From NCBI GenBank assembly GCA_963635055.1, contig CAVHEM010000009.1, positions 9,757-73,756 of the forward strand: a stretch of DNA of 64,000 nucleotides, read 5' to 3'. The notes under the pieces were generated by a model. It searched no databases. It saw only the letters and a list, made by a program, of their open reading frames with translations, and was not told the origin of the DNA. Numbering within the stretch: position 1 is the first letter of the stretch; the number at the start of each line of letters is the position of its first letter. Below are positions 1 through 64,000 of this stretch, piece by piece. Both the position numbers and the translations under genes were made by a program. The DNA is from Bacteroidaceae bacterium. GTDB lineage: Bacteria; Cyanobacteriota; Vampirovibrionia; Gastranaerophilales; Gastranaerophilaceae.

Positions 1-443
1 TTTGGATAGCGTTCAAGGTGAAGTCCTTTTCTTATCCATTCGACAATATTGTTTTTTGTTGTATCAATATTATTAAACTCTTTATAAATAAATGAATATA
101 AACCTGTTCTATCTACACCTTCCATGCAGTGAATATGCATTCTTCCGCCTTTATTTTTTATCTTTTCTGTTAAGTTCAAAAACTTGAAAATATTTTCTTC
201 TTTTGGAGATTTTGAAACCGAGGGGATTGAATGGTATTTCATACCAAGAGAGTTTACGACTTCATGTTCATTGAAATTTAATTTTGCAGTTTTGTTTCGT
301 CTAAAGTTGATAATATCTGTCACACCTTGTTCTTTTAACCACGAAAAATCTTCTTGCTCAGGTTGACCGGAGCGAGAAACAAACTTGTCTATTCTGTCGT
401 ATTTAGGCGGAATGCCGGTAAATGTAATTTGTGTTGTTTTCAT
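1..443 (-). CDS. Cys-based protein tyrosine/dual-specificity phosphatase-like protein (N-terminal part; C-terminus runs off the left edge)
   Basis: Not in the ORF track because no stop lies inside the window. Reverse-strand translation from ATG 443-441 gives MKTTQITFTGIPPKYDRIDKFVSRSGQPEQEDFSWLKEQGVTDIINFR...GGRMHIHCMEGVDRTGLYSF. HCMEGVDRT fits the HCX5R(S/T) phosphatase P-loop. Confidence 0.7.
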   Translation of the reverse strand, partial: MKTTQITFTGIPPKYDRIDKFVSRSGQPEQEDFSWLKEQGVTDIINFRRNKTAKLNFNEHEVVNSLGMKYHSIPSVSKSPKEENIFKFLNLTEKIKNKGGRMHIHCMEGVDRTGLYSFIYKEFNNIDTTKNNIVEWIRKGLHLERYP

Positions 444-446
444 GAT

Positions 447-845
447 TTATGATATATTTTCTGCGATATTTGTTTCAACTTTTGGTAATTTGTCAATTTT
501 TTTATTAATATCGTTTATATTGTTTGCAGATTTTATTGCTTTTTCCAAAAATTTTAATCCGAACGGTTTGATTAATCTTTGGCGAAAAGTTACTGTTTTT
601 AGTGCATCTTCGCTATTGTCTATAATATCTGCTGCTAGAGCTTTTCTGTTTTTGCATTTTCTTACCACTATATCAACAGGATTGATTTCTTGGTCTTCAA
701 CTAATCTGTCCAATTGATTCCAAAAGTTGCTGTAAGTGTTTTCAGACGCTTTGTATGTTTGTTTTTTCAATATTGCATTTGCACTTTTGTCAAATTTTAT
801 TGCCATTCCAAAGTTTGGAGTATTGTTTACTTGTGTAATATTCAT
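447..845 (-). CDS. Hypothetical protein (132 aa), probably co-transcribed with the downstream phosphatase-like gene
   Basis: ORF track. Strong SD (GGGGG) about 4 nt upstream of the ATG at 845. The stop lies 3 nt before the phosphatase start. No recognisable motif. Confidence 0.5.
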   Translation of the reverse strand: MNITQVNNTPNFGMAIKFDKSANAILKKQTYKASENTYSNFWNQLDRLVEDQEINPVDIVVRKCKNRKALAADIIDNSEDALKTVTFRQRLIKPFGLKFLEKAIKSANNINDINKKIDKLPKVETNIAENIS

Positions 846-916
846 ATTTCCCCCTAGTTTTTTATTTTAAAGTCCGTAAATAATATTTTTGCTAGTTATG
901 AGAAGAAGATTTTACA

Positions 917-948
917 AAAAAGAGGTTTTTAAAGAAAAACCTCTTTCC
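917..948 (-). terminator. Rho-independent terminator downstream of the flavodoxin-like gene
   Basis: Perfect inverted repeat AAAGAGGTTTTT/AAAAACCTCTTT around a 4-nt loop, followed by a T-run on the minus strand. Confidence 0.6.
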
Positions 949-954
949 AAAATT

Positions 955-1584
955 TTATCTGATGAAATTTGTTTTTTCTCCTGTTTCAAAATGTGGTTTG
1001 TCTGAGCCGTTTTGTTTGCCTAGTTCAATACATTTCAATATCCATGCCATGTTGTGACCTATATTTTTCATCGTTTGCAATCCTTCTTTATCTTGCAAAA
1101 CTTCTTCCGGTTTGTTGCCGTGTACCATGTTCCAGTAAGTTGAACTGATTATAGGCATTTGACGAATGGTAAAATATTTATTTAAGACATCAAGAGAAGC
1201 GGTTGTTCCTGCTCTTCTTGCAGATGCAATTGATGCGGCAGGTTTGAATTGATAAATTCCTTGACTTCCGCTACTATAAAACGCTCTATCTAAAAATGAT
1301 AAAATTCTTCCGCTCGGGTGAGCAAAATAAACAGGGGTTCCAAAAACAAATCCGTCAGCATCTTTTGATTTTTCGACAAATTCGTTTACTTTGTCATCAG
1401 TAAATATGCATTTTCCGGTTTCCCTACATTTTCCGCAGCCTATACAATCTCTGATTGGTGTGGCACCAATTTGAAAAATTTCATAGTCTATACCGTATGT
1501 GTTGAGAGTCTTACCAACTTCTTCAAGTGCTGTATACGTACAGCCTTTTAGGTTTGAACTTCCATTGAGCATTAAAACTTTCAT
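955..1584 (-). CDS. Flavodoxin-fold NADPH-dependent FMN reductase / iron-sulfur flavoprotein family protein
   Basis: MKVLMLNGSSNLKGCTYT... N-terminus, CIGCGKCRETGKC Cys cluster and FGTPVYFAHPSG motif. Start moved to the internal ATG at 1584, which has an AAAGGAG SD. The longer track ORF (to 1731) covers a structured leader. Confidence 0.75.
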   Translation of the reverse strand: MKVLMLNGSSNLKGCTYTALEEVGKTLNTYGIDYEIFQIGATPIRDCIGCGKCRETGKCIFTDDKVNEFVEKSKDADGFVFGTPVYFAHPSGRILSFLDRAFYSSGSQGIYQFKPAASIASARRAGTTASLDVLNKYFTIRQMPIISSTYWNMVHGNKPEEVLQDKEGLQTMKNIGHNMAWILKCIELGKQNGSDKPHFETGEKTNFIR

Positions 1585-1670
1585 ATAAAATCTCCTTTCG
1601 CAAAACAAGTTTATCAAAAGAGAAGTTTCTTTTAAAGCCCTATGGAGTAAGTTTGATAATTTGACTTTTC

Positions 1671-1788
1671 TAAAAATAAAAGATGCCCTATTCCTAGTAG
1701 GACACCTTTTACAAATTATTTCTAGATTCATATAAGGGGAACTATAAGTTGGTTAAACTTAAGCGGAGTTTAGCCAACTCCCTTATAT
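1671..1788 (-). promoter_or_regulatory. Structured 5' leader: ~58-nt imperfect hairpin (1731-1788) followed by a terminator-like hairpin with U-tract (1671-1709)
   Basis: Minus strand UAUAAGGG..GUUGGCUAAAC-loop-GUUUAACCAAC..CCCUUAUA, then AGGUGUCCUA-loop-UAGGGCAUCU followed by UUUUAUUUUU. It lies about 87 nt upstream of the flavodoxin-like start. No known riboswitch class recognised. Confidence 0.35.
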
Positions 1789-1792
1789 TTTT

Positions 1793-1821
1793 ATTATAAA
1801 CTATATTGAACTTTTTTTCAA
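1793..1821 (-). promoter_or_regulatory. Sigma-70-like promoter for the flavodoxin-like gene leader
   Basis: Minus strand TTGAAA (1821-1816), 17-nt spacer, TATAAT (1798-1793). The predicted start falls at the base of the leader hairpin. Confidence 0.45.
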
Positions 1822-1893
1822 CTAAATTGATAATTTTATTTTGTCACCCCAAAGTCACCCATTTTATATTGTAATTATAAATATCTATTCGAC

Positions 1894-1922
1894 TTGACAA
1901 AACTAAAGACATCGTAAATAAT
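1894..1922 (+). promoter_or_regulatory. Plus-strand sigma-70-like promoter pointing antisense into the 24-aa peptide ORF
   Basis: TTGACA (1894-1899), 17-nt spacer, AATAAT (1917-1922). A transcript from here would be antisense to the 1981-2055 ORF and its 3' hairpin. Confidence 0.35.
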
Positions 1923-1980
1923 ATAGGTGTAGGGCGAGAGCCTTTATCTCGGGTAAAGCATAAAGACTCTGCTTCGCACC

Positions 1981-2055
1981 CTACATTTTAAACAATTTTA
2001 GTGCTATTACTGCTACCGAAAATGCTAGTAATAGCATTATTATTTTGTCTATCAT
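1981..2055 (-). CDS. Small hydrophobic peptide, 24 aa (MIDKIIMLLLAFSVAVIALKLFKM); candidate type I toxin-like or small membrane peptide
   Basis: Internal ATG of track ORF 1981-2184, preceded by AAAGGAGG with a 9-nt spacer. It has a single predicted TM helix with charged ends. The stop codon lies inside a long imperfect hairpin (about 1927-1985). Confidence 0.35.
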   Translation of the reverse strand: MIDKIIMLLLAFSVAVIALKLFKM

Positions 2056-2136
2056 GCAGCATTGCCTCCTTTCATCCAATTTCTTCGTTAAATTGCGTGT
2101 GATGGAAGTTAGCATTGTGCTATGCCCTACGTTGCT

Positions 2137-2165
2137 ATTATAACAGAAAATCCACAAGTTCGAAA
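2137..2165 (-). promoter_or_regulatory. Extended -10 promoter for the small peptide transcript
   Basis: Minus strand TTTCGA, 17-nt spacer, TGtTATAAT (TG at 2145-2144, TATAAT at 2142-2137). Confidence 0.4.
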
Positions 2166-2182
2166 CGAATGAGCGTAATTGC

Positions 2183-2218
2183 AAAATAAAAAGAGCTCTT
2201 GAAAACTCAAGAACTCTT
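2183..2218 (-). terminator. Rho-independent terminator after tRNA-Arg (possibly bidirectional)
   Basis: AAGAGCTCTTGA / TCAAGAACTCTT stem around an AAAC loop, with a T-rich tract downstream on the minus strand. Confidence 0.6.
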
Positions 2219-2221
2219 TAT

Positions 2222-2295
<74 letters not shown>

Positions 2296-2419
2296 ACATT
2301 TCGTACAAATGAATATTATATTAAACATAAAAATTTTTCAAGTGGATTTTTTAATTTTAACTTATTTAACATTTTTGATTTTCTGTGAAATAGATATATA
2401 ATTTTTTTAGGTAGAACTT

Positions 2420-4288
2420 ATGAAACATTTTATTATTAAATTTTTATGTGTAATTGCATTTATCCTATGCTTTGTTGGAAATGTATTTGCGGCAGATTTT
2501 GGAATTACTTCGGTTGTTTATGACGATTCAACTTCATTTTTGTCAATAAATTCAAATGACAATGGCGAATATACGTTTAGTGAAGTTCCAAAATTATATG
2601 TTGATCAACAGGAACATAAGGCTTATTTTGATATAAATCCTGCAGAGTTGAAAATTCCGGCACAAGATTTAGTTATTAATTCTTCAAATATTAAAGAAGT
2701 TTTGGTTAAACAACATTCAGTAGAACCAAATGTAGTAAGAGTTACAATGTTGTATAACGATGGCTTTAACCCTAAAAATATTCAGTTAAAACGGTTGAAT
2801 AATTCATTGTTTGTGCGTTTTAGTACTGCACAAATTCAGAATTATTATTTCCAGCATGTTTATACAGATGCAACGTCTTCGGTTAATGATTTTTTAGAAA
2901 CTTCAAGTATTCAAGTACCTTTACAGATTACAAATAATAGTATAATCAGTCAGATAAATTCAGCGTTTCAGTTGGGTGCAACAACAGAAGAGAAAAACTA
3001 TATTTTGACTCGGAAAGAATTATTTTTGCAATCTAAATACTATATAGATAATTTAAACGTAAAAAATGGTGTTGTTCTTGTGAATGGTTTTGGTGCCGTT
3101 ACTTTGACGAAACCGTTTACTTTAACAAATCCGCAAAGAGTTGTTTATGATATTCCGAATGCTATAGTAAATCCGTCTATTCGAAATAAAGAAATTTATA
3201 TTACCCAGACTGAAACCGTAAAAATCGGACAGTTTGACAAATCTACTGCTCGTATTGTTATATCAAGCAAGTATGCAGATAAGTACTTGCCGGTGATTTC
3301 CGCAGATGGGCAAAATCTTGAGTTTATAAATGGTGTGACTGATACAAGACCACTTGTGTCAATGCAAAAATCTGTTTTTAACAATTTGATTGAAGAAATT
3401 GCGGATTCAAAGACTATTTATGACAAGTTTGTATTTACTAAACCTGTTGTTTATGCAGTTGATAGAAATTCTTCAAGCATAGATTTTTATTTTTATAATG
3501 CTGATAAGTCCTCAACTTTGAATTTAAAATCTTCAAAAGTGTTCAATGATGCAAAAATTACCTCATTAACAAATGGTGGAATAAAAGTTTCATTGCCATT
3601 AGAAAAAGGTGATGTTGTTGACCTTCATGCCGGAAATGATGGTAAAACTTTAAGGCTGAAAATTGTTTCTCAAGCAGTTAATTTGCCTGTAGTTAAAGAG
3701 GTTGAAGACCCTGTAGTTACAGTTCCTACTGTTGTTATTACTCCTGTTAAAAAAGATAATACGAAAAAAGTTGTCGTAATTGATGCCGGTCATGGTGGGA
3801 CTGATTGTGGTGCAACAAGGAACGGTATTTATGAGAAAAACATAACTCTTGATGTTTCTAAAAAAGTTTATGATTTGCTTATTAAAAAAGGCTATGATGT
3901 CTATATGACAAGGGATAAAGATGAATTTGTTTCATTGCAAGACCGAGTTACGATAAGTGAAAATATTTCACCAGATATCTTTGTAAGTATTCACGTAAAT
4001 TCAAGTAATGCTGAATCTCCAAACGGATTGGAAACTCACTATTATAAGGATAACAGTTTGCAACTTGCAAAAACCGTTCATGCTTCTATGTTAAATCATA
4101 TCAAAGCTTACAATAGAGGCTTGTTCAAATCTAAATTTTATGTTATAAACCATACGACAGCACCTGCAATTTTGGTAGAAATCGGATTTATTTCGAATAA
4201 CGCAGAACGTGCACAATTAGTTTCAGAAAGTCGTAAACAGGCTACGGCAAAAGCAATAGCGGAAGGAATACATGAATACCTTAAATAG
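2420..4288 (+). CDS. N-acetylmuramoyl-L-alanine amidase (Amidase_3 family, AmiC-like, long N-terminal region)
   Basis: Signal peptide MKHFIIKFLCVIAFILCFVGNVFA. The C-terminal catalytic domain has VVVIDAGHGGTDCGA...SIHVNS...LVEIGFISN. Confidence 0.85.
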   Translation: MKHFIIKFLCVIAFILCFVGNVFAADFGITSVVYDDSTSFLSINSNDNGEYTFSEVPKLYVDQQEHKAYFDINPAELKIPAQDLVINSSNIKEVLVKQHSVEPNVVRVTMLYNDGFNPKNIQLKRLNNSLFVRFSTAQIQNYYFQHVYTDATSSVNDFLETSSIQVPLQITNNSIISQINSAFQLGATTEEKNYILTRKELFLQSKYYIDNLNVKNGVVLVNGFGAVTLTKPFTLTNPQRVVYDIPNAIVNPSIRNKEIYITQTETVKIGQFDKSTARIVISSKYADKYLPVISADGQNLEFINGVTDTRPLVSMQKSVFNNLIEEIADSKTIYDKFVFTKPVVYAVDRNSSSIDFYFYNADKSSTLNLKSSKVFNDAKITSLTNGGIKVSLPLEKGDVVDLHAGNDGKTLRLKIVSQAVNLPVVKEVEDPVVTVPTVVITPVKKDNTKKVVVIDAGHGGTDCGATRNGIYEKNITLDVSKKVYDLLIKKGYDVYMTRDKDEFVSLQDRVTISENISPDIFVSIHVNSSNAESPNGLETHYYKDNSLQLAKTVHASMLNHIKAYNRGLFKSKFYVINHTTAPAILVEIGFISNNAERAQLVSESRKQATAKAIAEGIHEYLK

Positions 4289-5096
4289 ACAATTTGATAG
4301 CAATTCCCCGATAGGCTTTTTTGATTCTGGTGTTGGTGGTTTGACCGTTTTGAATAAAGTTAAACAAATTTTACCTAATGAAAACTTTGTTTATTATGGT
4401 GATACATTGCACATGCCTTATGGTGATAAGTCAAAAGAGCAGTTGCTGGAGTATTCCAAAGATATTTTAGACTTTTTTGAACATAAAGGTTGTAAAGCGG
4501 TTGTAATGGCATGTAACACGACTTCTTCAACTATTTATAACGATATAAAAAATGATTACGAATTCAAATTGTACCCTATAGTGCAATCTGTTGCAAAGAT
4601 TTTGGCGCAATTACCAGTTGAAAGACTAGGTATTTTTGCAACCAGAGCAACTATAGAATCCGGTGCATATCAAAATGAAATTCATAAATATAATTCGCAA
4701 ATGAAAGTTTTTGGACAATATTGTCCGAAATGGGTTCATATTGTGGAAAATTCTACAAAAAATACGCAAGAAAGCCGTCAAACAATCAAGGTAGATTTAC
4801 TAAAAATGTTGGAAAATAATCCGGAAAAGATTGTTTTAGGCTGCACTCATTATCCGTTTTTGATTGATGTTTTGTCTGAATTTGTTCCATCGAATCTATT
4901 TATTGACCCTGCTATTGATTTTGCAAAATATATTAAACAAGATTTGGCTATTTCAGATTTGTTGAACTCTTCAAATCTACAAAATAAAGAGGAGTTTTAT
5001 GTAAGTGCAAATCCCGAACAGTTCAAAATATCAGCACAAATGTTTTATGAATTGAATACAAAACCGGAATTGCTAACTTTTAAGAATTTGGTTTAG
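4272..5096 (+). CDS. murI: Glutamate racemase
   Basis: IGFFDSGVGGLTVL, VMACNTTSS and LGCTHYPF motifs. Overlaps the amidase gene by 17 nt. Confidence 0.9.
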   Translation: MNTLNRQFDSNSPIGFFDSGVGGLTVLNKVKQILPNENFVYYGDTLHMPYGDKSKEQLLEYSKDILDFFEHKGCKAVVMACNTTSSTIYNDIKNDYEFKLYPIVQSVAKILAQLPVERLGIFATRATIESGAYQNEIHKYNSQMKVFGQYCPKWVHIVENSTKNTQESRQTIKVDLLKMLENNPEKIVLGCTHYPFLIDVLSEFVPSNLFIDPAIDFAKYIKQDLAISDLLNSSNLQNKEEFYVSANPEQFKISAQMFYELNTKPELLTFKNLV

Positions 5097-6059
5097 GCAA
5101 TCTTGGTATTTTTCAACCTCTATAATATCGTCTGATTTTTTGATTGCATTTTTGTCAATATTTAATACTGTTTTGTTTTCTTTTACCGCAAAAGTCGGGA
5201 TATTTCGTTTTATGCTTTCAAAAACAGGTATTGAGCCAAGCGAATTGTATGGCATAACCGTAAAATCAAGGTCATTAACGTTAATTCCGTCAGACTTATC
5301 CATTGATATTTTAGGTGCTTGTGACAATCCTAGCAGAATGCACGGCAAAAATGTCGGTGTTATATATTCTGACGCTGATTTTGGGTTCACTATTTCAGTT
5401 TCTACTTCACAAGTTCTAAATGCCGGAGAATGTGCGCAGGGAACCTTGTAATGTTTTGAAATGTAATGTGAGAGAATTGCTTCAACTCCGCCAACAGGGT
5501 CTACACCTGTTCCATTTGAGTATTCAGGATTGTCCTCATCAGAATCTTCAAACAAACAAACAATTGCGATTGCTTCACAGCCTTTATTTAATAAGTTTTC
5601 ACAAGATTTGCCGAGTGTTTCGATATTTCTTACGTTGCCGGTTGAAATTCCGTCTTCATTCATGAAAAATTCAACACCGACATCTTCTTCTGTGATTTCA
5701 TATTCTGCAATATCAATTCCGTAAACTACTTTTACTGCATTATGAGTATTGATGTGTACATTCAAAATATCTTGCGGAATTGCTTTATCATAAATTATGC
5801 CGATTTTGTTATTGTTTGAAGGTACTAAATTTATTTCACCTTTGAAAAATGAATCCAGAGTGTAACCTTCTGTGTATAGCATATTTTCGGTTATTGCAGA
5901 AAATCCGCCCGCATTTACAACATTTGGATTGACAATAATATTTGTTTCTTTAGCAAAACGTCTTGCGTAGGCTCCGGCATCTCCTGCATATCCGCCAATT
6001 GATGCGCCAATGCCTGTTGGAACGATAAAAGCACCGATTTTTTTATTATTTATTGTCAT
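5073..6059 (-). CDS. Conserved hypothetical protein, DUF3326-like (assignment from memory of the PTGIGAxIGGxAGDA N-terminal signature)
   Basis: IVPTGIGASIGGYAGDAGAYARRFA at the N-terminus. The start overlaps the stop of the upstream amidase gene by 14 nt. Confidence 0.5.
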   Translation of the reverse strand: MTINNKKIGAFIVPTGIGASIGGYAGDAGAYARRFAKETNIIVNPNVVNAGGFSAITENMLYTEGYTLDSFFKGEINLVPSNNNKIGIIYDKAIPQDILNVHINTHNAVKVVYGIDIAEYEITEEDVGVEFFMNEDGISTGNVRNIETLGKSCENLLNKGCEAIAIVCLFEDSDEDNPEYSNGTGVDPVGGVEAILSHYISKHYKVPCAHSPAFRTCEVETEIVNPKSASEYITPTFLPCILLGLSQAPKISMDKSDGINVNDLDFTVMPYNSLGSIPVFESIKRNIPTFAVKENKTVLNIDKNAIKKSDDIIEVEKYQDCLNQILKS

Positions 6060-7464
6060 TTATATATTTCTCCATTCCGTTAAAAATTGCTTTAGCGGTT
6101 GTTTCTTGAAATTCTTCATTTGTAAGTTTTTCCATATCTCTCGGGCTAATCATATAACCAACTTCAAGAAGAACAGATAGGCTTTCAGTATTTCTGACAA
6201 CCGCAAAACTTGCATCATTTACTCCGTTGTTTTTCAAACCTGTTTGCTTGTTAAGTTCTGATAAAATATCTTGAGCAAGTTCTGAGGCTTGCGGATAATA
6301 TACATATCCTGTTGAGCCTGTTGGATTTGTGATTTTTGAACCGTTTCCAAGTGAGTCATTGTGAATACTTAAAAATATGTCAGAATTATGTTGCTTTGAA
6401 AATTCAACTCTATCATTCAGACTGACATCTTTATCCTCACTCCTTGTCATAAATACATTAGCACCTGCATTTTCAAGATATTTTTTTAATTTTAAAGCGA
6501 TTTGCAAGTTTATGTCTTTTTCGTAATTGCCAAGACAACCTACCGCACCGAGTTCACTTCCGCCATGTCCTGCATCAAGTGTAATATTTAACCCTTTTAA
6601 TGGCGAGTCTTTAGTTTGTGCTATTTTTGTATCTTTAATTTCAATAACAAGTTCGTGGCTATTTTTGTAGTAGCTTTTATATCCTGTGCTGAATCCTGTT
6701 TTATTTATATGGATTTCGTATTTGTTTTCAGGATAGTTTTTAACGTTATAAACCGTTAAATCAAGTCCATCATTCGTTCTTATAAAATGACTCATTCTTT
6801 TATCTGTTTTATATACAATACCTTCACTCAAAACATACGGAACTTTTTTATTAACTTTTATTGTAAAAATACGACCTTGCGGAGTTTCTTCATATACAAA
6901 GCCTTCAACTTTTACCGGTGAATTGTTATAGCCATTAATTGAAGTGACAAAAGATTTATCAATCCAAGCGTAATCATCTCTTGCAAGTTGAACTAGGAAG
7001 AAGTTTTGGTATTCTCCAATAATATTTAAAGGCATTCCTTTGTCAAAATGCTGTAATCTGGTAATTCCGCCATCATAAGGAAATGAGCGAAGCGGTACAT
7101 TATCTTTTATTGTTGCAACGATTTGCGGAGCATCAAAATATGTAATATTATCCGGAGCAACGTAAGGTTTTATTTCTTCTCTATTGATAATATATGTTTT
7201 TTGCTCTGTTCCATTATCAATAATGAATTTATTTTGTCCTAATTCCAAATTGACAGGGTAAAAAAATCCGCCTTGTCGTGATAGTTTAACTTCTTTTGAA
7301 TTTATCGTAAGTTTCTTTTCCGGATTTTCGTGACCTGTAAAAAACGTAGAGTCAGCGTTAATAGTTACGTTTTCTGATTGCGGGTAAACTATTTCTACAC
7401 TGTTTGCCGTTTGGCTTCCTATTGTCAAACAACTTAATACTGCTATTAAAAGATAATTTTTCAT
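6046..7464 (-). CDS. N-acetylmuramoyl-L-alanine amidase (Amidase_3 family) with N-terminal accessory region
   Basis: Signal peptide MKNYLLIAVLSCLTIGSQTANS. C-terminal LDAGHGGSELGAVG...SIHNDS...LLEVGYMISP. Confidence 0.85.
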   Translation of the reverse strand: MKNYLLIAVLSCLTIGSQTANSVEIVYPQSENVTINADSTFFTGHENPEKKLTINSKEVKLSRQGGFFYPVNLELGQNKFIIDNGTEQKTYIINREEIKPYVAPDNITYFDAPQIVATIKDNVPLRSFPYDGGITRLQHFDKGMPLNIIGEYQNFFLVQLARDDYAWIDKSFVTSINGYNNSPVKVEGFVYEETPQGRIFTIKVNKKVPYVLSEGIVYKTDKRMSHFIRTNDGLDLTVYNVKNYPENKYEIHINKTGFSTGYKSYYKNSHELVIEIKDTKIAQTKDSPLKGLNITLDAGHGGSELGAVGCLGNYEKDINLQIALKLKKYLENAGANVFMTRSEDKDVSLNDRVEFSKQHNSDIFLSIHNDSLGNGSKITNPTGSTGYVYYPQASELAQDILSELNKQTGLKNNGVNDASFAVVRNTESLSVLLEVGYMISPRDMEKLTNEEFQETTAKAIFNGMEKYINDNK

Positions 7465-7576
7465 ATAACTACTATACTATAATTTTACAAAAAATATAAT
7501 TTCGTAAATTTATTTAATATTTATGATATTTGAGTTCCATTGTGATAAAATTAGTGTATTGAGGGATAGTAAATTC

Positions 7577-9346
7577 ATGAGAACAGAGAGTTCTGAGAAT
7601 AGGCAAAAAACACCAAGAACCAGAGAGTGTAACAAGAGGGTTAAAATACTCTTGGCATTTTATTGGTTAATTGTCGGGATATTAGTTTTACACTTAATCA
7701 AATTGCAAATTTTTGACCCGTATAACTACCGTGAAAAAGGTAGAATACAAAGGGCAAATAATGATTTTGCCGTACGTGGAGATATTTATGATAGACATGG
7801 CATAAAACTTGCAACAGATAGAATTTATTATAATATTTACGCAAGACCTGTAGAATATTCAAAGAAAGAAAATCCGAGAAAAATTGCACATTTGCTATCT
7901 CCAATTCTTGGAATTCCGGAAGCAGGTTTGTATAAAAAACTTTCAAATACAAAAATCCCTGTTATTGCTGTTAAAAAAGATGTTGATAGAGATACGGCTA
8001 AAAAAGTTATGGCTGTACTTAGCGAAAACGGATTTCGTTCAATAAGTTTAGACAAAAAGAACACAAGAGAGTATCCGCAAGGGGTGTTTGCTTCTCATGT
8101 TCTCGGTTTTTATAATTTTGATGCCGGAGTATCAAACGGTGTTGAACTTACGGCAAAAGACAAGTTAGAACACGCCGTTCGTGCTACGTATGAAAAAACT
8201 CGTGATGGTAGAATTATTTATAAAATTCCGACCGACCCGATTGGTCCTACACGTAACCCGAAAGGGCAAGATGTTACATTGACTATTGATGCTGCAATTC
8301 AACACGTTTGTGAAAAAGAATTAGCTAAAATCATCACCGAAAAAGATGCTTTGCGTGGTGCGGTAATTGTTATGAACCCTAAAAATGGTGAAATTCTTGC
8401 TTATGCGGTTTATCCGACTTATGACCCTAACAATTTCCAAAAGGCTTCAAACTTACAGATTAAAAACTGGACGTTGACTGATGTTTATCCTCCTGGGTCA
8501 ACATTTAAAACAATTACGGTTACCAGTGCAATGGAACTTGGTAAAATTAACGAAAATTCTATAATTGAAGATTCAGGAAGAATGAAGTTTGGCGGTTATA
8601 CAATCGAAAACTATGATTACAAAGAAAAAGGTGCCCCAGGTAAAATCAATTTGGTTTATTTGTTTGAGCACTCAAGTAATATAGGTTCTGTTAATGTTGG
8701 AGCATTGATGAGTCACCATGAGTTTTACGATATGCTCAAAAAGTTCGGTTTTGGTGCTAAATCAGGTATTGACCTTCCTGGGGAATCTTCTGGTTTGTTG
8801 GCTCCGCCAAAATTGTGGGATAAAGGGTTACATATTACAATGTCTTACGGCTATGGAACTTCTGTTTCTATAATGCAAATGGTTTCTGCCGTGTCAGCTC
8901 TTGCGAATAACGGAGTAAGAGTTACTCCGCACGTAATTAAATACTCTGCAGAGGAAGAAGCGGAAAAAGTTAAACGTATTCCGACGATTTCGCCTGAAAC
9001 CGCTCGTACGATTACAAAACTTCTTGCAATGAGCGTTAATAACGGTAAATCTTGTATAAAAATGGATAAATACAATGTTGCGGCTAAAACAGGAACTTCA
9101 AGAAAACCTCTTGAAAACGGTCCTGGGTATTCCGGTGCGATGTACACTTCAACAATCGGGTATTTGCCGGCTAGTGACCCGCAAGTTTTGATTTATGTAG
9201 TTGTAGATAGTGCAAAAAAAGGACCGGTTTGGGGTAATACCGTTGCAGGTCCGGTATTTCACGAGGTCGCCGAACAGACCGCAAGAATTTTAGACTTGAA
9301 ACCAGACAAAGTTCCTGCCGTTTCGCCTGCTAATAAGAATAATTAA
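7577..9346 (+). CDS. ftsI: Class B penicillin-binding protein (peptidoglycan D,D-transpeptidase, FtsI-like)
   Basis: STFK, SSN and KTGT motifs with one N-terminal TM helix. Sits directly upstream of murE, as in dcw clusters. Start set at ATG 7577 (GAGGGA SD) rather than 7523. Confidence 0.8.
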   Translation: MRTESSENRQKTPRTRECNKRVKILLAFYWLIVGILVLHLIKLQIFDPYNYREKGRIQRANNDFAVRGDIYDRHGIKLATDRIYYNIYARPVEYSKKENPRKIAHLLSPILGIPEAGLYKKLSNTKIPVIAVKKDVDRDTAKKVMAVLSENGFRSISLDKKNTREYPQGVFASHVLGFYNFDAGVSNGVELTAKDKLEHAVRATYEKTRDGRIIYKIPTDPIGPTRNPKGQDVTLTIDAAIQHVCEKELAKIITEKDALRGAVIVMNPKNGEILAYAVYPTYDPNNFQKASNLQIKNWTLTDVYPPGSTFKTITVTSAMELGKINENSIIEDSGRMKFGGYTIENYDYKEKGAPGKINLVYLFEHSSNIGSVNVGALMSHHEFYDMLKKFGFGAKSGIDLPGESSGLLAPPKLWDKGLHITMSYGYGTSVSIMQMVSAVSALANNGVRVTPHVIKYSAEEEAEKVKRIPTISPETARTITKLLAMSVNNGKSCIKMDKYNVAAKTGTSRKPLENGPGYSGAMYTSTIGYLPASDPQVLIYVVVDSAKKGPVWGNTVAGPVFHEVAEQTARILDLKPDKVPAVSPANKNN

Positions 9347-9361
9347 ATGGGAGATATATAA

Positions 9362-10837
9362 ATGAGATTAGATGAATTAATTGAATATTTGAAGTATGAA
9401 GACTTAATCAATTTTAAAAATGTGGAAATTTCAGGAATTTCTTATAATTCAAAAACAACCAAAAAGGGTGATATTTTTATCTGTATGGTAGGTGAACACA
9501 CTGACGGGCATGAATATGCTCAAATGGCGATTGATAATGGTGCTGCAGCACTTTTGGTGGAACACAAAGTCGAAGGTGTTAAAGTTCCGCAGGTTCAAGT
9601 TGATTCTACACGTCATAAAATTGCGGATATTGCAGACAGATTTTATTCAAGTCCTTCAAAAGGTTTGAATTTGATTGGTATTACAGGTACAAACGGAAAA
9701 ACTACAGTTACCCACTTGATTCAAAAAATCTTTGAAGAAAACGGTCAAAAATGTGCGCTTATCGGTACTTTGGGGTATAAGTTGTCATCAAACGGAGAGT
9801 ATCGTGATGCAAAACATACAACTCCACAAGCACCGGAACTTCAAGCAACTTTACGTATGATTAAAGACGTTGAAAAAATTGATAATGTTGTAATGGAAGT
9901 AAGTTCTCACGCTCTTGAACAAAACCGAGTAGGTGGTTGTCGTTTTAACGGTGCGGTTTTGACTAATTTAACTCAAGACCATTTGGATTACCATATTACA
10001 ATGGAAAATTATTTTAAGGCAAAAGCAATCTTGTTTGAAGGTTTATCTGAAGGTGACTTTGCAGTTATAAATATTGATGATGAATATGGCGACAGATTCT
10101 TAGGTGTAGTTCCGGAAGGTGTTCGTAAATTCACTTATGGTGTGAAAAAAGAAGCTGATGTTATGGCTAAAGATATCAATTTTTCATTAAACGGTGCAGA
10201 ATTTAAACTTGTTTATGATGGAAAATCATATTCCGTAAACTTGCACATGAACGGAATGTTCAGTGTTTATAATGTGTTGGCTGCACTTACTGCTGCTCTT
10301 GCAATGGGTATTGATATTAATGTTTCATTGAAAGCATTGCAAAATGTTCACGGAGTTGCAGGAAGATTTGAAATCGTTAATAAAAAGCCGTTGGTAATTG
10401 TTGATTATGCACACACTCCGGACGGTTTGGAAAATGTATTAAAAGCAGCAAGAGAAATTACACCGGCTGATGGCAAATTGATTTGTATGTTCGGTTGCGG
10501 TGGGGATAGAGATGCTACAAAACGCCCTAAAATGGGTGCAATAGCACAAAAACTTGCCGATAAGATAGTTATAACAAGTGATAATCCTCGTTCTGAAGAC
10601 CCACAACAAATTATTACAGATATTATTGCAGGTTTGAAATCTGTTGACCCTGAAATTGTAACCGTAGAACCTGACAGAGGCGAAGCGATTGCGTTATTGA
10701 AAACTATTGCAAATAACAATGATGTGGTCCTTCTTGCAGGAAAAGGTCATGAAGATTATCAAATTTTGAAGGATAAAACCATTCATTTTGATGATAGGGA
10801 ACAAGCAAGAAAAGTTTTTGCAGGAAGTGTAATTTAA
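9362..10837 (+). CDS. murE: UDP-N-acetylmuramoyl-L-alanyl-D-glutamate--2,6-diaminopimelate ligase
   Basis: GITGTNGKTT P-loop and a DNPR motif, which is typical of meso-DAP-adding MurE. Confidence 0.9.
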   Translation: MRLDELIEYLKYEDLINFKNVEISGISYNSKTTKKGDIFICMVGEHTDGHEYAQMAIDNGAAALLVEHKVEGVKVPQVQVDSTRHKIADIADRFYSSPSKGLNLIGITGTNGKTTVTHLIQKIFEENGQKCALIGTLGYKLSSNGEYRDAKHTTPQAPELQATLRMIKDVEKIDNVVMEVSSHALEQNRVGGCRFNGAVLTNLTQDHLDYHITMENYFKAKAILFEGLSEGDFAVINIDDEYGDRFLGVVPEGVRKFTYGVKKEADVMAKDINFSLNGAEFKLVYDGKSYSVNLHMNGMFSVYNVLAALTAALAMGIDINVSLKALQNVHGVAGRFEIVNKKPLVIVDYAHTPDGLENVLKAAREITPADGKLICMFGCGGDRDATKRPKMGAIAQKLADKIVITSDNPRSEDPQQIITDIIAGLKSVDPEIVTVEPDRGEAIALLKTIANNNDVVLLAGKGHEDYQILKDKTIHFDDREQARKVFAGSVI

Positions 10838-11751
10838 TGATGAAAACACCATTACTTATGGAACAACATTTTCATGGTTGTTACGGAATAGATTTTAATA
10901 AAGCGACTGTAGAAGATATGCTTGATGTTTCTCGCAAGCTTTTGGCGGAAGGTGTTGGGTATATTTTCCCGACAATAGTTACAGATACTGTTGAAAATAC
11001 TAAAAGACAAGTAGAAATAATCAAACAGGCTGCAAAACAGCAAGCTTCTGGCATGGCGAGGATTTGCGGTGTGCATCTGGAAGGTATTTTTCTCAATCCG
11101 GAAAAAAAGGCTATTCACAATGCTGTTCATTTTCTTTCGCCAACTATTGAAAATTACAAATTACTTGAAGATGATTTTATAAAAATCGTAACTCTTGCAC
11201 CTGAACTTGTTACTCCTGACAGTGATTTAATCGGATATTTACATGAAAAAGGTGTAAAAGTTCAGGCAGGACATTGTGTCGGCGGAAATTTGACTGGCTG
11301 TGACGGGGTAACTCATACATTTAATGCAATGAAAGGTGTTGTTCATCGTGGTGAATCAACGGCATTATCAGCCTTAATTGAGGATAATATTTATACCGAA
11401 GTTATCGCTGATGGGGTGCATGTTTCAGATGAGGTTTTAAAGTTACTATTCAAAGCTAAGCCGGCAGATAAAGTTATTTTGATTTCTGATTGTTTGCCGT
11501 GTACTCATAGTGAAGTTAGAGAGTTTTATTTTGCAGATGAAAAAATTTATTTTGACGGAAAATGTGCCGCTTCAAAAGCCGGTACAATCGCAGGGAGTAC
11601 AAAACTTTTGCCTGATATCGTTAAAATACTTGCTCAAAAAAACATGTTCAATCAGGAATTTATATCAAATCCTTACAATTATCACAATATTGACCCAAAA
11701 GGAACTTTAACTTGGGACGATGAGTTTAATGTTGTTGAAGTGAAGGGGTAA
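10837..11751 (+). CDS. NagA-family amidohydrolase (N-acetylglucosamine-6-phosphate deacetylase-like), short form
   Basis: QHFHGCYGIDF, HLEGIFLNPEKK, AGH, THTFNAM and ADGVHV match NagA metal and substrate motifs. It is only 304 aa and begins at the HxH motif. The start overlaps the murE stop (TAATG). Confidence 0.7.
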   Translation: MMKTPLLMEQHFHGCYGIDFNKATVEDMLDVSRKLLAEGVGYIFPTIVTDTVENTKRQVEIIKQAAKQQASGMARICGVHLEGIFLNPEKKAIHNAVHFLSPTIENYKLLEDDFIKIVTLAPELVTPDSDLIGYLHEKGVKVQAGHCVGGNLTGCDGVTHTFNAMKGVVHRGESTALSALIEDNIYTEVIADGVHVSDEVLKLLFKAKPADKVILISDCLPCTHSEVREFYFADEKIYFDGKCAASKAGTIAGSTKLLPDIVKILAQKNMFNQEFISNPYNYHNIDPKGTLTWDDEFNVVEVKG

Positions 11752-11798
11752 AATTTTTATATTCGTGTTAAAATTCAATAGTAATAATGGAGTTCATA

Positions 11799-12215
11799 AT
11801 GAGTAATAGCCAATTGGATTTGATGAATTTGAAAAACTGTATAAGCGCTTTGAAAGAATGCATTGAAGCCTATAAGTCAAATACAGATAAGAAAATACAA
11901 GGTTTTATAGAAGATTCTTGCGTTAAAAGGTTTGAATTTACTGTTGAAACATCTTGGAAAACAATGAAACGATTTTTAAAAGTCGTTTATGGTAAAGATG
12001 ATAAAGAATTGACCATGAATAATATTTTTCGTTTAATGGAAGGATATGGATTTATCAAATCTTGGGAAGCATGGCGTGGTTATTATGACCAACGAAATGA
12101 TACAAGCCATGAATATAATCAAAAGAAGGCTATTGGTATTTTGAATTCTATGAATGATTTATTAGAAGATGCAAATTACTTATACACAGAATTGAATAAG
12201 GAATTAAACAAGTAA
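11799..12215 (+). CDS. HEPN-domain protein, HI0074 / HepT-like nucleotidyltransferase substrate-binding family (toxin-type component)
   Basis: VKRFEFTVETSWKTMKRFL and RNDTSHEY (Rx4H HEPN motif). Start set at ATG 11799, which has a GGAG SD. Confidence 0.8.
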   Translation: MSNSQLDLMNLKNCISALKECIEAYKSNTDKKIQGFIEDSCVKRFEFTVETSWKTMKRFLKVVYGKDDKELTMNNIFRLMEGYGFIKSWEAWRGYYDQRNDTSHEYNQKKAIGILNSMNDLLEDANYLYTELNKELNK

Positions 12216-12512
12216 ATGCCACTTGGAATAACAGAAAAAGAGCGTAGTATAATTGTAGGTATTTTGAAAGAATATTTCAACAAATATTCTTTTTATTACT
12301 ATGGTTCAAGAATAAAAGGAAATTTTAACAAGACTTCTGATTTGGACATTATGATAAAGGGCAACTCAGAGATGCCTTTGTCTGAATTAGCAGCATTAAA
12401 AAACAAATTTGATAAAAGTTTTTTGCCGTATATTGTGAATTTTACAGATTATTGTAGTATTGATAAAAATTTCTATAATTTAATTAAAAATGATTTAATT
12501 CTTGTCAAATAA
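12216..12512 (+). CDS. Minimal nucleotidyltransferase (MNT / MntA-like, HI0073 family; antitoxin-type component)
   Basis: YYYGSRIKGNFNKTSDLDIMI (GS...DxD NTase motif). The ATG directly follows the HEPN gene stop (TAAATG). Confidence 0.8.
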   Translation: MPLGITEKERSIIVGILKEYFNKYSFYYYGSRIKGNFNKTSDLDIMIKGNSEMPLSELAALKNKFDKSFLPYIVNFTDYCSIDKNFYNLIKNDLILVK

Positions 12513-12579
12513 TTAATACGTTAATATTACATATCCTTTATATAATTTTATTGAATTTTTTGTAATAACCTTAAAACCC

Positions 12580-12609
12580 TTGACAAATAAGGGTAAGTAG
12601 GTGTATTAT
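12580..12609 (+). promoter_or_regulatory. Candidate sigma-70-like promoter for giant gene 1 (implies a ~190-nt leader)
   Basis: TTGACA (12580-12585), 18-nt spacer, TATTAT (12604-12609). Confidence 0.35.
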
Positions 12610-12804
12610 AAATTTCGAAGTATATTGAATTGTAAAGATTTTGTAAATATTTATAAATTTATGTAACAAAACACTAAATTTTTAACACCCTAGAACCGTT
12701 TATATAAATATACGAACATGTGAAAGTGTCATGTGCAAATAGTATAAGGAACGTAAAAATTGCAAAACAGGAACAAGAACATATACGAGAAAGGATTGGC
12801 AAAG

Positions 12805-15800
12805 ATGAGAAGAAGTAGAAAAGCACAAAGAAGAATTGTTGCATCAATACTTACGGGTGTTTTCCTAATGCAACAGACAATGACATTATCTGTCTTTGCG
12901 AGCACTATTACTTCAGTCGGTTCAGGTGTATCTCAAGATGGTAATACATTTACTATCGATCCGATGAAAACTAACGGAAATATCGGTTTTCAAAGATATT
13001 CTGACTTTACGTTGGATAAAGGTGATACTGCGAACTTAAACTTCGAAGGTGTTGAGACATTTGTTAACTTGTTGGATAAAGATAAGGGTCAATTCACTAT
13101 CAATGGTACTTTGAACTCTATCAGAAATAACAATTTCTATGAAGGTAAAGCAATTTTCATTTCACCAAACGGAATGGTTGTAGGTTCATCAGGTGTTCTT
13201 AACGTTGGTTCTTTGGGTGTTTATACTCACAGTGCCGATCAATATGATACAATTATGCAACAATCTGATATCAGCCATTGGACAGATAGAGATTTAGGAT
13301 TGACAAGCAACGGTACTATTACTATTGATGGTAAAGTATTCTCATCTGGTGATATCGCATTGAGAGCAGGTCAAATTAATCTTGGTCAAACAGGTGCTTT
13401 GATTGGTGGTTTGAATACCACAGTCGGTCAAAGTGTTAAAGATAATCCTGCAAACGCTGCTTTATTCTCAAGATTAGTTAATTTTAATGACGCTGCAAAT
13501 GATAAAAATTCAAGCGGTAAAGGTATTATCACAATCAACAACTATGTAGAAAGTGCTTTAGAAAAATCTACAGACGGTTTGAATTTACAAGGTACTGTTG
13601 CAAACTATGCTACAGTGACTCAACAAGATAGTTCTTATGTAAACGGTACTGTTGATTTAGCAAATATTCAAATTTACAATGGACATGGTGATGCTGTAAT
13701 TGGTGGTAAGATCACATCAAACGGTGGCAGCTTAAAGATTACTAACCGTGCTCAATTAAAAGATGGCAAAGGTAATTTGACAATCGCTGATGGTGCTAAT
13801 ATCAATTATCGTAGCGGCTCAATGTCTATCCACAACGGTCCTGTAACTTCAGGTTCTACAGGTTGGGCATCTGATAACGGTAACTATACATCAATGACAA
13901 TCAACGGCAACTTGTCAGGTAACGGTGATATGACCATTACTCAACTTGGTGCAGGTGGTATGACATTTGGTAAGAACAGTACAGTTACTAACAACGGTAC
14001 TTTAACTATTCAAAACGGTAACAAACCTGAAAGCGATGCTGCTAAAGAATTGAATGCCGTATCTGCTTCAATGGAAATCAACGGTAAGATTTCTAACACT
14101 GGTAAATCAACCATTACAAACTACGGTAAAGCCTTGAACGTTAACGCTACAGGTAATGTATCAAACGAAACTTCAACATTATCTATGTATAACTTCGGTG
14201 AAAATGGTTTTAATGTTGCAAACGGTGGTTCTATCAACGGTACTGATACAACAATTTATATGTATAACTATGGTGCTGACGGTATGAACACTCATGGCAA
14301 TGTAACTGCAAAAGGTACAGGCGACATTAACATGATAAACTTCGCATCAGGTACAAACGGTATCAATATTTACGAAGATAGTAAAATTACAAGTAATAAC
14401 AATATCAGTATTACCAACAAAGCAACAGGTCGTGACAATAAATCTTTAAGAAACGAAGTTGGCGGTGTTAACGTTAGAGGTTTAATTGATGCTACTGAAA
14501 TCGTTAATATTGATAGTGATTCAGGTAACGTTATATTAGGTTATACAACTAACGACAATTTTGTTAAAGGTAAAAATATTAACATCACAACAAATGATGC
14601 AAGTATTCTTAACTATGGTGTTGAAAAAACATTGTTGAATGCAACAGGTAACTTGTCAATGAAAGCAACTGATGGTACTATCGGTTTGACAACTCAAGAT
14701 AATGCATGTACAGGTTCAGGTTGTACCGGTGTTGGTCGTAAAGCAAATGGCAGCCGTGATTTCACAAAATCAATCAACGCAAATATTGGCGGTAACGTTT
14801 ATGCAAAAACAACAAATGCTGATAACACTGAGCAAGCAGCAAAACCAGAAGGATTAGTTATCAACTATGCTTCTATCGGTAACGATATGAACATTGATGT
14901 AGTTGATGCTGACGGTCGTGTTATCTTGACAGTTGATGATGATTACGGAACTGCTAACAACGGTAAAAAATACAGCATGAACAATGCTAATACAGGTTTG
15001 AACGGTGCTACAAACATCAAAGGTTGGGGCATTTCTTTAATCGCTGATAAAAATATTGGTACAAGCGACAACAAAGTAACCTTTATTCAAACTAAAGATG
15101 GTAATGATGGTTACAAAATGGACGTTTTGGCTAACAACGATATCAATATTAAAGAAAATAGTTACAATGACAGTGCTTACAAGGCTAAAAACGGCGAAAC
15201 CAAAAGTAACGATGTTTGCACAATGATTTCAAGAGAAGGAAGTATTGATGCTGAATTCGGCGGGAATACTTACATTGAAGACATTACTGCAGAAAAATCA
15301 ATCAATGTTGTTACTCGTGGTAAGATATTGGAAATTGAAAACTTGGGCGATATTCAAAACAAAGACATCTTAACAAACGGTGACTACTTCGGTAAATACA
15401 CAAACGGTGAAGCTGATGGCGGTTACTTGTCAGATGATAGAAAAACTCAATCTTTACCTAATGAAGTTACTTTGAAAGCATTAGATATTAACAAATCAAT
15501 CAGATCTGACGGTACGAATGTTGATGGTTATTATGCTTATGCAGATTCAACAGTTAGAGTTAAAAACGCTTTGTTAGACCACGGTAATATGGATATCACG
15601 GCTGACCAAATTTATGCTAACGGTATTCACGTTGATTACGGCAAAACTGGTCCGAAAAAAGAAATCGATAATTCAACAAAAAAAGTTGAAGGTGCTAAAG
15701 AATATCCTACAGGACACGCAGTAAGACCTAAAGATGTTACAGACATCGACCATGACGAACACGAAAGAAACTACTATTACCACACCGGCAAAGGTGACGG

Positions 15801-17130
15801 TTTCTCTCAAGAAGGTGATGGTGATGGTTACTACGGACCTGATCATTACCCTGATAACGGCGGTAATTCAAATGTCGATAACGATGACGGTGTAAACAGT
15901 GACACTCCTATCGCTATGGAAGAAGAAAAACCGAATGAACCTGATTTTGGTGATACAGATATCGATACAGATATTGATATTGATACCGACATCGATATAG
16001 ATAACGATATCGATACAGATACTGATATTGATACAGATATCGACACAGACTTAGATATTGATACTGACTTAGATATCGATACAGATACTGATGACGATGT
16101 TCCAGATGAACCAAAACCAGATCCGGAACCTGATCCTGATAAAGAACCTGATTTTGGTGACACAGATACAGATACTGATATTGATACTGATACCGACATC
16201 GACATAGACAACGATATCGATACAGATACTGATATTGATACAGATATCGACACAGACTTAGATATTGATACTGACTTAGATATCGATACAGATACTGATG
16301 ACGATGTTCCAGATGAACCAAAACCAGATCCGGAACCTGATCCTGATAAAGAACCTGATTTTGGTGACACAGATACAGATACTGATATTGATACTGATAC
16401 CGACATCGACATAGACAACGATATCGATACAGATACTGATATTGATACAGATATCGACACAGACTTAGATATTGATACTGACTTAGATATCGATACAGAT
16501 ACTGATGACGATGTTCCAGATGAACCAAAACCAGATCCAGAGCCAGATCCAGAACCAGATTTTGGTGACACAGATACAGATACCGATATTGATACTGACA
16601 CAGATATCGACGTGGACAACGATATAGACACAGATACTGATATTGATACTGATATAGACACAGACTTAGATATTGATACTGATATTGATATCGATACAGA
16701 TACTGACGATGATGTTCCGGATAGACCGGTTATTATTCCGAAAGTTGACCCAAGTATCATGTACATTCAAAGAAAAATCGATATGGCTGACTTGTCTGCA
16801 ATTGATAAACGTCAATATATGAGATTCAATATTTCAGACTCTACTCAACCGGTACTTCTTGAAACTTCTAACTCAGGTATTAACAGTATCCTTGATATTT
16901 CAAGAGGTGGTATCGCAGTCGGTCAAGACAACACATTACAAGTTGGTGATGTTGTTCCGGTACACTTAACTTACGGTGATTTGGATATCGATGCTGATGT
17001 TAAGATTGTCGCAACATCAGATAGCAAAGCCGGAGCACAATTCGTAAACTTGGATCCTGCAACTGCAAACAAACTTCTATACTTGAATATGTTGCTGGAA
17101 GATGCACAATATAGCATAACTCTTAAATAG
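12805..17130 (+). CDS. Giant (about 1441 aa) exported beta-helix-like protein: signal peptide + TPS/hemagglutination-type N-terminal domain + Asp-X repeat modules + C-terminal PilZ domain
   Basis: Signal peptide MRRSRKAQRRIVASILTGVFLMQQTMTLSVFAS. The TPS-like block is FQRYSDFTLDKGDTANLNF...INGTLNS...AIFISPNGMVVGSSGVLNVGSLGV. A long G/N/T-rich region with repetitive motifs follows, then 4 x 69-aa Asp-X modules. The C-terminus carries RQYMR (RxxxR) and DISRGG (DxSxxG). Start set at ATG 12805 by alignment with the paralog; the track ORF starts at TTG 12760. Confidence 0.8.
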   Translation: MRRSRKAQRRIVASILTGVFLMQQTMTLSVFASTITSVGSGVSQDGNTFTIDPMKTNGNIGFQRYSDFTLDKGDTANLNFEGVETFVNLLDKDKGQFTINGTLNSIRNNNFYEGKAIFISPNGMVVGSSGVLNVGSLGVYTHSADQYDTIMQQSDISHWTDRDLGLTSNGTITIDGKVFSSGDIALRAGQINLGQTGALIGGLNTTVGQSVKDNPANAALFSRLVNFNDAANDKNSSGKGIITINNYVESALEKSTDGLNLQGTVANYATVTQQDSSYVNGTVDLANIQIYNGHGDAVIGGKITSNGGSLKITNRAQLKDGKGNLTIADGANINYRSGSMSIHNGPVTSGSTGWASDNGNYTSMTINGNLSGNGDMTITQLGAGGMTFGKNSTVTNNGTLTIQNGNKPESDAAKELNAVSASMEINGKISNTGKSTITNYGKALNVNATGNVSNETSTLSMYNFGENGFNVANGGSINGTDTTIYMYNYGADGMNTHGNVTAKGTGDINMINFASGTNGINIYEDSKITSNNNISITNKATGRDNKSLRNEVGGVNVRGLIDATEIVNIDSDSGNVILGYTTNDNFVKGKNINITTNDASILNYGVEKTLLNATGNLSMKATDGTIGLTTQDNACTGSGCTGVGRKANGSRDFTKSINANIGGNVYAKTTNADNTEQAAKPEGLVINYASIGNDMNIDVVDADGRVILTVDDDYGTANNGKKYSMNNANTGLNGATNIKGWGISLIADKNIGTSDNKVTFIQTKDGNDGYKMDVLANNDINIKENSYNDSAYKAKNGETKSNDVCTMISREGSIDAEFGGNTYIEDITAEKSINVVTRGKILEIENLGDIQNKDILTNGDYFGKYTNGEADGGYLSDDRKTQSLPNEVTLKALDINKSIRSDGTNVDGYYAYADSTVRVKNALLDHGNMDITADQIYANGIHVDYGKTGPKKEIDNSTKKVEGAKEYPTGHAVRPKDVTDIDHDEHERNYYYHTGKGDGFSQEGDGDGYYGPDHYPDNGGNSNVDNDDGVNSDTPIAMEEEKPNEPDFGDTDIDTDIDIDTDIDIDNDIDTDTDIDTDIDTDLDIDTDLDIDTDTDDDVPDEPKPDPEPDPDKEPDFGDTDTDTDIDTDTDIDIDNDIDTDTDIDTDIDTDLDIDTDLDIDTDTDDDVPDEPKPDPEPDPDKEPDFGDTDTDTDIDTDTDIDIDNDIDTDTDIDTDIDTDLDIDTDLDIDTDTDDDVPDEPKPDPEPDPEPDFGDTDTDTDIDTDTDIDVDNDIDTDTDIDTDIDTDLDIDTDIDIDTDTDDDVPDRPVIIPKVDPSIMYIQRKIDMADLSAIDKRQYMRFNISDSTQPVLLETSNSGINSILDISRGGIAVGQDNTLQVGDVVPVHLTYGDLDIDADVKIVATSDSKAGAQFVNLDPATANKLLYLNMLLEDAQYSITLK
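15937..16730 (+). repeat. In-frame tandem repeat, about 4 copies of 207 nt (last copy 201 nt), encoding alternating Asp-X modules and a PDEPKPDPEPDP linker
   Basis: GAACC(T/A)GATTTTGGTGA recurs at 15937, 16144, 16351 and 16552. Copies 1-3 are identical by eye over more than 100 nt. Confidence 0.9.
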
Positions 17131-17153
17131 AGTGAAAGCCAAATAATCAAACT

Positions 17154-17185
17154 AAAAGACCTGCTTTAAAAGGCAGGTCTTTTTA
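17154..17185. terminator. Bidirectional rho-independent terminator between giant gene 1 and typA
   Basis: AAAAGACCTGC / GCAGGTCTTTTT inverted repeat with A- and T-tracts on both sides. Confidence 0.7.
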
Positions 17186-17234
17186 TATGTCATTTTGTTA
17201 TTTTGAGTTCTTGAAATTACCACAAACTTTGAAT

Positions 17235-19031
17235 TTAGTTGTAGATTTTTCTTGTCAAATCTGCTTTTCTAAGTCTGATATTTTCCGGTGTAATTTCAAC
17301 AAGTTCTTCATCACCGATATACTCAAGAGCTTCTTCAAGAGAAAGAATTTTTGGTGCTTGCAAAGTAACCATTACATCTGCAGTTGAACTTCTCATATTT
17401 GTTAATTTTTTAGTCTTACAGATGTTTACAACGATATCTTGTGGTCTGTTGCATTCACCGATAATCATACCTCTATAAACTTTAGTTTTCGGAGTAACAA
17501 AGAATACACCTCTGTCTTCGTATTGAGCCAATGCGTAAGGTATTGCTTCGCCTTGTTCGTGAGCAATGATTGACCCGCTTCTTTGACGAGGAATATCGCC
17601 GGCATAAGGTCTGTAGTGCAAGAATGTATGATACATTATGCCTTCACCTCTTGTCATTCTGATGAACTCACTTCTAAATCCGATAAGTCCTCTTGCCGGA
17701 ATATGGAAGGTCAAAACAGTTCTGTTTTTAGAAGTTTGCATATCCTTCATTTCTGCTTTTCTGCCTGCTAATCTTTCGATTGCCGAGCCTGCGTATTCTT
17801 CCGGAACATCAATGATAAGATTTTCATAAGGTTCGCAAAGTTCACCGTTAATCTTTTTATAGATAACTTCAGGTTTTGAAACTGCAAATTCATATCCTTC
17901 ACGACGCATTGTTTCAATAAGAATACTCAAATGCAATTCGCCTCTGCCTGAAACTCTAAATCTGTCAGTAGACTCAGTATCTTCAACTCTCAAACTTACG
18001 TTCTTTTCAAGTTCATCATACAAACGTTTTCTGATTTGTCTTGATGTTACAAATTTACCTTCTGTACCAGCAAACGGACTGTCGTTTACTGAGAAATTCA
18101 TTTGCAAAGTAGGTTCGTCAACTGAAATCAAAGGCAAAGCTTTAGAATTTGTCGGGTCACAAATTGTTTCACCGATTTGAATATCTGCAAAACCTGAGAT
18201 ACCAACGATATCACCTGCTGATGCTTCTTGAATTTCAACTCTGCCCAAATCCTTAAAACCGAACAATTTAATGATTTTACCACGTTCTTGGCTTCCGTCA
18301 GCGTGGATAACGCAAACTTGGTCTTGAGAGTGAACTTTACCGTGTGCAATTCTACCGATAACAATTCTTCCTACATATTCGTTATAGTCAAGAGTTGTTG
18401 CTCTGAATTGGAACGGTTCATCTTCATCACCTTCCGGTGGTTGGATATTTTTAATGATACTGTCTAAAAGTGGTACCATATCTTTTCTTTCGTCTTCAAG
18501 TTCATTGATTGCAAAACCGTTCAAACTGCTTGCAAAAATGAACGGAAAGTCGATTAAATCTTCTCTGTCAGTTAATTCTGTGAACAAATCAAAAACTTTG
18601 TCTAAAGCCGTTAAAGGTTCTGCTGCAGGTTTATCAATTTTGTTGATAACAACGATAATTTTCAAACCTAATTCCAAAGCTTTTGATAATACAAAACGAG
18701 TTTGTGGCATAGGTCCTTCAGCAGCATCAACAATAAGCAATGCTCCATCAACCATACCTAATACACGTTCAACTTCACCACCAAAGTCAGCGTGACCAGG
18801 GGTGTCAACTACGTTAATTTTAGTGCCTTTGTAGTTAATTGAAATGTTTTTAGAAAGAATTGTAATCCCTCTTTCTCTTTCCAAATCGTTACTATCAAGT
18901 ACACGTTCTTCAACGTGTTGATTTTCACGGAAAACACCGGCTTGCTTTAACAAACAGTCAACGAGTGTAGTTTTACCGTGGTCAACGTGTGCAATAATCG
19001 CAATATTTCTTATATTTTCGTTACATGTCAT
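17235..19031 (-). CDS. typA: Translational GTPase TypA/BipA
   Basis: [25 protein letters not shown] and NKID G-motifs, with full-length similarity to BipA. Confidence 0.95.
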
Positions 19032-19117
19032 ACATTCCCTACCAATCGTAATTTGTTTAGTGTAATTTTTACACTTATATCATAAAACAGAATATTTTAT
19101 ATTTCAATATTATATTA

Positions 19118-19462
19118 TCATTTTTTAAGTTCATCTAATAATCTTTGAACTTTTTTGTAAAGCCCACCCTTGCCATGCTTATCTAAAATTGAATTAGCAA
19201 GTTCCAATTCTTCTACTGCAAGTCGCTTGTTTTCAGTCTTAATAATTTGTGCAATTTCATATCTTATTGCAGCCAACTTTAATTCATACCCTTCAACAGG
19301 TTTCATTGCACGTTTGATTGTGTGAAATCTGCCTTGAACTTTAGTATAATTTTCGCAAATTTCTTTAAGAGCTCTTTTTTCGGTTTGTAATGTTTTCAAA
19401 TGCTTATCACTATTGGGTTGGGTTACTTTGTATATTTCTTTTAAATCGTTTGCACGAGCCAT
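19118..19462 (-). CDS. Hypothetical protein (114 aa, predicted helical); same frame as the upstream ORF
   Basis: ORF track, no recognisable motif. The 87 nt upstream are stop-free in this frame up to the TAA of ORF 19550-19807. Confidence 0.45.
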   Translation of the reverse strand: MARANDLKEIYKVTQPNSDKHLKTLQTEKRALKEICENYTKVQGRFHTIKRAMKPVEGYELKLAAIRYEIAQIIKTENKRLAVEELELANSILDKHGKGGLYKKVQRLLDELKK

Positions 19463-19549
19463 AATGTGAATAGGATCATTAAATCTTTTTGCAATAGCAA
19501 GCGCATTTGTTGCAAATTTTTCGAGAGCTTCAGTATTTTTCTGGTTTAA

Positions 19550-19807
19550 TTATTTTATTAATAGGCTATAAATTGCACCGGCTAGGCTTCCTTCACCCAA
19601 ATTTACCAATTTTTCTGCTAGTCTGGCACTGTTACGATTAAAGTTATTCAAATTATTAGTTGCTATATAAGTATCACTGATATCATGAAGTGTTGCAGAA
19701 AACTGTGATGGGTCTATATTTTTTCGTTGTTTTGCAGAACTCGTAACTTGTTTTTCTAATTTTGAAAACGCATTAACGGGATTGATATTTCTACTTATAA
19801 TCTTCAT
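19550..19807 (-). CDS. Hypothetical protein (85 aa); may be the N-terminal part of a longer interrupted ORF
   Basis: ORF track. Its TAA stop (19552-19550) is in frame with ORF 19118-19462. Confidence 0.45.
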   Translation of the reverse strand: MKIISRNINPVNAFSKLEKQVTSSAKQRKNIDPSQFSATLHDISDTYIATNNLNNFNRNSARLAEKLVNLGEGSLAGAIYSLLIK

Positions 19808-19851
19808 GAAAACTCCTTTTTAGGTTATAAAACCTGTAAAAAGAAATTTTG

Positions 19852-21246
19852 CTATCTGTTATTTTTTTCAGGTGCGTAAGCAATAAGTGAACAAGTTAAA
19901 CATGCAATTCCGAAAATAATACCAAATCCCATAGTCAAATGGTATGAGTCTAAAAATGCGTTAGTGTATTCAATTCCGCTATGTCTAAAAATGTTTCTGA
20001 AACTGTCAAACATTGTAATAGTCAACGCTACACCGAGAATATTGCCTAAATTTCTTGATAATGATAATATTCCGCTTGCAATTCCAAGTTCATCTTTTCT
20101 TACAGAGGTGATAATAGCGTTATTTGACGGAGATTGGAAACAACCGTTACCGATACCCATAATTATAGATGCCAAAACGACTTCCCACTTCGGAGTTGAA
20201 GTGTTAAATGTAGTAAAAATAATCAGTGCAATTATATATATTGAAGGGCCAAGTATTGTGAGCAACCTGCTACCATGTTTTCCTGCGTAACTTCCCGCAA
20301 ACGGTGCAACTGCAGATGATGCGATAGAATACGGCAAAATTAGTAAACCTGTTACAAAAGGGTTTAGGTGTTTGATTTCCTGCAAAAATATTGGTAACAA
20401 TACCCCGTTTGTGAACATACACATATAAGAAGTCATTACAGCGACGTTTCCAAATGTAAATGTCCTTATTTTAAACATTTTGAAGTTTATCAACGGATAA
20501 TTGATTTTTTTATCACGAAAATAGAATAATGCTCCAAAAATTAGGGTTATAATACCTAAAACGATTATTCGTATTGACTTCCAACCCCAAGTGTGACCTT
20601 CTGAAATGGCAAGTAACAAGGCAAATAAGCCCGTTGTAAAGTAAATAAATCCTTTATAATCAAACTTGAATTTCTTTTTCTTGACGTAAGAAGGGAGCAT
20701 TCTGTATGAAATTATTGCCCCAGCAATCGCAATTGGAACAGAAGGTAAAAATATAGCATGCCAGTTGAATAAATGAATTAAAAAACCGCCTATAGCAGGT
20801 CCGCTCATACCGCCAACGGCGACAATACAGGCATTTATACCAAGTGCTTTACCACGTTCAGAACCTTTGAACAGTGTTGCAATCGCCGCCGGTCCGTTCG
20901 CAATCATAACAGAAGCACCCATTGCCTCGATACATCGATAAAAAATCAATAAATAAAAGCAATTTGTTGTTGAACTTAAAAATGCACCAAGTGCAAAAAC
21001 AGAAAAACCGACTGCATAGACTTTGTTTTTAGGAAAAATATCACCTAATTTGCCAAAAAATGGCAATAAAACAGTCAAAACAAGCATATAGGCAATTATT
21101 ACCCACTGAACTTGTGAGATAGTAATATGCAAACCTTGAGAAATCGGGTATAGTGCAAGGTTTACTGTGCTTGAATCAAGCATTCCCAAAAAATTACCTA
21201 TTATAATAAGGTTACACAATATCCATTTTATCGATTTTCTGCTCAT
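19852..21246 (-). CDS. MFS transporter, DHA2 (EmrB/QacA-like, 14-TMS) drug:H+ antiporter family
   Basis: Many TM segments with the typical LGDIFPKNKVY and GALFYFRDKK loops. Start set at ATG 21246 because a good promoter lies between it and the TTG at 21312. Confidence 0.8.
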   Translation of the reverse strand: MSRKSIKWILCNLIIIGNFLGMLDSSTVNLALYPISQGLHITISQVQWVIIAYMLVLTVLLPFFGKLGDIFPKNKVYAVGFSVFALGAFLSSTTNCFYLLIFYRCIEAMGASVMIANGPAAIATLFKGSERGKALGINACIVAVGGMSGPAIGGFLIHLFNWHAIFLPSVPIAIAGAIISYRMLPSYVKKKKFKFDYKGFIYFTTGLFALLLAISEGHTWGWKSIRIIVLGIITLIFGALFYFRDKKINYPLINFKMFKIRTFTFGNVAVMTSYMCMFTNGVLLPIFLQEIKHLNPFVTGLLILPYSIASSAVAPFAGSYAGKHGSRLLTILGPSIYIIALIIFTTFNTSTPKWEVVLASIIMGIGNGCFQSPSNNAIITSVRKDELGIASGILSLSRNLGNILGVALTITMFDSFRNIFRHSGIEYTNAFLDSYHLTMGFGIIFGIACLTCSLIAYAPEKNNR

Positions 21247-21283
21247 AGTTTTAATTTTATCACGAGGATTTTCATTTAACTGA

Positions 21284-21312
21284 TTATTAAATATTTGTAA
21301 TATTTTTGTCAA
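21284..21312 (-). promoter_or_regulatory. Sigma-70-like promoter of the MFS transporter gene
   Basis: Minus strand TTGACA (21312-21307), 17-nt spacer, TAATAA (21289-21284). Confidence 0.5.
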
Positions 21313-21314
21313 AT

Positions 21315-21347
21315 AAAAAGACGCTTGCGATATGCAAACGTCTTTTT
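21315..21347 (-). terminator. Rho-independent terminator after metK
   Basis: GACGTTTGC / GCAAGCGTC stem (one mismatch) followed by TTTTT on the minus strand. Confidence 0.6.
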
Positions 21348-21363
21348 AAGTATTTAGATTAGT

Positions 21364-22635
21364 CTAGCAAGCACAGCCACAAGAGCAAACACTGTTTTTC
21401 AATAAGTCTGCTTTGTCTGTTGCTTCCCAAGGAACATTGATATCTGTACGTCCCATGTGACCATAAGCTGCTAACAATTGGTAGAATTTACCGCCATTTT
21501 TAGCAGGCAAGTTTCTCAAATCAAATTGTTTGATGATTGCAGCAGGTCTAAGGTCGAAGTTTTTAGCAACCAATTCAGAGATTTCATCATCTGAAATTTT
21601 ACCTGTACCGAATGAATCAACCATGATTGAAACAGGTTCTGCAACACCGATAGCATAAGCCAATTCGATTTCACATTTTTCAGCAAGTCCTGCTGCTACA
21701 ATATTTTTAGCAACGTATCTTGCTGCATAAGCTGCAGATCTGTCAACTTTTGTAGGATCTTTTCCTGAGAAAGCGCCGCCGCCGTGTCTTGAGTAACCAC
21801 CGTAAGTATCAACGATGATTTTTCTTCCGGTCAAGCCTGAATCTCCTTGAGGACCACCGATTACAAATCTTCCTGATGGGTTGATTAAAATAATTGTGTC
21901 GTCATCAATTTTGATATCTTCATGTGCGAAAACTTCGTCAATTACTAGATTTTTCAAGTCATTTCTAATAATTTCTTGAACTTTTTTGTTATCAGAAATT
22001 CCGTTAATTTCAGGGTTGTGTTGAGTTGAAAGCAATACTGTGTGAATTCTTGAAGGTTTGCCGTCAACGTATTCAACTGTAACTTGAGATTTTCCGTCCG
22101 GTCTTAGGTAATCAACTAAGCCTTGTTTTCTGATTTGAGTCAATCTGTATGATAATTTGTGTGCCAAACTGATTGGTAAAGGCATAAGTTCAGGTGTTTC
22201 GTTGCAAGCGTAGCCAAACATAATACCTTGGTCACCGGCCCCGATTTCTTCTGTTTCTGTAACTGATGTATCAGCGTTAAATTCTCTTGATTCAAACGCT
22301 TTGTTTACACCGTTACCGATGTCTGTTGATTGTTCATCAATACTAGTTAATACAGCGCAAGTGTTAGCATCAAAACCACCGGCATTTGAACCTGTATAAC
22401 CGATATTTCTGATAGTATTTCTAACAACTTGAGGAATATCTACATAACAATCAGCGGTAATTTCGCCACAAACAAGTGCCATACCGGTTGTCACTGTAGT
22501 TTCAGCAGCAACTCTTGATTGTCTGTCTTTTGTCAAAAACTCGTCTAAAATTGCATCAGAAATCTGATCGCAAACTTTGTCGGGGTGACCTTCCGTAACA
22601 GATTCGGAAGTGAACAAAAATCTTTTTGGTGTCAT
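21364..22635 (-). CDS. metK: S-adenosylmethionine synthase
   Basis: [33 protein letters not shown] and [19 protein letters not shown] motifs. Carries an extra C-terminal tail ending VCSCGCAC. Confidence 0.95.
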
Positions 22636-22860
22636 TTCTTTTTCTCCTTAATTTATTTTCTAAGCCGGTAAGTCTTTTAATTCCAACCCGGCACTCCTTT
22701 TTTAGCACAGTGTAGTTCAAAACATTTGTTAAATCAAATTTTTTACACTTTTTATATAACAAAAGTTAATATAATTAGTTTTATTTTTTGTTACATAAGT
22801 GAAAAATATCCTTCTTTTGTGATAACCTATTCTTATAAGTATTTAAAGAAGGGGACGAAT

Positions 22861-25506
22861 ATGACCATTAAATTAGAAGATTTACCTACAGTTTATAATG
22901 CAAAAGAAACTGAAGAAGATATTTACAAATTTTGGGAAGATAACGGATTTTTCAAGGCCGATGCCAAAAGTCCTAAAAAACCTTATTCAATAGTTATCCC
23001 ACCGCCAAATGTTACCGGTGTATTGCACATGGGGCATGCTCTTGATGAAACATTGCAAGATATTTTGGTTCGTTATCACAGAATGAGCGGTTACGAAACT
23101 CTTTGGGTTCCTGGGACTGACCATGCCGGTATTGCTACTCAAAACGTTGTAGAAAAGAAATTACGTGAACAAAGTTTATCAAGACACGATTTAGGTCGTG
23201 ACAAATTCTTAGAAAAAACTTGGGAATGGGCTAATGCACACAAATCAAGAATTTTGGACCAATGTAAACGCTTAGGTGCTTCTTTTGACCGTTCAAGAGA
23301 AAGATTTACCTTCGATAAAGGTTGTTCTGATGCAGTTAAAGAAGTTTTTGTTAAGTTGTACGAAAAAGGTTTGATTTACAAAGGTGCATATATTGTAAAC
23401 TGGTGTCCTCGTTGTCAATCTGCTATTTCTGATGTTGAAACTGAATACGAAACTGAACAAGGACATTTGTGGGAAATCTCTTACCCATTAAAAGGTGAAT
23501 CTGGTGCTATTATCGTTGCAACAACAAGACCAGAAACAATTTTTGGTGATGTTGCGATTGCCGTTCACCCATCTGACCAAAAGTATTCAGAATTGGTAGG
23601 CAAAACAGTTGTTATTCCGTTGACAGGTCGTGAAATTCCTATCATTGCAGACGAATACGTTGACAAAAACTTTGGTACCGGTGCAGTTAAAATTACACCG
23701 GCTCATGACCCTAACGACTTTGAAGTTGGTAAACGTCATAACTTTAAACCAATTTGGGTAATTGACGGTGAAGGTAAAATGAAAGCGTGTGGCGAAGTTC
23801 CTTCTAACTTGCACGGTTTAGATAGATACGAAGCACGTAAACAAATTATTAAAATGCTTGAAGATAATCACTCATTGTTGAGAGTAAAAGACCATGAACA
23901 TAACGTTGGTAAATGTCAACGTTGCGGAACAACTATCGAACCGTTACTTTCTGAACAATGGTTTGTAAAAATGAAACCTTTGGCTCAAGAAGCAATTAAA
24001 GCGGTTAAAGACGGCAGAATTAAGTTTATCCCTGAACGTTGGGAAAAGAACTATTTAGGTTGGATGGAAAATATTCGTGATTGGTGTATTTCTCGTCAAT
24101 TGTGGTGGGGACACCAAATTCCTGCTTACCACAACAAGCAAACAGGTGAAATGATTGTAGCAAAAGAAAATCCTGATCCAAATGTTTGGGAACAAGAAAC
24201 AGATGTTTTAGATACTTGGTTTTCATCTGGTTTATGGCCATTTTCAACTATGGGTTGGCCAAATACTGAAAGTGAAGATTTCAAAAAATTCTATCCTACA
24301 ACCACTTTGGTAACTGGTTTTGATATTATTTTCTTCTGGGTTGCCAGAATGATTACAATGGGCTTGGAATTCACCGGAAAAGCACCGTTTTCAACTGTTT
24401 ATATTCACGGTTTGATTCGTGATGAAAAAGGTCAAAAAATGTCAAAATCAAAGGGTAATACAATCGACCCTGTTGTTATTATTGATAAATACGGCTGTGA
24501 TGCATTGAGATTTACAATGACTTCTTTATGTACTTACGGCGGTCAAGATATCAAAATCAGTGATGAACGTTTTGAATACGGCAGAAATTTTGCTAATAAA
24601 ATTTGGAACGCTTCAAGATTTGTACTTATGAATCTTGACGGTGTCGATAATAAAGATATTGATTTTGATAATTTAACTATCGCTGATAAGTGGATTTTAG
24701 ATAAACTTAACACTGTTGCAAAAGAAGTTAATTCAAATATCGAAAACTACAGAATTGGTGAAACGGCTCACATTTTGTATGATTTCTTCTGGAATTCTTA
24801 CTGTGATTGGTATGTTGAAATTGCAAAAATTCAACTTCAAGACGAGTCTTTGAAATTGAATACTCAAAGAGTTTTGAGATATGTTCTTGATATGTCATTG
24901 AGATTACTTCACCCGATTATGCCGCATATCACAGAACGTGTATGGCAGTTAATTCCGAAAGAAACCGATATCAAAGCAATTATGCTTGCTCCATATCCTG
25001 TTTATGACAAAAAATTGTCATATCCTGTTGAAGCAAAGGAAATGGATCTTGTGTTTGAAACAATCAAATCTTTGCGTAACGTAAGACAAAGTTTCAATAT
25101 TCCGTTGTCTTTGAATTTTGATATCGAAATCAGAGCGTCTAAAGACGAAAAACCTATTTTTGAAGCGATTGAAAGCTATATCAAACGTATGGCAAAGGTT
25201 GAGAAAATTTCTTATGCAGATGACAGCGTTCCTGTTGCTAAAAAGTCTGCAACTGCAGTTGTTTCTGCATCTAAGATTGTAATTCCGCTTGAAAACTTGA
25301 TTGATTTCAATGAAGAAATTGCAAGACAAGAAAAGAAACTAGGAAAGCTTCAAAACGAAAGAAAATCAATGGAAGGCAGAATGAACAATCCTAAGTTTGC
25401 GGCTAATGCTAAACCTGAAATTATTAAGCAAACTAAGGATAGAATTGAAGAAATTTTGGTTCAAGAGGCTGCAATCAACGAATTGATAAAATCGTTAAAA
25501 GCGTAA
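22861..25506 (+). CDS. valS: Valine--tRNA ligase
   Basis: PPPNVTGVLHMGHA (HIGH) and KMSKSKGN (KMSKS) motifs, with a C-terminal coiled coil. Start set at ATG 22861, which has a GAAGGGGA SD. Confidence 0.95.
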   Translation: MTIKLEDLPTVYNAKETEEDIYKFWEDNGFFKADAKSPKKPYSIVIPPPNVTGVLHMGHALDETLQDILVRYHRMSGYETLWVPGTDHAGIATQNVVEKKLREQSLSRHDLGRDKFLEKTWEWANAHKSRILDQCKRLGASFDRSRERFTFDKGCSDAVKEVFVKLYEKGLIYKGAYIVNWCPRCQSAISDVETEYETEQGHLWEISYPLKGESGAIIVATTRPETIFGDVAIAVHPSDQKYSELVGKTVVIPLTGREIPIIADEYVDKNFGTGAVKITPAHDPNDFEVGKRHNFKPIWVIDGEGKMKACGEVPSNLHGLDRYEARKQIIKMLEDNHSLLRVKDHEHNVGKCQRCGTTIEPLLSEQWFVKMKPLAQEAIKAVKDGRIKFIPERWEKNYLGWMENIRDWCISRQLWWGHQIPAYHNKQTGEMIVAKENPDPNVWEQETDVLDTWFSSGLWPFSTMGWPNTESEDFKKFYPTTTLVTGFDIIFFWVARMITMGLEFTGKAPFSTVYIHGLIRDEKGQKMSKSKGNTIDPVVIIDKYGCDALRFTMTSLCTYGGQDIKISDERFEYGRNFANKIWNASRFVLMNLDGVDNKDIDFDNLTIADKWILDKLNTVAKEVNSNIENYRIGETAHILYDFFWNSYCDWYVEIAKIQLQDESLKLNTQRVLRYVLDMSLRLLHPIMPHITERVWQLIPKETDIKAIMLAPYPVYDKKLSYPVEAKEMDLVFETIKSLRNVRQSFNIPLSLNFDIEIRASKDEKPIFEAIESYIKRMAKVEKISYADDSVPVAKKSATAVVSASKIVIPLENLIDFNEEIARQEKKLGKLQNERKSMEGRMNNPKFAANAKPEIIKQTKDRIEEILVQEAAINELIKSLKA

Positions 25507-25528
25507 ACTTATGTAAATAAACTTTACA

Positions 25529-25572
25529 AAAAGCGGGACAATATGCAAATTTTTGTATTGTCCGCTTTTTAT
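25529..25572 (+). terminator. Rho-independent terminator after valS
   Basis: GCGGGACAATA / TATTGTCCGC stem followed by TTTTT. Confidence 0.7.
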
Positions 25573-25711
25573 TTATTTGTCGAAATTGTGGTTAATATTA
25601 TCATTGAAACTTTTAAGTAAAGTTAAGATATATTACAAAACCTTTACAAGATTGGCTAAATTTGCTATGCTTATAGCAAGTTACAGTTAGGTAATAGATA
25701 ATGGAGTGAAT

Positions 25712-26782
25712 ATGACATCAAAAGAGTTAGATTTTGAAAAACTGTTAGAACAGTATGATTACAAATTTCAAAAAGGAGATTTGGTCAAAGGTATTATTTG
25801 TGGGTTTGATGCACAAGGTGTTTTGGTTGATATCGGTGCAAAAGCGATGGCTGTAGTTCCGACTTATGAAGCCGTTGATAAAGGCGAACAACCTGAAAAT
25901 GTTTTCAAAAAAGGTCAAGAGTGTGAATTTTTAATTATCAGAGAAGAAGATGAAGACGGCAAATTTTTGCTGTCTAAAAAGAAAGTTGATAATGCTTACG
26001 CTTGGAAAGAACTTGAAAAAGTTAAAGCAAATGATGAAGTTATACTTGGAACTATCGTTAACGTTGTTAAAGGTGGCGTTTTAGTTGATGTTTCAGGTAT
26101 CAGAGGATTTATTCCAACTTCTCAACTACGTGCAAGAGAATCAGAACTTGAAGTTGGTTCAAAATTAGAATTGAAAATTTTGACACTTGATGTTCAACAA
26201 AATAATTTTATTTTGTCAAATAAAAAGGTTTATGAAGATACTGTTGAAGAAGCAAGAAAAAATATCTTCTCACAAATTGAACCGGGGCAAGTTGTTAAAG
26301 GTGAAGTTGTTAGAATTACTGATTTTGGTGCATTTATTGATATCGGTGGTTTAGACGGTTTACTTCCGCTATCTCAATTGTCTTGGCGTTGGATTGACCA
26401 CCCTACAGATATCTTGAAGGTTGGTGAAAAAATTGACGTTGAAGTTATTTCAATTGATTATGACAAACAAAGAGTTTCATTGAGTTTGAAAAATCTTGAA
26501 CCTGATCCGTGGATTGAGGCTGCGGAAAAAATTAAAGAAGGTGACAAAGTTCAAGGAACAGTTACAAGATTGAAACATTTTGGCGCATTTATTGAAGTGT
26601 TACCTGGGGTTGAAGCATTGTTACCACATAATGAAGTTGTTGATTTGCAAAATGAAACAGGCAATATCATAAAAGTTGGTGACAAAATTGACACTTATGT
26701 CGTTAAATTCAATCCTGCAGATAAGAGAATTTCTCTATCAATTCATGAACAAGGTTCAGAACCTGCTCCTGAACAGGAATAA
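25712..26782 (+). CDS. rpsA: 30S ribosomal protein S1 (four S1 domains)
   Basis: Four repeats of the S1 OB-fold pattern (G.VV.G.V....fGafVDiGg..Gl.P.S). Start set at ATG 25712 after a GGAG. Confidence 0.85.
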   Translation: MTSKELDFEKLLEQYDYKFQKGDLVKGIICGFDAQGVLVDIGAKAMAVVPTYEAVDKGEQPENVFKKGQECEFLIIREEDEDGKFLLSKKKVDNAYAWKELEKVKANDEVILGTIVNVVKGGVLVDVSGIRGFIPTSQLRARESELEVGSKLELKILTLDVQQNNFILSNKKVYEDTVEEARKNIFSQIEPGQVVKGEVVRITDFGAFIDIGGLDGLLPLSQLSWRWIDHPTDILKVGEKIDVEVISIDYDKQRVSLSLKNLEPDPWIEAAEKIKEGDKVQGTVTRLKHFGAFIEVLPGVEALLPHNEVVDLQNETGNIIKVGDKIDTYVVKFNPADKRISLSIHEQGSEPAPEQE

Positions 26783-26810
26783 TAGAACTTTTGCTCAAAA
26801 AATAAAACTA

Positions 26811-26846
26811 AAAAGTGGGGATATAAATATTGTCCTCACTTTTTTG
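26811..26846 (+). terminator. Rho-independent terminator after rpsA
   Basis: AAGTGGGGA / TCCTCACTT stem followed by TTTTTT. Confidence 0.55.
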
Positions 26847-26944
26847 TTGACTTTAAAAAATATATCATTATAACAATATCATACGTTTAGATGTTTATTA
26901 CTCTTGAAAAATAAAGGATAATGCAGAAAAGAGAGTAGAGAAAC

Positions 26945-27409
26945 ATGCCATTCAGGTACAGATTACAAAAAGTTTTGGACTTTAGAATAAACCAAAAAGA
27001 AGAACAAAGAACCAGAGTTCAAAAGGCACAACAAGCGGTTAATCAGGCTGAGAATGACATAAAAAAAAATAATCAAGATATTCTTGATACAAAACAAGGA
27101 ATGCGGTCGGCTGATCCAATGATGTACGATACTTACGACAAGTTTTTGGAACATCTTTGGCAGAAGGCTGAGGAACTCGAAGCAAGACGACAAGAGTTGC
27201 AAAAAAAACTCGACGAGGAAGTTCAAAAACTCGTAAAATGTGAACAAGCAGTCAAAGTTCTTGAAAAGCACAAAGAAAAAAATAAAGAACTATACTTAGC
27301 AGAAGAAAAAGCGGCAGAATTAAAGCAATTTTCAGAGTTGGGTGTCACAAGGTTCTTTAAGAAAATTCAAGAGCAAGCGGCAGAAGAAGAATTGAATAAC
27401 AATAAGTAG
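26945..27409 (+). CDS. fliJ: Flagellar export chaperone-like protein FliJ
   Basis: N-terminus MPFRYRLQKVLDFRINQKEEQ, a 154-aa charged coiled coil. Lies immediately upstream of a FliK-like gene. Confidence 0.7.
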   Translation: MPFRYRLQKVLDFRINQKEEQRTRVQKAQQAVNQAENDIKKNNQDILDTKQGMRSADPMMYDTYDKFLEHLWQKAEELEARRQELQKKLDEEVQKLVKCEQAVKVLEKHKEKNKELYLAEEKAAELKQFSELGVTRFFKKIQEQAAEEELNNNK

Positions 27410-27423
27410 AAGGTAATAATATT

Positions 27424-28695
27424 ATGAGCGTAAATTCAACAGTATCATCAGTAAGCAGTTCATCTGCAACATCTCAAGTTTCAAAGTCTTCAAATACTGA
27501 AAGTTCAAAAAAGACTTCTGATTCTTCTTTCAAAAATGAAATGGATAAAGTTTCAACAACAGAAAAAACTGAAAAAGATACAAAAACAGAATCTAAAGAG
27601 GTAAAAGAAACCAAAGAAACCTCAAAAACTCAAAAATCAGAAGAAACAGCAAAAGCTGAAAATACAAAAGACGCAAAAGTTGATGATAAAAATACTGTTT
27701 CTGACAAAAAAGAAACCAATATTGTTGATAATAAAGAAAACTTGTTAAAAGATATTGAAAAAAATAACATTGAACTTATTAAAAATCAACAAATTTTAGA
27801 TAAGAAAAACTTGTTAGGTACAGATAATAACCTTCAACAAGAACAACAGGCTCAGCAGATTCAATTTGCTCAAGCAAACTTAAACAAAAATATTGATAAT
27901 CCGATTTCTAAAAAAAATGATGTAAAAACTGTTGTAAAATCAGATAAAAAACGTGAAAATGAGTTGGATTCAATTAGTACTGAACTTGATAATGATTTAC
28001 AAGTTCCGACAGATACTTCACAACTTCAAGCAACGGATAGCAATTACAATACTGATTCGTTAGTTGCTGATGAAAATAATATGTTGAATGGTAATGTCAT
28101 ATTCAATAATGAATTATCTAGTTTTGATATTAACAATAATGAATTATCAAATGATATTCAACAAATGATAAATACCTCAACAATTGCTCACAATGTCGCA
28201 AGTGTTAAGGCTACTCAAGCAGTTGGAACTATGAAGTTAAATAACTCAACTAACAGTATTTCAATGACACAATCTGATGCTGAATTCTTTGTTAATTTGA
28301 CTCAAAATAATGATGTTTCAATGCAAAATATTACGGCTCAGGCAACAGAAATGACCCAACAAGGTGCTGATGTTAAAGAAGTTCAACAAAATGTCAAGGT
28401 ATCACAAGCGTTACTTGATGCCTTGAGTGAATCTCGTGAAAAAAATCAACCTGTAAGAATTGATTTTGATAAAGATGTTTCTGTTGTTTTAAGAGTCGGT
28501 AAAGATGGCGCCTTGGCTGCAAACTTTATCCCTGGCGATAAAGCAGTTGAGCAATATTTGAGAAATAATATTGAAACTTTGAAAAATACATTTAATGAAA
28601 ACGATTTGCCGTATTCAGATTTGAGTTATTCAAACAGAGGCGGCAAACAACAACGTGAAAACCAACGTAATAGACAACAACAGCAGCAGCAATAA
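27424..28695 (+). CDS. fliK: Flagellar hook-length control protein FliK-like
   Basis: S/T/K/E/N/Q-rich disordered N-terminal part and a conserved-looking C-terminal domain (VRIDFDKDVSVVLRVGKDGALAANFIP...). Its position between fliJ and a hook/rod protein supports the call. Confidence 0.55.
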   Translation: MSVNSTVSSVSSSSATSQVSKSSNTESSKKTSDSSFKNEMDKVSTTEKTEKDTKTESKEVKETKETSKTQKSEETAKAENTKDAKVDDKNTVSDKKETNIVDNKENLLKDIEKNNIELIKNQQILDKKNLLGTDNNLQQEQQAQQIQFAQANLNKNIDNPISKKNDVKTVVKSDKKRENELDSISTELDNDLQVPTDTSQLQATDSNYNTDSLVADENNMLNGNVIFNNELSSFDINNNELSNDIQQMINTSTIAHNVASVKATQAVGTMKLNNSTNSISMTQSDAEFFVNLTQNNDVSMQNITAQATEMTQQGADVKEVQQNVKVSQALLDALSESREKNQPVRIDFDKDVSVVLRVGKDGALAANFIPGDKAVEQYLRNNIETLKNTFNENDLPYSDLSYSNRGGKQQRENQRNRQQQQQQ

Positions 28696-28718
28696 TAAAA
28701 GGAGAGTTTAACAAAAAA

Positions 28719-29558
28719 ATGAATGATGCTTTTATCACAGCAATAAATACCCAATATGCGACGATAAACTGGATGGACGTTATCGCCGATAACATGACAA
28801 ACGTTTATACTCCAGGGTTCAAAGAAAAACAGGTAAGCTTCAAAACATTTTTAGGTGGAGCGATAAATGATGACTATAGCAAGAAAATGAGTCAAGGTAA
28901 ATCTACTCCAGGGACTTCTAATGATAACGTATTTTTGGAAGGAAAAGGCTTTTTCTTGACTAAAACTCCTGACGGCAAGAGTGTTTACACAAGACTCGGC
29001 GAATTTACTTTTGATGGTGAAGGGGTTTATAAAGCATCTAACGGGAATACTGTTCAAGGTTATATCCTTAATGATAAAGGAGAAATAATGCAAGGGACTA
29101 AACCTATAAGTGCTGATTTGTACCAAGAAACCGCATTGAAAGGCGGAGCATTAGATATTCCGACAACTAATATCAAAATGTGGATTGACCCGAACAACGG
29201 TAAATATTTAGGTAAGTATGACGAATACGAAATTCAAAAAGACGGAACAATTGTTGGTAAGGCTGAAAACGGAAAAAAAGTTGTTCCATTATATAGGATT
29301 ACAACAAGAAATTTCCATAATGCAGCAGGTTTGTATGAATACAAAGACGGAATGTTTTTAGAAACTGAAGAATCAGGTAAACCTGTTTTAGGTTGTGGTG
29401 AAATTCGTTCCGGTTTATTAGAACTTTCTAATGCTGATTTTAAGGGAAATATTTCATACTACAAAATGGCAAAATTACAGATGGAAGTGGTTAATAAACT
29501 TATTTCATCAAACAAAGAATTACTACAACAAGCAATGCAAATGGTTAGTAGTTCTTAA
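28719..29558 (+). CDS. Flagellar hook/basal-body rod family protein (FlgE/FlgF/FlgG family; short, 279 aa)
   Basis: N-terminal rod motif DVIADNMTNVYTPGFKE and a C-terminal LELSNADF...KMAKLQMEVVNKLISSNKELLQQA motif. Confidence 0.7.
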   Translation: MNDAFITAINTQYATINWMDVIADNMTNVYTPGFKEKQVSFKTFLGGAINDDYSKKMSQGKSTPGTSNDNVFLEGKGFFLTKTPDGKSVYTRLGEFTFDGEGVYKASNGNTVQGYILNDKGEIMQGTKPISADLYQETALKGGALDIPTTNIKMWIDPNNGKYLGKYDEYEIQKDGTIVGKAENGKKVVPLYRITTRNFHNAAGLYEYKDGMFLETEESGKPVLGCGEIRSGLLELSNADFKGNISYYKMAKLQMEVVNKLISSNKELLQQAMQMVSSS

Positions 29559-29591
29559 TAAAATATTTGTGATAACGTTAAACTCCATTAC

Positions 29592-29619
29592 AAAAGAGGC
29601 GAAAGCCTCTTTCTTTTTT
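29592..29619 (+). terminator. Rho-independent terminator after the flagellar trio
   Basis: AGAGGC-GAAA-GCCTCT stem-loop followed by TTCTTTTTT. Confidence 0.7.
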
Positions 29620-29687
29620 GTAAATTTATTTACATTTGCTCAAATAGATTGTATCATTGGAATATAGTCAGAATAAAGAGGAAAATA

Positions 29688-30122
29688 ATGGAAAATTTAG
29701 TTATTGCAATTGGTTCAGATCATGGTGGATTTGAATATAAAAATTTAATAAGTGACCATTTAAAACAAAAGGGTATTGATGTTATTGATGTCGGTACTTA
29801 TTCTAAAGATTCTTGCGATTATCCTGAAATAGCAAGAAAAGTTACCGCTAATATTTCAGAAAACAAGGCTCAAAAAGGAATTTTAATTTGCGGTTCCGGT
29901 ATTGGAATGTCTATTGTTGCAAACAAAACAAAAGGGATTAGAGCGGCATTATGCTCTGAAACAACATCTGCAAGGTTATCAAGACAACATAACAATTCAA
30001 ATGTATTATGTATGGGACAACGTTTGATAGGCGAAACTATGGCATTAGAAATCGTAGACACTTGGCTGGATACAGAGTTCTTGGGTGGAAGACACCAACA
30101 TAGAGTTGATATTATTGAATAG
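29688..30122 (+). CDS. rpiB: Ribose-5-phosphate isomerase B
   Basis: IAIGSDHGGFEYK and ICGSGIGMSIVANK motifs. Start set at ATG 29688, which has an AAAGAGGA SD. Confidence 0.9.
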   Translation: MENLVIAIGSDHGGFEYKNLISDHLKQKGIDVIDVGTYSKDSCDYPEIARKVTANISENKAQKGILICGSGIGMSIVANKTKGIRAALCSETTSARLSRQHNNSNVLCMGQRLIGETMALEIVDTWLDTEFLGGRHQHRVDIIE

Positions 30123-30135
30123 AAAGGTTTAAAAT

Positions 30136-30531
30136 ATGGAAATAGATTCGCATAAATTTGCTTGTGCAATTGCACAGTTTTTAGATGATAAATTGGCAAA
30201 AGATATTGTCATTTTAAATATTAGCAATGTTTCATCTCTTGCTGATTATTTTGTAATAGTTACCGGTGATTCAACTCCGCAAGTTAAGGCTTTGATGGAA
30301 ACAGTTAAGGATAATGTTAAAACTAAATTAGGAAAACTCCCGTTGAGAATTGAAAACGACTCAAAAAGTCGCTGGAATTTGCTTGATTACGGAGATGTTG
30401 TTGTTCATATTCTGCATAAAGAAGACCGTGAAACTTACGCAATCGAGAAATTTTGGAATCATGCATATAGTGTTACAGAAGATGAATGGCGTGAAGTTGG
30501 TAAAGAATACAGTGAATATGCTAATAAGTAA
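30136..30531 (+). CDS. rsfS: Ribosome silencing factor RsfS (Iojap family)
   Basis: DIVILNISNVSSLADYFVIVTG and GDVVVHILHKEDRETYAIEKFW motifs. Confidence 0.9.
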   Translation: MEIDSHKFACAIAQFLDDKLAKDIVILNISNVSSLADYFVIVTGDSTPQVKALMETVKDNVKTKLGKLPLRIENDSKSRWNLLDYGDVVVHILHKEDRETYAIEKFWNHAYSVTEDEWREVGKEYSEYANK

Positions 30532-30535
30532 TGAG

Positions 30536-30562
30536 AAAGAGGTCATAAAGACCTCTTTTTTA
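30536..30562. terminator. Hairpin terminator between convergent rsfS and the PGM/PMM gene
   Basis: AGAGGTC / GACCTCT stem followed by TTTTTT. Confidence 0.65.
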
Positions 30563-30589
30563 TTGAAATTTTTATCTGATTTTTAGCAA

Positions 30590-32014
30590 TTAAACTCTAG
30601 CGTTAATCGTTTTATCCAAAAACTCAGTCATTGCTTTTTTGAATTGTTCAGACTCAGCCTGCGTAGGAGCCTCAAAACGCAACGTAAATACCGGTTCGGT
30701 ATTACTTTGTCTAATTAGAGCAAAACCACCCTCAAAAACGATTCTCATACCGTCTAGTGTGACAATATCTTTTATCTTAGAACCAAACATATCAGGGTTA
30801 GATTTTACTTCATTTTTCATTGCTTCTAATACTTCTTTTTTCAATGGATTTGGGCAAGGAAAACGAACTTCATCACTTGTAAATACTTGAGTGAATGGTT
30901 TCAAAACTTCATCAATTGTGAAATTAGGGTTGATTTTTTTATTTTTTGCAATAATTTCAATCATTCTGCAGCCGGCATAAATAGCATCATCAAAACCGTA
31001 GTATCTATCTTTAAAGAATGTATGACCACTCATTTCACCGCCTAATACCGCATTTGTTTCTTTCATCTTGCCTTTAATGTAACCGTGACCGGTTTTACAC
31101 ATAATTGCATTTCCGCCGGCTTTATTAATAGTATCAAACAAGACTTGAGAACATTTAACCTCAGACACAACGGTTGGTTTTTGATCAATGATGTCCATTG
31201 CATAAATTAAGAGCAATTTATCACCAGTTAATGGTTTTCCATGTGAATCTACAACGCCGATTCTGTCGCTATCGCCATCATAAGCAATTCCGACATCTGC
31301 ATTATTTTCAACAACTGTTTTTGAAAGTGTTTCAAGAGTTGATAAAACGCTTGGATTTGGGTGATGGTTTGGAAATCTTCCATCAGGCTCAGAGAAAAGT
31401 TCAATAACTTCACAACCGAGTTCTTTGTATAATTTAGGTCCTACGATACCACCTGTTGCGTTGGCACTATCAACTACAACCTTGATTCCAACTCCAACTT
31501 TACCGAAAGATTTTTTCATTTCGTTAATGTATTCGTCAATAATTTCTGTTTTGTAGTTATAATCGTTCAATTTTTCAGGTAAATCAGACCATTTTGCATA
31601 AGTTTCTTCTTTAACTTCTTTGATTTGAGCCTCATTCAAAGATTGATGGTTAAATGTCATTTTCAAGCCATTGTACTCACTAGGGTTATGGCTTGCAGTA
31701 ATAATCATTGCACCATCAAGATTGTGAGCAAATTCAGAATAATAACCGATAGGAGTCGGCGCTAAACCTAAGTCCTCAATGTGACCAACTTTTGAGTTAG
31801 TCAATCCGTTTAGAATTGCTCGTTTAAGGCTTGGTGAATGTAATCTTGCGTCCATACAAACACTAATCTTCAAGTTTTCAGGCTGTTTTTGAGTTTGTTT
31901 TGAAAGCCAAGAGGTGTAACCGATTGCGATGTTATAAAAGAGTTCTTCGGTTATGTCATCATTATAAATTCCTCGAATATCATTTTTTCCAAATGCGTGT
32001 TCATATTTTTGCAT
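30590..32014 (-). CDS. Phosphoglucomutase/phosphomannomutase family protein
   Basis: TASHNPSEYNGLK active-site loop, GIAYDGDSDR metal loop and GGEMSGH sugar-binding loop. Confidence 0.85.
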   Translation of the reverse strand: MQKYEHAFGKNDIRGIYNDDITEELFYNIAIGYTSWLSKQTQKQPENLKISVCMDARLHSPSLKRAILNGLTNSKVGHIEDLGLAPTPIGYYSEFAHNLDGAMIITASHNPSEYNGLKMTFNHQSLNEAQIKEVKEETYAKWSDLPEKLNDYNYKTEIIDEYINEMKKSFGKVGVGIKVVVDSANATGGIVGPKLYKELGCEVIELFSEPDGRFPNHHPNPSVLSTLETLSKTVVENNADVGIAYDGDSDRIGVVDSHGKPLTGDKLLLIYAMDIIDQKPTVVSEVKCSQVLFDTINKAGGNAIMCKTGHGYIKGKMKETNAVLGGEMSGHTFFKDRYYGFDDAIYAGCRMIEIIAKNKKINPNFTIDEVLKPFTQVFTSDEVRFPCPNPLKKEVLEAMKNEVKSNPDMFGSKIKDIVTLDGMRIVFEGGFALIRQSNTEPVFTLRFEAPTQAESEQFKKAMTEFLDKTINARV

Positions 32015-32056
32015 AATTCACTTCTCCTATTATTTAGACTATAATTAAATCATACC

Positions 32057-32941
32057 ATGAAAAACTTATTAAAAAATTTGGCAAATAATCAAAATCTGGC
32101 AATAACAATCTTTTTGTTGCCCGCACTACTTGGAACCTTGATATTTATTATTATTCCTGTAATTTGCTCATTTGGTTTAAGTTTTGCTAAGTGGGATTTA
32201 CTTAATCCAATAACATTTGTTAGTTTAGAAAATTATAAAAATTTGTTTAACGATAAAGTTTTTTATCAAACATTAGCAAATACAATAGTTTTTGCAATTT
32301 CGACTTCGGTTTTCGGAGTTATTATTCCGCTGATTTTAGCCTCTGTTTTGAATTCCAAAATTCGAGGAAGTGAGTTTTTTAAAACTGCATATTTTCTACC
32401 ATTTATTACCCCAATGATAGTTATAGGTATTGTTTGGGGCTGGATATTTGACCCAAATATTGGACTGTTAAATAAACTTTTACATTTACATATCAATTGG
32501 CTTTATGATGTGAAATATGCCCTACCGGCGCTAATTGCAGTTTCTGTCTGGAAGCTTATCGGATATAATATGATAATTTTCCTTTCGACTTTATCTTCAA
32601 TTTCACAAAGTTTGTTTGAGGCTGCAAAAATTGACGGAGCAAATTCAATTCAAACTTTTCGCCATGTAACGATTCCAATGTTATCGCCAACAATATTTTT
32701 TGTCGTGATAATCACGACTATAAGTTCATTTCAGGTGTTTGACTTGATTTATTTGATGACTCAGGGCGGACCATTCAATAGTACAAATGTTTTGGTTTAT
32801 TCGATTTATCAAAACGCTTTTGAGTATTTCAATGTTGGAAAGGCTAGTGCGATTGCTTATGTTTTATTTGCGATAATTCTTGTTTTAACCCTTCTACAGT
32901 GGAAATTCCGCAAAAAAATTGTCTATAATGAAATAGATTAG
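32057..32941 (+). CDS. Carbohydrate ABC transporter permease (MalF/UgpA-like)
   Basis: Six TM segments and the EAA loop EAAKIDGANSIQTFRHVTIPMLSP. No adjacent binding protein, second permease or ATPase. Confidence 0.85.
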   Translation: MKNLLKNLANNQNLAITIFLLPALLGTLIFIIIPVICSFGLSFAKWDLLNPITFVSLENYKNLFNDKVFYQTLANTIVFAISTSVFGVIIPLILASVLNSKIRGSEFFKTAYFLPFITPMIVIGIVWGWIFDPNIGLLNKLLHLHINWLYDVKYALPALIAVSVWKLIGYNMIIFLSTLSSISQSLFEAAKIDGANSIQTFRHVTIPMLSPTIFFVVIITTISSFQVFDLIYLMTQGGPFNSTNVLVYSIYQNAFEYFNVGKASAIAYVLFAIILVLTLLQWKFRKKIVYNEID

Positions 32942-33047
32942 TGTAATATCTCTTAACATTTGCTTTGATATTTTAAAGTTTTGGCTAAACATTTCCGATA
33001 AATAATCTGTAAGATACCATTAAATCAACACGGGGTGTGTATAGATT

Positions 33048-33194
33048 ATGTTTGAAGATCTAAAAAGACGAGAGCTTATAGAAGCACTAAAAAGTTTAAT
33101 TGAAAAAGCCGAGGCTGAAACAGACGAAAAAGATAGCGACATTTATTGCGAATTTATGAAAGGTATGATTTTAAATACATACAGCACAAATTAG
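33048..33194 (+). CDS. Possible small acidic protein, 48 aa (MFEDLKRRELIEALKSLIEKAEAETDEKDSDIYCEFMKGMILNTYSTN)
   Basis: Found by eye in a 300-nt gap, below the ORF-track size cutoff. Only a weak G-rich SD, and no motif. Confidence 0.25.
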   Translation: MFEDLKRRELIEALKSLIEKAEAETDEKDSDIYCEFMKGMILNTYSTN

Positions 33195-33240
33195 TAATTT
33201 AGGCAATGTGAATTTCTATTGATTTTTATAGAATTTTACT

Positions 33241-34596
33241 ATGAATATTGTTGTGATAGGCGGAGTTGCCGCAGGAGCAAAAGCTGCCGCTAAAATTAAA
33301 CGTTTACTACCTGATTCAAGTGTAAAAATATTTACCGATGATACACATGTTTCGTATTCATCGTGTGGTTTACCCTTTTATATTCAAGGTAATTTCAAAG
33401 ATTACAGAAGTCTGCTTGTGCGATCTGTGGAAGAATTTAATCAAGCGGGAATTGATGTATATTTAGAACATCGAGTCACAAAAATTGATATAAAATCACA
33501 ATCTTTGACTGTACAAAACAAACTCAACAGTATTTGTGTCCCTTATGACCGCTTAATTATAGCAACAGGCGCAAGACCAATTATACCAAATATTAAGGGG
33601 GTAAGTGATTTTGAAAACATTTATACCGTGCGAAAAATTGAAGATGGTATAAAAATTAGAGAACAAATGCTCAAGAGTAAAAACGCTGTCATCGTTGGTG
33701 GCGGGTTTATCGGGCTTGAATTGCTTGAAGCGTTTGTCAAAAATGGTCTGAATGTTACACTGCTAGAACGTGGTGACAAGATTATGCCTTCCTTTGACCC
33801 TGAAATTTCTGATGTAATCAAAAAACAAATAGAACTTGCAAATGAAGATAATTTTCAAATATTAACCAGTGAATCACTTGTTGAAATTCGTGGTGAAAAT
33901 GGACTTGCGACAAGTGTTTTAACCTCATCAGGTCAAGAAATTGCGGCTGATATAATTGTTCTATGTGTTGGGGTTTATCCAAACAGTGAAATTGCACGTG
34001 ATGCAGGGATTGTAATAGGAAAAACCGGAGCAATTAAGGTTAATAAACTTATGCAGACCTCGGTTGCAAATATTTATGCCTGTGGTGATTGCAGTGAAGA
34101 ACCACACCTGATTAACGGAAAATCTGTATGGGTTCCTCTTGGTTCAACGGCAAATAAAGAAGGTCGATGTGCCGCGTTAAATGCTGCAGGAGTTTACACT
34201 GTATTTGAAGGGGTTTTAAGTTCTTCTGTCACTCGTTGTCTTAATACTACAATGTCAATGACAGGATTTACCGAAAAAGTCGCTCGAGAATATGGCTACA
34301 CTCCGGTCACAGTAACAGTTAACAAGCATGATATGGTTGGCTATATGCCGGAAGCCGGTGAAATTACGCTGAAAATTGTTGCCGATAAAGCGACAGGCTT
34401 GCTATTAGGTGGTCAGGCAGTTGGTTCAATTGGTGCAGATAAGCGCATAAACACACTAGCAACCGCTCTTGTCGGTAGATTGACGGTTAAAGAATTTGCA
34501 GCAAATGATTTGACGTATTCGCCACCATTTTCAACGACCATTGACCCGTTACTTGATGCAATGAATATTCTATCTTCAAGACTATCCGAAAGTTAA
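33241..34596 (+). CDS. Pyridine nucleotide-disulfide oxidoreductase, CoA-disulfide reductase / NADH oxidase family
   Basis: VVIGGVAAGAKAA FAD motif, redox Cys in SYSSCGLPFY, a second GGGFIGLE dinucleotide motif and YACGDC. Confidence 0.8.
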   Translation: MNIVVIGGVAAGAKAAAKIKRLLPDSSVKIFTDDTHVSYSSCGLPFYIQGNFKDYRSLLVRSVEEFNQAGIDVYLEHRVTKIDIKSQSLTVQNKLNSICVPYDRLIIATGARPIIPNIKGVSDFENIYTVRKIEDGIKIREQMLKSKNAVIVGGGFIGLELLEAFVKNGLNVTLLERGDKIMPSFDPEISDVIKKQIELANEDNFQILTSESLVEIRGENGLATSVLTSSGQEIAADIIVLCVGVYPNSEIARDAGIVIGKTGAIKVNKLMQTSVANIYACGDCSEEPHLINGKSVWVPLGSTANKEGRCAALNAAGVYTVFEGVLSSSVTRCLNTTMSMTGFTEKVAREYGYTPVTVTVNKHDMVGYMPEAGEITLKIVADKATGLLLGGQAVGSIGADKRINTLATALVGRLTVKEFAANDLTYSPPFSTTIDPLLDAMNILSSRLSES

Positions 34597-35916
34597 TTAC
34601 TGTTGCAATTTGTAGATATATCTGGCGACCGCTTCTCCCATTGCAAAACAGTTTGCTTGTACACGTAATGCGCCTTGTGATAGGTAATCTGCGGATAAAC
34701 ATCTGCCAACAACAAACAAGTTGTCGTAATCTGCAGCCATCAAACTTTCTATAGGTAATTGATATTCTCCGTCAAGTTCTAGAGTTGAACTGTTTTTATC
34801 CTTTGAGTGAACATCAACCGGATAATTTGAAATAAGTGCAGGATTTTCAAATTTTTTGCCGGAACGTAAATCGTCAATAGTGTAAACATACTTGCCTTTT
34901 ACCCTATTTGAAACTCTTACGCCCATTCCGTCAGAAATGTTTGAAATAAATGCTTTTTCAAACCCAACAAGGTATTCTTTGCAAAATTTGGATAGTCTGA
35001 AAATGCTTGTTCTACCTTCAATTAAGGCTTTGCTAATATCTTGAGTCATATTCGGATTAAGATTTTCGATAATACGAGGACAGTTAAACGCAATCGTGGA
35101 CGGCATTCCCGCTACTGTAAACACTTGAAAATAGTTTCTATCAGCATCTTTTAGCGTTCCATTTTGAACCGCTTTGTCAAATAACGGTGCTAAAGCCCAC
35201 TTCTTGTTGTCGTCCCAAGTGTATGCCGTTGATAAATGAGGAATTCCGTTTATATGCTCAAAAGTCGTCACATTACGGTCTTTGTCAATAGAAACAAGCC
35301 ATTTGCCAAACTTTTCAATATCAACACCGCTCATCAAAAATCTTAGGCTCATCGGTTGAAAATCAGCAGAATCATCTAAAAATTCACAGTTAACTTTTTT
35401 TGAAAAATCAGCATTGCCTGTTGCATCTACAATATACTTCGTTTCGATACATACCGATAAAGTATTATCAAAAGATAATGAATTATTATCCGTATATATC
35501 GAGTAGTTATATGAAGATAATATTGTGGAGTTGATGTTCAATTTATGAATATTTTTATCTTCAATTTTAACATTTGTAACCTCAGTATTAAATCTAATAT
35601 CTACATCAACCGAACTAAGCATTTCATCTAGTGCGATTTTAGCGATTTCAGGGTTAAACCAGCCAATATTGCCTTGATAAGTAGTTTGTCCGCCCATTTC
35701 AGCCATTTTAAGCGCAAAAGACTTGTAAAAAGCGTTATTTATCTGATGATTACCAACATTCATGACCGGTACAACAAGATTAGAAGTGATAGCACCACCC
35801 AGTGTAGAACTCCGCTCAATAAGCAATGTCTTTAAGCCTAACAGTCCTGAAATATATGCTGCTGCACAACCGGCTGTACCTCCACCAATAATAACTATAT
35901 CGTACGTTTTTGTCAT
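34597..35916 (-). CDS. FAD-dependent oxidoreductase (FAD_oxidored-type, function unknown)
   Basis: YDIVIIGGGTAGCAAAYISGLLGLKTLLIERSSTLGG. Start set at ATG 35916, which has a GAGGAG SD. Confidence 0.7.
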   Translation of the reverse strand: MTKTYDIVIIGGGTAGCAAAYISGLLGLKTLLIERSSTLGGAITSNLVVPVMNVGNHQINNAFYKSFALKMAEMGGQTTYQGNIGWFNPEIAKIALDEMLSSVDVDIRFNTEVTNVKIEDKNIHKLNINSTILSSYNYSIYTDNNSLSFDNTLSVCIETKYIVDATGNADFSKKVNCEFLDDSADFQPMSLRFLMSGVDIEKFGKWLVSIDKDRNVTTFEHINGIPHLSTAYTWDDNKKWALAPLFDKAVQNGTLKDADRNYFQVFTVAGMPSTIAFNCPRIIENLNPNMTQDISKALIEGRTSIFRLSKFCKEYLVGFEKAFISNISDGMGVRVSNRVKGKYVYTIDDLRSGKKFENPALISNYPVDVHSKDKNSSTLELDGEYQLPIESLMAADYDNLFVVGRCLSADYLSQGALRVQANCFAMGEAVARYIYKLQQ

Positions 35917-36073
35917 GATAAAAAATCTCCTCAAGGTAATTTCTTATATGATATTCCATGTTGGTCTGATGGTGCAAATAATTTACAAATCATGATTATT
36001 TGAAAATGTGAAAAATTTTTGTATACCAAAAATAATTCGCTGCGATATATTCCAATAATATTTGTTTGATTTT

Positions 36074-37597
36074 TTATATAGAATATTTTTTATAATGTGA
36101 ACTTGATTCTCTGGTCGAAGTTTTAACTTCGTTTTCTCGAGCCATCAAAATCGCCTCATTTTTAGCCGTTAAATTTTTATCACGATAAAATATACCGGCT
36201 TTTGTTTTAATGAGCCCTAAATCGAATTCTGAGAGATGATGTTTAATGAGTGTTTCATCTTTCGTTGCAATTGTACCAAAATATTGTTTTGTTCGTTCAT
36301 TATAAATTTGTCCGATATGAAATCCTGCTTCTATCATAGCACCACGAATAGATGCCGAAGATGAGTAAGTTAATAACATACCATCATTGGCTAAATGGTC
36401 ATAAAGTTGTTTGAAAAATTCAAACGACCACAAGCAAGGACATTTTGATGGAGTAAAAGCATCTAAAAATATCAAATTGTATAAATTATTATCTTCAAGT
36501 ATGATTTTTCTTGCATCATCATTTTTAAGGTCAAAAATAATATCCTGTAACTGATATGTTTTTGACCTGTTTTTATAACTTAATGATACATATTGATAAT
36601 ATATATTATGTAAGAGCGATAAGAACCCATTGCTATGCTTACAACTAGTCATCTTGTGTTTATAAAATTCAAAAATACCCCTAATATTAGAATCAAAAAA
36701 TGGTCTGAAATTTTTATCTGATAATATCGAATTTACTGTCACATCGGTAAAAATTTCCGATTTATTGTTTATTAAAAACTCTAATAAAAGGTAGTTTATT
36801 TCAGGTGGAATATTCAGAATTTCACTTTTGATGTCAGTATCTAAATATTTGTGAATTTTATCATTTGGTATTGTTTTATTAAACTTTTTATAATCCTTTT
36901 CGCCGGTTTTTATGAACGGAGATAGATAAGAAAGTGTTTTATCAAAATCTATCGCTTTAATATAGATACGAGAAGTGTTATTACTGATAGTGTTTGAGCG
37001 ATTAGCAGTATTTTGCTTAATAAATCTTTGTATAAATTTCTTAAAGGTATTTGTTTTTGAGTTAGTTTTATTTACATGTAGCGAGGCGTTACAATTTTTT
37101 ATTTTATTACGTTGCATATTATTGGAATATATCGCTTCGTTATTAGAAGATAAAATATTATTTTTTCGTGCAATTTTATCAGTATGTATCGCTCCGTGCT
37201 TATTTGTGCTTTGAGCGGTTATTTTATTGGTATATATCGGAGCGTAGTTGTTAGTAAGCCTAAATTTTTTATTTTGAATTTTTACAGGAAAATTTTTGGA
37301 AAATTTCTGAAATTTATTTGTTTTGGAGTTTTGGAATTTATTTTTAGAAGAAATATTTTTTCTATAGTCAAAAATATAATTAAGCAGTGCTTTTGTGTTA
37401 TATCCGATACCGTAGCAGATATCCAGAACCTTTATATTATCATATTTTGACAGTATATCATGCAGATTGGACGGGTAAATAAACTTTTCATAGGCTTCTG
37501 TGAGGGCTCCGGTTGCGCTGTGGTAGATATCGTTAAAATCCTTGCTATACAACCCAACCGAACCATCTTTAGTAAAATATGGATAAAATTCACTCAT
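36074..37597 (-). CDS. MnmC-type SAM-dependent methyltransferase domain protein interrupted by a large N/K-rich insertion
   Basis: N-terminus KDGSVGLYSKDFNDIYHSATGALTEAYEKFI...VLDICYGIGYNT. C-terminal part LIFLDAFTPSKCPCLWSFEFFKQLYDHLANDGMLLTYSSSASIRGAMIEAGFHIG (DAFxPxxxPxLW signature). The two halves are separated by far more sequence than usual. Confidence 0.6.
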   Translation of the reverse strand: MSEFYPYFTKDGSVGLYSKDFNDIYHSATGALTEAYEKFIYPSNLHDILSKYDNIKVLDICYGIGYNTKALLNYIFDYRKNISSKNKFQNSKTNKFQKFSKNFPVKIQNKKFRLTNNYAPIYTNKITAQSTNKHGAIHTDKIARKNNILSSNNEAIYSNNMQRNKIKNCNASLHVNKTNSKTNTFKKFIQRFIKQNTANRSNTISNNTSRIYIKAIDFDKTLSYLSPFIKTGEKDYKKFNKTIPNDKIHKYLDTDIKSEILNIPPEINYLLLEFLINNKSEIFTDVTVNSILSDKNFRPFFDSNIRGIFEFYKHKMTSCKHSNGFLSLLHNIYYQYVSLSYKNRSKTYQLQDIIFDLKNDDARKIILEDNNLYNLIFLDAFTPSKCPCLWSFEFFKQLYDHLANDGMLLTYSSSASIRGAMIEAGFHIGQIYNERTKQYFGTIATKDETLIKHHLSEFDLGLIKTKAGIFYRDKNLTAKNEAILMARENEVKTSTRESSSHYKKYSI

Positions 37598-37671
37598 ATC
37601 AACACTTTAAAGTATTTTTTGAAATATGACAAATTGTTAAAATAACTTAAATAAGCCATTTTTTGTGTTTT

Positions 37672-37680
37672 TGGTATAAT
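37672..37680 (+). promoter_or_regulatory. Extended -10 element (TGgTATAAT) upstream of thrB
   Basis: TGGTATAAT ends about 26 nt before the thrB ATG. No good -35. Confidence 0.35.
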
Positions 37681-37706
37681 ATCTAAAGAAGAAAGGTAAG
37701 TAAGAT

Positions 37707-38654
37707 ATGAAAATTACAGTAAAAGTGCCTGCAACAACTGCAAATCTCGGACCGGGATTTGATTGTTTAGGAATGGCACTACCTATATACAATACTATTA
37801 CTATTGAAGAAACTGTTCTCCCAGGAACTGGTGTGGAAATCAATGTTTTCCCTAATAGTGATATGGTTGAACAGTCATCATTAGAGCATATTCCGCTTGA
37901 TAATAACAGTATTGTTTATAAAGCCGTAGAACTTTTATATAATATGATTGGACAATCTCCGGCTGAGCTAAAGATTAATATATACACAGGAATTCCAGTC
38001 GCAAGAGGTTTAGGCAGCAGTTCCTCAGTTATTGTCGGTGCTTTGTTTGCCGCTAATGAACTTTTAGGACGTCCGGCAGATGAACCTGCATTATTATCAA
38101 TTGCTTGCGAAATCGAAGGACACCCTGATAATATTACTCCGGCAATTGTTGGCGGTTTGGTAATTTCTTCTCAAGAAGATGATGGCAGCGTAGTTTACAG
38201 AAAACTTGATTGGCCGGAAGAGTGGGCGATAACTGTTTGTATTCCTGATTTTGAATTACCAACTGATATTGCACGTTCTGTTTTACCGGCAGAAGTTCCA
38301 ATGCAAGATGCAATATTTAATGCAAAAAGACTTGCTTTGTTTGTCGAAGCAGTTCATACAAAAGATTCTGAACTTATGAAAATGGCGCTACAAGACAGAC
38401 TTCACCAGCCATACCGAATGAAATTAGTTCCGGGATTGAGTTCTATTATCAACAATTTAAGACATTTTGATAATGTTTTAGGTTGTGTTTTGAGTGGCGC
38501 TGGGTCTTCAATTTTAGTAATATCTGAGAAAAACAACTTGGATAAAATTCGAAATATTGTAAAAGATACTTGGGCAGACCAAAATATCAAATGTGAAATT
38601 AAGACTCTATCTGTTGAAAACAATGGCGCTCAAATCATTACAAACGAAGATTAG
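37707..38654 (+). CDS. thrB: Homoserine kinase
   Basis: VPATTANLGPGFDCLG and PVARGLGSSSS (GHMP kinase motif). Confidence 0.9.
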   Translation: MKITVKVPATTANLGPGFDCLGMALPIYNTITIEETVLPGTGVEINVFPNSDMVEQSSLEHIPLDNNSIVYKAVELLYNMIGQSPAELKINIYTGIPVARGLGSSSSVIVGALFAANELLGRPADEPALLSIACEIEGHPDNITPAIVGGLVISSQEDDGSVVYRKLDWPEEWAITVCIPDFELPTDIARSVLPAEVPMQDAIFNAKRLALFVEAVHTKDSELMKMALQDRLHQPYRMKLVPGLSSIINNLRHFDNVLGCVLSGAGSSILVISEKNNLDKIRNIVKDTWADQNIKCEIKTLSVENNGAQIITNED

Positions 38655-38735
38655 TCTTATTATTAACGTAATAAGAGAATAAAAAATATATAAAAAGCTT
38701 CCATAATTGTTAAGAACATTAGGGAGGCTTTTTTC

Positions 38736-38921
38736 ATGAACATTAAAATTTTAGATATGTGTGTTGGGTGCGGCGCTTGCGCAATAATTAACCCTGAAGT
38801 GTTTGAAATCAATCAAAATAAGGCAATTGTAAACAATTCAAGGATAGAAAATTTTGAAGATTTATGTATTGATGCTGCTATAACCTGTCCTGTAAATGCA
38901 ATTGAAATTGATGAAAATTAA
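38736..38921 (+). CDS. Small 4Fe-4S ferredoxin (61 aa)
   Basis: CVGCGACAIINP...CIDAAITCPVNAIEI Cys pattern. Confidence 0.8.
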   Translation: MNIKILDMCVGCGACAIINPEVFEINQNKAIVNNSRIENFEDLCIDAAITCPVNAIEIDEN

Positions 38922-39056
38922 AATTATTAAGTATTGTTAAGCACTTGAAATCCAATCGACATAATGGTTTTTAATCCATTTGAAATTTTGAACGCAATTT
39001 TGCCTCGAAAAAATACTTTATCAATGAGTAGGTAAAATTTCGAAAGGTAGGTATTT

Positions 39057-39515
39057 ATGACAATTGGATTAGCGACAGGACATGCTGCAGTAACTATGTT
39101 AGATGCAAGCAAAGGCAGTTTAACAAACAGAGCACAATGTGCAAAAGAACACTTTAAAAATGATGTACAAACTGGTTTAAAAGTCGCTACTGTAGGTGCA
39201 GGCACACTGGGTGTTTCTTATGCAGCAAAACATAGTTCAAAAGTTGCAAAAGCGGTAACTTATGGTGCAACAACTATTGGCAAAGCGATTGGACATATAA
39301 CTAAAAAACTAGGAGCAACAGAATTAGCTACAAAATTATTAAAAAATCCTTTAGGACAAAAACGCTTAGGCATTATGGCGGTAGGTATAACTGCAGGAGC
39401 TTACGTATTAGATGCATTGCTTAATCATGCAAATAAAGCAGGCAGAATTAACCAAAAATATGAAGATGCAGCAAAAATAGAAGGAACAACTAAAAACGTT
39501 GTTTTAGATGCATAA
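39057..39515 (+). CDS. Hypothetical A/G/K/T-rich protein with two hydrophobic segments
   Basis: ORF track with a GGTAGG SD-like element. A hairpin terminator (about 39537-39570) follows it. Confidence 0.5.
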   Translation: MTIGLATGHAAVTMLDASKGSLTNRAQCAKEHFKNDVQTGLKVATVGAGTLGVSYAAKHSSKVAKAVTYGATTIGKAIGHITKKLGATELATKLLKNPLGQKRLGIMAVGITAGAYVLDALLNHANKAGRINQKYEDAAKIEGTTKNVVLDA

Positions 39516-39555
39516 ATTTAACTAAATTTTTAGATAAAAGCGGTGTAGATAGACT

Positions 39556-39729
39556 CTATACCGCTTTTTCGTAAGTAAAAGTTATTGTGATGAAATTATC
39601 ATCAATTTTGGTAATCGCCCAGCGAAGAACATTTCCAAACTTTTGAGTCAGTTCAGTTTCAATATTTTCCGTTGAAAAATCTAAATTCTTCTCCAGTTTT
39701 ACGATTTCAGAAATTATCTCTGTTTTCAT
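39556..39729 (-). CDS. Possible small protein, 57 aa (MKTEIISEIVKLEKNLDFSTENIETELTQKFGNVLRWAITKIDDNFITITFTYEKAV)
   Basis: Found by eye. The ATG lies 3 nt downstream of the glmS stop, and the ORF is below the track size cutoff. No motif recognised. Confidence 0.35.
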   Translation of the reverse strand: MKTEIISEIVKLEKNLDFSTENIETELTQKFGNVLRWAITKIDDNFITITFTYEKAV

Positions 39730-39732
39730 ATT

Positions 39733-41577
39733 TTATTCCACTGTTACCGATTTTGCCAAGTTTCTAGGTTGGTCAACATCTTTACCCAAGAATTCCGCAA
39801 TATAGTATGCAATAAGTTGCAATGGAATCATTGCTATAATTGGTGACAAGATTTCGTTAACATCAGGAACTTTGATTATACAATCGAACAAATCGTCCAA
39901 TTTAGGGTCATCAGAGTTTGTCAAAGCAATCATTCTTGCGTTTCTTGCTCTTGCTTCTTCACTATTAGATAATAATTTTTCGTAAACAGAACCCTTCATC
40001 AAAATTGACAAAACAGGCATTGTTTCATCAAGCATTGCAATCGGTCCATGCTTCAATTCACCTGCCGGATAGCCTGTAGCGTTGATATAACTGATTTCTT
40101 TAAGCTTCAACGCACCTTCAAGTGCCGTCGGGTAATTTATACCTCTTGCAATGTAGATAAAGTCTTTTGTTGAAGAATATTTTCTCGCACATTTTTGAAT
40201 ACATTCTTTGTGAGCCAAAATTTGTTCAATTTTTTGCGGTAACAACAACAATTCTGACTTGATTTCTACTAATTCGTCTTGTGGCATAGAGTTTTTAATT
40301 TCAGCCAAATATAAAGCCAATAAGTAGAATGAAGTCAATTGCGCAATATATGATTTTGTTGCTGCGACAGAAACTTCAATACCTGCACTCACCGGAACCA
40401 AACTGTCTGCTTCTCTTGCCATAGCGCTATCAGGACGGTTTGTAATAATCAAAATGTGAGAACCTTTAGCCTTTGCTTGTTTTATAGCAGTCAAAGTATC
40501 TGCAGTTTCACCTGATTGAGAAACACCAATAACAAGTGTATGTTCGTCTGTTACAGTGTTTCTGTAGATGTATTCGCTTGAAGCTTCAATATCAACAGGA
40601 ATTTTACAAAAATCTTCAATAATATATTTTCCTATCATTGCAGCGTGAAGAGATGTTCCGCAAGCAATAATCTGAATTCTGTTTAAATTTCTAAGACTTT
40701 CAATATTCAATTTAACTTCATCTAACGATACCGGTGAATCTGCAGTGTGAAGTTTTCCAACCAAAATGTTTCTGATTACATCAGGTTGTTCATGAATTTC
40801 TTTAAGCATAAAGTGCTTATAACCCATTTTGCTTAGTGCAACAGGTTCCCAAGGCAATACTTCAACTTTTGGTGTTAAAATATTACCATCTGCATCTTCA
40901 AGTTTAATTGAATTAGGTGTCAATGTTGCAACTTGATTATCTGTTAAATAAATAGCATTTTTTGTGTGTTTGATAAATGCCGGAATATCAGATGCAACGT
41001 AAAATTCGTTTTCTCCAACACCAATAACAAGAGGTGCATTTCTTTTAGTTACAACAAGTTTATCTTTTTCGTCCTTGTGCATTACGCCAAATGCGTACGC
41101 ACCTTCTATTCTTTTTGCAGCAAGTTGAACCGCTTTGGTCAAATCTTTAACTTCACCATAAATTTGAGCCATTAAATGAGCAACAATTTCAGTATCAGTT
41201 TGAGAACGGAATACGCAACCTTTTGCCTCTAGTTCAACTTTTAATTCTTTATAATTTTCGATAATACCGTTATGAACGATTACAAGTTTTCCGCAATTAC
41301 ATGTATGTGGGTGAGCATTGATTACTGTCGGTTTTCCGTGAGTTGCCCAACGAATATGTCCGATACCCATTGTTGATTTTGCAATTTCATAAGCATGAGG
41401 ACTCAATTCCTCACGTAAATTACATAATTTACCTTCTGCTTTATAAATTTTAATGCCGTCAGCACATTGTACTGCAATACCAGAAGAATCATATCCTCTG
41501 TATTCTAACTGTTCTAAACCATCTAATAATATATCTACAACAGGTTTTCTACCAACGTAACCTATAATACCACACAT
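39733..41577 (-). CDS. glmS: Glutamine--fructose-6-phosphate aminotransferase
   Basis: MCGIIGY N-terminal nucleophile, two SIS domains and a C-terminal NLAKSVTVE. Confidence 0.95.
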   Translation of the reverse strand: MCGIIGYVGRKPVVDILLDGLEQLEYRGYDSSGIAVQCADGIKIYKAEGKLCNLREELSPHAYEIAKSTMGIGHIRWATHGKPTVINAHPHTCNCGKLVIVHNGIIENYKELKVELEAKGCVFRSQTDTEIVAHLMAQIYGEVKDLTKAVQLAAKRIEGAYAFGVMHKDEKDKLVVTKRNAPLVIGVGENEFYVASDIPAFIKHTKNAIYLTDNQVATLTPNSIKLEDADGNILTPKVEVLPWEPVALSKMGYKHFMLKEIHEQPDVIRNILVGKLHTADSPVSLDEVKLNIESLRNLNRIQIIACGTSLHAAMIGKYIIEDFCKIPVDIEASSEYIYRNTVTDEHTLVIGVSQSGETADTLTAIKQAKAKGSHILIITNRPDSAMAREADSLVPVSAGIEVSVAATKSYIAQLTSFYLLALYLAEIKNSMPQDELVEIKSELLLLPQKIEQILAHKECIQKCARKYSSTKDFIYIARGINYPTALEGALKLKEISYINATGYPAGELKHGPIAMLDETMPVLSILMKGSVYEKLLSNSEEARARNARMIALTNSDDPKLDDLFDCIIKVPDVNEILSPIIAMIPLQLIAYYIAEFLGKDVDQPRNLAKSVTVE

Positions 41578-41661
41578 ACTGTATCTTCTCCCTACTTTAT
41601 GTACAATATCTATAGTATCATCAAAATATTAACTTTAGGTTTCCTTAATATAATTTTTACA

Positions 41662-42210
41662 TTAATCTAAAATGTGTATGCCTGCACCCATTGTAGGTTG
41701 TGTCATGTTGTTATAACGGTATCCTCTGTTGCCATAATATGCGTTGTGATATCCCGGAAGCATTGCATTGTTGAATATCGGCGGGGCAATTGGCGGAGTT
41801 AAACCTGTCGGATAACCGTTGTATCTGCTATAAATTCTTCGAAACGGATTTGGTGAATAGTAGTCAGCAACATAGTTTTTCATATTATAAGTATCTTGAT
41901 AGCAGGATAAAATATTATTCACACGTTCTGAATAACTCATAGAAGGGTATGTTTGGCGGAAAATTGTTCGCTCAATTCTGCCAAGTCGGTTCGATAATGA
42001 TTGTCTTGGGTAAATTTTATGATATAAGTATATTTCAACCCTGTTCAAGTCTTGCGAATAAAGGTCGCCGGTGTCATTGTACGAAGTATCATTATTTGTC
42101 ATGTTTGATGAAATATATTTATGAGTTTCAAGTTTTCCACCTGCCATGACTGCGTTTGTTAACCCCATAACTAAACAAAATGTGGCAAAGCTTAGTAATA
42201 ATTTATTCAT
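41662..42210 (-). CDS. Secreted hypothetical protein, Y/N/P-rich (182 aa)
   Basis: Signal peptide MNKLLLSFATFCLVMGLTNAVMA. No recognisable domain. Confidence 0.55.
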   Translation of the reverse strand: MNKLLLSFATFCLVMGLTNAVMAGGKLETHKYISSNMTNNDTSYNDTGDLYSQDLNRVEIYLYHKIYPRQSLSNRLGRIERTIFRQTYPSMSYSERVNNILSCYQDTYNMKNYVADYYSPNPFRRIYSRYNGYPTGLTPPIAPPIFNNAMLPGYHNAYYGNRGYRYNNMTQPTMGAGIHILD

Positions 42211-42323
42211 ATATAATCCTCACTCTCAAGTGTTATCCTAATTCGGACGTGATATTTTTACATTGTGCAAATCGGTAATATTACAAAGTGGTAAATTTTT
42301 GACATAAGTGTTATTATAAAAAT

Positions 42324-44390
42324 ATGTTAAATGCAAAAAGAGAGAAAAAAGAAGTTATCGCATATCTTCACACCCACTGGGATAGAGAATGGTATCGTGA
42401 GTATGAAGTTTTTAGACTAAGACTTGTGAGAGTCATTGACAAAGTTTTGGAAATGCTTGAAAATAGAGAAATTCCGTCATTTTATTTTGATGGACAAGTT
42501 TCAGCATTGCAAGATTATTTAGAATTAAGACCGGAAAAAGAAGTTCTGGTAAAAATGTTGATAGCAGATAATAGGTTATTTATTGGACCATTTTACTGCT
42601 TGGTTGATGAATTTTTAACTGATGGTACATGCTTTAGAAAAAACCTCGAAATCGGTCTGCAAATTGCTCGAAATTATGGTTGTAAAGATTTTATCGCATA
42701 TCTTGCCGATACTTTTGGGCATAGTCAAAATATTCCGGAAATTTTAAAAGAGTATGGAATAGATAAAGCGGTAGTTTGGCGAGGTTGTGGAGATAAAATT
42801 CCTGCTAATTTTAAATTTGGCGGTATTAACACGGTAAATCTCGTACGTGGTTATTTTAACGATATTTTTTCCACAGATAAAACTATTGAAGAAAAAGCAG
42901 AATTTTTAAAACATAATTTGGATTTGATTGCGGAAAAATCCGGTAATACTTTGCTATTGCCGATTGGCGCCGATCATTTAGGTGTTCCGTCAGATATTAT
43001 GGAACAAATTGAAGCAGTAAATGAAATATTAGAAGATTATAAAATTACGGTTGGTTCGTTGTTTGATTATTTTGAAAAAGTTAAATTTAAAGACAATGTA
43101 AATACCGAATTACGTGACAACTCCAAAACGTTTACTTTGCAAGGAGTTTATTCATCACGAACAAAACTAAAAAGATTGAATACGGAATGTTCTTATAAAC
43201 TGGAACTTGCTGACAAACTTCAATACAATTTTGGAGCAAATTATGATACTGCAATAGATTATGCATATAAACTCTTGTTGCAAAATCAGGCACATGACAG
43301 CATTTGCGGTTGTTCAACAGACATGGTTCATGAAGAAAATATTGTAAGATTTAACAAAATTCTTCAAATTGCAGATACTATTATCAATGAAATTAGCATG
43401 ACTCAACCTGAAAATTTGTCTATGTCTTTCAAATATCCTGACAAATATAAAATTTTGGAAATTCAACGAACAAAAATTGAGGATAATGCTCAGATTATTG
43501 AAAAGAAAAAGGGATTTCCTCGTGAACTGTTGTATGATACAAGCAAAATTCCTGTAACAGAAGACTATACAACAATTTATACGATGTTAAAAGAATTCAA
43601 TCCTGACAAAAAACAACAAGATTTGATTATTAGCAGCACAAATTTATTCAACCTAAATATCAATTTGAGTGTTGAAAACGGAAAAATAAATATATACGAC
43701 AAAGCGAAGTGCTACACTAATTTTGTTGAGTTTGTAAGATGTAAAGATTACGGTGATAGTTACAACTTTGGACCGGTCAAAAATGATGTTGAAGAAATTG
43801 CTGAAATTAAATCATCAAAAGTACTTGAAGAAGGCCCGTTGCGTTCAACATTACGTATTATGACAAGTTTCTTTACTGTTGATATTTCGTTATATAAAAA
43901 ATCTAAACTTCTAAGATTTAAAATAAAATGGTTGAATTTGTCATCTAACAAGCGTTGGCAAGTTAGATTTAACTTTCCGAACAAGGTAAAAGAAGTTAAA
44001 TCAGAAGACATGAACCTGCTTATAACCAGAAAATTTGATCCTGATTATGAGATTAGAGAGAATTTGCCAACTGAAAAAGGAATAGAAGCAAAAACAAATA
44101 CTGCACCATTCCAACGTTTTGTTTGGGCAAACGGCTTAGGAATAGTGACAAAAGGAATAAATGAATATGAAGTCAAAGACAATCATTTAGCGTTGACTTT
44201 GCTCAGAAGCACCGGAATTATATCTAACCCTAAAAATCCGGCAAGAACAACTCCTGCAGGACCGCCTATTGAGGTTCCAGGGTTGCAGCAACTTGGAGAA
44301 AATGAAGTGGAATTTGCGATAGGATTTATTCCAGTAAATGATTGGGCGAACTACGTTGAGGAAATTTATCCGCAAACAATTTTGTTTTAA
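42324..44390 (+). CDS. Glycoside hydrolase family 38-like protein (alpha-mannosidase / mannosylglycerate hydrolase-like)
   Basis: N-terminal YLHTHWDREWYREYEVFR and QAHDSICGCS motifs, typical of bacterial GH38. Confidence 0.75.
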   Translation: MLNAKREKKEVIAYLHTHWDREWYREYEVFRLRLVRVIDKVLEMLENREIPSFYFDGQVSALQDYLELRPEKEVLVKMLIADNRLFIGPFYCLVDEFLTDGTCFRKNLEIGLQIARNYGCKDFIAYLADTFGHSQNIPEILKEYGIDKAVVWRGCGDKIPANFKFGGINTVNLVRGYFNDIFSTDKTIEEKAEFLKHNLDLIAEKSGNTLLLPIGADHLGVPSDIMEQIEAVNEILEDYKITVGSLFDYFEKVKFKDNVNTELRDNSKTFTLQGVYSSRTKLKRLNTECSYKLELADKLQYNFGANYDTAIDYAYKLLLQNQAHDSICGCSTDMVHEENIVRFNKILQIADTIINEISMTQPENLSMSFKYPDKYKILEIQRTKIEDNAQIIEKKKGFPRELLYDTSKIPVTEDYTTIYTMLKEFNPDKKQQDLIISSTNLFNLNINLSVENGKINIYDKAKCYTNFVEFVRCKDYGDSYNFGPVKNDVEEIAEIKSSKVLEEGPLRSTLRIMTSFFTVDISLYKKSKLLRFKIKWLNLSSNKRWQVRFNFPNKVKEVKSEDMNLLITRKFDPDYEIRENLPTEKGIEAKTNTAPFQRFVWANGLGIVTKGINEYEVKDNHLALTLLRSTGIISNPKNPARTTPAGPPIEVPGLQQLGENEVEFAIGFIPVNDWANYVEEIYPQTILF

Positions 44391-44419
44391 AGTCTAATTT
44401 TTATAACTATAAATAAAAT

Positions 44420-44447
44420 AAAAAACGGTCTAAATGACCGTTTTATT
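44420..44447 (+). terminator. Rho-independent terminator after the GH38 gene
   Basis: ACGGTC-TAAAT-GACCGT stem-loop followed by TTTTATTT. Confidence 0.65.
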
Positions 44448-44490
44448 TGTTTCCTATCCTTTTTCCTTAAATTTTTCTTTCCTGTTTTTC

Positions 44491-44739
44491 CTATTGATTT
44501 ACAACGACTTTTGCTACAAAGTTTATAGCATCAAAGAATGAATCTTTTACAAACTCTTTTGCTAATACGGTCATTGGTCTGTTTTCAATACAATCAAACA
44601 CGTAGTAAATAGGATCTTGTGAGTTGTTAAATCTCATTCTTCTGTCTTTATTTCTCAAATAATTTATTTCTGTTGGTTGACCTTTGCGAGATCTTCTTTT
44701 TGTTATTGAACCAAATGCTTGTCCGGAAGTTGAAATCAT
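44491..44739 (-). CDS. Hypothetical basic protein (82 aa)
   Basis: ORF track with a purine-rich SD region. No motif. Confidence 0.4.
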   Translation of the reverse strand: MISTSGQAFGSITKRRSRKGQPTEINYLRNKDRRMRFNNSQDPIYYVFDCIENRPMTVLAKEFVKDSFFDAINFVAKVVVNQ

Positions 44740-44840
44740 CTTTTTCTCTCTCTTATTCTTTATATCTTACATATATATAAAGTATTTAAGTTCGAAAAAA
44801 TTGCCTTTTTGATGTTATTTTTGTAAACAAATATTAAGCA

Positions 44841-46250
44841 TTATTTTTCAAGTTCAATCATTTCGTCATCGTCTTGAATATTTTTACCAATAGATTTTTC
44901 AAGTTCGGCACGAGCAGAATTGTATTCATATAATGCCGTATAATAGGTTAATTGCGCTTGTTCGTAAGTATTTTCAGCATCTTTCAATTCTGTTGGAGAT
45001 GCCTCACCAACACGGTAACGACCATAAGATAACTCGTAGTTTTCTCGAGATTGTTTAACGTTTAAAATTGCTACAGGAAGTTGATTTCGCTTTTCTTCAA
45101 GTTTCAAATACGCATTTTGAATTTCCAAATATATACTGTTTTGGGTATTTCGAGCATTTGCAAGTTCTCTATCGTACAAATATTTTGCTTCTTTAATTTC
45201 ATTTCTGATAAGCATTGCGTTAATTGTCGGAAAAGTCAAATATCCGCCAACATTAAAACCGTAATTGGAATTCCAAGACTTACCACCTCGTTGATATTGA
45301 CCTTCAAAACTCAAGGTTGGAAAGAACGATTTTTTTGTCAATTTGATAGTTTGATTAACTCCTTCCACTTTAATTTCTGCAAGTTTCAATTCCGGACGAG
45401 AATCACGAGCCGTATCAATTGCCTGCTCAAATGACATATTAACCGGTTTATACTGTAATTTATCTACAATGTCATATCTTTCAATATAAGGTACACCCAT
45501 TACATTATTCAACTTTGCAATAGCCAAATTAACCGCATTTTCAGCCTGAATAAGTTTTAATTTTGCATTACTCAAATTTGTTTCTGCGATTGTGACATCA
45601 ACTTTCGGATTTTCTCCAGTCAAATAAAACGCTTTGGCCTGATTGTAAAACAATTGGTACTTATCAACGGTATCTTGTGCTACACGACGATTTTCATAAG
45701 CATACAAAACATTATAGTAAGCATCTTTAGTTTGGTAAATTACATCATTTACAACTGCTTCAAAAGTTTTTTTGTAACCCTCATAATCTAATTTTCTGAT
45801 TGTTGCCTGATTTTGAGTTACCCCAAAGTCATAGAGCATTTCTTGCAGTGAAATCTGCCCAAGCAAATAGTAATTAAATTCCAAACTTTGCCCTAATGCA
45901 TCAGACAATTGCAATTGTCTTAAACGAGTATAACCGGTTTGCCACGATATTGTTGGGAAAAAGTTTGACCAAACTTGTTTAATTCTGGCATCTGATGCCA
46001 AAATATCTTGAAATGCAGCGTTAATTTGCGGATTATTACCAAGTGCAAGTTTCAAACAGTTATCAAGAGTCATATCAATATTTTTTTCAATAGAGCCAGA
46101 TATGACATAGTTTGGATTAACTTTTACCTCAGGCAAAACTTGTTCACCTTGCGGATATTCGTCCGTATTGATATCATTGCCCAAACTTTTAGCCAAGGTT
46201 ACGGGCGAAATCATTATTATTATAAAAATTATGAATAATTTTTTAAGCAT
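44841..46250 (-). CDS. TolC-family outer membrane efflux protein
   Basis: Signal peptide and two tandem OEP repeats with characteristic helical heptads. Overlaps the RND pump gene stop. Confidence 0.85.
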   Translation of the reverse strand: MLKKLFIIFIIIMISPVTLAKSLGNDINTDEYPQGEQVLPEVKVNPNYVISGSIEKNIDMTLDNCLKLALGNNPQINAAFQDILASDARIKQVWSNFFPTISWQTGYTRLRQLQLSDALGQSLEFNYYLLGQISLQEMLYDFGVTQNQATIRKLDYEGYKKTFEAVVNDVIYQTKDAYYNVLYAYENRRVAQDTVDKYQLFYNQAKAFYLTGENPKVDVTIAETNLSNAKLKLIQAENAVNLAIAKLNNVMGVPYIERYDIVDKLQYKPVNMSFEQAIDTARDSRPELKLAEIKVEGVNQTIKLTKKSFFPTLSFEGQYQRGGKSWNSNYGFNVGGYLTFPTINAMLIRNEIKEAKYLYDRELANARNTQNSIYLEIQNAYLKLEEKRNQLPVAILNVKQSRENYELSYGRYRVGEASPTELKDAENTYEQAQLTYYTALYEYNSARAELEKSIGKNIQDDDEMIELEK

Positions 46251-49200
46251 CTTTTTTACTTTCTTTGATTTTTGAAACTTTATTTGACATGTAAATTTTA
46301 AATTCCTCTACCATAACGTAAAATGCCGGAACTAGGAATGTACCAATAAATGCAACCGCCATCATACCGCCAAATACTGTCATACCAACAGAGTGACGAG
46401 ATGCAGCCCCTGCACCTTGCGCAAATACAAGAGGTAACAAACCTAAAATAAACGCAATATTTGTCATCATTACCGCTCTGAAACGTAATTTTGCAGCCTG
46501 CATTGCCGCTTCTCGTATCGGCATACCGCTTTCATGAGCATCTTTAGCAAATTCAACAATAAGAATTGCCTGTTTTGTACTCAAACCGATTAACATAACC
46601 AAACCAATTTGAGAATACAAGTCCATTGAATACCCTGCAACATATTGGAAAACCAGCGCTCCGACAAGAGATACAGGAGTAACCAAAAGTACACTTATTG
46701 GCAAGAACCAACTTTCATACAATCCGACCAAGAACAAGAAAATAAATACCAAAGACATTACCAAAATCGGTAAAATTTGTCCGCTTGATTGTTTTTCTTG
46801 TAAAGAAGAACCTGACCATGAGTAGCCCATATTATCCGGCAAAACTTCATCAGAAAGTTTTTCCATCATCTCCATTGCCTTACCGGAACTTACACCAGAA
46901 CGTGCACTTCCGTTAATTGTAATTGCTGGGTACATGTTAAATCTTGTTCTTGTATATGGTCCGACAATGTTAGAAATTTTTACAACAGACATCAACGGTA
47001 CCATTTTACCAAAGTTATTTTTTACATAAATTTTATTCAAGTCAGAGATTTTTTCTCTATATGGTGCATCTGCTTGAACATAAACACGGTAAACACGACC
47101 GTATTTGTTAAAGTCATTAACATAAGTTTTGGCAAAATATGCCGCAATTGCATTATAAATTTCAGTAACTTCAACATTCTGCGCCATTGCTTTATCCACA
47201 TCAACATCAATCAACAATTGAGGCAAATTTGCTGTGTAAGATGAATAAATCATAGTAAAATCAGGATTTTGTCTTGCTTTATTCATCAAATTTTGTGCTT
47301 GTTGATACATTTCACCGGCACTTCTATCACCTTTATCAAGTAATTGATATTCAAAACCGCCAAACATACCTAAACCTGTAATAGCAGGTGGGGAGAAGGT
47401 CGCTATCGTAGCCCCAGGGAAATGCGCAAATTGAGCGTTAATGTTTCCGGTTATACCATCTATAGATTCTTCTTTTGACTTTCTTTGTGACCACGGCTTT
47501 AAGTGAGATACGATAAATGCCGTATTTTCACCGTCAAAACCAATCAATGAAATAGTATCAGCAACCCCAGGGAGTTTTTTCAATTTATTTTCAACGTCCT
47601 TTGCAACACTATCTGTTCTTGACGCTGATGAACCTTCCGGCAACTGAATTTGAGTAAACAATGCACCTCTGTCTTCTGCCGGCAAAAATCCTTTTGGAAT
47701 TAAATAGAACATAAAACCTGATAATACTGTAATTCCAAGAATTACTCCAAGTGTCAATTTCCACGAGTTAATAAAGGTTTTTGTTCCTTCAATATATTTA
47801 TCACGAACCCCGTTAAACCATTCATCAAAAACTTGAATAAACTTAAAGTCCGCTTTTTGACTATCTTTTTTCAATATCATAGAACAAAGTGCAGGTGCTA
47901 AAGTCAATGCAACCATTGTTGACAAACCGATTGATGAGGCAATACATAGTGCGAATTGTCTGAACATACGACCTGTAATCCCGCCCATAAACGATACTGG
48001 AACAAATACTGCCATCAATACTAACGATGTTGCAACAACGGCACCAAATACCTCTTTCATTGTGACTTCTGTCGCTTCTTTCGGGTCAAGTCCGTCTTGA
48101 ATGTGTCTTTGAGTATTTTCCAATACAACAATCGCATCATCTACAACCAGCCCAACAGCAAGTACCAAGCCGAATAAAATCAACAAGTTTATCGAAAATC
48201 CAAATAAGTTCATGAAAATAAATACACCGATTAAAGAAACCGGAATTGCAGCAAAAGGAATAAATGCCGCTCTTGCAGTACCTAAAAACATGTAAGTTAC
48301 AATTGATACCAATAATACGGCTAGTGCAACTGCCGTTACAACTTCGTGAATAGATTCTCGTACAAATTCCGTTTCATCGTGTTGAACTTTGTATGTAATA
48401 TCTTTTGGGAAAGTTTTGCTCAATTCAGCCAATTTCTTTTGAATTTTATTTGACAATTGAATAGCATTTGCTTCGGGCATTTGACTGACTGTAACAATTG
48501 CAGAATTTTTACCGCTTATACGTGAAAAATAGGAGTAACTTTCTGCCCCTAAATCAACTTTTGCAACATCTTTCAGCTTAATTTGCGCACCGTTTGGCAA
48601 TGATTTTATAATTATATCTTCAAACTCTTCGGCTGATTTCAAACGTCCTTTGGTACGCATAGTGAGTTTGATTAACTGTTTGTTTTTCATAGGTTCAACA
48701 CCCAAATCACCGGCAGGTGTTTGAATATTTTGAGCCTGAATTGCATTAGTTACATCAGTTGTGGAAAGCCCATAATTTGCCATTTTGTCAGCATCAAGCC
48801 ATATACGCATTGCATAAGATGATGAACCGAATACACTAACTGTACCGACGCCTTTAATACGTGCGATTTCATCTTTAATAAAGATATCTGCATAATTTGC
48901 AATAAATAAGTTATCATAGGAATTATGCGGAGAATTTACAGAAATCATCAACAACCCCGGACCACCGGTAGTTTTACGTACGGACAAACCGTATCGCCGC
49001 ACTTCTTCCGGCAAACGAGGGGTTACAAGTTGTAACTGGTTCTGAACGTTTACTACTGCCATATCCGGATCCGTTCCGATATCAAAATATAAAGTCAATT
49101 TATATGAACCGTTTTGAGAGGTTGACGACATATATATCATATTATCAACACCGTTCAATTGAGCCTCAACCGGTGCCGCAATAGTAGATTCAATAACGTC

Positions 49201-49377
49201 AGAACTTGCACCTGCGTAAGTTGCCTGAACAACAACCTGCGGTGGTGTAATTGAAGGATATTCCTCAAGAGGCAGCGTTTTTATCATCAAAATTCCGGCA
49301 AGTAAAATTGCCAGCGATATTACTATCGCCAATTTTGGACGTTTTATAAACAAATTACCTTTATTTTCTGTTGACAT
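46243..49377 (-). CDS. RND multidrug efflux transporter (AcrB/HAE1 family)
   Basis: 1044 aa with 12 TM segments and two large periplasmic loops. Has the VVDDAIVVLEN motif. Confidence 0.95.
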   Translation of the reverse strand: MSTENKGNLFIKRPKLAIVISLAILLAGILMIKTLPLEEYPSITPPQVVVQATYAGASSDVIESTIAAPVEAQLNGVDNMIYMSSTSQNGSYKLTLYFDIGTDPDMAVVNVQNQLQLVTPRLPEEVRRYGLSVRKTTGGPGLLMISVNSPHNSYDNLFIANYADIFIKDEIARIKGVGTVSVFGSSSYAMRIWLDADKMANYGLSTTDVTNAIQAQNIQTPAGDLGVEPMKNKQLIKLTMRTKGRLKSAEEFEDIIIKSLPNGAQIKLKDVAKVDLGAESYSYFSRISGKNSAIVTVSQMPEANAIQLSNKIQKKLAELSKTFPKDITYKVQHDETEFVRESIHEVVTAVALAVLLVSIVTYMFLGTARAAFIPFAAIPVSLIGVFIFMNLFGFSINLLILFGLVLAVGLVVDDAIVVLENTQRHIQDGLDPKEATEVTMKEVFGAVVATSLVLMAVFVPVSFMGGITGRMFRQFALCIASSIGLSTMVALTLAPALCSMILKKDSQKADFKFIQVFDEWFNGVRDKYIEGTKTFINSWKLTLGVILGITVLSGFMFYLIPKGFLPAEDRGALFTQIQLPEGSSASRTDSVAKDVENKLKKLPGVADTISLIGFDGENTAFIVSHLKPWSQRKSKEESIDGITGNINAQFAHFPGATIATFSPPAITGLGMFGGFEYQLLDKGDRSAGEMYQQAQNLMNKARQNPDFTMIYSSYTANLPQLLIDVDVDKAMAQNVEVTEIYNAIAAYFAKTYVNDFNKYGRVYRVYVQADAPYREKISDLNKIYVKNNFGKMVPLMSVVKISNIVGPYTRTRFNMYPAITINGSARSGVSSGKAMEMMEKLSDEVLPDNMGYSWSGSSLQEKQSSGQILPILVMSLVFIFLFLVGLYESWFLPISVLLVTPVSLVGALVFQYVAGYSMDLYSQIGLVMLIGLSTKQAILIVEFAKDAHESGMPIREAAMQAAKLRFRAVMMTNIAFILGLLPLVFAQGAGAASRHSVGMTVFGGMMAVAFIGTFLVPAFYVMVEEFKIYMSNKVSKIKESKKDA

Positions 49378-49399
49378 TATTGTTACCCTAATTTATATA

Positions 49400-50575
49400 T
49401 TATTTTTTCTTTGATTTTTTCTTATTTGAATTTTGGACAATTGATTTGTTTAGTTTTGCCATTTCTTCTTTTGAAACGATTTTAACAGGTGTTCCCGGAA
49501 TAACTTTCAGAATTCCTTCTGTAATAATAGTATCGCCTGCTTTTAATCCGTCTTTTACAATCCAGTTTTTACCTGATTGACCTTGAACTTTTATATAAGT
49601 TAATTGCGGTAATCCTTTATCATCGATTTTATAAACATATTTACCTTCTTGGTTTTCTTGAACAGCCACAACAGGCACTACAGGAACTTTAACAGGATTG
49701 TTTGCATAAAGTTTTACATTTACAAATTCGCCGTGTAAAAGTCTGTTTTTAGGATTTTGGAAAGTTGCACGCATTGTAACAGTACCGGTTGAATCATCAA
49801 CTTTGTTGTCCAAAAAGTCTTGAACACCGTCTAATTCATATTTTTCCCCATTTTGAAAATACAATTCAACCTTACGTTTTTGACTTGCATCAGTATCTGA
49901 TTTTGTGAGTGCTATATAATCGTTTGATTGCATCGGAAAAGTTACATATATCGGATTCGTACTATTAATAGTCGTCAATGAACCAGATGTAGGAGAAACA
50001 TAGTTTCCTACGGTCACATCAATGATACCAATTCGTCCATCAACCGGTGCTTTTACGGTTGTATAACCTAAATTTCTGTTTGAATCGCTGTATGTTGATT
50101 GTGCAGCTTTCAATTGCGCCTTCAAAGCGTTTCTGTTTGCCAATATTTCATCATAACGAGATTTTGCAATATAATCTTTTGCTACAAGTTCTTGGGCCCT
50201 TGCTAGTTGTTTATCAGCATAATCAAGTTGTGCTTGAATATTTTGAACATTTGCACCGGCAACACTTGATGCATTTTGATACTCTGCAGGTTCTATCAAA
50301 AACAAAGTTTGACCGGCTTTTACATAGTCACCTTCTTTAAAGTAACTTTTTTGCAAATAACCGGAAATTCTGGCAAGTACACTTACTTGATATTTTGAAA
50401 CGATACGAGCAGGCGCTTCAAAACTCGGGACAACTTCACCTTCTGTGATTTTATCGACTACAACTTCCGGAGCCTGCCTTACTCGTCCTTTGCTTGAAAA
50501 CATTGCGGAATAGCCAAATCTTAAACCAATTGCCGCAAATATAATCAATGTTATTATTATAATTTTCGACTTCAT
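49400..50575 (-). CDS. RND efflux periplasmic adaptor (membrane fusion protein, AcrA-like)
   Basis: N-terminal anchor, coiled-coil hairpin and beta-barrel segments. Start set at ATG 50575, which has a GGGAG SD. Confidence 0.85.
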   Translation of the reverse strand: MKSKIIIITLIIFAAIGLRFGYSAMFSSKGRVRQAPEVVVDKITEGEVVPSFEAPARIVSKYQVSVLARISGYLQKSYFKEGDYVKAGQTLFLIEPAEYQNASSVAGANVQNIQAQLDYADKQLARAQELVAKDYIAKSRYDEILANRNALKAQLKAAQSTYSDSNRNLGYTTVKAPVDGRIGIIDVTVGNYVSPTSGSLTTINSTNPIYVTFPMQSNDYIALTKSDTDASQKRKVELYFQNGEKYELDGVQDFLDNKVDDSTGTVTMRATFQNPKNRLLHGEFVNVKLYANNPVKVPVVPVVAVQENQEGKYVYKIDDKGLPQLTYIKVQGQSGKNWIVKDGLKAGDTIITEGILKVIPGTPVKIVSKEEMAKLNKSIVQNSNKKKSKKK

Positions 50576-50660
50576 TATATATCTCCCTATCAAAATTTTA
50601 GAGGTAAATCCTAATCAACGTGTATATTAAGTTTAATATAAATGTACTTTTGGTGTCAAA

Positions 50661-51245
50661 TTAACCAAGATGATTTTTTATGCAAACAAGCATCTTATTC
50701 AAAGCAACACTCCTATGTGATATAGAATTTTTCTTTTCTTCTGACATTTCAGCAATTGTAATATTATATCCATCTGGTACGAAAATCGGGTCATAACCAA
50801 ATCCATTAGTACCGGATTGAGTCATTGCAATATTCCCATGACACTCTCCTACTTCTTGGTTTAATACATTACCATCGCAATCAACCAAAGTCATAGCACA
50901 AACAAATTTTGCTTTTCTATTAGTCACATTATTAAGATTTCCCAACAGTTTATCTATTCTTTCTTGTGGAGTTGGTGCATACCTTGCAGAATAAAGCCCT
51001 GGAGCCCCATCTAACGCTTCTACACACAAACCAGAATCATCTGCCAATGAAATTTGATTTGATAATCTTGCAGCCTCTTTTGCTTTTATTGCCGAATTTT
51101 CTAAAAAATCTTTACCGTTTTCTATAGGGTCAAAACCCTCTGGCGGTAAAATAAACTCTACACCGGAACCCTTTGAAATTTCGTTAATTTCGTGAACCTT
51201 GTGCGGATTACCTGTCGCAAAAACAATTTTTATATTACTTTCCAT
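50661..51245 (-). CDS. rdgB: Non-canonical purine NTP pyrophosphatase (RdgB/HAM1 family)
   Basis: IVFATGNPHKVHEI, SLADDSGLCVEALDGAPGLYSARY and GFGYDPIF motifs. Confidence 0.9.
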   Translation of the reverse strand: MESNIKIVFATGNPHKVHEINEISKGSGVEFILPPEGFDPIENGKDFLENSAIKAKEAARLSNQISLADDSGLCVEALDGAPGLYSARYAPTPQERIDKLLGNLNNVTNRKAKFVCAMTLVDCDGNVLNQEVGECHGNIAMTQSGTNGFGYDPIFVPDGYNITIAEMSEEKKNSISHRSVALNKMLVCIKNHLG

Positions 51246-51951
51246 ACCTACGTTGCCTCAACTTAAATTCTTCAATACAGTCAGCCAATAAATTCTTATC
51301 AAAATCCGGCCAATATTTTGGAGTAATAAGGATTTCTGAATAAGCAATTTGCCATAACAAATAGTTTGAAATTCTCTGTTCTCCACCTGTTCGGATTAGC
51401 AAATCAGGATCAGGGACACCTTTTGTATACAAATACTCAGAAATCAAATCTTGAGTAATTTCTTCCTCTTTAACTCCGTTATGGACAATTTGTTTCACTG
51501 CATTTGTAATTTCATCACGAGAACCGTAATTCAATGCTATTTGCAAAATCACACCAGTATTATCTTGTGTAGTTTTCACCGCATTATCAAGTACTTTTTG
51601 AAGTTTATCGGACAATTTTGTCAAATCCCCGATAAATCTAATTTGAACATTTTCTTTATGCATTTCTGCAAGTTCATTAGTAAGCGTTACGGCGACCAAA
51701 TCCATCAAAAAATCAACTTCTTCCTGCTTACGTTTCCAATTTTCAGTCGAAAAAGCATAAACAGTTAAATATTTAATTCCGAAATCATTGCACGCACGCA
51801 AAGTCGTTTTTAACGCTTCAACACCTTTTTTATGCCCAAATGCTGATGGTAAGTTTTTCTCCTTTGCCCAACGTCTGTTACCGTCCATAATTATTGCAAT
51901 ATGGCGCAAGTTTGTTTCTTCTACAATATTTTTAATCTTTAAATCTGTCAT
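51235..51951 (-). CDS. uppS: Isoprenyl transferase (undecaprenyl diphosphate synthase family)
   Basis: [23 protein letters not shown] and [15 protein letters not shown] motifs. Confidence 0.9.
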
Positions 51952-53603
51952 ACAATCGCTCCATGTGAGGCATCTTGAACATTCTTTGCATATTTTGCCA
52001 AGTACCCCGATTTACATTTGAGTTCAAACGGTTTCAATTCTGCCCTTCTTTTTTCCAATTCTTCATCAGAAACTAAAAGATTTAATGTTTGTTTGTTGAT
52101 ATTTATTTCTATTTTGTCACCGTCTTTAACAAGTGCAATAACCCCGCCATTTGCAGCTTCCGGTACAACGTGACCTATACAAATTCCACGAGTTGCTCCG
52201 GAAAATCTACCATCTGTTATCAATGCACATTTTTTACCTAATCCTTTGCCTACCAAAAGTGATGTAGGAGCAAGCATTTCTCTCATTCCGGGACCACCTT
52301 TTGGACCTTCGTAACGAATAACGATAACGTCACCTTCTTTTATCAAATCATTTTCTAAAGCATACATAGCATCTTCTTCGCTATCAAAAGTTCTAGCAAC
52401 TCCAGAAAACTCGTAGCAATCAGAATCAACACCAGACGTTTTTATTACACAACCGCCTTGTGCCAAATTTCCATACAAAACACTCAAACCTGCTTTGGTA
52501 TATTTTGAATCTTTATAATAAGGAATAATTGAAGTATCAATTTGAGCATTTTTTGCTATTTCTAAAACAGAATAACCTGACAAAGTTTGAGTATCTGCTA
52601 ACAAATTTGCAGAAGCAAGAGATTTTTCAACCGCCGGAACTCCACCGGCATAGTGGAAATCTGCCATTGTCATTGTTGAAGACGGATTTATTTTTACAAT
52701 TTGATGAACATATTTACTAATTTCATCAAAATCATTCAAAGTTATGTCGATTCCACCGGCATTCGCAATTGCAAGAGTATGCAAAAAGGTATTTGTCGAG
52801 CCGCCTAATGCTAAATCCGCAGTAATCATGTTTCTTAAACTGTCTTTTGTAATAATTTGTGATGGAGTAATATTTTCTTTAACGAGTTCAACTATTCTCA
52901 TACCGGAATCAAATGCAATACGTCTTTTTTGAGAAGAAACGGCAGAAGATGAGGCACAATAAGGTAAACTCATACCAATAAGCTCAGTTAAACATGCCAT
53001 TGTGTTTGCGGTGTACATACCTTGACATGAACCTGCTGACGGGCATGATGCCTCTTCTAGCGCTAGTAATTCTTCTTCTGTAATATCACCCTTACGATAT
53101 TGACCAACGGCTTCAAATGAGCCTGTTACCATTGTTAATTTGTGGTGTCCTCGACATTCTCCATCAAGCATAGGACCTGCGGTAACAATTATTGCAGGAA
53201 TGTTTAATCGTAAAGCCGCAATCAACATTCCTGGTGTAATTTTGTCGCAATTGGAAAGTAAGACCAAACCATCTAATTGATGTCCTTCGGCTACGGCTTC
53301 CACGCAATCTGCAATCAAATCACGAGAAGGCAAAGAATATCTCATTCCGCTATGTCCCATTGCAATTCCATCGCAAATGGCAGGAACGCCAAAAATAAAT
53401 GCCTGTCCGCCACCGGAATGAACGCCTTTTTCAATTTGTCGTTCCAAATCTCGCATGCCGATGTGTCCGGGAACTAAATCAGAAAAAGAACTTGCAATTC
53501 CGATAAACGGAGCCTTCATATTCTTTTTACTAACACCTGTAGCCATAAGCAAACCTCTGTGAGGTGTTCTTGCTAAACCATTTTTTATATTATCACTACG
53601 CAT
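51948..53603 (-). CDS. ilvD: Dihydroxy-acid dehydratase
   Basis: [26 protein letters not shown] and [12 protein letters not shown] motifs. Confidence 0.95.
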
Positions 53604-53666
53604 AAATACACCAATCCCTTCTTTCTAGTTTAATTATATATCAAAAGAGAAATTTATGTTTTATGT

Positions 53667-53701
53667 AAAAAAAACACCGACATAAATTTGTCGGTGTTTT
53701 T
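53667..53701. terminator. Bidirectional hairpin terminator between giant gene 2 and ilvD
   Basis: ACACCGAC / GTCGGTGT stem flanked by an A-run and a T-run. Confidence 0.7.
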
Positions 53702-53726
53702 AGTATTTATTTGGATTTTCTATTTT

Positions 53727-56700
53727 CTAAAATACGTTTGAGAATTTATTCACATCATCTAATATCATATTCAAGAATAGAATTTGATTTGCAGTTGCAG
53801 AATCTAGGTTTACGAACTTAGCCCCTGCTCTGCTGCCGGTAGTTGAAACGATTTCAACATCAGCATTGATATCAAGGTTTCCGTAGCCGATGTGAACAGG
53901 CACTACATCACCAACTTTGATGTCTTTGCCGTGCTTGATTGAAATTCCACCTCTTGAAATATCTATCAACTGTTCAACACCGTGTCCTGTTTCAAGTGAA
54001 ATAGGGTTAATGTTATCAGAAACCGAATATCTCATATATTGACGTTTGTCAATTGCTGACAAGCCTTGAGAATCAATTTTTCTTTGAATATAAGTAACAC
54101 TACCATCTGCTCTACTGTTGTCATCGTCTGTATCGATATCATTGTCTGCATCTGTATCAACATCAGTATCAGTGTCTATATCTGTATCCCCTGGGTTAGG
54201 TTCCGGTTTATCGTCATCTGTGTCAGTATCCCCAGGATTTGGTTCTGGAATATCATCGTCATCATCTGAATCGGTATCTCCAGGGTTAGGTTCCGGCTTA
54301 TCATCGTCTGTGTCGGTATCACCCGGATTTGGCTCAGGAATATCATCGTCATCATCTGAATCGGTATCTCCAGGGTTCGGTTCCGGCTTATCATCGTCTG
54401 TGTCAGTATCACCAGGATTTGGCTCAGGAATATCATCGTCATCGTCTGAATCGGTATCCCCTGGGGTCGGTTCCGGCTTATCATCGTCTGTGTCAGTGTC
54501 ACCAGGGTTTGGTTCTGGGATATCATCATCAGTATCTGTATCAATATCAGAGTCCAAGTCGATATCTGTATCAGCATCTAAGTCATTATCCAAATCTGAG
54601 TCTGCATCAGTGTCTGTGTCCATATCGATATCATTGTCAGCGTCAATATCTGTGTCTGTATCAATATCCGTATCGGTATCAGTATCACCAAATGATGGTT
54701 CTTTGTCATCTGGTTTATCGTCATCAGTGTCGGTATCTGTATCCCCTGGGTTTGGATCAGGAATATCATCGTCTGTATCAATATCTGTGTCAGTATCAGA
54801 ATCCAAGTCAATATCCGTGTCAGAATCTAAGTCAGTATCAATATCTGAATCCAAATCAGTATCTGTATCTATATCGGTATCGTTATCTAAGTCGTTGTCA
54901 TTATCAACATCAATATCTGTATCTGTGTCAACGTCTGTATCAGTATCAGTGTCGCCGAAATTAGGTTCATCAGGCTTATGATCAGGAGTATCATCATCTG
55001 TGTCAGTATCTGTATCGATATCAACATCAGTATCTGAGTCTAAATCTGTATCAATGTCGTTATCAGCATCAGTATCAGTATCAATATCATTATCTACGTC
55101 GATATCTGTGTCTGTATCAATATCCGTATCAGTATCGGTGTCACCAAAAGTTGGCTGATTTTTATCCTTGTCCGGAATATCGTCATCTGTATCAGCGTCT
55201 AAATCATTATCAGCATCGATATCAGTATCCAAATCTGTATCAATATCTAAGTCTGTATCGATATCAGTATCTGTATCTATGTCGTTGTCAATATCTATAT
55301 CAATATCTGTGTCGATATCAGTATCAATATCGTTATCTGTATCCCCAAATGAAGGTTCAGGTTTATCTTCCATTTCTAACGGTGTTGCATCTACTATATC
55401 ATCATTATCATCAACATTAGATTCTTGACCATTAAATACACCGTCACCATCTCCTGGGTGATAGTAATAATTTCTTTCATGTTCGTCACGACCGATACCT
55501 TCAACATCATCTGGTCTAACGGCATGACCTGTAGGAATTTCGCTAGTACCAATCATTTTATTTGTTGAAGAATCCGGAGTTTTTGTATATCCGTCTTTAC
55601 CGAATTTTACAGCAATACCATTTGCATAGATATTATCTGCCGTAATATCAACGGTTCCATTATCAATAACCGCATTATCAACTCTTACTGTTGAATCAGC
55701 GTAAGCGTAATGACCATTATCAATATAAGTTCCGTTTGGACGAAGTGCTTTGTTAATATCCAATGATTTTAATACAACATTATTTGGTAACGCCTCATCT
55801 CTATGGTCAAAACCTGTATATCCGCCATCTTTTTGTCCGTAATCACGTGGTCCGAAGTAATCTTTCGGAGTAACTGAATTATCAACAATGTGACCTAAAT
55901 TTTTGATTGTTAAATTTGTACCTCTTGTAATAATTCTCATATTACCTTCTGAAGTAACATTGTTAATTATAGTGTTTCCGCCGAATTCAGCATCTAAATC
56001 GCCTTCACGAGCGATAATAGTACAAACTTTATTTACTAAATTTTTCTTATCATCTAATGCTTTAATAAAAATACTATCGTTAGCAAGTGCATCAATTGAA
56101 TAATTATTGCCATCTGTTTGGTTAAATGTCAATTTATTATCTTTGCTACCAATGTTGCCGTTAGATATCAAAGACATTCCCCAACCTTCAACATTTGCAA
56201 CAGTGTTATCAATTGCTGAATTTAGCATATCATAACGAGAACCGTTATTTGTATAACCAAAATCGTCATCAACAGTCAAAATAACTCTGCCATCTGCCTT
56301 GATTTTATCAATATTCATATCGTTACCGATAGAAGCGTAATTGATAACTAAATCTTTCTTTCTTGAAACCGGACTCTTAATTGTATCAGTTGTTGTTGCT
56401 GTAACAGTACCATCAACATTAGCATTGATTGATTTTGTAAAATCTCTGCTACCGTCAGATTTTGGACCGATACCTGTACAGCCTGAACCAACGCATGCAT
56501 TTTGTTGAACAGGTTCACCAATTGTGCCGTTTTCAACGTCCATTGTTAAATTTCCACCGGCATTCAATAATGTTTTTTCTACACCATAATTCAAAATATT
56601 TCCGTTGGTATTCGTAATATCAATATTTTTACCTGCAGAAACGTAATTATCATTAGAAGTTCTATCACCGATTACAATATTACTGTTTTTGTTTGCTATA

Positions 56701-57887
56701 GCGACATTTCTGTCAGCGTGCACAAGCCCTTTGATATTAAGACCTTTAGAACCGGTATTTGTAATATTTACATTATCAGTAGCATTAACACGTCCTGAAC
56801 TTGCAATATTTAAACCTTCATTACCACTGTTTGAAAGGTTTGTTTCGCCATCATTCAAAACATTACCAGAAATATTAAGTTCAGTTTCTTTAGAAATTGT
56901 GTAATCGTAAACATTTCCATCAACATTGTAACGAGTCCCGTTTTCAGCCGGAGCGTTAGTAATATTTATCTTACCGCCAGCGTTTTTAACAGTTCCTGAA
57001 ATATCTAAATCATTCCAGTAATTGTTTATTGTAGTGTTACCGTTTGAGTTTACAACATTACCGGCAATTTTGATACCTTCTGAACCGTTGTTGTTGATAT
57101 TTATATCACCATTTCCTAGGTTTCTCATTGTACCTTGAATATCAACACCGGCATTAGTATCTGTTTGTCTTGTTTCGATAGTAATATTACCGTTATTGCT
57201 GAAATACTTGACATTATTTGTATTAACTAAAGTGTCAAACAAATTTTGCGCTTGTGCTTTTGATAAATTATTTAATGCTGATTCATTTACACCCGAAATA
57301 ATTCCCGCATTTTTCGCTATAGTAACCTTGCCACCTTTTAACTCAACATCATTTGCCGCTAAAACTTTACCGTTGATGGTAATTGGTTGACCATTATTTG
57401 AATTTGCTAATCCTGAATAATCAGCAGTCGGGTTAGAACGATATTTTTCATAAGTTGATTGAGTCGGTGTATAAACGCTCAAAGAACCTACATTAAGTAC
57501 ACCTGAAGAACCAACAACCATACCTTTAGGAGATACAAAAACTGCTTTTCCATTATAAAAATTGCCATCTCTCATAGTATTAACTAAACCGTTGATATTG
57601 ATTTGGTTATCAACTAAGTTCAAAAAAGTATTAATATCATTATTACCATATTTGAAAATCAAATTAGCAACATCATCTTTATCAAGTACAAAATCTTTAT
57701 ATTTTCTGTAGCCGATATCTGTTTTCGGAATCATTGCTGTAGGGTTAATGTTGTAAACGCCGTTATTTCCGTTAATCCCGCTAATTTCACTTGCAATGAC
57801 AGATAGCAACATGCTTTGTTGTGTTAAAAATAACGATGTAAGCACTGCCGCTACAATTCTTTTAGGTCTTTTATTACGGGTATTCAT
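53727..57887 (-). CDS. Giant (about 1386 aa) paralog of 12805-17130: signal peptide + TPS/hemagglutination-type domain + beta-helix-like region + Asp-X repeat modules + C-terminal PilZ domain
   Basis: Signal peptide MNTRNKRPKRIVAAVLTSLFLTQQSMLLSVIAS. The TPS-like block is YRKYKDFVLDKDDVANLIF...INGLVNT...AVFVSPKGMVVGSSGVLNVGSLSV. Blocks shared with paralog 1 include NILNYGVEKTLLNA, GSGCTG, GSRDFTKSINAN, LVINYASIGNDMNID, ADGRVILTVDDD, PTGHAVRP and DEHERNYYYH. The C-terminus carries RQYMR and DISRGG. Start set at ATG 57887, which has an AAAGGA SD. Confidence 0.8.
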   Translation of the reverse strand: MNTRNKRPKRIVAAVLTSLFLTQQSMLLSVIASEISGINGNNGVYNINPTAMIPKTDIGYRKYKDFVLDKDDVANLIFKYGNNDINTFLNLVDNQININGLVNTMRDGNFYNGKAVFVSPKGMVVGSSGVLNVGSLSVYTPTQSTYEKYRSNPTADYSGLANSNNGQPITINGKVLAANDVELKGGKVTIAKNAGIISGVNESALNNLSKAQAQNLFDTLVNTNNVKYFSNNGNITIETRQTDTNAGVDIQGTMRNLGNGDININNNGSEGIKIAGNVVNSNGNTTINNYWNDLDISGTVKNAGGKINITNAPAENGTRYNVDGNVYDYTISKETELNISGNVLNDGETNLSNSGNEGLNIASSGRVNATDNVNITNTGSKGLNIKGLVHADRNVAIANKNSNIVIGDRTSNDNYVSAGKNIDITNTNGNILNYGVEKTLLNAGGNLTMDVENGTIGEPVQQNACVGSGCTGIGPKSDGSRDFTKSINANVDGTVTATTTDTIKSPVSRKKDLVINYASIGNDMNIDKIKADGRVILTVDDDFGYTNNGSRYDMLNSAIDNTVANVEGWGMSLISNGNIGSKDNKLTFNQTDGNNYSIDALANDSIFIKALDDKKNLVNKVCTIIAREGDLDAEFGGNTIINNVTSEGNMRIITRGTNLTIKNLGHIVDNSVTPKDYFGPRDYGQKDGGYTGFDHRDEALPNNVVLKSLDINKALRPNGTYIDNGHYAYADSTVRVDNAVIDNGTVDITADNIYANGIAVKFGKDGYTKTPDSSTNKMIGTSEIPTGHAVRPDDVEGIGRDEHERNYYYHPGDGDGVFNGQESNVDDNDDIVDATPLEMEDKPEPSFGDTDNDIDTDIDTDIDIDIDNDIDTDTDIDTDLDIDTDLDTDIDADNDLDADTDDDIPDKDKNQPTFGDTDTDTDIDTDTDIDVDNDIDTDTDADNDIDTDLDSDTDVDIDTDTDTDDDTPDHKPDEPNFGDTDTDTDVDTDTDIDVDNDNDLDNDTDIDTDTDLDSDIDTDLDSDTDIDLDSDTDTDIDTDDDIPDPNPGDTDTDTDDDKPDDKEPSFGDTDTDTDIDTDTDIDADNDIDMDTDTDADSDLDNDLDADTDIDLDSDIDTDTDDDIPEPNPGDTDTDDDKPEPTPGDTDSDDDDDIPEPNPGDTDTDDDKPEPNPGDTDSDDDDDIPEPNPGDTDTDDDKPEPNPGDTDSDDDDDIPEPNPGDTDTDDDKPEPNPGDTDIDTDTDVDTDADNDIDTDDDNSRADGSVTYIQRKIDSQGLSAIDKRQYMRYSVSDNINPISLETGHGVEQLIDISRGGISIKHGKDIKVGDVVPVHIGYGNLDINADVEIVSTTGSRAGAKFVNLDSATANQILFLNMILDDVNKFSNVF
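54120..55365 (-). repeat. Asp-X dipeptide-rich coding region of giant gene 2, with several diverged DFGDTD-type modules
   Basis: Translation shows long runs such as DTDTDIDTDTDIDVDNDIDTDTDADNDIDTDLDSDTD, interrupted by short P/E/K linkers and [SNT]FGDTD module starts. Confidence 0.85.
54188..54530 (-). repeat. Tandem 90-nt repeat (about 3.8 copies) encoding DIPEPNPGDTDTDDDKPEP(N/T)PGDTDSDDDD
   Basis: GGTTCCGG(T/C)TTATC(G/A)TC(A/G)TCTGTGTC recurs at about 54199, 54289, 54379 and 54469. Confidence 0.85.
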
Positions 57888-58067
57888 AGAAAATCCTTTC
57901 ATGTCATGAAATAAAAAATACACATCTAATCAACAAATTTATTCTAGCAAGAGCATGTCAAAAAGTAATGTATTATTACTTTTTTTTAAGACATGTTCTT
58001 TTTATTGTTTGTTTAAATACCCGTAAATATTTTTTCTTGCTAGTTTTTAGCGAAATGTTAAGTTTTG

Positions 58068-59525
58068 TTATTCAGCAAAATTTATCCATTTTCTAACTAC
58101 TAAATAATAAAATCCATAGAACAATATTAACAAAATCAACATTTGAACCGTTCCCGGAATTATTGCGACATAAGTTTTTAACAAATATGCCAAAATAATC
58201 AAAGGTACAAAGGTTACAAACAGTCTTAAAATCATTCGTCTAGGAAGTTTGATATTCAAATTTGGTACAACAATTACTACACTTAACAACCAGAACAAGA
58301 AATTTGCTGCCAAAGTTGCTAAACCTACACCAACCAAACCCATCTTCGGAATTAAAACAATATTCAATACAACACCAACAATGCCTGAAATCAATTTAAT
58401 TATAAATCCAATGTGAGTTTTATTTGCCAAATGATACTGTAATGTTGTGTAATCAGTCAAAGACAAGAAAAATACACCCAATGAAAAATACGGAACCAAA
58501 ACACTTGCTTCATACATTTTTGGATTAGAAATAAACAAATGAGTGTAATCTAGATTATAGTAAGAAATTACGGCAATAACAGGCAATGAAACAAGTAAGT
58601 AATAACCTAAAAATCTTGAAATAATCGGTCTTACGTCAATTTTTGCTTCATACATATTGATAATACGTGGAATTGCAGCAACGGTAATCATAGCAAAAAG
58701 AGTCAATAATATTGACATCGTCAAGCCGTAACCTGCACCAACCAATGCCGCTTTTGAAAAGCCACTAATACTGTTCATAATAAATTTATTACTTTGTGTA
58801 ATAATCCAAGCGCTTAACGAAGTTGCAGCAATCGGAACACCGTATTTGACAATAGGTAAAATTGAACTCCATTCGATTTTTTGAGGTTTGAAAACCTTTA
58901 AAATTTCACTCTGATAAAGCAATAAAATATCTATCAATGTTATTGAAATTCCCATACTTAGCAAGATAGAAGCAGCACCAAGATGGAACGTTTTAGCTAA
59001 ATAGATTGCCAATAAAATCGTAGCAAATTGGTTCAAAATCGTTGTGATTGAGTATGAAATAGATTTCAATTGAGCACGTAAAATTTGAGATAACAATGCT
59101 CTTACAGCAACCGGAATTATCAAGAATAATACCATCAAGAAATACTTGAACGGAACATGGAATTGTGCGTAAAGATTATCTTTAAATATAAACCCTAGCC
59201 CAAACATCAATAAAATATTTATCGTCAAAATAGTAACTAAAGTTGTTACATATTTTGGTAAATCATCAAGAAGCTGGTGATGTCTGAAAAATCTTAGCCC
59301 AGATAATCCAACCCAATCAGAAAATAGAATACAAAGAAAAGATAAAAGAGCAATCGAAATTGTATACAAACCGTACTGCTCTTGAGAAAACAATGCCGTA
59401 TAAATAGGTACGGTAATCATATTCCCAAACATTCCACACAATTTTGACGGTGCATATTTCAGCATATCCGTAAAAATACCTTTTACTTCTTTTTCTTCCA
59501 ATTCTATATTTTCAATATATTCCAT
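58068..59525 (-). CDS. Polysaccharide/oligosaccharide flippase family protein (MOP superfamily, Wzx-like)
   Basis: 485 aa with about 12-14 TM segments and a basic inter-helix loop pattern typical of Wzx/MurJ-type flippases. Confidence 0.65.
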   Translation of the reverse strand: MEYIENIELEEKEVKGIFTDMLKYAPSKLCGMFGNMITVPIYTALFSQEQYGLYTISIALLSFLCILFSDWVGLSGLRFFRHHQLLDDLPKYVTTLVTILTINILLMFGLGFIFKDNLYAQFHVPFKYFLMVLFLIIPVAVRALLSQILRAQLKSISYSITTILNQFATILLAIYLAKTFHLGAASILLSMGISITLIDILLLYQSEILKVFKPQKIEWSSILPIVKYGVPIAATSLSAWIITQSNKFIMNSISGFSKAALVGAGYGLTMSILLTLFAMITVAAIPRIINMYEAKIDVRPIISRFLGYYLLVSLPVIAVISYYNLDYTHLFISNPKMYEASVLVPYFSLGVFFLSLTDYTTLQYHLANKTHIGFIIKLISGIVGVVLNIVLIPKMGLVGVGLATLAANFLFWLLSVVIVVPNLNIKLPRRMILRLFVTFVPLIILAYLLKTYVAIIPGTVQMLILLILFYGFYYLVVRKWINFAE

Positions 59526-59540
59526 ACTTCTCCTTAATAT

Positions 59541-60845
59541 CTATAAAATTTCACCAAACAAATCATACTCATCTGCTCTGGTTATTTGAACATTTTCAAT
59601 ATCTCCCGGAACAACCTGCCTGTCAGATGTAGCATAAACAACTCCATCAATTTCAGGTGCATCATGCTCAGAACGAAGAATTATAACACCATCATCAGTA
59701 TAACCTTCAACAATGCACGGCAATACTTTGCCGATGTATTGTTGATTATTTTCAAGTGATATTTGCTGTTGTAACTCCATCAATCTGTTTCGACGTTCTT
59801 TTTTTATTTTTGGTGAAACATGCCCTTTTAATTTGTCAGAATATGTTCCTTTTTCTCGAGAATACTCAAATGCCCCCATTCTATCGAATTTCACATCTTT
59901 AACAAAATTATATAAATGTTCAAATTCTTCCTCTGTTTCCCCCGGATAGCCAACGATTAACGAGGTTCTAACAGAAACATTTGGAATTCTATCTCGAATT
60001 TTTTGAACTAAAACTTTATAATCCATAACTGGACGTTTCATTCTTTCCAAAACAGCAGGGTGCGAGTGTTGCAACGGAATATCAACATATTTTACAACTT
60101 TATCAAGTGTTGCAATCGCATCAATCAATTCATCTGTCATTTGAGTCGGATAAGCGTACATAATCCTAATCCAAGATAAATTTTCAATTTTATTCAATTC
60201 TCTCAATAATTCCGGTAGCATTTGTTTTTTATACAAGTCTATACCGTAAGAAGATGTATCTTGCGCTATTAAAATAATCTCTGTAACACCTTTTGAAACA
60301 AGTTCTTTCGCTTCTTTTACAATATTTTCAATAGGTCGTGATACGTATTTTCCTCTGAGCTTAGGAATAATACAATAACCGCAACTGTAATTACAACCTT
60401 CACCAATTTTCAAATATGAACTTGCGCCAACCGTAATTTGTTGACGTTCAATATTTTCAGGATAATGCGAAATCGGATTATCATCAATTCTTGCAGAATA
60501 TTCACTGCCATGCTCAATATCATCAACAATTTTAATAATATCATTCAGATTAGAAGTCCCAATCATTCCGGAAAGTTCTGGTATTGCTTCTTTTAGGTCT
60601 TTATCGTGTTTTTGAGATAAACAACCGGCAACAATAACCTTTTTGCCGCTATCTATCATTTGTAAGATACTTTGCACAGATTCTTGCTCTGCATCATGAA
60701 TAAAAGAACAAGTGTTCACAATAACAATATCCGCATCTGTTTCATCGAGCGTAATAGTATGTCCTTTATCTGCCAACATACCTAATATTAGTTCTGCATC
60801 TACAAGATTTTTTGCGCAGCCATGATTTATTAATGCTATTTTCAT
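59541..60845 (-). CDS. rimO: Ribosomal protein S12 methylthiotransferase RimO
   Basis: MKIALINHGCAKNLVD N-terminus, radical-SAM motif CNYSCGYC and a C-terminal TRAM domain. Confidence 0.85.
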   Translation of the reverse strand: MKIALINHGCAKNLVDAELILGMLADKGHTITLDETDADIVIVNTCSFIHDAEQESVQSILQMIDSGKKVIVAGCLSQKHDKDLKEAIPELSGMIGTSNLNDIIKIVDDIEHGSEYSARIDDNPISHYPENIERQQITVGASSYLKIGEGCNYSCGYCIIPKLRGKYVSRPIENIVKEAKELVSKGVTEIILIAQDTSSYGIDLYKKQMLPELLRELNKIENLSWIRIMYAYPTQMTDELIDAIATLDKVVKYVDIPLQHSHPAVLERMKRPVMDYKVLVQKIRDRIPNVSVRTSLIVGYPGETEEEFEHLYNFVKDVKFDRMGAFEYSREKGTYSDKLKGHVSPKIKKERRNRLMELQQQISLENNQQYIGKVLPCIVEGYTDDGVIILRSEHDAPEIDGVVYATSDRQVVPGDIENVQITRADEYDLFGEIL

Positions 60846-60935
60846 TAGTTTTCCTTTTTGTTCAATTTTAACATTAATTGTAAAAATTATGCCAATTATT
60901 AAATTTTATTGATAATTTTGTTATAAAATAGGCGT

Positions 60936-62705
60936 ATGAAAACAGTAGAATTATTAGCACCTGCAAAAAATTTAGAAACAGGAATTGCGGCAATAGATAG
61001 TGGTGCAGACGCCGTTTATATCGGAGCGTGTGAATTTGGAGCAAGAAAAAATGCTCCGAACACCTTGGAAGACATAGAAAAACTCGTGAATTATGCGCAT
61101 GAATTTTACGTAAAAGTTCACGTTGCAATTAATACAATTCTTCATGATACAGAATTAACAAATGCAATAGAATTGGTGAAAAATCTATATAATATTGGGG
61201 TTGACGCAATTATTGTACAAGATATGGGATTAATTAAAGCCGCAATAGATGGCAAACTTCCGCCAATTCCAATTCACGCCAGTACTCAATGTAACAACAG
61301 AACACTGGAAAAAGTTAAATTTTTCGACGAAATTGGAATTTCTAGAGTAATTTTGGCTCGAGAATTGTCACTAAATCAAATTAAAGAAATTTGTGACAAT
61401 ACAAATTGTGAAATAGAAACATTTGTACACGGAGCATTATGCGTATCATACAGCGGACAATGCTATTTCTCTTACGCAAATGGCGGACGTTCAGCAAACA
61501 GAGGAGAATGCGCTCAACCTTGCAGATTGCGATATTCTCTTGTTGATAAAGATGGCAAATATATTTTAAAAGACAAATATTTACTTTCTCTAAAAGATTT
61601 TAACGCAGCATCAGAACTTGAAAAACTTGTTAATTCAGGTGTTAAATCCTTCAAAATAGAAGGACGTTTAAAAGATATAAATTATGTGCGTAACGTAACA
61701 TCATATTACAATGACCTTTTGAATAAATGCGCAAATAGGACATCTTCAGGTACTGTATTCTGTGATTTTACACCAAACGTTGAGAAAACATTTAACCGAG
61801 GTTATACAACCTATTTTCTAAAAGATAGAGAACAGTGTTTTAACTTCTTATCACCTAAATCCAGAGGAGAAAAAATTGGAAAAGTAAAACGTGTTACTTC
61901 AAAATATTTTGAAATAGATGCAGATATTCACCCGCAAGATGGAATTTGTTTTATTCAAAATGGAGAAATGAGCGGATTTTTAGTCAATAAAGTTGATGGC
62001 AACAAAATTTATCCAAATTCTATGAACGGATTAAAACCAGGAACTGTACTATATCGAAATTTTGATAGTGATTTTGATAAAAAATTAGCAAACACTAAAA
62101 CTTCAAGAAAAATTGCAATTGATATTGCAGTTAATAATGACATTATTACACTTACTGATGAAGATAATAACAAAATTTCTGCTCACATACCAAACGGGGA
62201 AGCCCCGAAAAATATAGGCAAAATGACAGAAACATTCAAAACACAACTACAAAAAACTGGTGATAGTGATTTTTATGTTAAGAAATTTGAACTCACTAAT
62301 ACTGAACTTCCGTTTATGCCAATATCGGTTATAAACCAGTTCCGTAGGGATTTGCTGGACAAATTAATGTCAGAAAGACTTAAAAATTATAAAAGAGAAG
62401 TTCAAAACCCTATTCGTTATGCTGATTTTCCAGAAAAAACAGCAGATTATAAGTTCAATATATTTAACAGTGAAGCAGAAAATTTTTATAAAGAATGTAA
62501 AGTTGAAGTAAAAGAATGTGCATTAGAAACGTTAAGTAATGTTAAATCAGGAACAGAAATTATGCGAACAAAACATTGTCTGAAATTCGCAACCGGTTTA
62601 TGCGGAAAACCTTGCAAACCATTATATCTTGAAAATGCAAAAGGGATAAAATATCCGCTCAGTTTTGATTGTAAAAACTGTGAAATGGTTATAAAAATGC
62701 CATAA
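60936..62705 (+). CDS. Peptidase U32 family protein (collagenase-like / RNA hydroxylation-associated family), long form
   Basis: ELLAPAKNLETGIAAIDSGADAVYIG and ECAQPCR motifs. Confidence 0.85.
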   Translation: MKTVELLAPAKNLETGIAAIDSGADAVYIGACEFGARKNAPNTLEDIEKLVNYAHEFYVKVHVAINTILHDTELTNAIELVKNLYNIGVDAIIVQDMGLIKAAIDGKLPPIPIHASTQCNNRTLEKVKFFDEIGISRVILARELSLNQIKEICDNTNCEIETFVHGALCVSYSGQCYFSYANGGRSANRGECAQPCRLRYSLVDKDGKYILKDKYLLSLKDFNAASELEKLVNSGVKSFKIEGRLKDINYVRNVTSYYNDLLNKCANRTSSGTVFCDFTPNVEKTFNRGYTTYFLKDREQCFNFLSPKSRGEKIGKVKRVTSKYFEIDADIHPQDGICFIQNGEMSGFLVNKVDGNKIYPNSMNGLKPGTVLYRNFDSDFDKKLANTKTSRKIAIDIAVNNDIITLTDEDNNKISAHIPNGEAPKNIGKMTETFKTQLQKTGDSDFYVKKFELTNTELPFMPISVINQFRRDLLDKLMSERLKNYKREVQNPIRYADFPEKTADYKFNIFNSEAENFYKECKVEVKECALETLSNVKSGTEIMRTKHCLKFATGLCGKPCKPLYLENAKGIKYPLSFDCKNCEMVIKMP

Positions 62706-62709
62706 AAAA

Positions 62710-62738
62710 AGACTTCCGAACATATCGGAAGCCTTTTT
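62710..62738. terminator. Bidirectional hairpin terminator between the U32 gene and the isochorismatase-family gene
   Basis: CTTCCGA / TCGGAAG stem flanked by an A-run and a T-run. Confidence 0.6.
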
Positions 62739-62745
62739 AAAATAA

Positions 62746-63297
62746 CTACTTAATCAAAGCTTGTACTTCTTTGAAATTAGGATTTTTTGATGTTTTTAGC
62801 CATTCAAACAATGTAATTTCAAGACATGTAACCTTTGCGCCATACTGTTTCAAAAGTTCTATACCTGTTTTATATTCAGCCTTATTTCTACTAGCACAAG
62901 CATCTTTTAATACATAAACTTCAAAACCTTCTTTCATTAAGTCGTGAGCAGTTTGCAAAACACAAATATGAGTTTCAATACCGCCAATTACAATTTGTTT
63001 TCTACCTGCTGCTTTTAATTCTTTTATCTTATTTGCAAATTCAGGTTCTAACATTGCTGAAAACGCTGCTTTTTCGGTAATAAAGGCATTTTCATCTAAT
63101 GATTCTTGCAATTGTGGAACAGTGTGCCCCAAACCTTTTGGATACTGTTCAGTTACAACAGTTGGAATTCCTAATACTGATGCTGCACGTGCAGCCTTAG
63201 ACATTGCATTAGCAACATCGACACCATATTTTGATGCCAAAACAAGTCTGTCTTGGATATCAATTACAACTAAAACGCTAACTTCAATATTCAACAT
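62746..63297 (-). CDS. Isochorismatase-family cysteine hydrolase
   Basis: LVVIDIQD N-terminal Asp, GIETHICVLQTA catalytic Cys region, about 180 aa. Confidence 0.85.
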   Translation of the reverse strand: MLNIEVSVLVVIDIQDRLVLASKYGVDVANAMSKAARAASVLGIPTVVTEQYPKGLGHTVPQLQESLDENAFITEKAAFSAMLEPEFANKIKELKAAGRKQIVIGGIETHICVLQTAHDLMKEGFEVYVLKDACASRNKAEYKTGIELLKQYGAKVTCLEITLFEWLKTSKNPNFKEVQALIK

Positions 63298-63298
63298 T

Positions 63299-64000
63299 TT
63301 AACTTCCTTTCTTGTATGCTGACTGTTTATACTCCTTTTTTAATTGTTTTAATAAAGATATTAAAAATTTATCGGTAAGTTTGCTCAACGGTACTTCTAG
63401 TTTTGTATTTTCAGCACTATCAAGCCCTGTATGTGTTATTTCAATTTTGAATTTTGCAAAACCATTATATCTGATTGTCAATTCACTATGTAAATTCTCG
63501 TTTTTCAGGCTAAAAACGCACTCTATATCATTAGCATATTGACTCACCTCAGTGTTAGTCAATTTTGCCTCGAACTCGTTTTTATATCTAAAAAATAACG
63601 GAATAATAACATTATTCATTTTATTATAAAACACATTTTTAAATAATTTGAAACTTTTAATATTCGATTGCTCGTTATCATCTTCATCTAACCATGAATT
63701 TTGCACGTCAATATTATGTTCTAAGCATACTGCAATAACATCATTTTGTATTGCAGATGTAAGCCCATCAAGCGCAAGTTTTTCTAATGTTGCAAAAGAC
63801 TGAATGCCAATCAAAGAAACTCCTGCTCGAATTTTGAAACTTTCACCCATTTTATCTTGCAATTTCTGCAAAACTGCTTTTGTACTAATTAAATCAATAT
63901 TTGGCAATATCAAATAGAATTTTCCGCCACGAGCAATTGCTGCAATATCATCTTGACGAAGCGTAGATTTTATTGCAAGTGCAAGTCTGTTTGTTGAAAT
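63299..64000 (-). CDS. C-terminal part of a protein with a probable degenerate GGDEF domain (RGGKFY instead of GG[DE]EF) plus an uncharacterised ~190-aa C-terminal region; N-terminus lies beyond the right edge
   Basis: The reverse-strand frame stays open to the window edge: ISTNRLALAIKSTLRQDDIAAIARGGKFYLILPNIDLISTKAV... This resembles the LR..D.vaRyGGDEFaillP core of diguanylate cyclases. The track ORF start at 63913 is only an internal TTG. Confidence 0.5.
   Translation of the reverse strand: MSTNRLALAIKSTLRQDDIAAIARGGKFYLILPNIDLISTKAVLQKLQDKMGESFKIRAGVSLIGIQSFATLEKLALDGLTSAIQNDVIAVCLEHNIDVQNSWLDEDDNEQSNIKSFKLFKNVFYNKMNNVIIPLFFRYKNEFEAKLTNTEVSQYANDIECVFSLKNENLHSELTIRYNGFAKFKIEITHTGLDSAENTKLEVPLSKLTDKFLISLLKQLKKEYKQSAYKKGS

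Follow-up and report, generated by a model that had tools for sequence, protein, structure and literature searches.

A TpsA-like exoprotein with a C-terminal PilZ domain in uncultured gut Gastranaerophilales

The window, that is the whole stretch of 64,000 nucleotides analysed here, contains two genes for large, apparently exported proteins that end in a PilZ domain. For the family to which they belong, the order signal peptide, TPS domain of the LktA type (FxxPxG), beta-helix, acidic proline-rich disordered tether and C-terminal PilZ is well supported; it is equally well supported that this multi-copy, Gastranaerophilales-specific architecture is a hallmark of these uncultured gut bacteria (Melainabacteria). 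PilZ on an exported protein is a puzzle, as c-di-GMP is known only inside the cell; by analogy with other TpsA proteins, we give a probability of about 0.45 to the likeliest reading, that the domain acts as a ligand-controlled C-terminal stopper, setting surface retention versus release. The preliminary description of locus 1 is confirmed in its observation and supported in its interpretation, because PilZ scores above the Pfam gathering score and the TPS-type domain above the NCBIfam cut-off, the latter domain being also backed by structure searches.

Table 1. Coordinates of the features discussed, in positions of the window
Feature	Position	Strand	Basis or remark
Promoter-like site TTGACA-18-TATTAT (11/12)	12580..12609	+	match to consensus only
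Locus 1, whole gene: TpsA-like exoprotein with C-terminal PilZ	12805..17130	+	1441 aa plus stop, ATG 12805
Sec-type signal peptide, residues 1-33, predicted cleavage after LSVFA	12805..12903	+	read from sequence
Right-handed beta-helix passenger, residues 34-~974 (~940 residues)	12904..15726	+	AF2, Foldseek
TPS-like secretion domain, FxxPxG variant, residues 50-195	12952..13389	+	NF012204
Acidic stretch, predicted disordered, with HAVRP..ERNYYY..GDGDG motifs	15727..15936	+	
Four 69-aa Asp-X modules, each with terminal PDPEP-type spacer	15937..16722	+	TRF
PilZ domain, residues 1335-1424	16807..17076	+	PF07238
Terminator-like hairpin, 11-bp stem, between locus 1 and convergent bipA	17154..17183	-	
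Locus 2, paralog, 1386 aa, ATG 57887	53727..57887	-	architecture as locus 1
Locus 2 PilZ	53781-54047	-	PF07238, 36.5 bits
Locus 2 Asp-rich region	54063-55418	-	
Locus 2 TPS-like domain	57309-57725	-	

Organization of the locus 1 protein

The gene is under purifying selection along its full length (dN/dS 0.04-0.25 against the orthologs L001 and L002). An SD-like AAAGGA lies 8-10 nt 5′ of the start codon, while promoter-like sites around the locus are as frequent as expected from shuffled sequence. On the 3′ side, bipA is convergent; the strand of the intervening hairpin suits termination of bipA, and an action on the adhesin gene is assumed. The term adhesin is itself used for this protein by analogy only.

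The N-terminus reads MRRSRKAQRR, then IVASILTGVFLM, up to LSVFA/S, with a basic n-region, a hydrophobic h-region and a V-x-A site; the pattern is kept in 100 of 106 family N-termini, in agreement with the basic, cleavable-looking signal peptide first described. It is also the only hydrophobic segment of the protein, so that no second membrane anchor is available to hold PilZ inside. The domain that follows had been assigned to the TPS class with PF05860 as the expected match. The class stood, as NF012204 (adhes_FxxPxG, leukotoxin LktA family filamentous adhesin; cut-off 60 bits) is matched with 131.5 bits at locus 1 and 138.7 at locus 2, together with the structure-search support, but the expected model did not: PF05860 gave no match in either window protein and hits 2/16 family members (best E 4e-5), and TIGR01901 reached only 17.4 bits, below its cut-off of 29.1. 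On sequence grounds, the domain is a divergent FxxPxG/LktA variant of the TPS domain; FISPNG occupies residues 118-123 (13156-13173), and the core FxSPxG..G.SGVLNVGSL is invariant or almost so across the family.

The G/N/T-rich middle, previously proposed to be a beta-helix, was modelled by AF2 (residues 34-1012) as all-beta, with pLDDT 77 and pTM 0.78, and its best Foldseek matches in the PDB are TpsA proteins, namely HxuA (E 8e-5), EtpA and the HxuA and HMW1 secretion domains. The passenger contains a conserved Cys loop, C-x-GSG-C (14707-14724). Residues 941-979 of the model fall below pLDDT 50, and the motifs of the acidic stretch are kept across homologs. The four Asp-rich modules were found again by TRF as a 207-nt unit in 3.8 copies with 94% matches; Asp makes up 42% of the region and recurs at i+2 for 80% of the Asp residues. 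These modules are absent in most homologs, in which a ~50-aa P/D/T/E linker takes their place; across the family the tether is always low-complexity, acidic or proline-rich, with a length from ~50 to ~450 aa. The Asp-X repeats represent an expansion, specific to this lineage, of what is elsewhere a short, acidic and proline-rich linker.

The C-terminal PilZ domain, already recognized from RQYMR (residues 1336-1340, 16810-16824) and DISRGG (residues 1364-1369, 16894-16911), is matched by PF07238 with 36.1 bits (cut-off 22.5). The [KR]RxxxR and D/NxSxxG motifs are invariant in 119 of 122 homologs, the remaining three being truncated, and are also kept among 28 representatives of 50%-identity clusters. 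No other module of the protein is as well conserved as PilZ (mean pairwise identity 0.55 versus 0.44 for the TPS core), which also has the lowest dN/dS of all, 0.04-0.05. Its AF2 model is of moderate confidence (core pLDDT 76-81, mean 62), and the PDB structures that it matches best are c-di-GMP-bound PilZ domains, from Alg44, MapZ and YcgR; the domain is canonical and apparently ligand-competent.

Family, genomic context and genuineness of the fusion

Locus 2, lying 36.6 kb from locus 1, encodes a protein of the same architecture, as noted before, with 48% identity to the first; it is syntenic with related loci, having upstream Polysacc_synt and MiaB-like genes in common with them, and is followed by ilvD. 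The fusion was seen in every non-truncated ORF of 76 genome loci, often with 2-3 tandem paralogs, and hundreds of related genes retain it, as do independent assemblies. The preliminary description had spoken of a conserved design; this holds for the fusion, not for the Asp-X repeats. The family combining the TPS-like domain with PilZ occurs in a single order of gut bacteria only, the Gastranaerophilales, and database entries with the same architecture are unnamed or bear the generic name "filamentous haemagglutinin family outer membrane protein". The architecture is therefore annotated already, yet uncharacterised: in agreement with the earlier statement that no described adhesin-like exoprotein with its own c-di-GMP receptor was known, no published description of the fusion was found in the main survey of PilZ architectures or in the searchable TPS/c-di-GMP literature.

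An artefact of assembly or annotation, joining an adhesin to a separate PilZ gene across a misassembled repeat, could be imagined, since the repeat region is hard to assemble and about half of related contigs stop inside the gene. Against it, two further MAGs contain orthologs of locus 1 that can be aligned over the full length, repeats included, with 87-89% nucleotide identity and collinear ORFs of 1425 and 1418 aa, which shows, as had been maintained, that the fusion is not a chimera; in addition, it occurs in homologs with the ~50-aa linker and without repeats, PilZ ends 119 of 122 homologs, and purifying selection extends across the junction. This reading is effectively refuted.

No TpsB gene is present in the 64-kb window, nor within 10 kb of 79 related loci (1.12 Mb in all), so that two-partner secretion, and with it passage through the outer membrane by this route, is putative; some TpsB transporters, however, serve several TpsA clients and are encoded at a distance (PMC5422565). 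Neither lapD nor lapG was found near the window genes. Directly downstream of the adhesin arrays, at least 19 loci contain genes for small proteins of 145-220 aa, made of a signal peptide of classic type, a linker and PilZ, which were called with PF07238 in many samples; none is present in the 64-kb window. Given their occurrence at many related loci, this PilZ subfamily is always placed behind an export signal.

Possible roles of the PilZ domain

In the stopper reading, the beta-helix would reach the cell surface with its N-terminus leading, the polyanionic, unfoldable tether would remain in the export channel, and the compact PilZ barrel, made and moved last, would hold the protein on the cell. 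The stopper would be stabilized by bound c-di-GMP, with retention at high and release at low c-di-GMP; the logic would be that of the CdrA hook with LapG and LapD, and of the FhaB prodomain, but placed within the adhesin itself. The stopper could lie, with about equal likelihood, on the cytoplasmic side of SecYEG, in a compartment known to contain c-di-GMP, or on the periplasmic side of an outer-membrane transporter, like the TPS stoppers already described. The SecYEG translocon is expected to jam when a folded domain stalls at it, which argues against the former; c-di-GMP is not known in the periplasm, which argues against a ligand-dependent stopper of the latter kind. C-terminal stoppers do hold CdrA and ExlA in their transporters, with an indirect control of release by c-di-GMP (PMC8472254), and genes for HD-GYP c-di-GMP phosphodiesterases occur in a gut Melainabacterium (10.1101/2021.11.05.467447).

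Lacking a passenger and hence having nothing to retain, the small exported PilZ proteins suggest an independent function of the domain outside the cytoplasm. Accordingly, the whole chain may be exported and PilZ may work in the periplasm or at the distal fibre tip with no control of retention, for instance as a docking or ligand-binding domain paired with the small proteins; alternatively, it could bind extracellular c-di-GMP or another guanine-nucleotide-like component of envelope or matrix. Two unrelated architectures, the long TpsA-like and the small one, both place the subfamily behind a signal peptide, which speaks in favour, as does the FHA model, in which the mature TpsA protein has its C-terminus at the distal end, the functional one. 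Nevertheless, the best conserved residues of the protein are those binding c-di-GMP, a nucleotide known only from the cytosol; moreover, the window has no small PilZ gene and the literature searched offered no extracytoplasmic PilZ, and this explanation is rather unlikely, although to be taken seriously.

A further alternative keeps PilZ in the cytoplasm, where it would bind c-di-GMP and, by way of SecA, a chaperone, a dedicated inner-membrane protein or another partner, permit or block export of the whole protein, being later passive or clipped off. This would agree with the canonical motifs, with the many PilZ proteins that work by c-di-GMP-dependent protein contacts (MapZ-CheR1 and YcgR are among the closest structures) and with the domain being synthesized last and so presumably last to leave the cytoplasm. 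SecA, however, can engage long pre-proteins before the end of synthesis, leaving PilZ little time to act; no conserved partner candidate is encoded nearby and the small exported proteins are left unexplained, which makes such licensing improbable. Even less credible is that PilZ is a CDI-type cargo that, like the toxin at the C-terminus of CdiA, is delivered into an adjacent bacterium, where it binds or sequesters c-di-GMP. The plan of TPS domain, long beta-helix and small C-terminal domain is CdiA-like, and the target cytoplasm would supply the ligand; but the C-terminus is the most conserved part and not the most variable, bipA and ilvD rather than a small immunity-like gene lie downstream of the two loci, Pfam detects no pretoxin or VENN-type domain, and the family is restricted to a single order.

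Comparison with known systems

The LktA-family filamentous adhesins (NF012204) of Fusobacterium and Selenomonas share the N-terminal FxxPxG domain, at 131-139 bits; unlike the window genes, the Selenomonas gene immediately follows a TpsB gene of the ShlB/FhaC family. Bordetella FhaB resembles the window proteins in its TPS domain, long beta-helix, proline-rich region and conserved extreme C-terminus, which in FhaB remains within the envelope and governs maturation and release. However, its prodomain is a domain other than PilZ with no known nucleotide ligand, fhaB adjoins fhaC while the window genes have no TpsB gene nearby, and its TPS motifs are of the classical NPNG type instead of FxSPxG. 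The FhaB prodomain and its maturation steps are mentioned in a review on TPS (PMC5422565).

Among solved structures, the Alg44 PilZ (PDB 4rt0, 4xrn) comes closest to the C-terminal domain, in fold and in sequence (Foldseek E 1e-3, TM-scores 0.45-0.63; hmmsearch E 0.04), with RxxxR and DxSxxG aligned. In Alg44, PilZ stands at the N-terminus and is joined to an HlyD-family secretion domain (10.1101/814665), whereas in the window protein it is the C-terminus behind a cleavable-looking signal peptide. ExlA of the P. aeruginosa ExlA/ExlB system is a TpsA protein held at the outer membrane at high c-di-GMP and released at low (PMC8472254), a behaviour that the window protein may share; it differs in being a pore-forming toxin, in a signal path described as indirect and in having no described c-di-GMP receptor domain (PMC8472254). 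Finally, CdrA of the Pseudomonas aeruginosa CdrA/CdrB system is likewise a Sec-exported, beta-helical TPS adhesin, whose surface retention needs a C-terminal stopper and cytosolic c-di-GMP (PMC8472254); its stopper, a disulfide "hook", is removed by LapG, that of the window protein being putative, and its receptor is the separate inner-membrane LapD, whereas the window protein has a PilZ receptor built in.

Anatomy of the two adhesin-like proteins

The protein encoded at locus 1 begins with MRRSRKAQRR-IVASILTGVFLM-QQTMTLSVFA/S, where a basic n-region, a 12-residue hydrophobic h-region and a V-x-A site form the Sec-type pattern of the signal peptide put forward in the preliminary description, with a cleavage site read from the sequence; the pattern is shared by 100 of 106 N-termini of the family. 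This predicted signal peptide is the sole hydrophobic segment of the protein, which has no second membrane anchor able to hold its C-terminal PilZ domain in the cytoplasm. Other export routes were considered and discarded. The lack of a conserved twin arginine (mostly KR) and the strong hydrophobicity of the h-region speak against Tat export of a PilZ domain already folded and bound to its ligand; type I secretion based on acidic repeats and a C-terminal signal was rejected in view of the conserved N-terminal signal peptide.

Residues 50-195 are recognized by NF012204 (adhes_FxxPxG, leukotoxin LktA family filamentous adhesin) with 131.5 bits, and the paralogous protein of locus 2 scores 138.7 bits, the cut-off being 60. 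The PF05860 match that had been predicted for this region was found on neither window protein, and TIGR01901 reached 17.4 bits on the N-terminal domain, under its cut-off of 29.1; in the family, PF05860 matches 2 of 16 members (best E 4e-5). The window proteins carry FISPNG or FVSPKG at the position where TpsA proteins, the exoproteins of two-partner secretion (TPS), carry NPNG, a motif that is crucial to TpsA folding and secretion (PMC5422565); the succession F-[IV]-S-P-[NK]-G and G-x-SGVLNVGSL is nearly invariant across the family. A Selenomonas plasmid gene annotated as LktA family is located directly 3′ of a gene for a TpsB, the outer-membrane transporter of TPS, belonging to the ShlB/FhaC/HecB family. 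Overall, the links between the FxxPxG domain and true TPS domains are indirect, but they agree with one another. A 16-sequence N-terminal profile retrieved nothing meaningful from PDB sequences; matches to the “Cake” designer proteins, obtained with it and with a passenger phmmer search, were rejected as spurious.

The beta-helix proposed for the passenger finds support in the AF2 model of residues 34-1012, which is predicted to be all-beta (pLDDT 77, pTM 0.78). Its top matches among PDB structures are HxuA (E 8e-5) and EtpA; the secretion domains of HxuA and HMW1 rank next, before the autotransporter (Ag43) and lyase beta-helices, with TM-scores of 0.2-0.5, low values of the kind that long rods should give. 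The helix is followed by a stretch predicted to be disordered, containing conserved HAVRP..ERNYYY..GDGDG motifs, and then by the four 69-residue Asp-X modules, which were recovered as a 207-nt unit present in 3.8 copies with 94% identity. Asp accounts for 42% of this region, 80% of the Asp residues having another Asp at i+2, and the net charge of the whole protein is -164; the Asp-rich region is larger still in locus 2. Most homologs join helix and PilZ through a P/D/T/E-rich linker of about 50 residues; in the Asp-X modules of the window, a low-complexity tether has therefore been expanded in a lineage-specific manner. Thus, of the conserved design that had been claimed, the architecture including PilZ holds, whereas the Asp-X modules are not a conserved functional domain. 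Matches to MSCRAMM Sdr/Clf proteins (ClfA/ClfB/SdrC/SdrD; 48-71 bits against cut-offs of 999-2500) are compositional and confined to the Asp-rich region, and were dismissed. Antisense ORFs lie fully inside the Asp-repeat DNA of locus 1 and inside the Asp-repeat region of locus 2; the best explanation for them is that the GAT/ATC-rich repeat produces them as by-products, and not that they are genes.

At the C-terminus, PF07238 matches with 36.1 bits in locus 1 (residues 1335-1424) and 36.5 bits in locus 2, above the gathering score of 22.5, as had been anticipated, and both matches span profile positions 2-96 of 102. The KRQYMR (RxxxR) and DISRGG (DxSxxG) sequences of locus 1 correspond to motifs, RxxxR and D/NxSxxG, that are invariant in the family alignments and kept in small exported paralogs. 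A PilZ fold is likewise predicted by AF2, as a beta-barrel core (pLDDT 76-81) with a C-terminal helix and a disordered N-terminal arm. The closest PDB structures to this model are c-di-GMP-bound Alg44, MapZ and YcgR, then PlzA, MrkH and BcsA; the top 25 Foldseek hits are almost all PilZ domains, with E-values of only ~1e-3, and by sequence profile, too, the nearest solved structure is Alg44 (E 0.04), whose two motifs align. In the main survey of PilZ architectures these proteins are cytoplasmic receptors, a location that is typical and not formally defining (10.1101/814665). The window PilZ is predicted to depart from it, being C-terminal to a signal peptide in a protein that lacks any further membrane segment. 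This creates a paradox: the ligand-binding residues are the best conserved part of a protein that, to judge by every feature of its sequence, would be exported.

Conservation and distribution of the family

The second locus reported to share this design does contain all of its parts, and its product is 48% identical to that of locus 1. Orthologs of locus 1 in two other MAGs, with ORFs of 1425 and 1418 aa, align over the full length of the gene and across its repeats, with 87-89% nucleotide identity; comparison with them shows purifying selection in all regions, the lowest dN/dS being that of PilZ (0.04-0.05). The PilZ fusion is also carried by repeat-free homologs. Together, the collinear orthologs and the repeat-free homologs rule out assembly error as the origin of the architecture, in agreement with the earlier view that it is no fusion artefact, and confine the uncertainty to the exact number of repeats. 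About half of the related contigs break off within the adhesin gene, some hundreds of bases 5′ of PilZ (among them those of loci L003, L004, L006-L008, L010, L013, L014, L016 and L019), and short-read assemblies seem to be interrupted routinely by the repeat or linker region. Thus, MAGs probably understate both the copy numbers and the repeat lengths.

A passenger search returned 543 proteins, the few named ones being assigned to “Candidatus Melainabacteria” or “Clostridium sp. CAG:813”; the CAG:813 member is databased as “filamentous haemagglutinin family outer membrane protein”. When the 120 listed of the 543 matches are taken with the two window proteins, a PilZ domain with both motifs terminates 119 of the 122, and the three without it are truncated. 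An exhaustive search among 1.84 billion cluster representatives gave 455 clusters at E <= 1e-3, and the long, complete representatives in the top 150 mostly end in the same PilZ. The exact sequence of the window protein had no record in public assemblies.

One genome per GTDB species was scanned, which yielded 285 matching stretches; the best 80 of them constitute 76 loci. The labels of these 80 are Gastranaerophilales, Melainabacteria or generic (such as “uncultured bacterium”), with a few bins labelled differently, and their record titles mention human, ruminant, deer, chicken and other gut sources. Some gene-bearing contigs (L003/L052, L029, L046, L062, L064 and L069) were binned as Acutalibacteraceae, Muribaculaceae or Methanomethylophilaceae; these odd labels are probably binning or labelling errors in public MAGs. 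All non-truncated ORFs with the family PilZ in the 76 loci measure 919-2003 aa, nearly all having an N-terminal FxSPxG, and tandem sets of two to three copies are frequent. Among 28 full-length representatives, PilZ is the best conserved module, with a mean pairwise identity of 0.55 versus 0.44 for the TPS core.

Genomic context and small exported PilZ proteins

The adhesin gene of locus 1 is preceded by a promoter-like site and an SD-like sequence and followed by a hairpin before the convergent bipA; given this promoter-like site and hairpin, it looks monocistronic. Its neighbours code for a PBP, a Mur ligase, an amidohydrolase, a nucleotidyltransferase pair, BipA and an MFS transporter, while locus 2 is flanked by a Polysacc_synt flippase-like gene, a MiaB-like radical-SAM gene and ilvD. 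The pair just 5′ of the adhesin promoter recalls a HEPN/MNT-type toxin-antitoxin module: a PF08780 nucleotidyltransferase substrate-binding protein comes first and a Pol-beta-type nucleotidyltransferase second. Farther 3′, about 690 bp of the window, holding two minus-strand ORFs, are missing from the otherwise collinear relative L001 and may be a small inserted cassette. Coordinates are collected in the table.

Coordinates of the loci, their flanks and related features (window positions, unless a related locus is named)
Feature	Position	Strand	Remark
Locus 1 ORF	12805-17130	+	1441 aa; first ATG at 12805, stop ends at 17130
Locus 2 ORF	53727-57887	-	1386 aa
SD-like AAAGGA	5′ of ATG 12805	+	
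Promoter-like site	12580-12609		near-consensus
Hairpin	17154-17183		between locus 1 and convergent bipA
Nucleotidyltransferase pair	11787-12512	+	
Asp-X modules, locus 1	15937-16722		
KRQYMR	16810-16824		RxxxR
DISRGG	16894-16911		DxSxxG
Antisense ORFs, locus 1	15846-16766; 15914-16528	-	
Antisense ORFs, locus 2	54118-54981; 54329-54964	+	
Stretch missing from L001	19134-19829		
ORFs in this stretch	19118-19462; 19550-19807	-	114 aa; 85 aa
FliJ-like, FliK-like and FlgE/F/G-like genes	26945-29558	+	
RND efflux operon	44841-50593	-	
ORF 5′ of the L005 adhesin gene	L005:5223-5942	+	240 aa
Low-complexity neighbour, example	L063:5951-7834	-	600-628 aa
Small PilZ protein, example	L078:14399-14962	+	~145-220 aa class

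[quoted passage not shown] All ORFs of at least 120 aa in the 76 loci were clustered, and the conserved clusters searched with Pfam: no TpsB was present among them, the recurrent neighbours being housekeeping genes kept by synteny and a low-complexity protein of 600-628 aa. A phmmer search of the window and 1.12 Mb from 79 loci with the ShlB-type TpsB of Selenomonas gave nothing at E <= 10, and a GGDEF regular expression found no match across the related loci. Some TpsBs are unlinked from, or common to several, TpsA partners (PMC5422565), and Hmw1B-type TpsBs are frequent in Cyanobacteria (PMC4104836); a TpsB located elsewhere in the genome is therefore plausible. Since the classical TPS model fails on the protein and no TpsB was found in the DNA searched, we call it TpsA-like rather than a proven TPS substrate.

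The commonest conserved neighbour (48 of the 76 loci) is the 600-628-aa protein, rich in Ser/Thr/Lys/Ala/Gln, convergent to the adhesin array and without a Pfam family; being of low complexity, absent from the window and with no obvious link, it was not retained as an adhesin partner. Directly 5′ of the adhesin gene of L005, an ORF with members in eight loci has a weak prepilin-type N-terminal methylation motif (PF07963, E 6.5e-4, under the cut-off). In the window, the flagellar genes are those of an organism that appears to be flagellated, and c-di-GMP commonly toggles bacteria between motility and adhesion. The RND operon, comprising an OEP outer-membrane factor, an AcrB-family pump and a membrane-fusion protein, confirms a diderm envelope.

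A second architecture with the same PilZ subfamily occurs near the adhesins. A CAG:813-type locus has two tandem adhesins followed by a gene of 160-187 aa with a precomputed PilZ match, and an HMM of the adhesin PilZ detected small PilZ ORFs in at least 19 related loci, mostly directly 3′ of the last adhesin gene; besides L078, they occur in L004, L005, L008, L010-L012, L017, L020, L022, L029, L030, L033, L038, L058, L061, L063, L069, L075, L077 and L079. The small proteins, called as genes in many samples, begin with a classic signal peptide (MKNNPSQRLLIALLALLLIGNSYSLA/TE, for example), which a short linker of low complexity connects to a PilZ that keeps [KR]RxxxR, [DN]xSRGG and the C-terminal LLYLS helix, and they have no second membrane segment; the window contains no such gene. 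The occurrence of this subfamily behind an export signal in two architectures indicates that a predicted extracytoplasmic destination is a property of the domain and not the accident of one fusion, and the small proteins suggest that an exported PilZ module may have an independent function.

Possible roles of the PilZ domain and comparison with known adhesins

Anatomy, conservation and distribution are established, and every mechanistic step considered here is one that we infer from them. The reading we favour, at a probability of about 0.45, is that PilZ may act as a C-terminal stopper whose ligand state sets retention or release of the adhesin. The acidic, unfoldable tether would be the segment lying in the export channel, and the stopper would sit either at the cytoplasmic mouth of SecYEG or beneath an outer-membrane transporter. 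At SecYEG the ligand would be at hand, but a jammed translocon should be costly; a stopper at the outer membrane would have the topology familiar from TPS systems, but in a place where no ligand is known. A self-standing extracytoplasmic role of the domain would account for the small exported PilZ proteins better than a stopper does; we judge such a role somewhat unlikely. It is distinctly improbable that PilZ, while still in the cytoplasm, licenses export. CDI-like delivery of PilZ, in which the C-terminus would be the cargo, is very hard to credit: here the C-terminus is the most conserved module, the opposite of the pattern in polymorphic toxins, and the 3′ genes are bipA (convergent) and ilvD instead of an immunity gene; the CdiA-type toxin class was rejected for these reasons.

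Either a canonical PilZ acting outside the cytoplasm, where exported PilZ domains of adhesins and of small secreted proteins would read a periplasmic or extracellular pool of c-di-GMP or a related ligand in gut Melainabacteria, or, at the very edge of the cytoplasm, a passage through Sec that is gated by c-di-GMP binding to the C-terminal PilZ is a tentative proposal, which we hold to have a real chance of being right though less than an even one. The Sec-gated version might be likened to the DHFR-methotrexate translocation block, as its natural counterpart. If either were true, a new mode of second-messenger action would be at hand, with adhesion controlled in cis.

Gastranaerophilales are common, uncultured members of human and animal gut communities, and the genes of this family are their most obvious candidates for colonisation factors. 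A canonical PilZ is found under strong selection inside an exported TpsA-like protein across an order of uncultured gut bacteria, which raises the question of where it meets its ligand. A cytoplasmic encounter would make the family a case of ligand-gated protein export, and one outside the cytoplasm a case of extracytoplasmic c-di-GMP signalling. The sequences are already databased under generic names, and what is new is the recognised architecture and its topological puzzle. The literature searched, on exported or periplasmic PilZ, FxxPxG and Melainabacteria TPS, does not describe this architecture, and links PilZ neither to TpsA nor to Melainabacteria adhesins, which is in line with the initial remark that no adhesin with its own c-di-GMP receptor had been described; the main PilZ architecture survey makes no mention of an adhesin, haemagglutinin, signal-peptide or periplasmic context (10.1101/814665).

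By family, the N-terminal domain of the locus 1 protein belongs with NF012204 (LktA-type) and its C-terminus with Pfam PilZ. In FhaB, the prodomain is a C-terminal stopper that holds a TPS adhesin. To our knowledge, in every studied case (LapA, CdrA and ExlA) the control of surface adhesins by c-di-GMP passes through separate relay proteins. CdrA is held at the surface by a C-terminal disulfide hook that LapG removes, and high cytosolic c-di-GMP keeps CdrA and ExlA from being released, by way of relays that, where known, are separate proteins (PMC8472254). By analogy, it is CdrA or FhaB that the locus 1 protein would most resemble in its way of working.

Follow-up and report, generated by a model that had tools for sequence, protein, structure and literature searches.

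The window, that is, the whole 64-kb stretch of DNA analysed here, comes from an uncultured gut bacterium of the Gastranaerophilales and contains two paralogous genes, designated A and B, which lie on opposite strands. Their predicted products share the same order of parts: a Sec-type signal peptide, an LktA-type TPS domain, a beta-helical passenger, an acidic disordered spacer and, as the last ~120 residues, a PilZ domain. The features of the two genes, by position in the window, are as follows.

12805..17130, + strand: predicted adhesin gene A, a putative TpsA-type passenger ending in PilZ (1441 aa plus stop; from the ORF listing and translation)
12805..12900, + strand: predicted Sec signal peptide of A (aa 1-32, MRRSRKAQRR-IVASILTGVFLMQQTMTLSVFA, with cleavage before S; charged n-region, h-region and AxA-like site; rule-based)
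12952..13389, + strand: TPS domain of A, LktA/FxxPxG type (NCBIfam NF012204, E 2.4e-38)
13390..15777, + strand: N/G/T-rich passenger of A (beta-helical where modelled with AF2, which was in the first 350 aa only)
15778..16761, + strand: acidic disordered spacer of A (43% D+E, 11 K+R in 342 aa)
16762..17127, + strand: C-terminal PilZ module of A (Pfam, AF2 plus Foldseek, invariant alignment columns)
53727..57887, - strand: predicted adhesin gene B, paralog of A with the same part order (1386 aa plus stop)
57792..57887, - strand: predicted Sec signal peptide of B (MNTRNKRPKR-IVAAVLTSLFLTQQSMLLSVIA, with cleavage before S; rule-based)
57309..57725, - strand: TPS domain of B (NCBIfam NF012204, E 1.4e-40; FVSPKG at 57522-57539)
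54093..55463, - strand: acidic disordered spacer of B (about 457 aa, 44% D+E)
53730..54092, - strand: C-terminal PilZ module of B (Pfam PilZ, E 6.3e-9)

The ORF of gene A spans 12760-17130 (+), and the ATG at 12805 (MRRSRKAQRR) was chosen as the likely true start on the basis of an upstream ribosome-binding site (AAAGGA) and the N-termini of homologs. Within the TPS domain of A, the FISPNG motif occupies 13156-13173. The passenger contains a conserved Cys pair (CTGSGC, 14707-14724) and stops at a conserved ERNYY motif, and the spacer includes 3.8 copies of a 207-bp unit with 94% identity (15937-16722). The PilZ module, which incorporates a conserved pre-PilZ motif (YIQRK), carries DKRQYMR at 16804-16824 with RxxxR at 16810-16824, DxSxxG in the form DISRGG at 16894-16911, and a conserved helix, ATANKLL, at 17059-17079. 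The corresponding motifs of B are DKRQYMR at 54030-54050, RxxxR at 54030-54044 and DISRGG at 53946-53963. Relocation of the ORFs and motifs showed that the coordinates and residues quoted for both PilZ copies in the original prediction were correct. Identity between A and B varied by segment, with 37% in the TPS domain, 56% in the passenger and 57% in PilZ.

The Pfam PilZ family PF07238 matched A with an E value of 8.6e-9 and 36.1 bits (nt about 16807-17076), and both A and B scored above the family cut-off of 22.5 bits. RxxxR and DxSxxG are separated by 22-23 residues in A and B, which is the canonical spacing. Both motifs are intact in the two paralogs, as had been claimed. The barrel was modelled by AF2 with a pLDDT of 84-92 in the last 137 aa of A and B, and the top Foldseek matches of these models in the PDB were Alg44, MapZ, YcgR and MrkH, all of them solved with c-di-GMP. 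Invariant columns of the PilZ alignment include R36, S62 and G65, and the C-terminal helix, F.NLD..TANK.LY, is almost invariant across the alignment. The motifs and the modelled fold make c-di-GMP the putative ligand. Neither the window nor about 1 Mb of related loci contained a GGDEF or EAL gene, related ORFs totalling about 350,000 aa showed no GGDEF motif, and no HD-GYP gene was found near the adhesin loci searched. HD-GYP c-di-GMP phosphodiesterases have been reported from Melainabacteria MEL.A1.

By rule-based inspection, the N-termini of A and B have an n-region charge of +5 or +6, an h-region of ~20 aa and a VFA-S or VIA-S cleavage site. A signal-peptide-like N-terminus was also recognized by rule on the full-length homologs (40 ORFs, two of which were cut at the N-terminus). 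A scan of the whole proteins detected no further hydrophobic segment in A or B, and hence no stop-transfer segment, beyond the signal peptide. Cleavable Sec signal peptides thus look likely from sequence rules, and export of both proteins is predicted. With a signal peptide ahead of it and no stop-transfer segment in between, the PilZ domain is predicted to lie neither in the cytoplasm nor against the inner side of the membrane, unlike the usual receptors. The topological conflict described in the original prediction is therefore real at the level of prediction.

AF2 modelled the first 350 aa of A as a beta-helix (pLDDT 85), and the best structural matches of this model in the PDB were the TPS domains of HxuA, EtpA, HMW1, FHA and HpmA. 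A sequence search of the PDB with the N-terminal 623 aa returned nothing significant; among PDB proteins, the TPS fold was seen by structure comparison only. Pfam PF05860 had no match in A or B and is carried by some homologs. The best reading of the sequences and models is that A and B are passengers (TpsA) of two-partner (type Vb) secretion, with secretion to the surface predicted. A divergent TpsB gene (POTRA_2 plus ShlB) lies directly upstream of each giant relative examined (3/3; 5.4-6.4 kaa). No TpsB gene was found in the window, beside the mid-size paralogs or at 76 PilZ-profile loci. A conserved neighbour of ~635 aa was considered as a TpsB candidate and was rejected, as it matches no Pfam family and is of low complexity and coiled-coil character. 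The TPS domain of A and B, together with the TpsB genes that flank the giant relatives, argues for a second translocation step across the outer membrane.

Among related loci of Gastranaerophilales (Melainabacteria), all complete TPS-type genes (57/57) show the architecture of A and B and have PilZ at the C-terminal end, and in a representative library the PilZ match sits C-terminally in nearly all long matches. The original prediction had taken the intact motifs as a sign that the site is under selection, and this view was borne out. Motif decay in most orthologs was looked for and not seen: RxxxR and DxSxxG both persist in 112 of the 124 50%-identity clusters that could be evaluated, as they do in the giant relatives. 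The dN/dS ratio of PilZ was about 0.19 in pairs picked by passenger identity, indicating purifying selection. In these passenger-chosen pairs, PilZ was as conserved by dN/dS as the C-terminal segment of the passenger, which is the best-conserved passenger segment, and more conserved than the TPS domain. A first dN/dS estimate, in which PilZ appeared as the most conserved segment of all, was discarded because the pairs had been picked on PilZ identity. Spacers in the family are very K/R-poor and range from 71 to 514 aa. The giant relatives have no long acidic spacer, and only about 45 residues separate their structured passenger from PilZ.

The same PilZ subtype, with the same motifs, was found in about 35 clusters of small proteins in which a linker joins a signal-peptide-like N-terminus to PilZ. 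This suggests that an exported PilZ is not a special trick of the adhesin. Of 101 adhesin 3' ends, 14 are followed on the same strand by a small PilZ gene that starts no more than 400 nt away, and 21 have one within 5 kb. Export of PilZ by the Tat route, folded and with ligand bound, was considered and rejected. RR precedes the h-region in many homologs, with KR, RK or KK elsewhere; the small PilZ proteins bear plain Sec-type signals, and a TpsA protein must cross TpsB unfolded.

The explanation that we tentatively prefer, drawing on motifs, models and analogy, is that PilZ acts as a ligand-lockable stopper, which would hold the secreted fibre from the cell side and meet c-di-GMP before the tail clears SecYEG. 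The adhesin would enter the periplasm through SecYEG with its N-terminus leading, the TPS domain would engage the TpsB outer-membrane pore and the beta-helix would fold outside the cell, with the acidic spacer trailing across the envelope and PilZ moving last. Binding of c-di-GMP would clamp the RxxxR arm onto the barrel, at the end where SecA would begin unfolding, and the locked tail could then not clear the Sec channel, so that the fibre would stay tethered to the cell. With no ligand bound, export would include the tail, and the adhesin would be only weakly held, or trimmed and released. The compartment in which ligand is met, the locking step and the physiological output are all proposed here. 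At 1.4-6.4 kaa, these proteins are probably far too long for wholly post-translational export, and only the last export step would thus plausibly be controllable in cis by a C-terminal domain. In methotrexate-bound proOmpA-DHFR, a ligand-stabilised C-terminal domain stalls the precursor in SecYEG (PMC4148884). The stopper explanation is further supported by the CdrA/LapG precedent for c-di-GMP control of TpsA retention (PMC5422565) and by the report of HD-GYP phosphodiesterases from Melainabacteria MEL.A1.

A stall in the Sec channel is made less plausible by the absence of GGDEF and EAL genes from the window and the related loci searched, and by the giant relatives, which have no dedicated envelope-spanning spacer. 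Sec jamming also counts against such a stall, as a polypeptide left in the SecYEG channel would be expected to do harm. The small PilZ proteins point instead to a function after export, as a permanent Sec plug makes little sense for them. A cytoplasmic tail is further weakened by the TpsA tails studied so far, those of CdrA and FhaB, which are periplasmic. If Sec arrest does occur, the adhesin would span both membranes and, more generally, PilZ would act as a c-di-GMP-dependent export switch. An envelope-spanning adhesin had already been suggested in the original prediction; this suggestion is weakened by the giant relatives, which have no long acidic spacer to reach across the envelope.

Known TpsA tails either stay periplasmic (CdrA, FhaB) or enter target cells (CdiA, FhaB-CT), and these fates offer less exotic ways out of the paradox. 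In the first, which is the main rival and in our view only slightly less likely than the preferred explanation, the precursor fully clears SecYEG and a periplasmic PilZ barrel, too bulky for the TpsB pore, anchors the fibre as do the tails of CdrA and FhaB. PilZ may then form a complex with the small PilZ paralogs bearing signal-peptide-like N-termini, and the nucleotide site would serve periplasmic c-di-GMP, another guanine nucleotide or a protein partner. Consistent with this, cell-bound TpsA adhesins as a rule have periplasmic C-terminal tails (PMC5422565; PMC4542190). The small-protein clusters with the same PilZ subtype, and the small PilZ genes downstream of some adhesin genes, point in the same direction, and the near-invariant helix at the end of PilZ is as expected of a protein-contact surface. 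However, A and B have no small PilZ gene nearby in the window, and a pure plug needs neither RxxxR nor DxSxxG, yet both are kept almost everywhere. Moreover, we know of no c-di-GMP outside the cytoplasm.

Delivery of PilZ as cargo, by analogy with CdiA-CT and FhaB-CT, is quite unlikely; the domain would enter a target cell, bacterium or host, and there meet c-di-GMP or a c-di-GMP-dependent partner. The paradox would disappear with no new cell biology in the producer, and the length of the spacers (71-514 aa) and their scarcity of K and R favour such a role, as does the part order, which parallels that of FhaB with its beta-helix, unstructured prolyl-rich or acidic region and small CT (bioRxiv 10.1101/2025.06.17.660209). 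Against it, the CT is never polymorphic and is PilZ in every complete gene, A and B contain no VENN/pretoxin motif, and no conserved immunity-like gene was found, the downstream genes in the window being housekeeping genes; in their want of a VENN motif, a polymorphic CT and a downstream immunity gene, A and B differ from CdiA. One PilZ per contact would also not be able to titrate micromolar c-di-GMP, and the small PilZ paralogs would be left unexplained.

It is very improbable that the conflict is only apparent, with the N-terminal hydrophobic segment not being an export signal or a separate cytoplasmic PilZ arising by internal initiation or cleavage: public databases do list the PilZ part as stand-alone proteins (110 entries of 90-222 aa) and in A an in-frame Met precedes the motif by 14 residues, but these entries are artefacts that arise where N gaps or contig ends fall within the repeats, all 40 uninterrupted loci form a single ORF (40/40; 1017-1999 aa), the upstream Met is not conserved and is missing from B, and the TPS-fold domain with TpsB adjoining in relatives argues strongly for export. 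Because the acidic repeats systematically break public gene calls, the architecture of the family is invisible in most protein databases.

For the whole clade of canonical-motif PilZ domains on proteins with signal-peptide-like N-termini, it is a serious possibility that they mediate either c-di-GMP-gated Sec arrest or, at the cell surface or in the periplasm, the sensing of c-di-GMP or of another guanine nucleotide related to it. The earlier interpretation thus stands as regards the conflict and the selection on the site; it had missed the TPS identity of the proteins, the known fates of TpsA tails and the small PilZ proteins. Many adhesins, predicted to be secreted and 1-6.4 kaa long, have a canonical PilZ as their obligatory final domain, and the same PilZ subtype recurs, across a whole gut order (Gastranaerophilales), in dozens of clusters of small proteins with signal-peptide-like N-termini. 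If this PilZ binds c-di-GMP, the final stage of protein export may be under direct control of the messenger, with the logic of LapD, LapG and CdrA in one polypeptide; alternatively, c-di-GMP may act outside the cytoplasm. Either outcome, if true, would represent a hitherto undescribed mode of second-messenger action and would change the catalogue of c-di-GMP outputs. The literature searched contained nothing that links PilZ to two-partner secretion passengers or describes a periplasmic, secreted or exported PilZ. PilZ receptors are treated as cytoplasmic, and in one PilZ survey there is no mention of signal peptides, secretion or the periplasm.

Among the closest known systems are the LktA family filamentous adhesins such as LktA of Fusobacterium necrophorum, with which A and B share the FxxPxG N-terminal domain (NF012204, E 1e-38 to 1e-40, in a model that describes this N-terminal domain only), and NCBI names relatives as leukotoxin LktA family filamentous adhesins. 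To our knowledge, and in the literature searched, a C-terminal PilZ has not been reported in LktA family proteins. With BcsA, Alg44 and the adaptors YcgR, MapZ and MrkH, A and B have in common the PilZ fold and both binding motifs. BcsA and Alg44 use c-di-GMP binding to gate the movement of a polymer across the envelope. Their PilZ domains, however, are cytoplasmic and gate a polysaccharide made by another domain, whereas here the exported polymer itself has PilZ as its tail. The physical principle of the ligand-lockable stopper is that of proOmpA-DHFR with methotrexate, where a ligand-stabilised C-terminal domain stops the last SecA/SecYEG step; that protein, in contrast, is an artificial laboratory construct, and we know of no natural, regulated equivalent of its stall.

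FhaB/FhaC of Bordetella offers the same succession of signal peptide, TPS domain, beta-helix, unstructured spacer (PRR in FhaB) and small conserved C-terminal domain, and no sequence similarity between A or B and FhaB was detected beyond the TPS fold. The C-terminal region of FhaB stays periplasmic during secretion and controls maturation (PMC4542190), and FhaB-CT can be delivered into target cells (10.1101/2025.06.17.660209). FhaB-CT is a microtubule-binding domain and not a PilZ, and the spacer of A and B is acidic rather than only prolyl-rich. In the CdrA/CdrB system of Pseudomonas aeruginosa, the TpsA adhesin CdrA is kept on the cell by its C-terminal tail, which lies cell-side of the TpsB pore, and c-di-GMP sets retention versus release through LapD and LapG (PMC5422565). 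No lapD or lapG gene was found in the window, and neither A nor B contains a (T/A/P)AA(G/V) LapG site. For CdrA, the reader of c-di-GMP is the inner-membrane protein LapD, which controls the periplasmic protease LapG, whereas here the predicted receptor domain lies within the adhesin.

The two paralogous adhesin genes in the window, copies A and B, are long ORFs in its ORF listing:
12760-17130, + strand: copy A, likely start ATG at 12805 with AAAGGA before it, giving 1441 aa
53727-57887, - strand: copy B, 1386 aa
Each N-terminus combines a strongly basic n-region with an h-region of ~20 aa and a VFA-S or VIA-S site (signal peptides were assigned by simple sequence rules), and scanning of the whole proteins detected no second hydrophobic segment. 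Residues ~50-195 matched NCBIfam NF012204 at E 2.4e-38 for A and 1.4e-40 for B; this model is named 'leukotoxin LktA family filamentous adhesin' (FxxPxG). The first 350 residues were modelled as a beta-helix (pLDDT 85), whose top PDB matches were all secretion domains of two-partner secretion (TPS) passengers (HxuA, EtpA, HMW1, FHA and HpmA), and Pfam PF05860 is present in some sequence homologues. The NF012204 match and the TPS-like model indicate that the two proteins are TpsA passengers of type Vb secretion, with secretion itself predicted; the original prediction did not recognise this.

A conserved ERNYY motif marks the passenger end, where a spacer begins (342 aa in A, 471 aa in B; 43-44 % D+E, K and R nearly absent). 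The A spacer consists of 3.8 copies of a 207 bp unit (94 % identity). The composition of the acidic GAT/ACA repeats most likely generated long ORFs (200-300 aa), antisense or out of frame, in these regions of A and B:
15846-16766, - strand
15914-16528, - strand
54118-54981, + strand
54329-64964 region
The signal peptide (window 12805-12900 and 57792-57887, and homologues) is unusually conserved family-wide, with the consensus (K/R)R-x-(I/V)-A-x-x-L-T-x-x-F-x-x-QQ-(S/T)-M-x-L-S-V-x-A and a polar QQ pair mid h-region. Conservation at such a level is rare among ordinary Sec signals.

A single Pfam family was found in each protein, PilZ (PF07238) at the extreme C-terminus (E 8.6e-9 for A and 6.3e-9 for B; 36 bits vs a cut-off of 22.5). 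The two motifs quoted in the original prediction were located where it had placed them:
16804-16824, + strand: DKRQYMR of A
16894-16911, + strand: DISRGG of A
54030-54050, - strand: DKRQYMR of B
53946-53963, - strand: DISRGG of B
AlphaFold2 modelling of the C-terminal 137 residues, built on 67 homologues, gave a barrel with pLDDT 84-92 and a low-confidence arm bearing RxxxR, as is expected of an unliganded PilZ domain. Its best PDB matches were the PilZ domains of Alg44, MapZ, YcgR, MrkH and BcsA, most of them solved with c-di-GMP. Among close homologues, (D/N)xSRGG occurred in 107 of 110 and RxxxR in all 66 whose sequence reaches that far, with R36, S62, R63, G64 and G65 as invariant alignment columns. 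Both motifs were kept at canonical spacing in 112 of 124 evaluable 50 %-identity clusters and clearly lost in two adhesins, so the motif decay in most orthologues that the original prediction named as a refutation was not seen. The dN/dS of PilZ was ~0.19 (pairs chosen on passenger identity, dS near saturation), equal to that of the best-conserved passenger segment and lower than that of the TPS domain; an earlier estimate more favourable to PilZ was discarded as biased by pair choice. By modelled fold and motifs the C-termini are PilZ domains, in a predicted location other than the usual cytoplasmic one.

A search of 185,579 species genomes with a profile of the PilZ part found 317 places. 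The best 80 (76 distinct loci) were nearly all labelled as Gastranaerophilales, Melainabacteria, Vampirovibrio or Cyanobacteria MAGs or had no name, and a few were contigs in bins labelled as other taxa. Contig CAKUUC010000001.1 holds both paralogues at 98 % identity and the same ~36 kb spacing, and therefore belongs to the window's species. A full HMMER search of 1.84 billion representatives gave 213 matches. In public protein databases, all entries for the PilZ part are fragments (90-222 aa), which inspection of the DNA showed to be artefacts of N gaps or contig ends inside the acidic repeats. On the scaffolds examined, public gene callers had chosen antisense or out-of-frame ORFs of the repeat regions, with the adhesin gene missed or cut short.

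In related loci, each of the 40 long ORFs without interruption was one reading frame (1017-1999 aa) with a signal-peptide-like N-terminus (two cut at the N-terminus), an FxSPxG motif, a C-terminal PilZ domain and no second hydrophobic segment; 39 had both PilZ motifs. The fetched loci contain 57 complete TPS-type ORFs, and all of them, tandem neighbours not chosen for PilZ among them, end in PilZ. The adhesin genes often occur in arrays of two or three, and the spacer of mid-size paralogues is 71-514 aa, acidic or proline-rich.

Giant relatives of 5,093-6,412 aa have the same signal peptide type, an FVSPxG motif and the PilZ subtype of A and B at their end, with only ~45 residues between structured passenger and PilZ. 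One, from a Gastranaerophilales MAG, is annotated by NCBI merely as 'PilZ domain-containing protein'. A TpsB transporter gene (672-683 aa; POTRA_2, ShlB and Omp85 domains) was directly upstream and divergent at all three giant genes examined (5.4-6.4 kaa adhesins; coordinates of the fetched loci):
L080 7769-9787, - strand: TpsB
L081 3781-5832, - strand: TpsB
L082 3764-5812, - strand: TpsB
By gene content, this indicates a bona fide TPS machine in the lineage. Neither the window nor the surroundings of mid-size paralogues contained a TpsB gene; a single transporter may therefore act for many passengers. As TpsA proteins, A and B thus show a predicted signal peptide and a modelled TPS domain, with a putative TpsB partner at family level.

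About 35 clusters (50 % identity) of small proteins, 145-350 aa long and scoring above the Pfam PilZ cut-off, share the PilZ subtype of the adhesins and both its motifs. Their N-termini resemble classical cleavable signal peptides, followed by an S/T/N/Q-rich linker, PilZ and a conserved tail, LLYLSxxLExDNxxLxTxxS. Examples are:
L029 4816-5322: small PilZ gene
L030 8452-8973: small PilZ gene
L037 8457-8957: small PilZ gene
L001 11032-11673, - strand: small PilZ gene
Of 101 adhesin 3' ends, 14 had such a gene starting in the next 400 nt on the same strand and 21 had one no more than 5 kb away; some directly follow adhesin arrays, and none is within the window. Given these proteins and the adhesins, a whole PilZ clade in this bacterial order is predicted to be extracytoplasmic.

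Other neighbouring genes were recorded:
11787-12512, + strand: just upstream of A, genes for a nucleotidyltransferase substrate-binding (HEPN-like) protein and a minimal nucleotidyltransferase, a pair that looks like an MNT/HEPN-type toxin-antitoxin module
26945-29558, + strand: FliJ, FliK (hook-length control) and FlgE/F/G domain proteins, weak to moderate matches
44841-50593, - strand: RND efflux operon (outer-membrane factor OEP, AcrB-type pump, HlyD-type adaptor)
58068-59525, - strand; L002 2859-4316; L080 6262-7764; L081 22184-23641: Polysacc_synt (flippase-like) genes, ~485-500 aa, repeatedly adjoining B-type genes and giant adhesin/TpsB loci
L001 3712-4434, + strand, plus seven other loci: genes for type IV pilin-like proteins (for example with N-terminus MKKQGFSLAEVLITLG) adjoining adhesin genes in several relatives
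L076 556-2220, - strand; L008 9532-11391, + strand: examples of a conserved adhesin-array neighbour in 45 fetched related loci, ~390-750 aa, S/T/Q/N-rich and coiled-coil-like, belonging to no Pfam family and lacking an obvious signal peptide
The efflux operon confirms a two-membrane envelope. The organism is probably flagellated, judging from the flagellar matches, which bears on a motile-to-sessile c-di-GMP switch. No c-di-GMP enzymes were seen within the 64 kb window; the one support for such enzymes is a literature report of HD-GYP domains in a related MAG.

In TPS systems, a cell-bound TpsA keeps its C-terminal tail on the cellular side of the TpsB pore. CdrA is held by a periplasmic tail, which LapG cleaves when c-di-GMP is low (PMC5422565), and the FhaB prodomain is periplasmic (PMC4542190). 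By analogy, we take PilZ to act as a cell-side stopper of the fibre, and the nearly universal retention of the nucleotide site argues that this stopper is ligand-controlled. The cytoplasm is the only compartment known to contain c-di-GMP. The adhesin tail would be there only before clearing SecYEG and would meet c-di-GMP at that stage; ligand-bound PilZ would then stop the tail at SecYEG, leaving a fibre stopper on the cell side. A precursor with a ligand-stabilised C-terminal domain is arrested in SecYEG (PMC4148884). This is essentially the export plug of the original prediction placed in a TPS context, and we retain it as a plausible but tentative reading; against it are the cost expected from occupied translocons, the giants without a spacer and the small PilZ proteins, whose signal-peptide-like N-termini read more naturally as periplasmic. 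A stopper acting in the periplasm, which is possible but somewhat more doubtful, accounts for these small paralogues and agrees with precedent, but requires a periplasmic ligand or another reason for keeping the motifs. The small C-terminal domain of CdiA, and also of FhaB according to a 2025 preprint, is later sent into a target cell; such cargo delivery of PilZ is unlikely here. Artefactual readings of the paradox of a PilZ domain on a predicted Sec-exported protein are very improbable.

Compared with known systems, Lap-type and CDI-type features were looked for in A and B and were absent. No paper linking PilZ with TPS passengers and no mention of exported or periplasmic PilZ was found in the literature searched, and the PilZ survey checked nowhere mentions signal peptides, secretion or the periplasm. 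The family would represent a TPS adhesin that carries its own second-messenger domain, c-di-GMP being the predicted ligand, and raises the possibility of a new mode of c-di-GMP action.

Follow-up and report, generated by a model that had tools for sequence, protein, structure and literature searches.

Can a passenger of type Vb secretion do without a TpsB gene beside it, and what would a PilZ domain do at the end of an exported chain? Both questions are raised by two genes, A and B, in the window (the whole stretch of 64,000 nucleotides of Gastranaerophilales DNA analysed here, from a gut Melainabacterium).

Two paralogous genes and their architecture

The initial annotation had described two open reading frames as diverged paralogues with no TpsB partner. 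Both exist as described, and the parts and surroundings of gene B are as follows.

53727-57887, minus strand: gene B, a 1386-aa orphan TpsA-like filamentous protein with C-terminal PilZ domain (from the list of open reading frames, stop codon included)
57792-57887, minus strand: signal peptide, aa 1-32, MNTRNKRPKR followed by IVAAVLTSLFLTQQSMLLSVIA, containing LFLxQQ, predicted cut after VIA (read by eye)
57168-57791, minus strand: TPS (secretion) domain, aa 33-240, LktA/FxxPxG type, matching NF012204
57522-57539, minus strand: FVSPKG motif of the TPS domain, aa 117-122
56631-57167, minus strand: variable beta-helix shaft, aa 241-419, 30-36% identical to A, regular beta-strand rungs in the AF2 model
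55374-56630, minus strand: conserved C-proximal beta-helix 'body', aa 420-838, 55% identical to A
54102-55373, minus strand: hypervariable acidic spacer, aa 839-1262, 44% Asp, with DTDxD and PEPNPGDTD modules
54180-54542, unstranded: tandem DNA repeat in the spacer, 90-bp unit, 4 copies, 89% identity (Tandem Repeats Finder)
53730-54101, minus strand: C-terminal PilZ domain, aa 1263-1386, matching PF07238
54030-54044, minus strand: RQYMR of the PilZ domain, aa 1282-1286
53946-53963, minus strand: DISRGG of the PilZ domain, aa 1309-1314
53670-53701, unstranded: terminator-like hairpin lying between the gene B and ilvD stop codons, 13-bp stem flanked by A and T runs
58068-59525, minus strand: Wzx-like PST-family transporter gene (PF01943), upstream of gene B on the same strand

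The ATG at 57887 has GAAAGGA 7 nt upstream and is, therefore, the likely start of gene B rather than the GTG at 57923. The boundaries within gene A were mapped from its pairwise alignment with B.

12805-17130, plus strand: gene A, paralogue of gene B, 1441 aa
12805-12900, plus strand: signal peptide
12901-13557, plus strand: TPS domain
13558-14571, plus strand: shaft
14572-15915, plus strand: body
15916-16752, plus strand: spacer
15937-16722, unstranded: tandem DNA repeat in the spacer, 207-bp unit, 3.8 copies, 94% identity (Tandem Repeats Finder)
16753-17127, plus strand: PilZ domain

The two products are colinear and 56% identical overall (MAFFT), and the claimed common architecture of signal peptide, TPS-like block, beta-helix, Asp-X spacer and PilZ tail is borne out. 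Since the TPS domains (41% identity, E 2e-42), shafts (30%, E 1e-8), bodies (448 aa at 55%, E 1e-151) and PilZ domains (61%, E 3e-54) each align by region in BLASTP, the paralogy is not an artefact of low complexity; indeed, the identity holds outside the low-complexity parts, in the TPS domain, body and PilZ domain. All of the islands named at the outset (NILNYGVEKTLLNA, C.GSGCTG, GSRDFTKSINAN, LVINYASIGNDMNID, ADGRVILTVDDD, YAYADSTVRV, PTGHAVRP and DEHERNYYYH) are found in the alignment. The strong divergence claimed for the acidic modules and the beta-helix interior is likewise seen, in a hypervariable spacer and in a shaft with 163 gap columns. 

The only hydrophobic segment of the gene B product is aa 11-33 (Kyte-Doolittle 1.55, 19-aa window; maximum past aa 40, 1.2), and its LFLxQQ motif is conserved in the family (120 homologues and the giant members described below). 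The N-terminal blocks of B and A match the NCBIfam model NF012204, 'adhes_FxxPxG / leukotoxin LktA family filamentous adhesin', with 139 and 131 bits, respectively (cut-off 60), and the TPS domain of B is 43% identical to a Selenomonas LktA-like protein with an adjacent TpsB. The Pfam TPS model (PF05860) matched neither A nor B, an observation that speaks against a TpsA assignment.

A and B are confidently modelled as a beta-helix with a TpsA-type secretion domain. The AF2 model of aa 1-838 of B has a pLDDT of 84 and a pTM of 0.83, with a pLDDT of about 90 in the TPS domain and above 90 for most of the body. Its top eleven PDB matches are exclusively TpsA proteins (HxuA, EtpA, FHA, HMW1 and HpmA), whose secretion domains are also the Foldseek matches of the modelled TPS region. 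The body, the most conserved region of the family, contains the Cys pair C465/C470, ends in DEHERNYYYH...DATPLE and is ~31% identical to aa 4588-5080 of one giant member (P0321). The 1386 residues include only 3 Cys, of which two stand 5 residues apart; the tail has none.

The classical TpsA/TpsB systems (FHA/FhaC, HxuA/HxuB, EtpA/EtpB, HMW1, HpmA) share with A and B the fold, the Sec signal and the N-terminal secretion domain, but have an NPNGI-type motif in place of SP(K/N)GM and no counterpart of the C-terminal PilZ domain. The LktA family with LktB-type TpsB (Fusobacterium leukotoxin, the LktA-like protein of Selenomonas ruminantium pSRC1) has the beta-helical filament and the NF012204 domain; we know of no PilZ tail, conserved body or Asp spacer in it. 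A leukotoxin function for A and B is unsupported, with no toxin-like region in the beta-helix model.

The spacer appears to be a length-variable linker, as supported by its comparison among relatives. Within the species of gene B it measures 446, 404 or 372 aa, with fewer copies of the repeat in two contigs (L010 and L012), and relatives have a Pro- or acid-rich linker of 40-140 aa at this position. Staphylococcal Sdr/Clf Ser-Asp stalks similarly place copy-variable acidic dipeptide-type repeats between a functional domain and an anchor. A relation to MSCRAMMs was rejected: the scores of 47-70 bits (cut-offs 999-2500) are compositional only, there is no LPXTG, and the likeness to Sdr/Clf does not reflect common descent.

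The missing transporter and the giant relatives

The window contains no TpsB gene, in agreement with the initial annotation. Pfam scans gave no POTRA, ShlB or Omp85 match in 30 of the 38 other real-looking open reading frames of at least 150 aa, which include every one of at least 300 aa, and the Selenomonas TpsB and two Melainabacterial TpsBs used as queries found no match in the window (tblastn, phmmer). Two contigs of the same species, L010 (98% identity) and L112 (identical protein), also lack a local TpsB, and a survey of 78 related mid-size loci found none within 10 kb. The Selenomonas ruminantium pSRC1 gene, in contrast, directly follows its own tpsB.

The family includes giant PilZ-ended members of 4,936-6,412 aa, four to five times the length of A and B. 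In five Gastranaerophilales gene contexts these stand head-to-head with a divergent POTRA_2/ShlB/Omp85 (TpsB) gene; A and B have no such gene within reach. The giants, for example MDD3236944.1 (6,412 aa, with 'PilZ domain-containing protein' as its sole annotation), have LFLxQQ, an FxxPxG TPS domain, the body and PilZ in the same order as A and B, with 36-41% identity to gene B in the TPS domain, 29-35% in the body and 33-36% in the PilZ tail. Because these giant kin adjoin TpsB, A and B are best read as orphan 'mini' TpsAs probably served in trans by a TpsB encoded elsewhere, and of the two routes first suggested, a shared distant transporter is favoured over a different export pathway. Neisseria and Bordetella offer known cases of orphan tpsA genes that depend on a distant TpsB.

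The neighbours are those first described: genes for a HEPN-type NTase_sub_bind protein with MNT and for TypA at one locus, and for a Polysacc_synt (Wzx-like) protein and IlvD at the other. The Wzx-like transporter gene is a conserved partner of the PilZ-ended TpsA-like family. It adjoins a family member in 53 of 80 related loci. Giants have it as a neighbour too, and the window's copy is 52-58% identical to that at two giant tpsA/tpsB loci (L080 and L081).

The PilZ tail and its clade

The PilZ tail, to which the initial annotation gave too little weight, is the odd feature of A and B, yet it is a family-wide trait. PF07238 scores 36.6 bits in B and 36.1 bits in A (cut-off 22.5), and both RxxxR and DxSxxG are intact. 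The PilZ motifs are present in 118 of 120 homologues, with RxxxR and [DN]xSxxG near-invariant. The tail shares its fold with the PilZ receptors Alg44, BcsA, YcgR and MapZ: its AF2 model matches their PilZ domains, including c-di-GMP-bound structures. The RxxxR segment is the flexible, low-confidence portion of the model. In the match of the family profile to the PilZ domain of Alg44, both motifs fall on its c-di-GMP-contacting motifs, and an additional conserved basic residue (R1353 in B, Lys in A) falls on Alg44 R95. These likenesses suggest that the tail keeps ligand binding.

The clade of this tail comprises 180 clusters among 1.84 billion proteins, all of one lineage, and is found nearly exclusively at the very C-terminal end of proteins that have a signal peptide. 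In the 150 best clusters with the clade's PilZ, the domain lies within 45 aa of the C-terminus in 58 of the 59 large proteins and in 56 of the 59 small ones, a strictly C-terminal position kept from 145 to 6,412 aa. The small proteins, encoded beside adhesin genes, consist of a signal peptide, PilZ and little else; having no obvious cargo to retain, they speak against a role in retention. Together with the C-terminal position and the single N-terminal hydrophobic segment, they point to a tail that acts outside the cytoplasm.

All described PilZ receptors are, to our knowledge, cytoplasmic, whereas this clade stands behind a Sec signal peptide with no membrane-spanning segment between. A standard PilZ-domain survey mentions neither periplasm, signal peptides nor adhesins, and we found no paper on a C-terminal PilZ clade of signal-peptide proteins.

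A possible retention module and competing readings

We propose that A and B are 'mini', Gastranaerophilales-specific type Vb passengers with TpsB supplied in trans and the PilZ tail as a ligand-controlled retention module, a proposal to which, taken whole, we give an even chance. The signal peptide would take the chain out via Sec, and an Omp85-type TpsB, whose gene lies at another site in the genome next to that of a giant family member, would recognise the LktA-type TPS domain. Outside the cell, the Cys-poor chain would form a right-handed beta-helix filament, most likely a surface-displayed adhesin. The flexible acidic spacer and compact PilZ domain would remain at the cell side and decide whether the filament stays tethered; given the conserved c-di-GMP-binding motifs, this step would probably be under ligand control.

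In Pseudomonas aeruginosa, the C-termini of the TpsA proteins of CdrA/CdrB and ExlA/ExlB are held at the outer membrane and c-di-GMP sets their retention; for CdrA the inner-membrane receptor LapD reads c-di-GMP and controls the periplasmic protease LapG, while the ExlA relay is unknown (PMC8472254). A and B differ in carrying the c-di-GMP-type domain within the secreted chain and in lacking a LapG site: no LapG-type TAAG/AAG site is present in the gene B product, and no LapD- or LapG-like gene was found among the window's open reading frames scanned. The proposed tail would resemble the C-terminal plug that CdrA has in the periplasm, or the prodomain of FhaB. Against the proposal stand the missing LapG site and the fact that we know c-di-GMP solely as a cytoplasmic messenger, and of no ligand for a periplasmic PilZ with intact motifs.

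Alternatively, though we think it unlikely, c-di-GMP could be sensed in the cytoplasm: the PilZ domain, made last, would fold round the messenger before SecA pulls the tail through. High c-di-GMP would then stall the chain at SecYEG, either blocking export or tethering the filament across the full width of the envelope, its acidic or proline-rich spacer running through the channels; at low c-di-GMP the tail would unfold and the filament be released, so that the messenger acts directly, without a relay of LapD/LapG type. Domains stabilised by a ligand, DHFR with methotrexate for instance, do block Sec-type translocation. The near-invariant, canonical motifs on a PilZ fold, the flexible RxxxR segment, as expected of a ligand-ordered loop, and the unstructured spacer (40-460 aa) directly before the tail also fit. 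Melainabacteria are reported to have c-di-GMP signalling genes, with HD-GYP in MEL.A1 (bioRxiv 2021.11.05.467447), and the retention of ExlA is sensitive to c-di-GMP in the cytoplasm (PMC8472254). However, the small proteins, in which only PilZ follows a classical cleavable signal peptide, imply a role after export, and the shortest spacers (about 40-50 aa) cannot span the envelope. A jammed SecYEG is normally toxic, and we know of no precedent for cytoplasmic sensing by the tail of a secreted protein.

It is rather improbable that the PilZ fold was re-used for C-terminal sorting or anchoring, as in T9SS C-terminal domains or SLH domains, at a lineage-specific site, possibly a phosphorylated surface glycan supplied via the Wzx-like transporter; mid-size paralogues might then need no TpsB. 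The strict C-terminal position whatever the protein's length, always with an N-terminal signal peptide, the small single-lineage clade, the orthologous Wzx-like genes beside family members in three gene contexts and the 78 mid-size loci without nearby tpsB would suit such a role. Yet a complete TPS domain, pointless without TpsB, is conserved in the mid-size proteins, giants with the same tail do possess TpsB, no candidate machinery was seen among the conserved neighbours, and pure sorting leaves the exact c-di-GMP motifs unexplained.

That A and B are released leukotoxin-type toxins rather than adhesins, with the tail a vestigial or cleaved-off prodomain devoid of signalling, is very improbable. 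Their N-terminal domain falls in the LktA family model, many TpsA proteins are cytolysins and FhaB sheds a C-terminal prodomain; but aa 35-790 model as plain beta-helix throughout, with no pore-forming or toxin-like region, and surface adhesins typically have tandem arrays and hypervariable spacers. Few parts of the family are as well conserved as the tail and its motifs, which argues that the tail is not decaying. A decaying, unexpressed remnant or assembly artefact of a giant tpsA is scarcely credible: A and B do resemble giants minus the long shaft, and repeats could mislead assemblers, but the reading frames are intact, with a ribosome-binding site and a terminator, independent assemblies carry gene B at 94-100% identity (GCA_963604225.1 with an identical protein), and hundreds of mid-size homologues have similar length and conserved ends.

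Under the proposal that we prefer, in which the tail of the exported chain governs retention, a domain for sensing c-di-GMP that is normally intracellular is found, unexpectedly, in a protein that is exported, and might offer a novel means of controlling adhesion.

Two paralogous TpsA-like genes

We found that the products of genes A and B have the same order of segments (signal peptide, TPS domain, shaft, body, Asp-rich spacer and PilZ tail) and align end to end. All the sequence islands that the initial annotation had listed as common to both are present in the pairwise alignment. Gene B is preceded by a Shine-Dalgarno-like GAAAGGA ahead of its ATG at 57887, and the relevant features are as follows.

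12805-17130 (+), gene A, 1441-aa product
15937-16722, spacer repeat of gene A
53670-53701, terminator-like hairpin 3′ of the gene B stop codon
53727-57887 (-), gene B, intact ORF of 1386 codons
54180-54542, spacer repeat of gene B

Comparison of A and B by segment (identity; BLASTP E-value)
Signal peptide: 53%; no E-value given
TPS (secretion) domain: 41%; 2e-42
Variable shaft: 30%, with 163 gap columns; 1e-8
Conserved C-proximal body: 55%; 1e-151
Terminal PilZ domain: 61%; 3e-54

The region-wise identities of 30-61%, with significant E-values, make the relationship independent of the Asp-rich repeats. B is thus a true paralogue of A, with 41% identity in the TPS domain, 55% in the body and 61% in the PilZ domain; the original observation is real and its interpretation sound. 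A protein identical to B is on record in GCA_963604225.1, and a 98%-identical copy is present in the metagenome-assembled genome (MAG) CAKUUC01. Directly upstream of gene A lies a HEPN-type (NTase_sub_bind) and minimal nucleotidyltransferase pair (11787-12512, +), which is a toxin-antitoxin-like module.

The spacer between the body and the tail of B is 424 aa long and 44% Asp, and its DNA consists of tandem repeats, with 4 copies of a 90-bp unit in B and 3.8 copies of a 207-bp unit in A. These repeats are young. At the same position relatives have a proline- or acid-rich linker of only 40-140 residues, and the spacer measures 446, 404 and 372 aa among genomes that are 94-98% identical elsewhere (related loci L010 and L012 were compared). 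Since repeat copy number varies between near-identical genomes, spacer length appears to change quickly. Membership of the MSCRAMM Sdr/Clf proteins was rejected, as the matches (47-70 bits against NCBIfam cut-offs of 999-2500) cover the Asp-rich spacer only and are compositional. Long ORFs on the opposite strand of the Asp repeats (54118-54981, +; 54329-54964, +; 15846-16766, -; 15914-16528, -) would encode strings of the SVSVS or QYQYL type; these are repeat shadows rather than genes, and similar ORFs are seen again in related loci.

Both proteins begin with a Sec-type signal peptide, called by eye and hydropathy, in which a positively charged n-region is accompanied by a hydrophobic stretch of 22 aa and a VIA/VFA motif. 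The N-terminal domain scores above the cut-off of the LktA-type model NCBIfam NF012204 (B 139 bits, A 131 bits; cut-off 60) and carries the FxxPxG motif, as FVSPKG in B and FISPNG in A, whereas the Pfam TPS model PF05860 gave no match in either protein at E <= 0.1. The domain shares 43% identity with the N-terminal part of an 'LktA-like' protein of Selenomonas ruminantium that is encoded directly 3′ of a ShlB/FhaC-type tpsB. Thus, A and B share the N-terminal FxxPxG domain of the LktA family but not its lktB-lktA operon arrangement, having no adjacent tpsB.

Neither the N-terminal 420 aa nor the tail matched anything in the PDB when used as a single-sequence query, and profiles and structure models were therefore used instead. 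An AlphaFold2 model of B residues 1-838, built on 21 family members, is one long beta-helix (pLDDT 84, pTM 0.83) with continuous beta rungs across residues 35-790, indicating that the passenger is, in this model, right-handed beta-helical. Its eleven best PDB matches are all TpsA passengers or secretion domains (HxuA, EtpA, FHA, HMW1 and HpmA), the best being full-length HxuA (E 3e-5). A and B have the signal peptide, N-terminal TPS domain and beta-helix passenger of TpsA proteins, and lack a local TpsB.

A PilZ domain at the C-terminus

The terminal ~125 residues of A and B exceed the Pfam PilZ (PF07238) threshold (36.6 and 36.1 bits against 22.5), and both proteins carry the c-di-GMP-binding motifs RQYMR and DISRGG. 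In the family alignment RxxxR and (D/N)xSxxG are invariant columns, present in 118 of 120 homologues, and the family tail profile aligns motif for motif with the PilZ domain of Alg44. The structure model of the tail (pLDDT 73 overall, 80-91 in the barrel) matched the c-di-GMP-bound PilZ domains of MapZ, Alg44, BcsA and YcgR with a Foldseek probability of 1.00, so that the tail is modelled as a PilZ beta-barrel. The conserved motifs argue for a ligand, which may be c-di-GMP.

In textbooks, PilZ is the receptor that binds c-di-GMP in the cytoplasm. The tail of A and B has the score, motifs and fold of a classical PilZ domain, but its predicted location is not cytoplasmic: it follows a Sec signal peptide with no membrane segment between them, and the small signal-peptide PilZ proteins described below are alike in this. 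A second membrane segment that might return the tail to the cytoplasm was sought by hydropathy scan and rejected, none being found.

When the tail profile was searched against 1.84 billion representative proteins, it matched 180 clusters (at 50% identity). Among the best 150 of these, the tail lies at most 45 residues from the C-terminus in 58 of 59 large and 56 of 59 small proteins, and ~90% of these proteins keep both motifs. The complete small proteins, of 145-350 aa, start with classical cleavable signal peptides, and some are hardly more than a signal peptide plus PilZ. Because the tail is C-terminal, motif-bearing and placed behind signal peptides in large and small proteins, there is a clade of canonical-looking PilZ domains on proteins predicted to be exported. 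In a standard survey, PilZ domains are described as cytoplasmic receptors, with no mention of signal peptides or adhesins, and we found no account of a PilZ-TpsA fusion in the literature on PilZ in connection with two-partner secretion, Melainabacteria, the periplasm, filamentous hemagglutinin or domain architectures. The PilZ tail is not ordinary.

Small genes of this kind also occur beside the adhesin genes of relatives. In genes encoding 145-260 aa (for example at 14495-14977 of related locus L001), the signal peptide runs nearly straight into a PilZ domain that carries RxxxR and (D/N)ISRGG. Such genes stand immediately 3′ of adhesin genes in no fewer than 12 related loci (L001, L003, L035, L038, L040, L048, L049, L051, L055, L059, L070 and L077); tblastn found none in the window.

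Genomic setting, giant relatives and a probable distant TpsB

Homologues of A and B come from MAGs of gut Gastranaerophilales (Melainabacteria/Vampirovibrionia) from humans, ruminants, chickens and rabbits, where the adhesin genes stand singly or in arrays of up to three in a conserved setting of U32 peptidase, RimO, Wzx-like transporter and adhesin(s). Locus B keeps this setting, and locus A is a dispersed copy. Some records with close relatives (loci L011, L040 and L059) are labelled Acutalibacteraceae, Muribaculaceae or Methanomethylophilaceae archaeon, most likely through errors of MAG binning or labelling. Two further features of the window concern the neighbourhood and the cell envelope.

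44841-50593 (-), RND efflux operon (TolC-like, AcrB-like and membrane-fusion genes)
58068-59525 (-), Wzx-like PST-family transporter gene, next to gene B

The Wzx-like gene adjoins family members in 53 of 80 loci and stays next to PilZ-ended TpsA genes in three otherwise different contexts: it accompanies mid-size arrays, or lies 3′ of a giant tpsA or of a tpsB. With 52-58% identity, its copies are orthologous. This suggests a functional link with these genes. Four genes from locus B, a 416-aa neighbour conserved in 33 related loci (63299-64000, -, truncated at the edge of the window; complete at L010 3303-4586) combines a receiver-like N-terminus with a degenerate core of GGDEF type, 'ARGGKFYLILP', scoring 19.5 bits against a Pfam GGDEF cut-off of 23.8; it may be a c-di-GMP-related regulator. 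The TolC-, AcrB- and AMIN-amidase-type genes of the window, together with the RND operon, confirm a two-membrane envelope and thus a diderm host. A 423-aa ORF at 27424-28695 (+) has a weak, sub-threshold FliK hook-length match (20.7 bits against 29.8) and may be a flagellar gene.

The initial annotation had noted that neither gene has a TpsB partner in the window, and this was borne out. Pfam scans, including every other ORF of at least 300 aa, found no POTRA, ShlB or Omp85 protein there, and neither tblastn nor phmmer detected a TpsB with any of three TpsB queries. Nor was a TpsB found up to 10 kb away from any of 78 mid-size related loci, those encoding proteins of A- and B-like length (1.27 Mb in total). 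This search would have detected one, because the Selenomonas query picks up Melainabacterial TpsBs at E 1e-40; against the protein collection, the Selenomonas TpsB matched Selenomonadaceae only, a result that does not bear on Melainabacteria. A protein of 595-663 aa past the adhesin arrays of relatives was considered as a cryptic TpsB and rejected, being low-complexity, coiled-coil-like, Ala/Lys/Ser-rich and without a Pfam hit. Its gene is convergent to the arrays (L001 15172-16959, -; L003 14906-16807; L006 4399-6366; L008 19979-21970) and was not seen beside gene B in the window, where ilvD stands instead.

TpsB-linked members of the family surfaced through the search with the PilZ tail profile. 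Among its matches are giants of 4,752-6,412 aa, which have the LFLxQQ signal-peptide motif, secretion domain, body and tail in the same order as A and B; the record of one is annotated Candidatus Gastranaerophilales. A giant gene stands head-to-head with a gene for a 617-687-aa POTRA_2/ShlB/Omp85 protein in each of five gene contexts; one such TpsB gene is at L081 7784-9832. Since the giants share signal peptide, TPS domain, body and tail with A and B and carry an adjacent TpsB, A and B look like giants minus the long shaft, orphans of a system whose transporter adjoins the giant gene. Positional orthology of orphan and giant loci through an SDR neighbour was rejected, the SDRs being only 24% identical. 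In the giant tpsA/tpsB locus L080, the Wzx-like gene comes next after tpsB, and beyond it lies an OmpH/Skp-type periplasmic chaperone gene (5702-6166, -), whose product would be suited to handling a very long unfolded passenger.

Orphan tpsA genes with a distant TpsB are known in Neisseria and Bordetella. Among the orphan and tpsB-linked loci compared, no assembly accession was common to both kinds. Judging from the giants, A and B are probably served in trans by a TpsB elsewhere in the same genome, and the puzzle of the absent partner is probably an ordinary one.

Proposed export, retention and role of the tail

We propose that A and B would be exported by Sec via the N-terminal signal peptide, that the TPS domain would be recognised by a TpsB encoded in trans, and that the beta-helix would fold on the surface as an adhesin-like filament. 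Retention would be via the C-terminal end, where the flexible spacer would return to the cell side and end in a compact PilZ domain. As a whole, we give this series of steps about an even chance of being correct. Type V passengers, TpsB substrates among them, cross the outer membrane unfolded, and B has a single hydrophobic segment (aa 11-33) and three cysteines in total, consistent with such a passage. Tat export of a folded, ligand-bound protein was rejected, because the twin-arginine is not conserved in the signal peptides of the family and TpsB substrates cross unfolded.

As to where the tail would meet a ligand, the biology of c-di-GMP argues for the cytoplasm, where the last-made PilZ domain could act as a 'lock'; the existence of standalone PilZ proteins with signal peptides speaks for a function after export. 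We consider the cytoplasmic lock unlikely as the explanation. Alternatively, the PilZ fold may have been re-used for sorting or anchoring, perhaps to a glycan made via the linked Wzx-like transporter; a purely sorting role would leave the conserved c-di-GMP motifs unexplained, and we consider this reading rather improbable. A released toxin with a vestigial tail would fit the LktA-type N-terminal domain, but no toxin-like region was found in the B model and the tail motifs are conserved, making this very improbable. That B is a dead remnant is scarcely credible for an intact reading frame.

Retention of a TpsA via its C-terminal end, controlled by c-di-GMP, is established for CdrA (through LapD/LapG) and has been observed for ExlA (PMC8472254). 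In A and B, unlike CdrA and ExlA, the c-di-GMP-type domain is part of the passenger itself. The LapG cleavage site of the CdrA/LapA type (TAAG/AAG) is in neither A nor B, and no LapD or LapG genes were found among the window ORFs scanned. From its sequences, the system is classed as type Vb secretion with a terminal PilZ module.

More broadly, the whole clade of canonical PilZ domains might act on exported proteins, a reading that we regard as doubtful and that could take two forms. In Gastranaerophilales, c-di-GMP or a related ligand may be put to use beyond the cytoplasm; or, alternatively, cytoplasmic c-di-GMP may lock the tail of a Sec/TPS substrate, making the filament an envelope-spanning tether. 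In either form, a second messenger would directly control adhesin retention with no LapD/LapG-type relay, and the same system would also include the linked Wzx-like transporter and the standalone PilZ proteins with signal peptides. As the tail is a soluble domain of 125 residues, the PilZ hypothesis is cheap to test.

To our knowledge, the way in which a c-di-GMP signal reaches secreted adhesins across the inner membrane has been worked out for one relay, LapD/LapG, and not for others such as ExlA. A PilZ domain welded to the end of a secreted filament would be a new, direct solution to this crossing, or the first non-cytoplasmic re-use of PilZ. Gastranaerophilales are uncultured relatives of Cyanobacteria in the guts of humans, ruminants, chickens and rabbits, and we know of nothing on how they attach there; the family described here looks like the main set of their large surface proteins.
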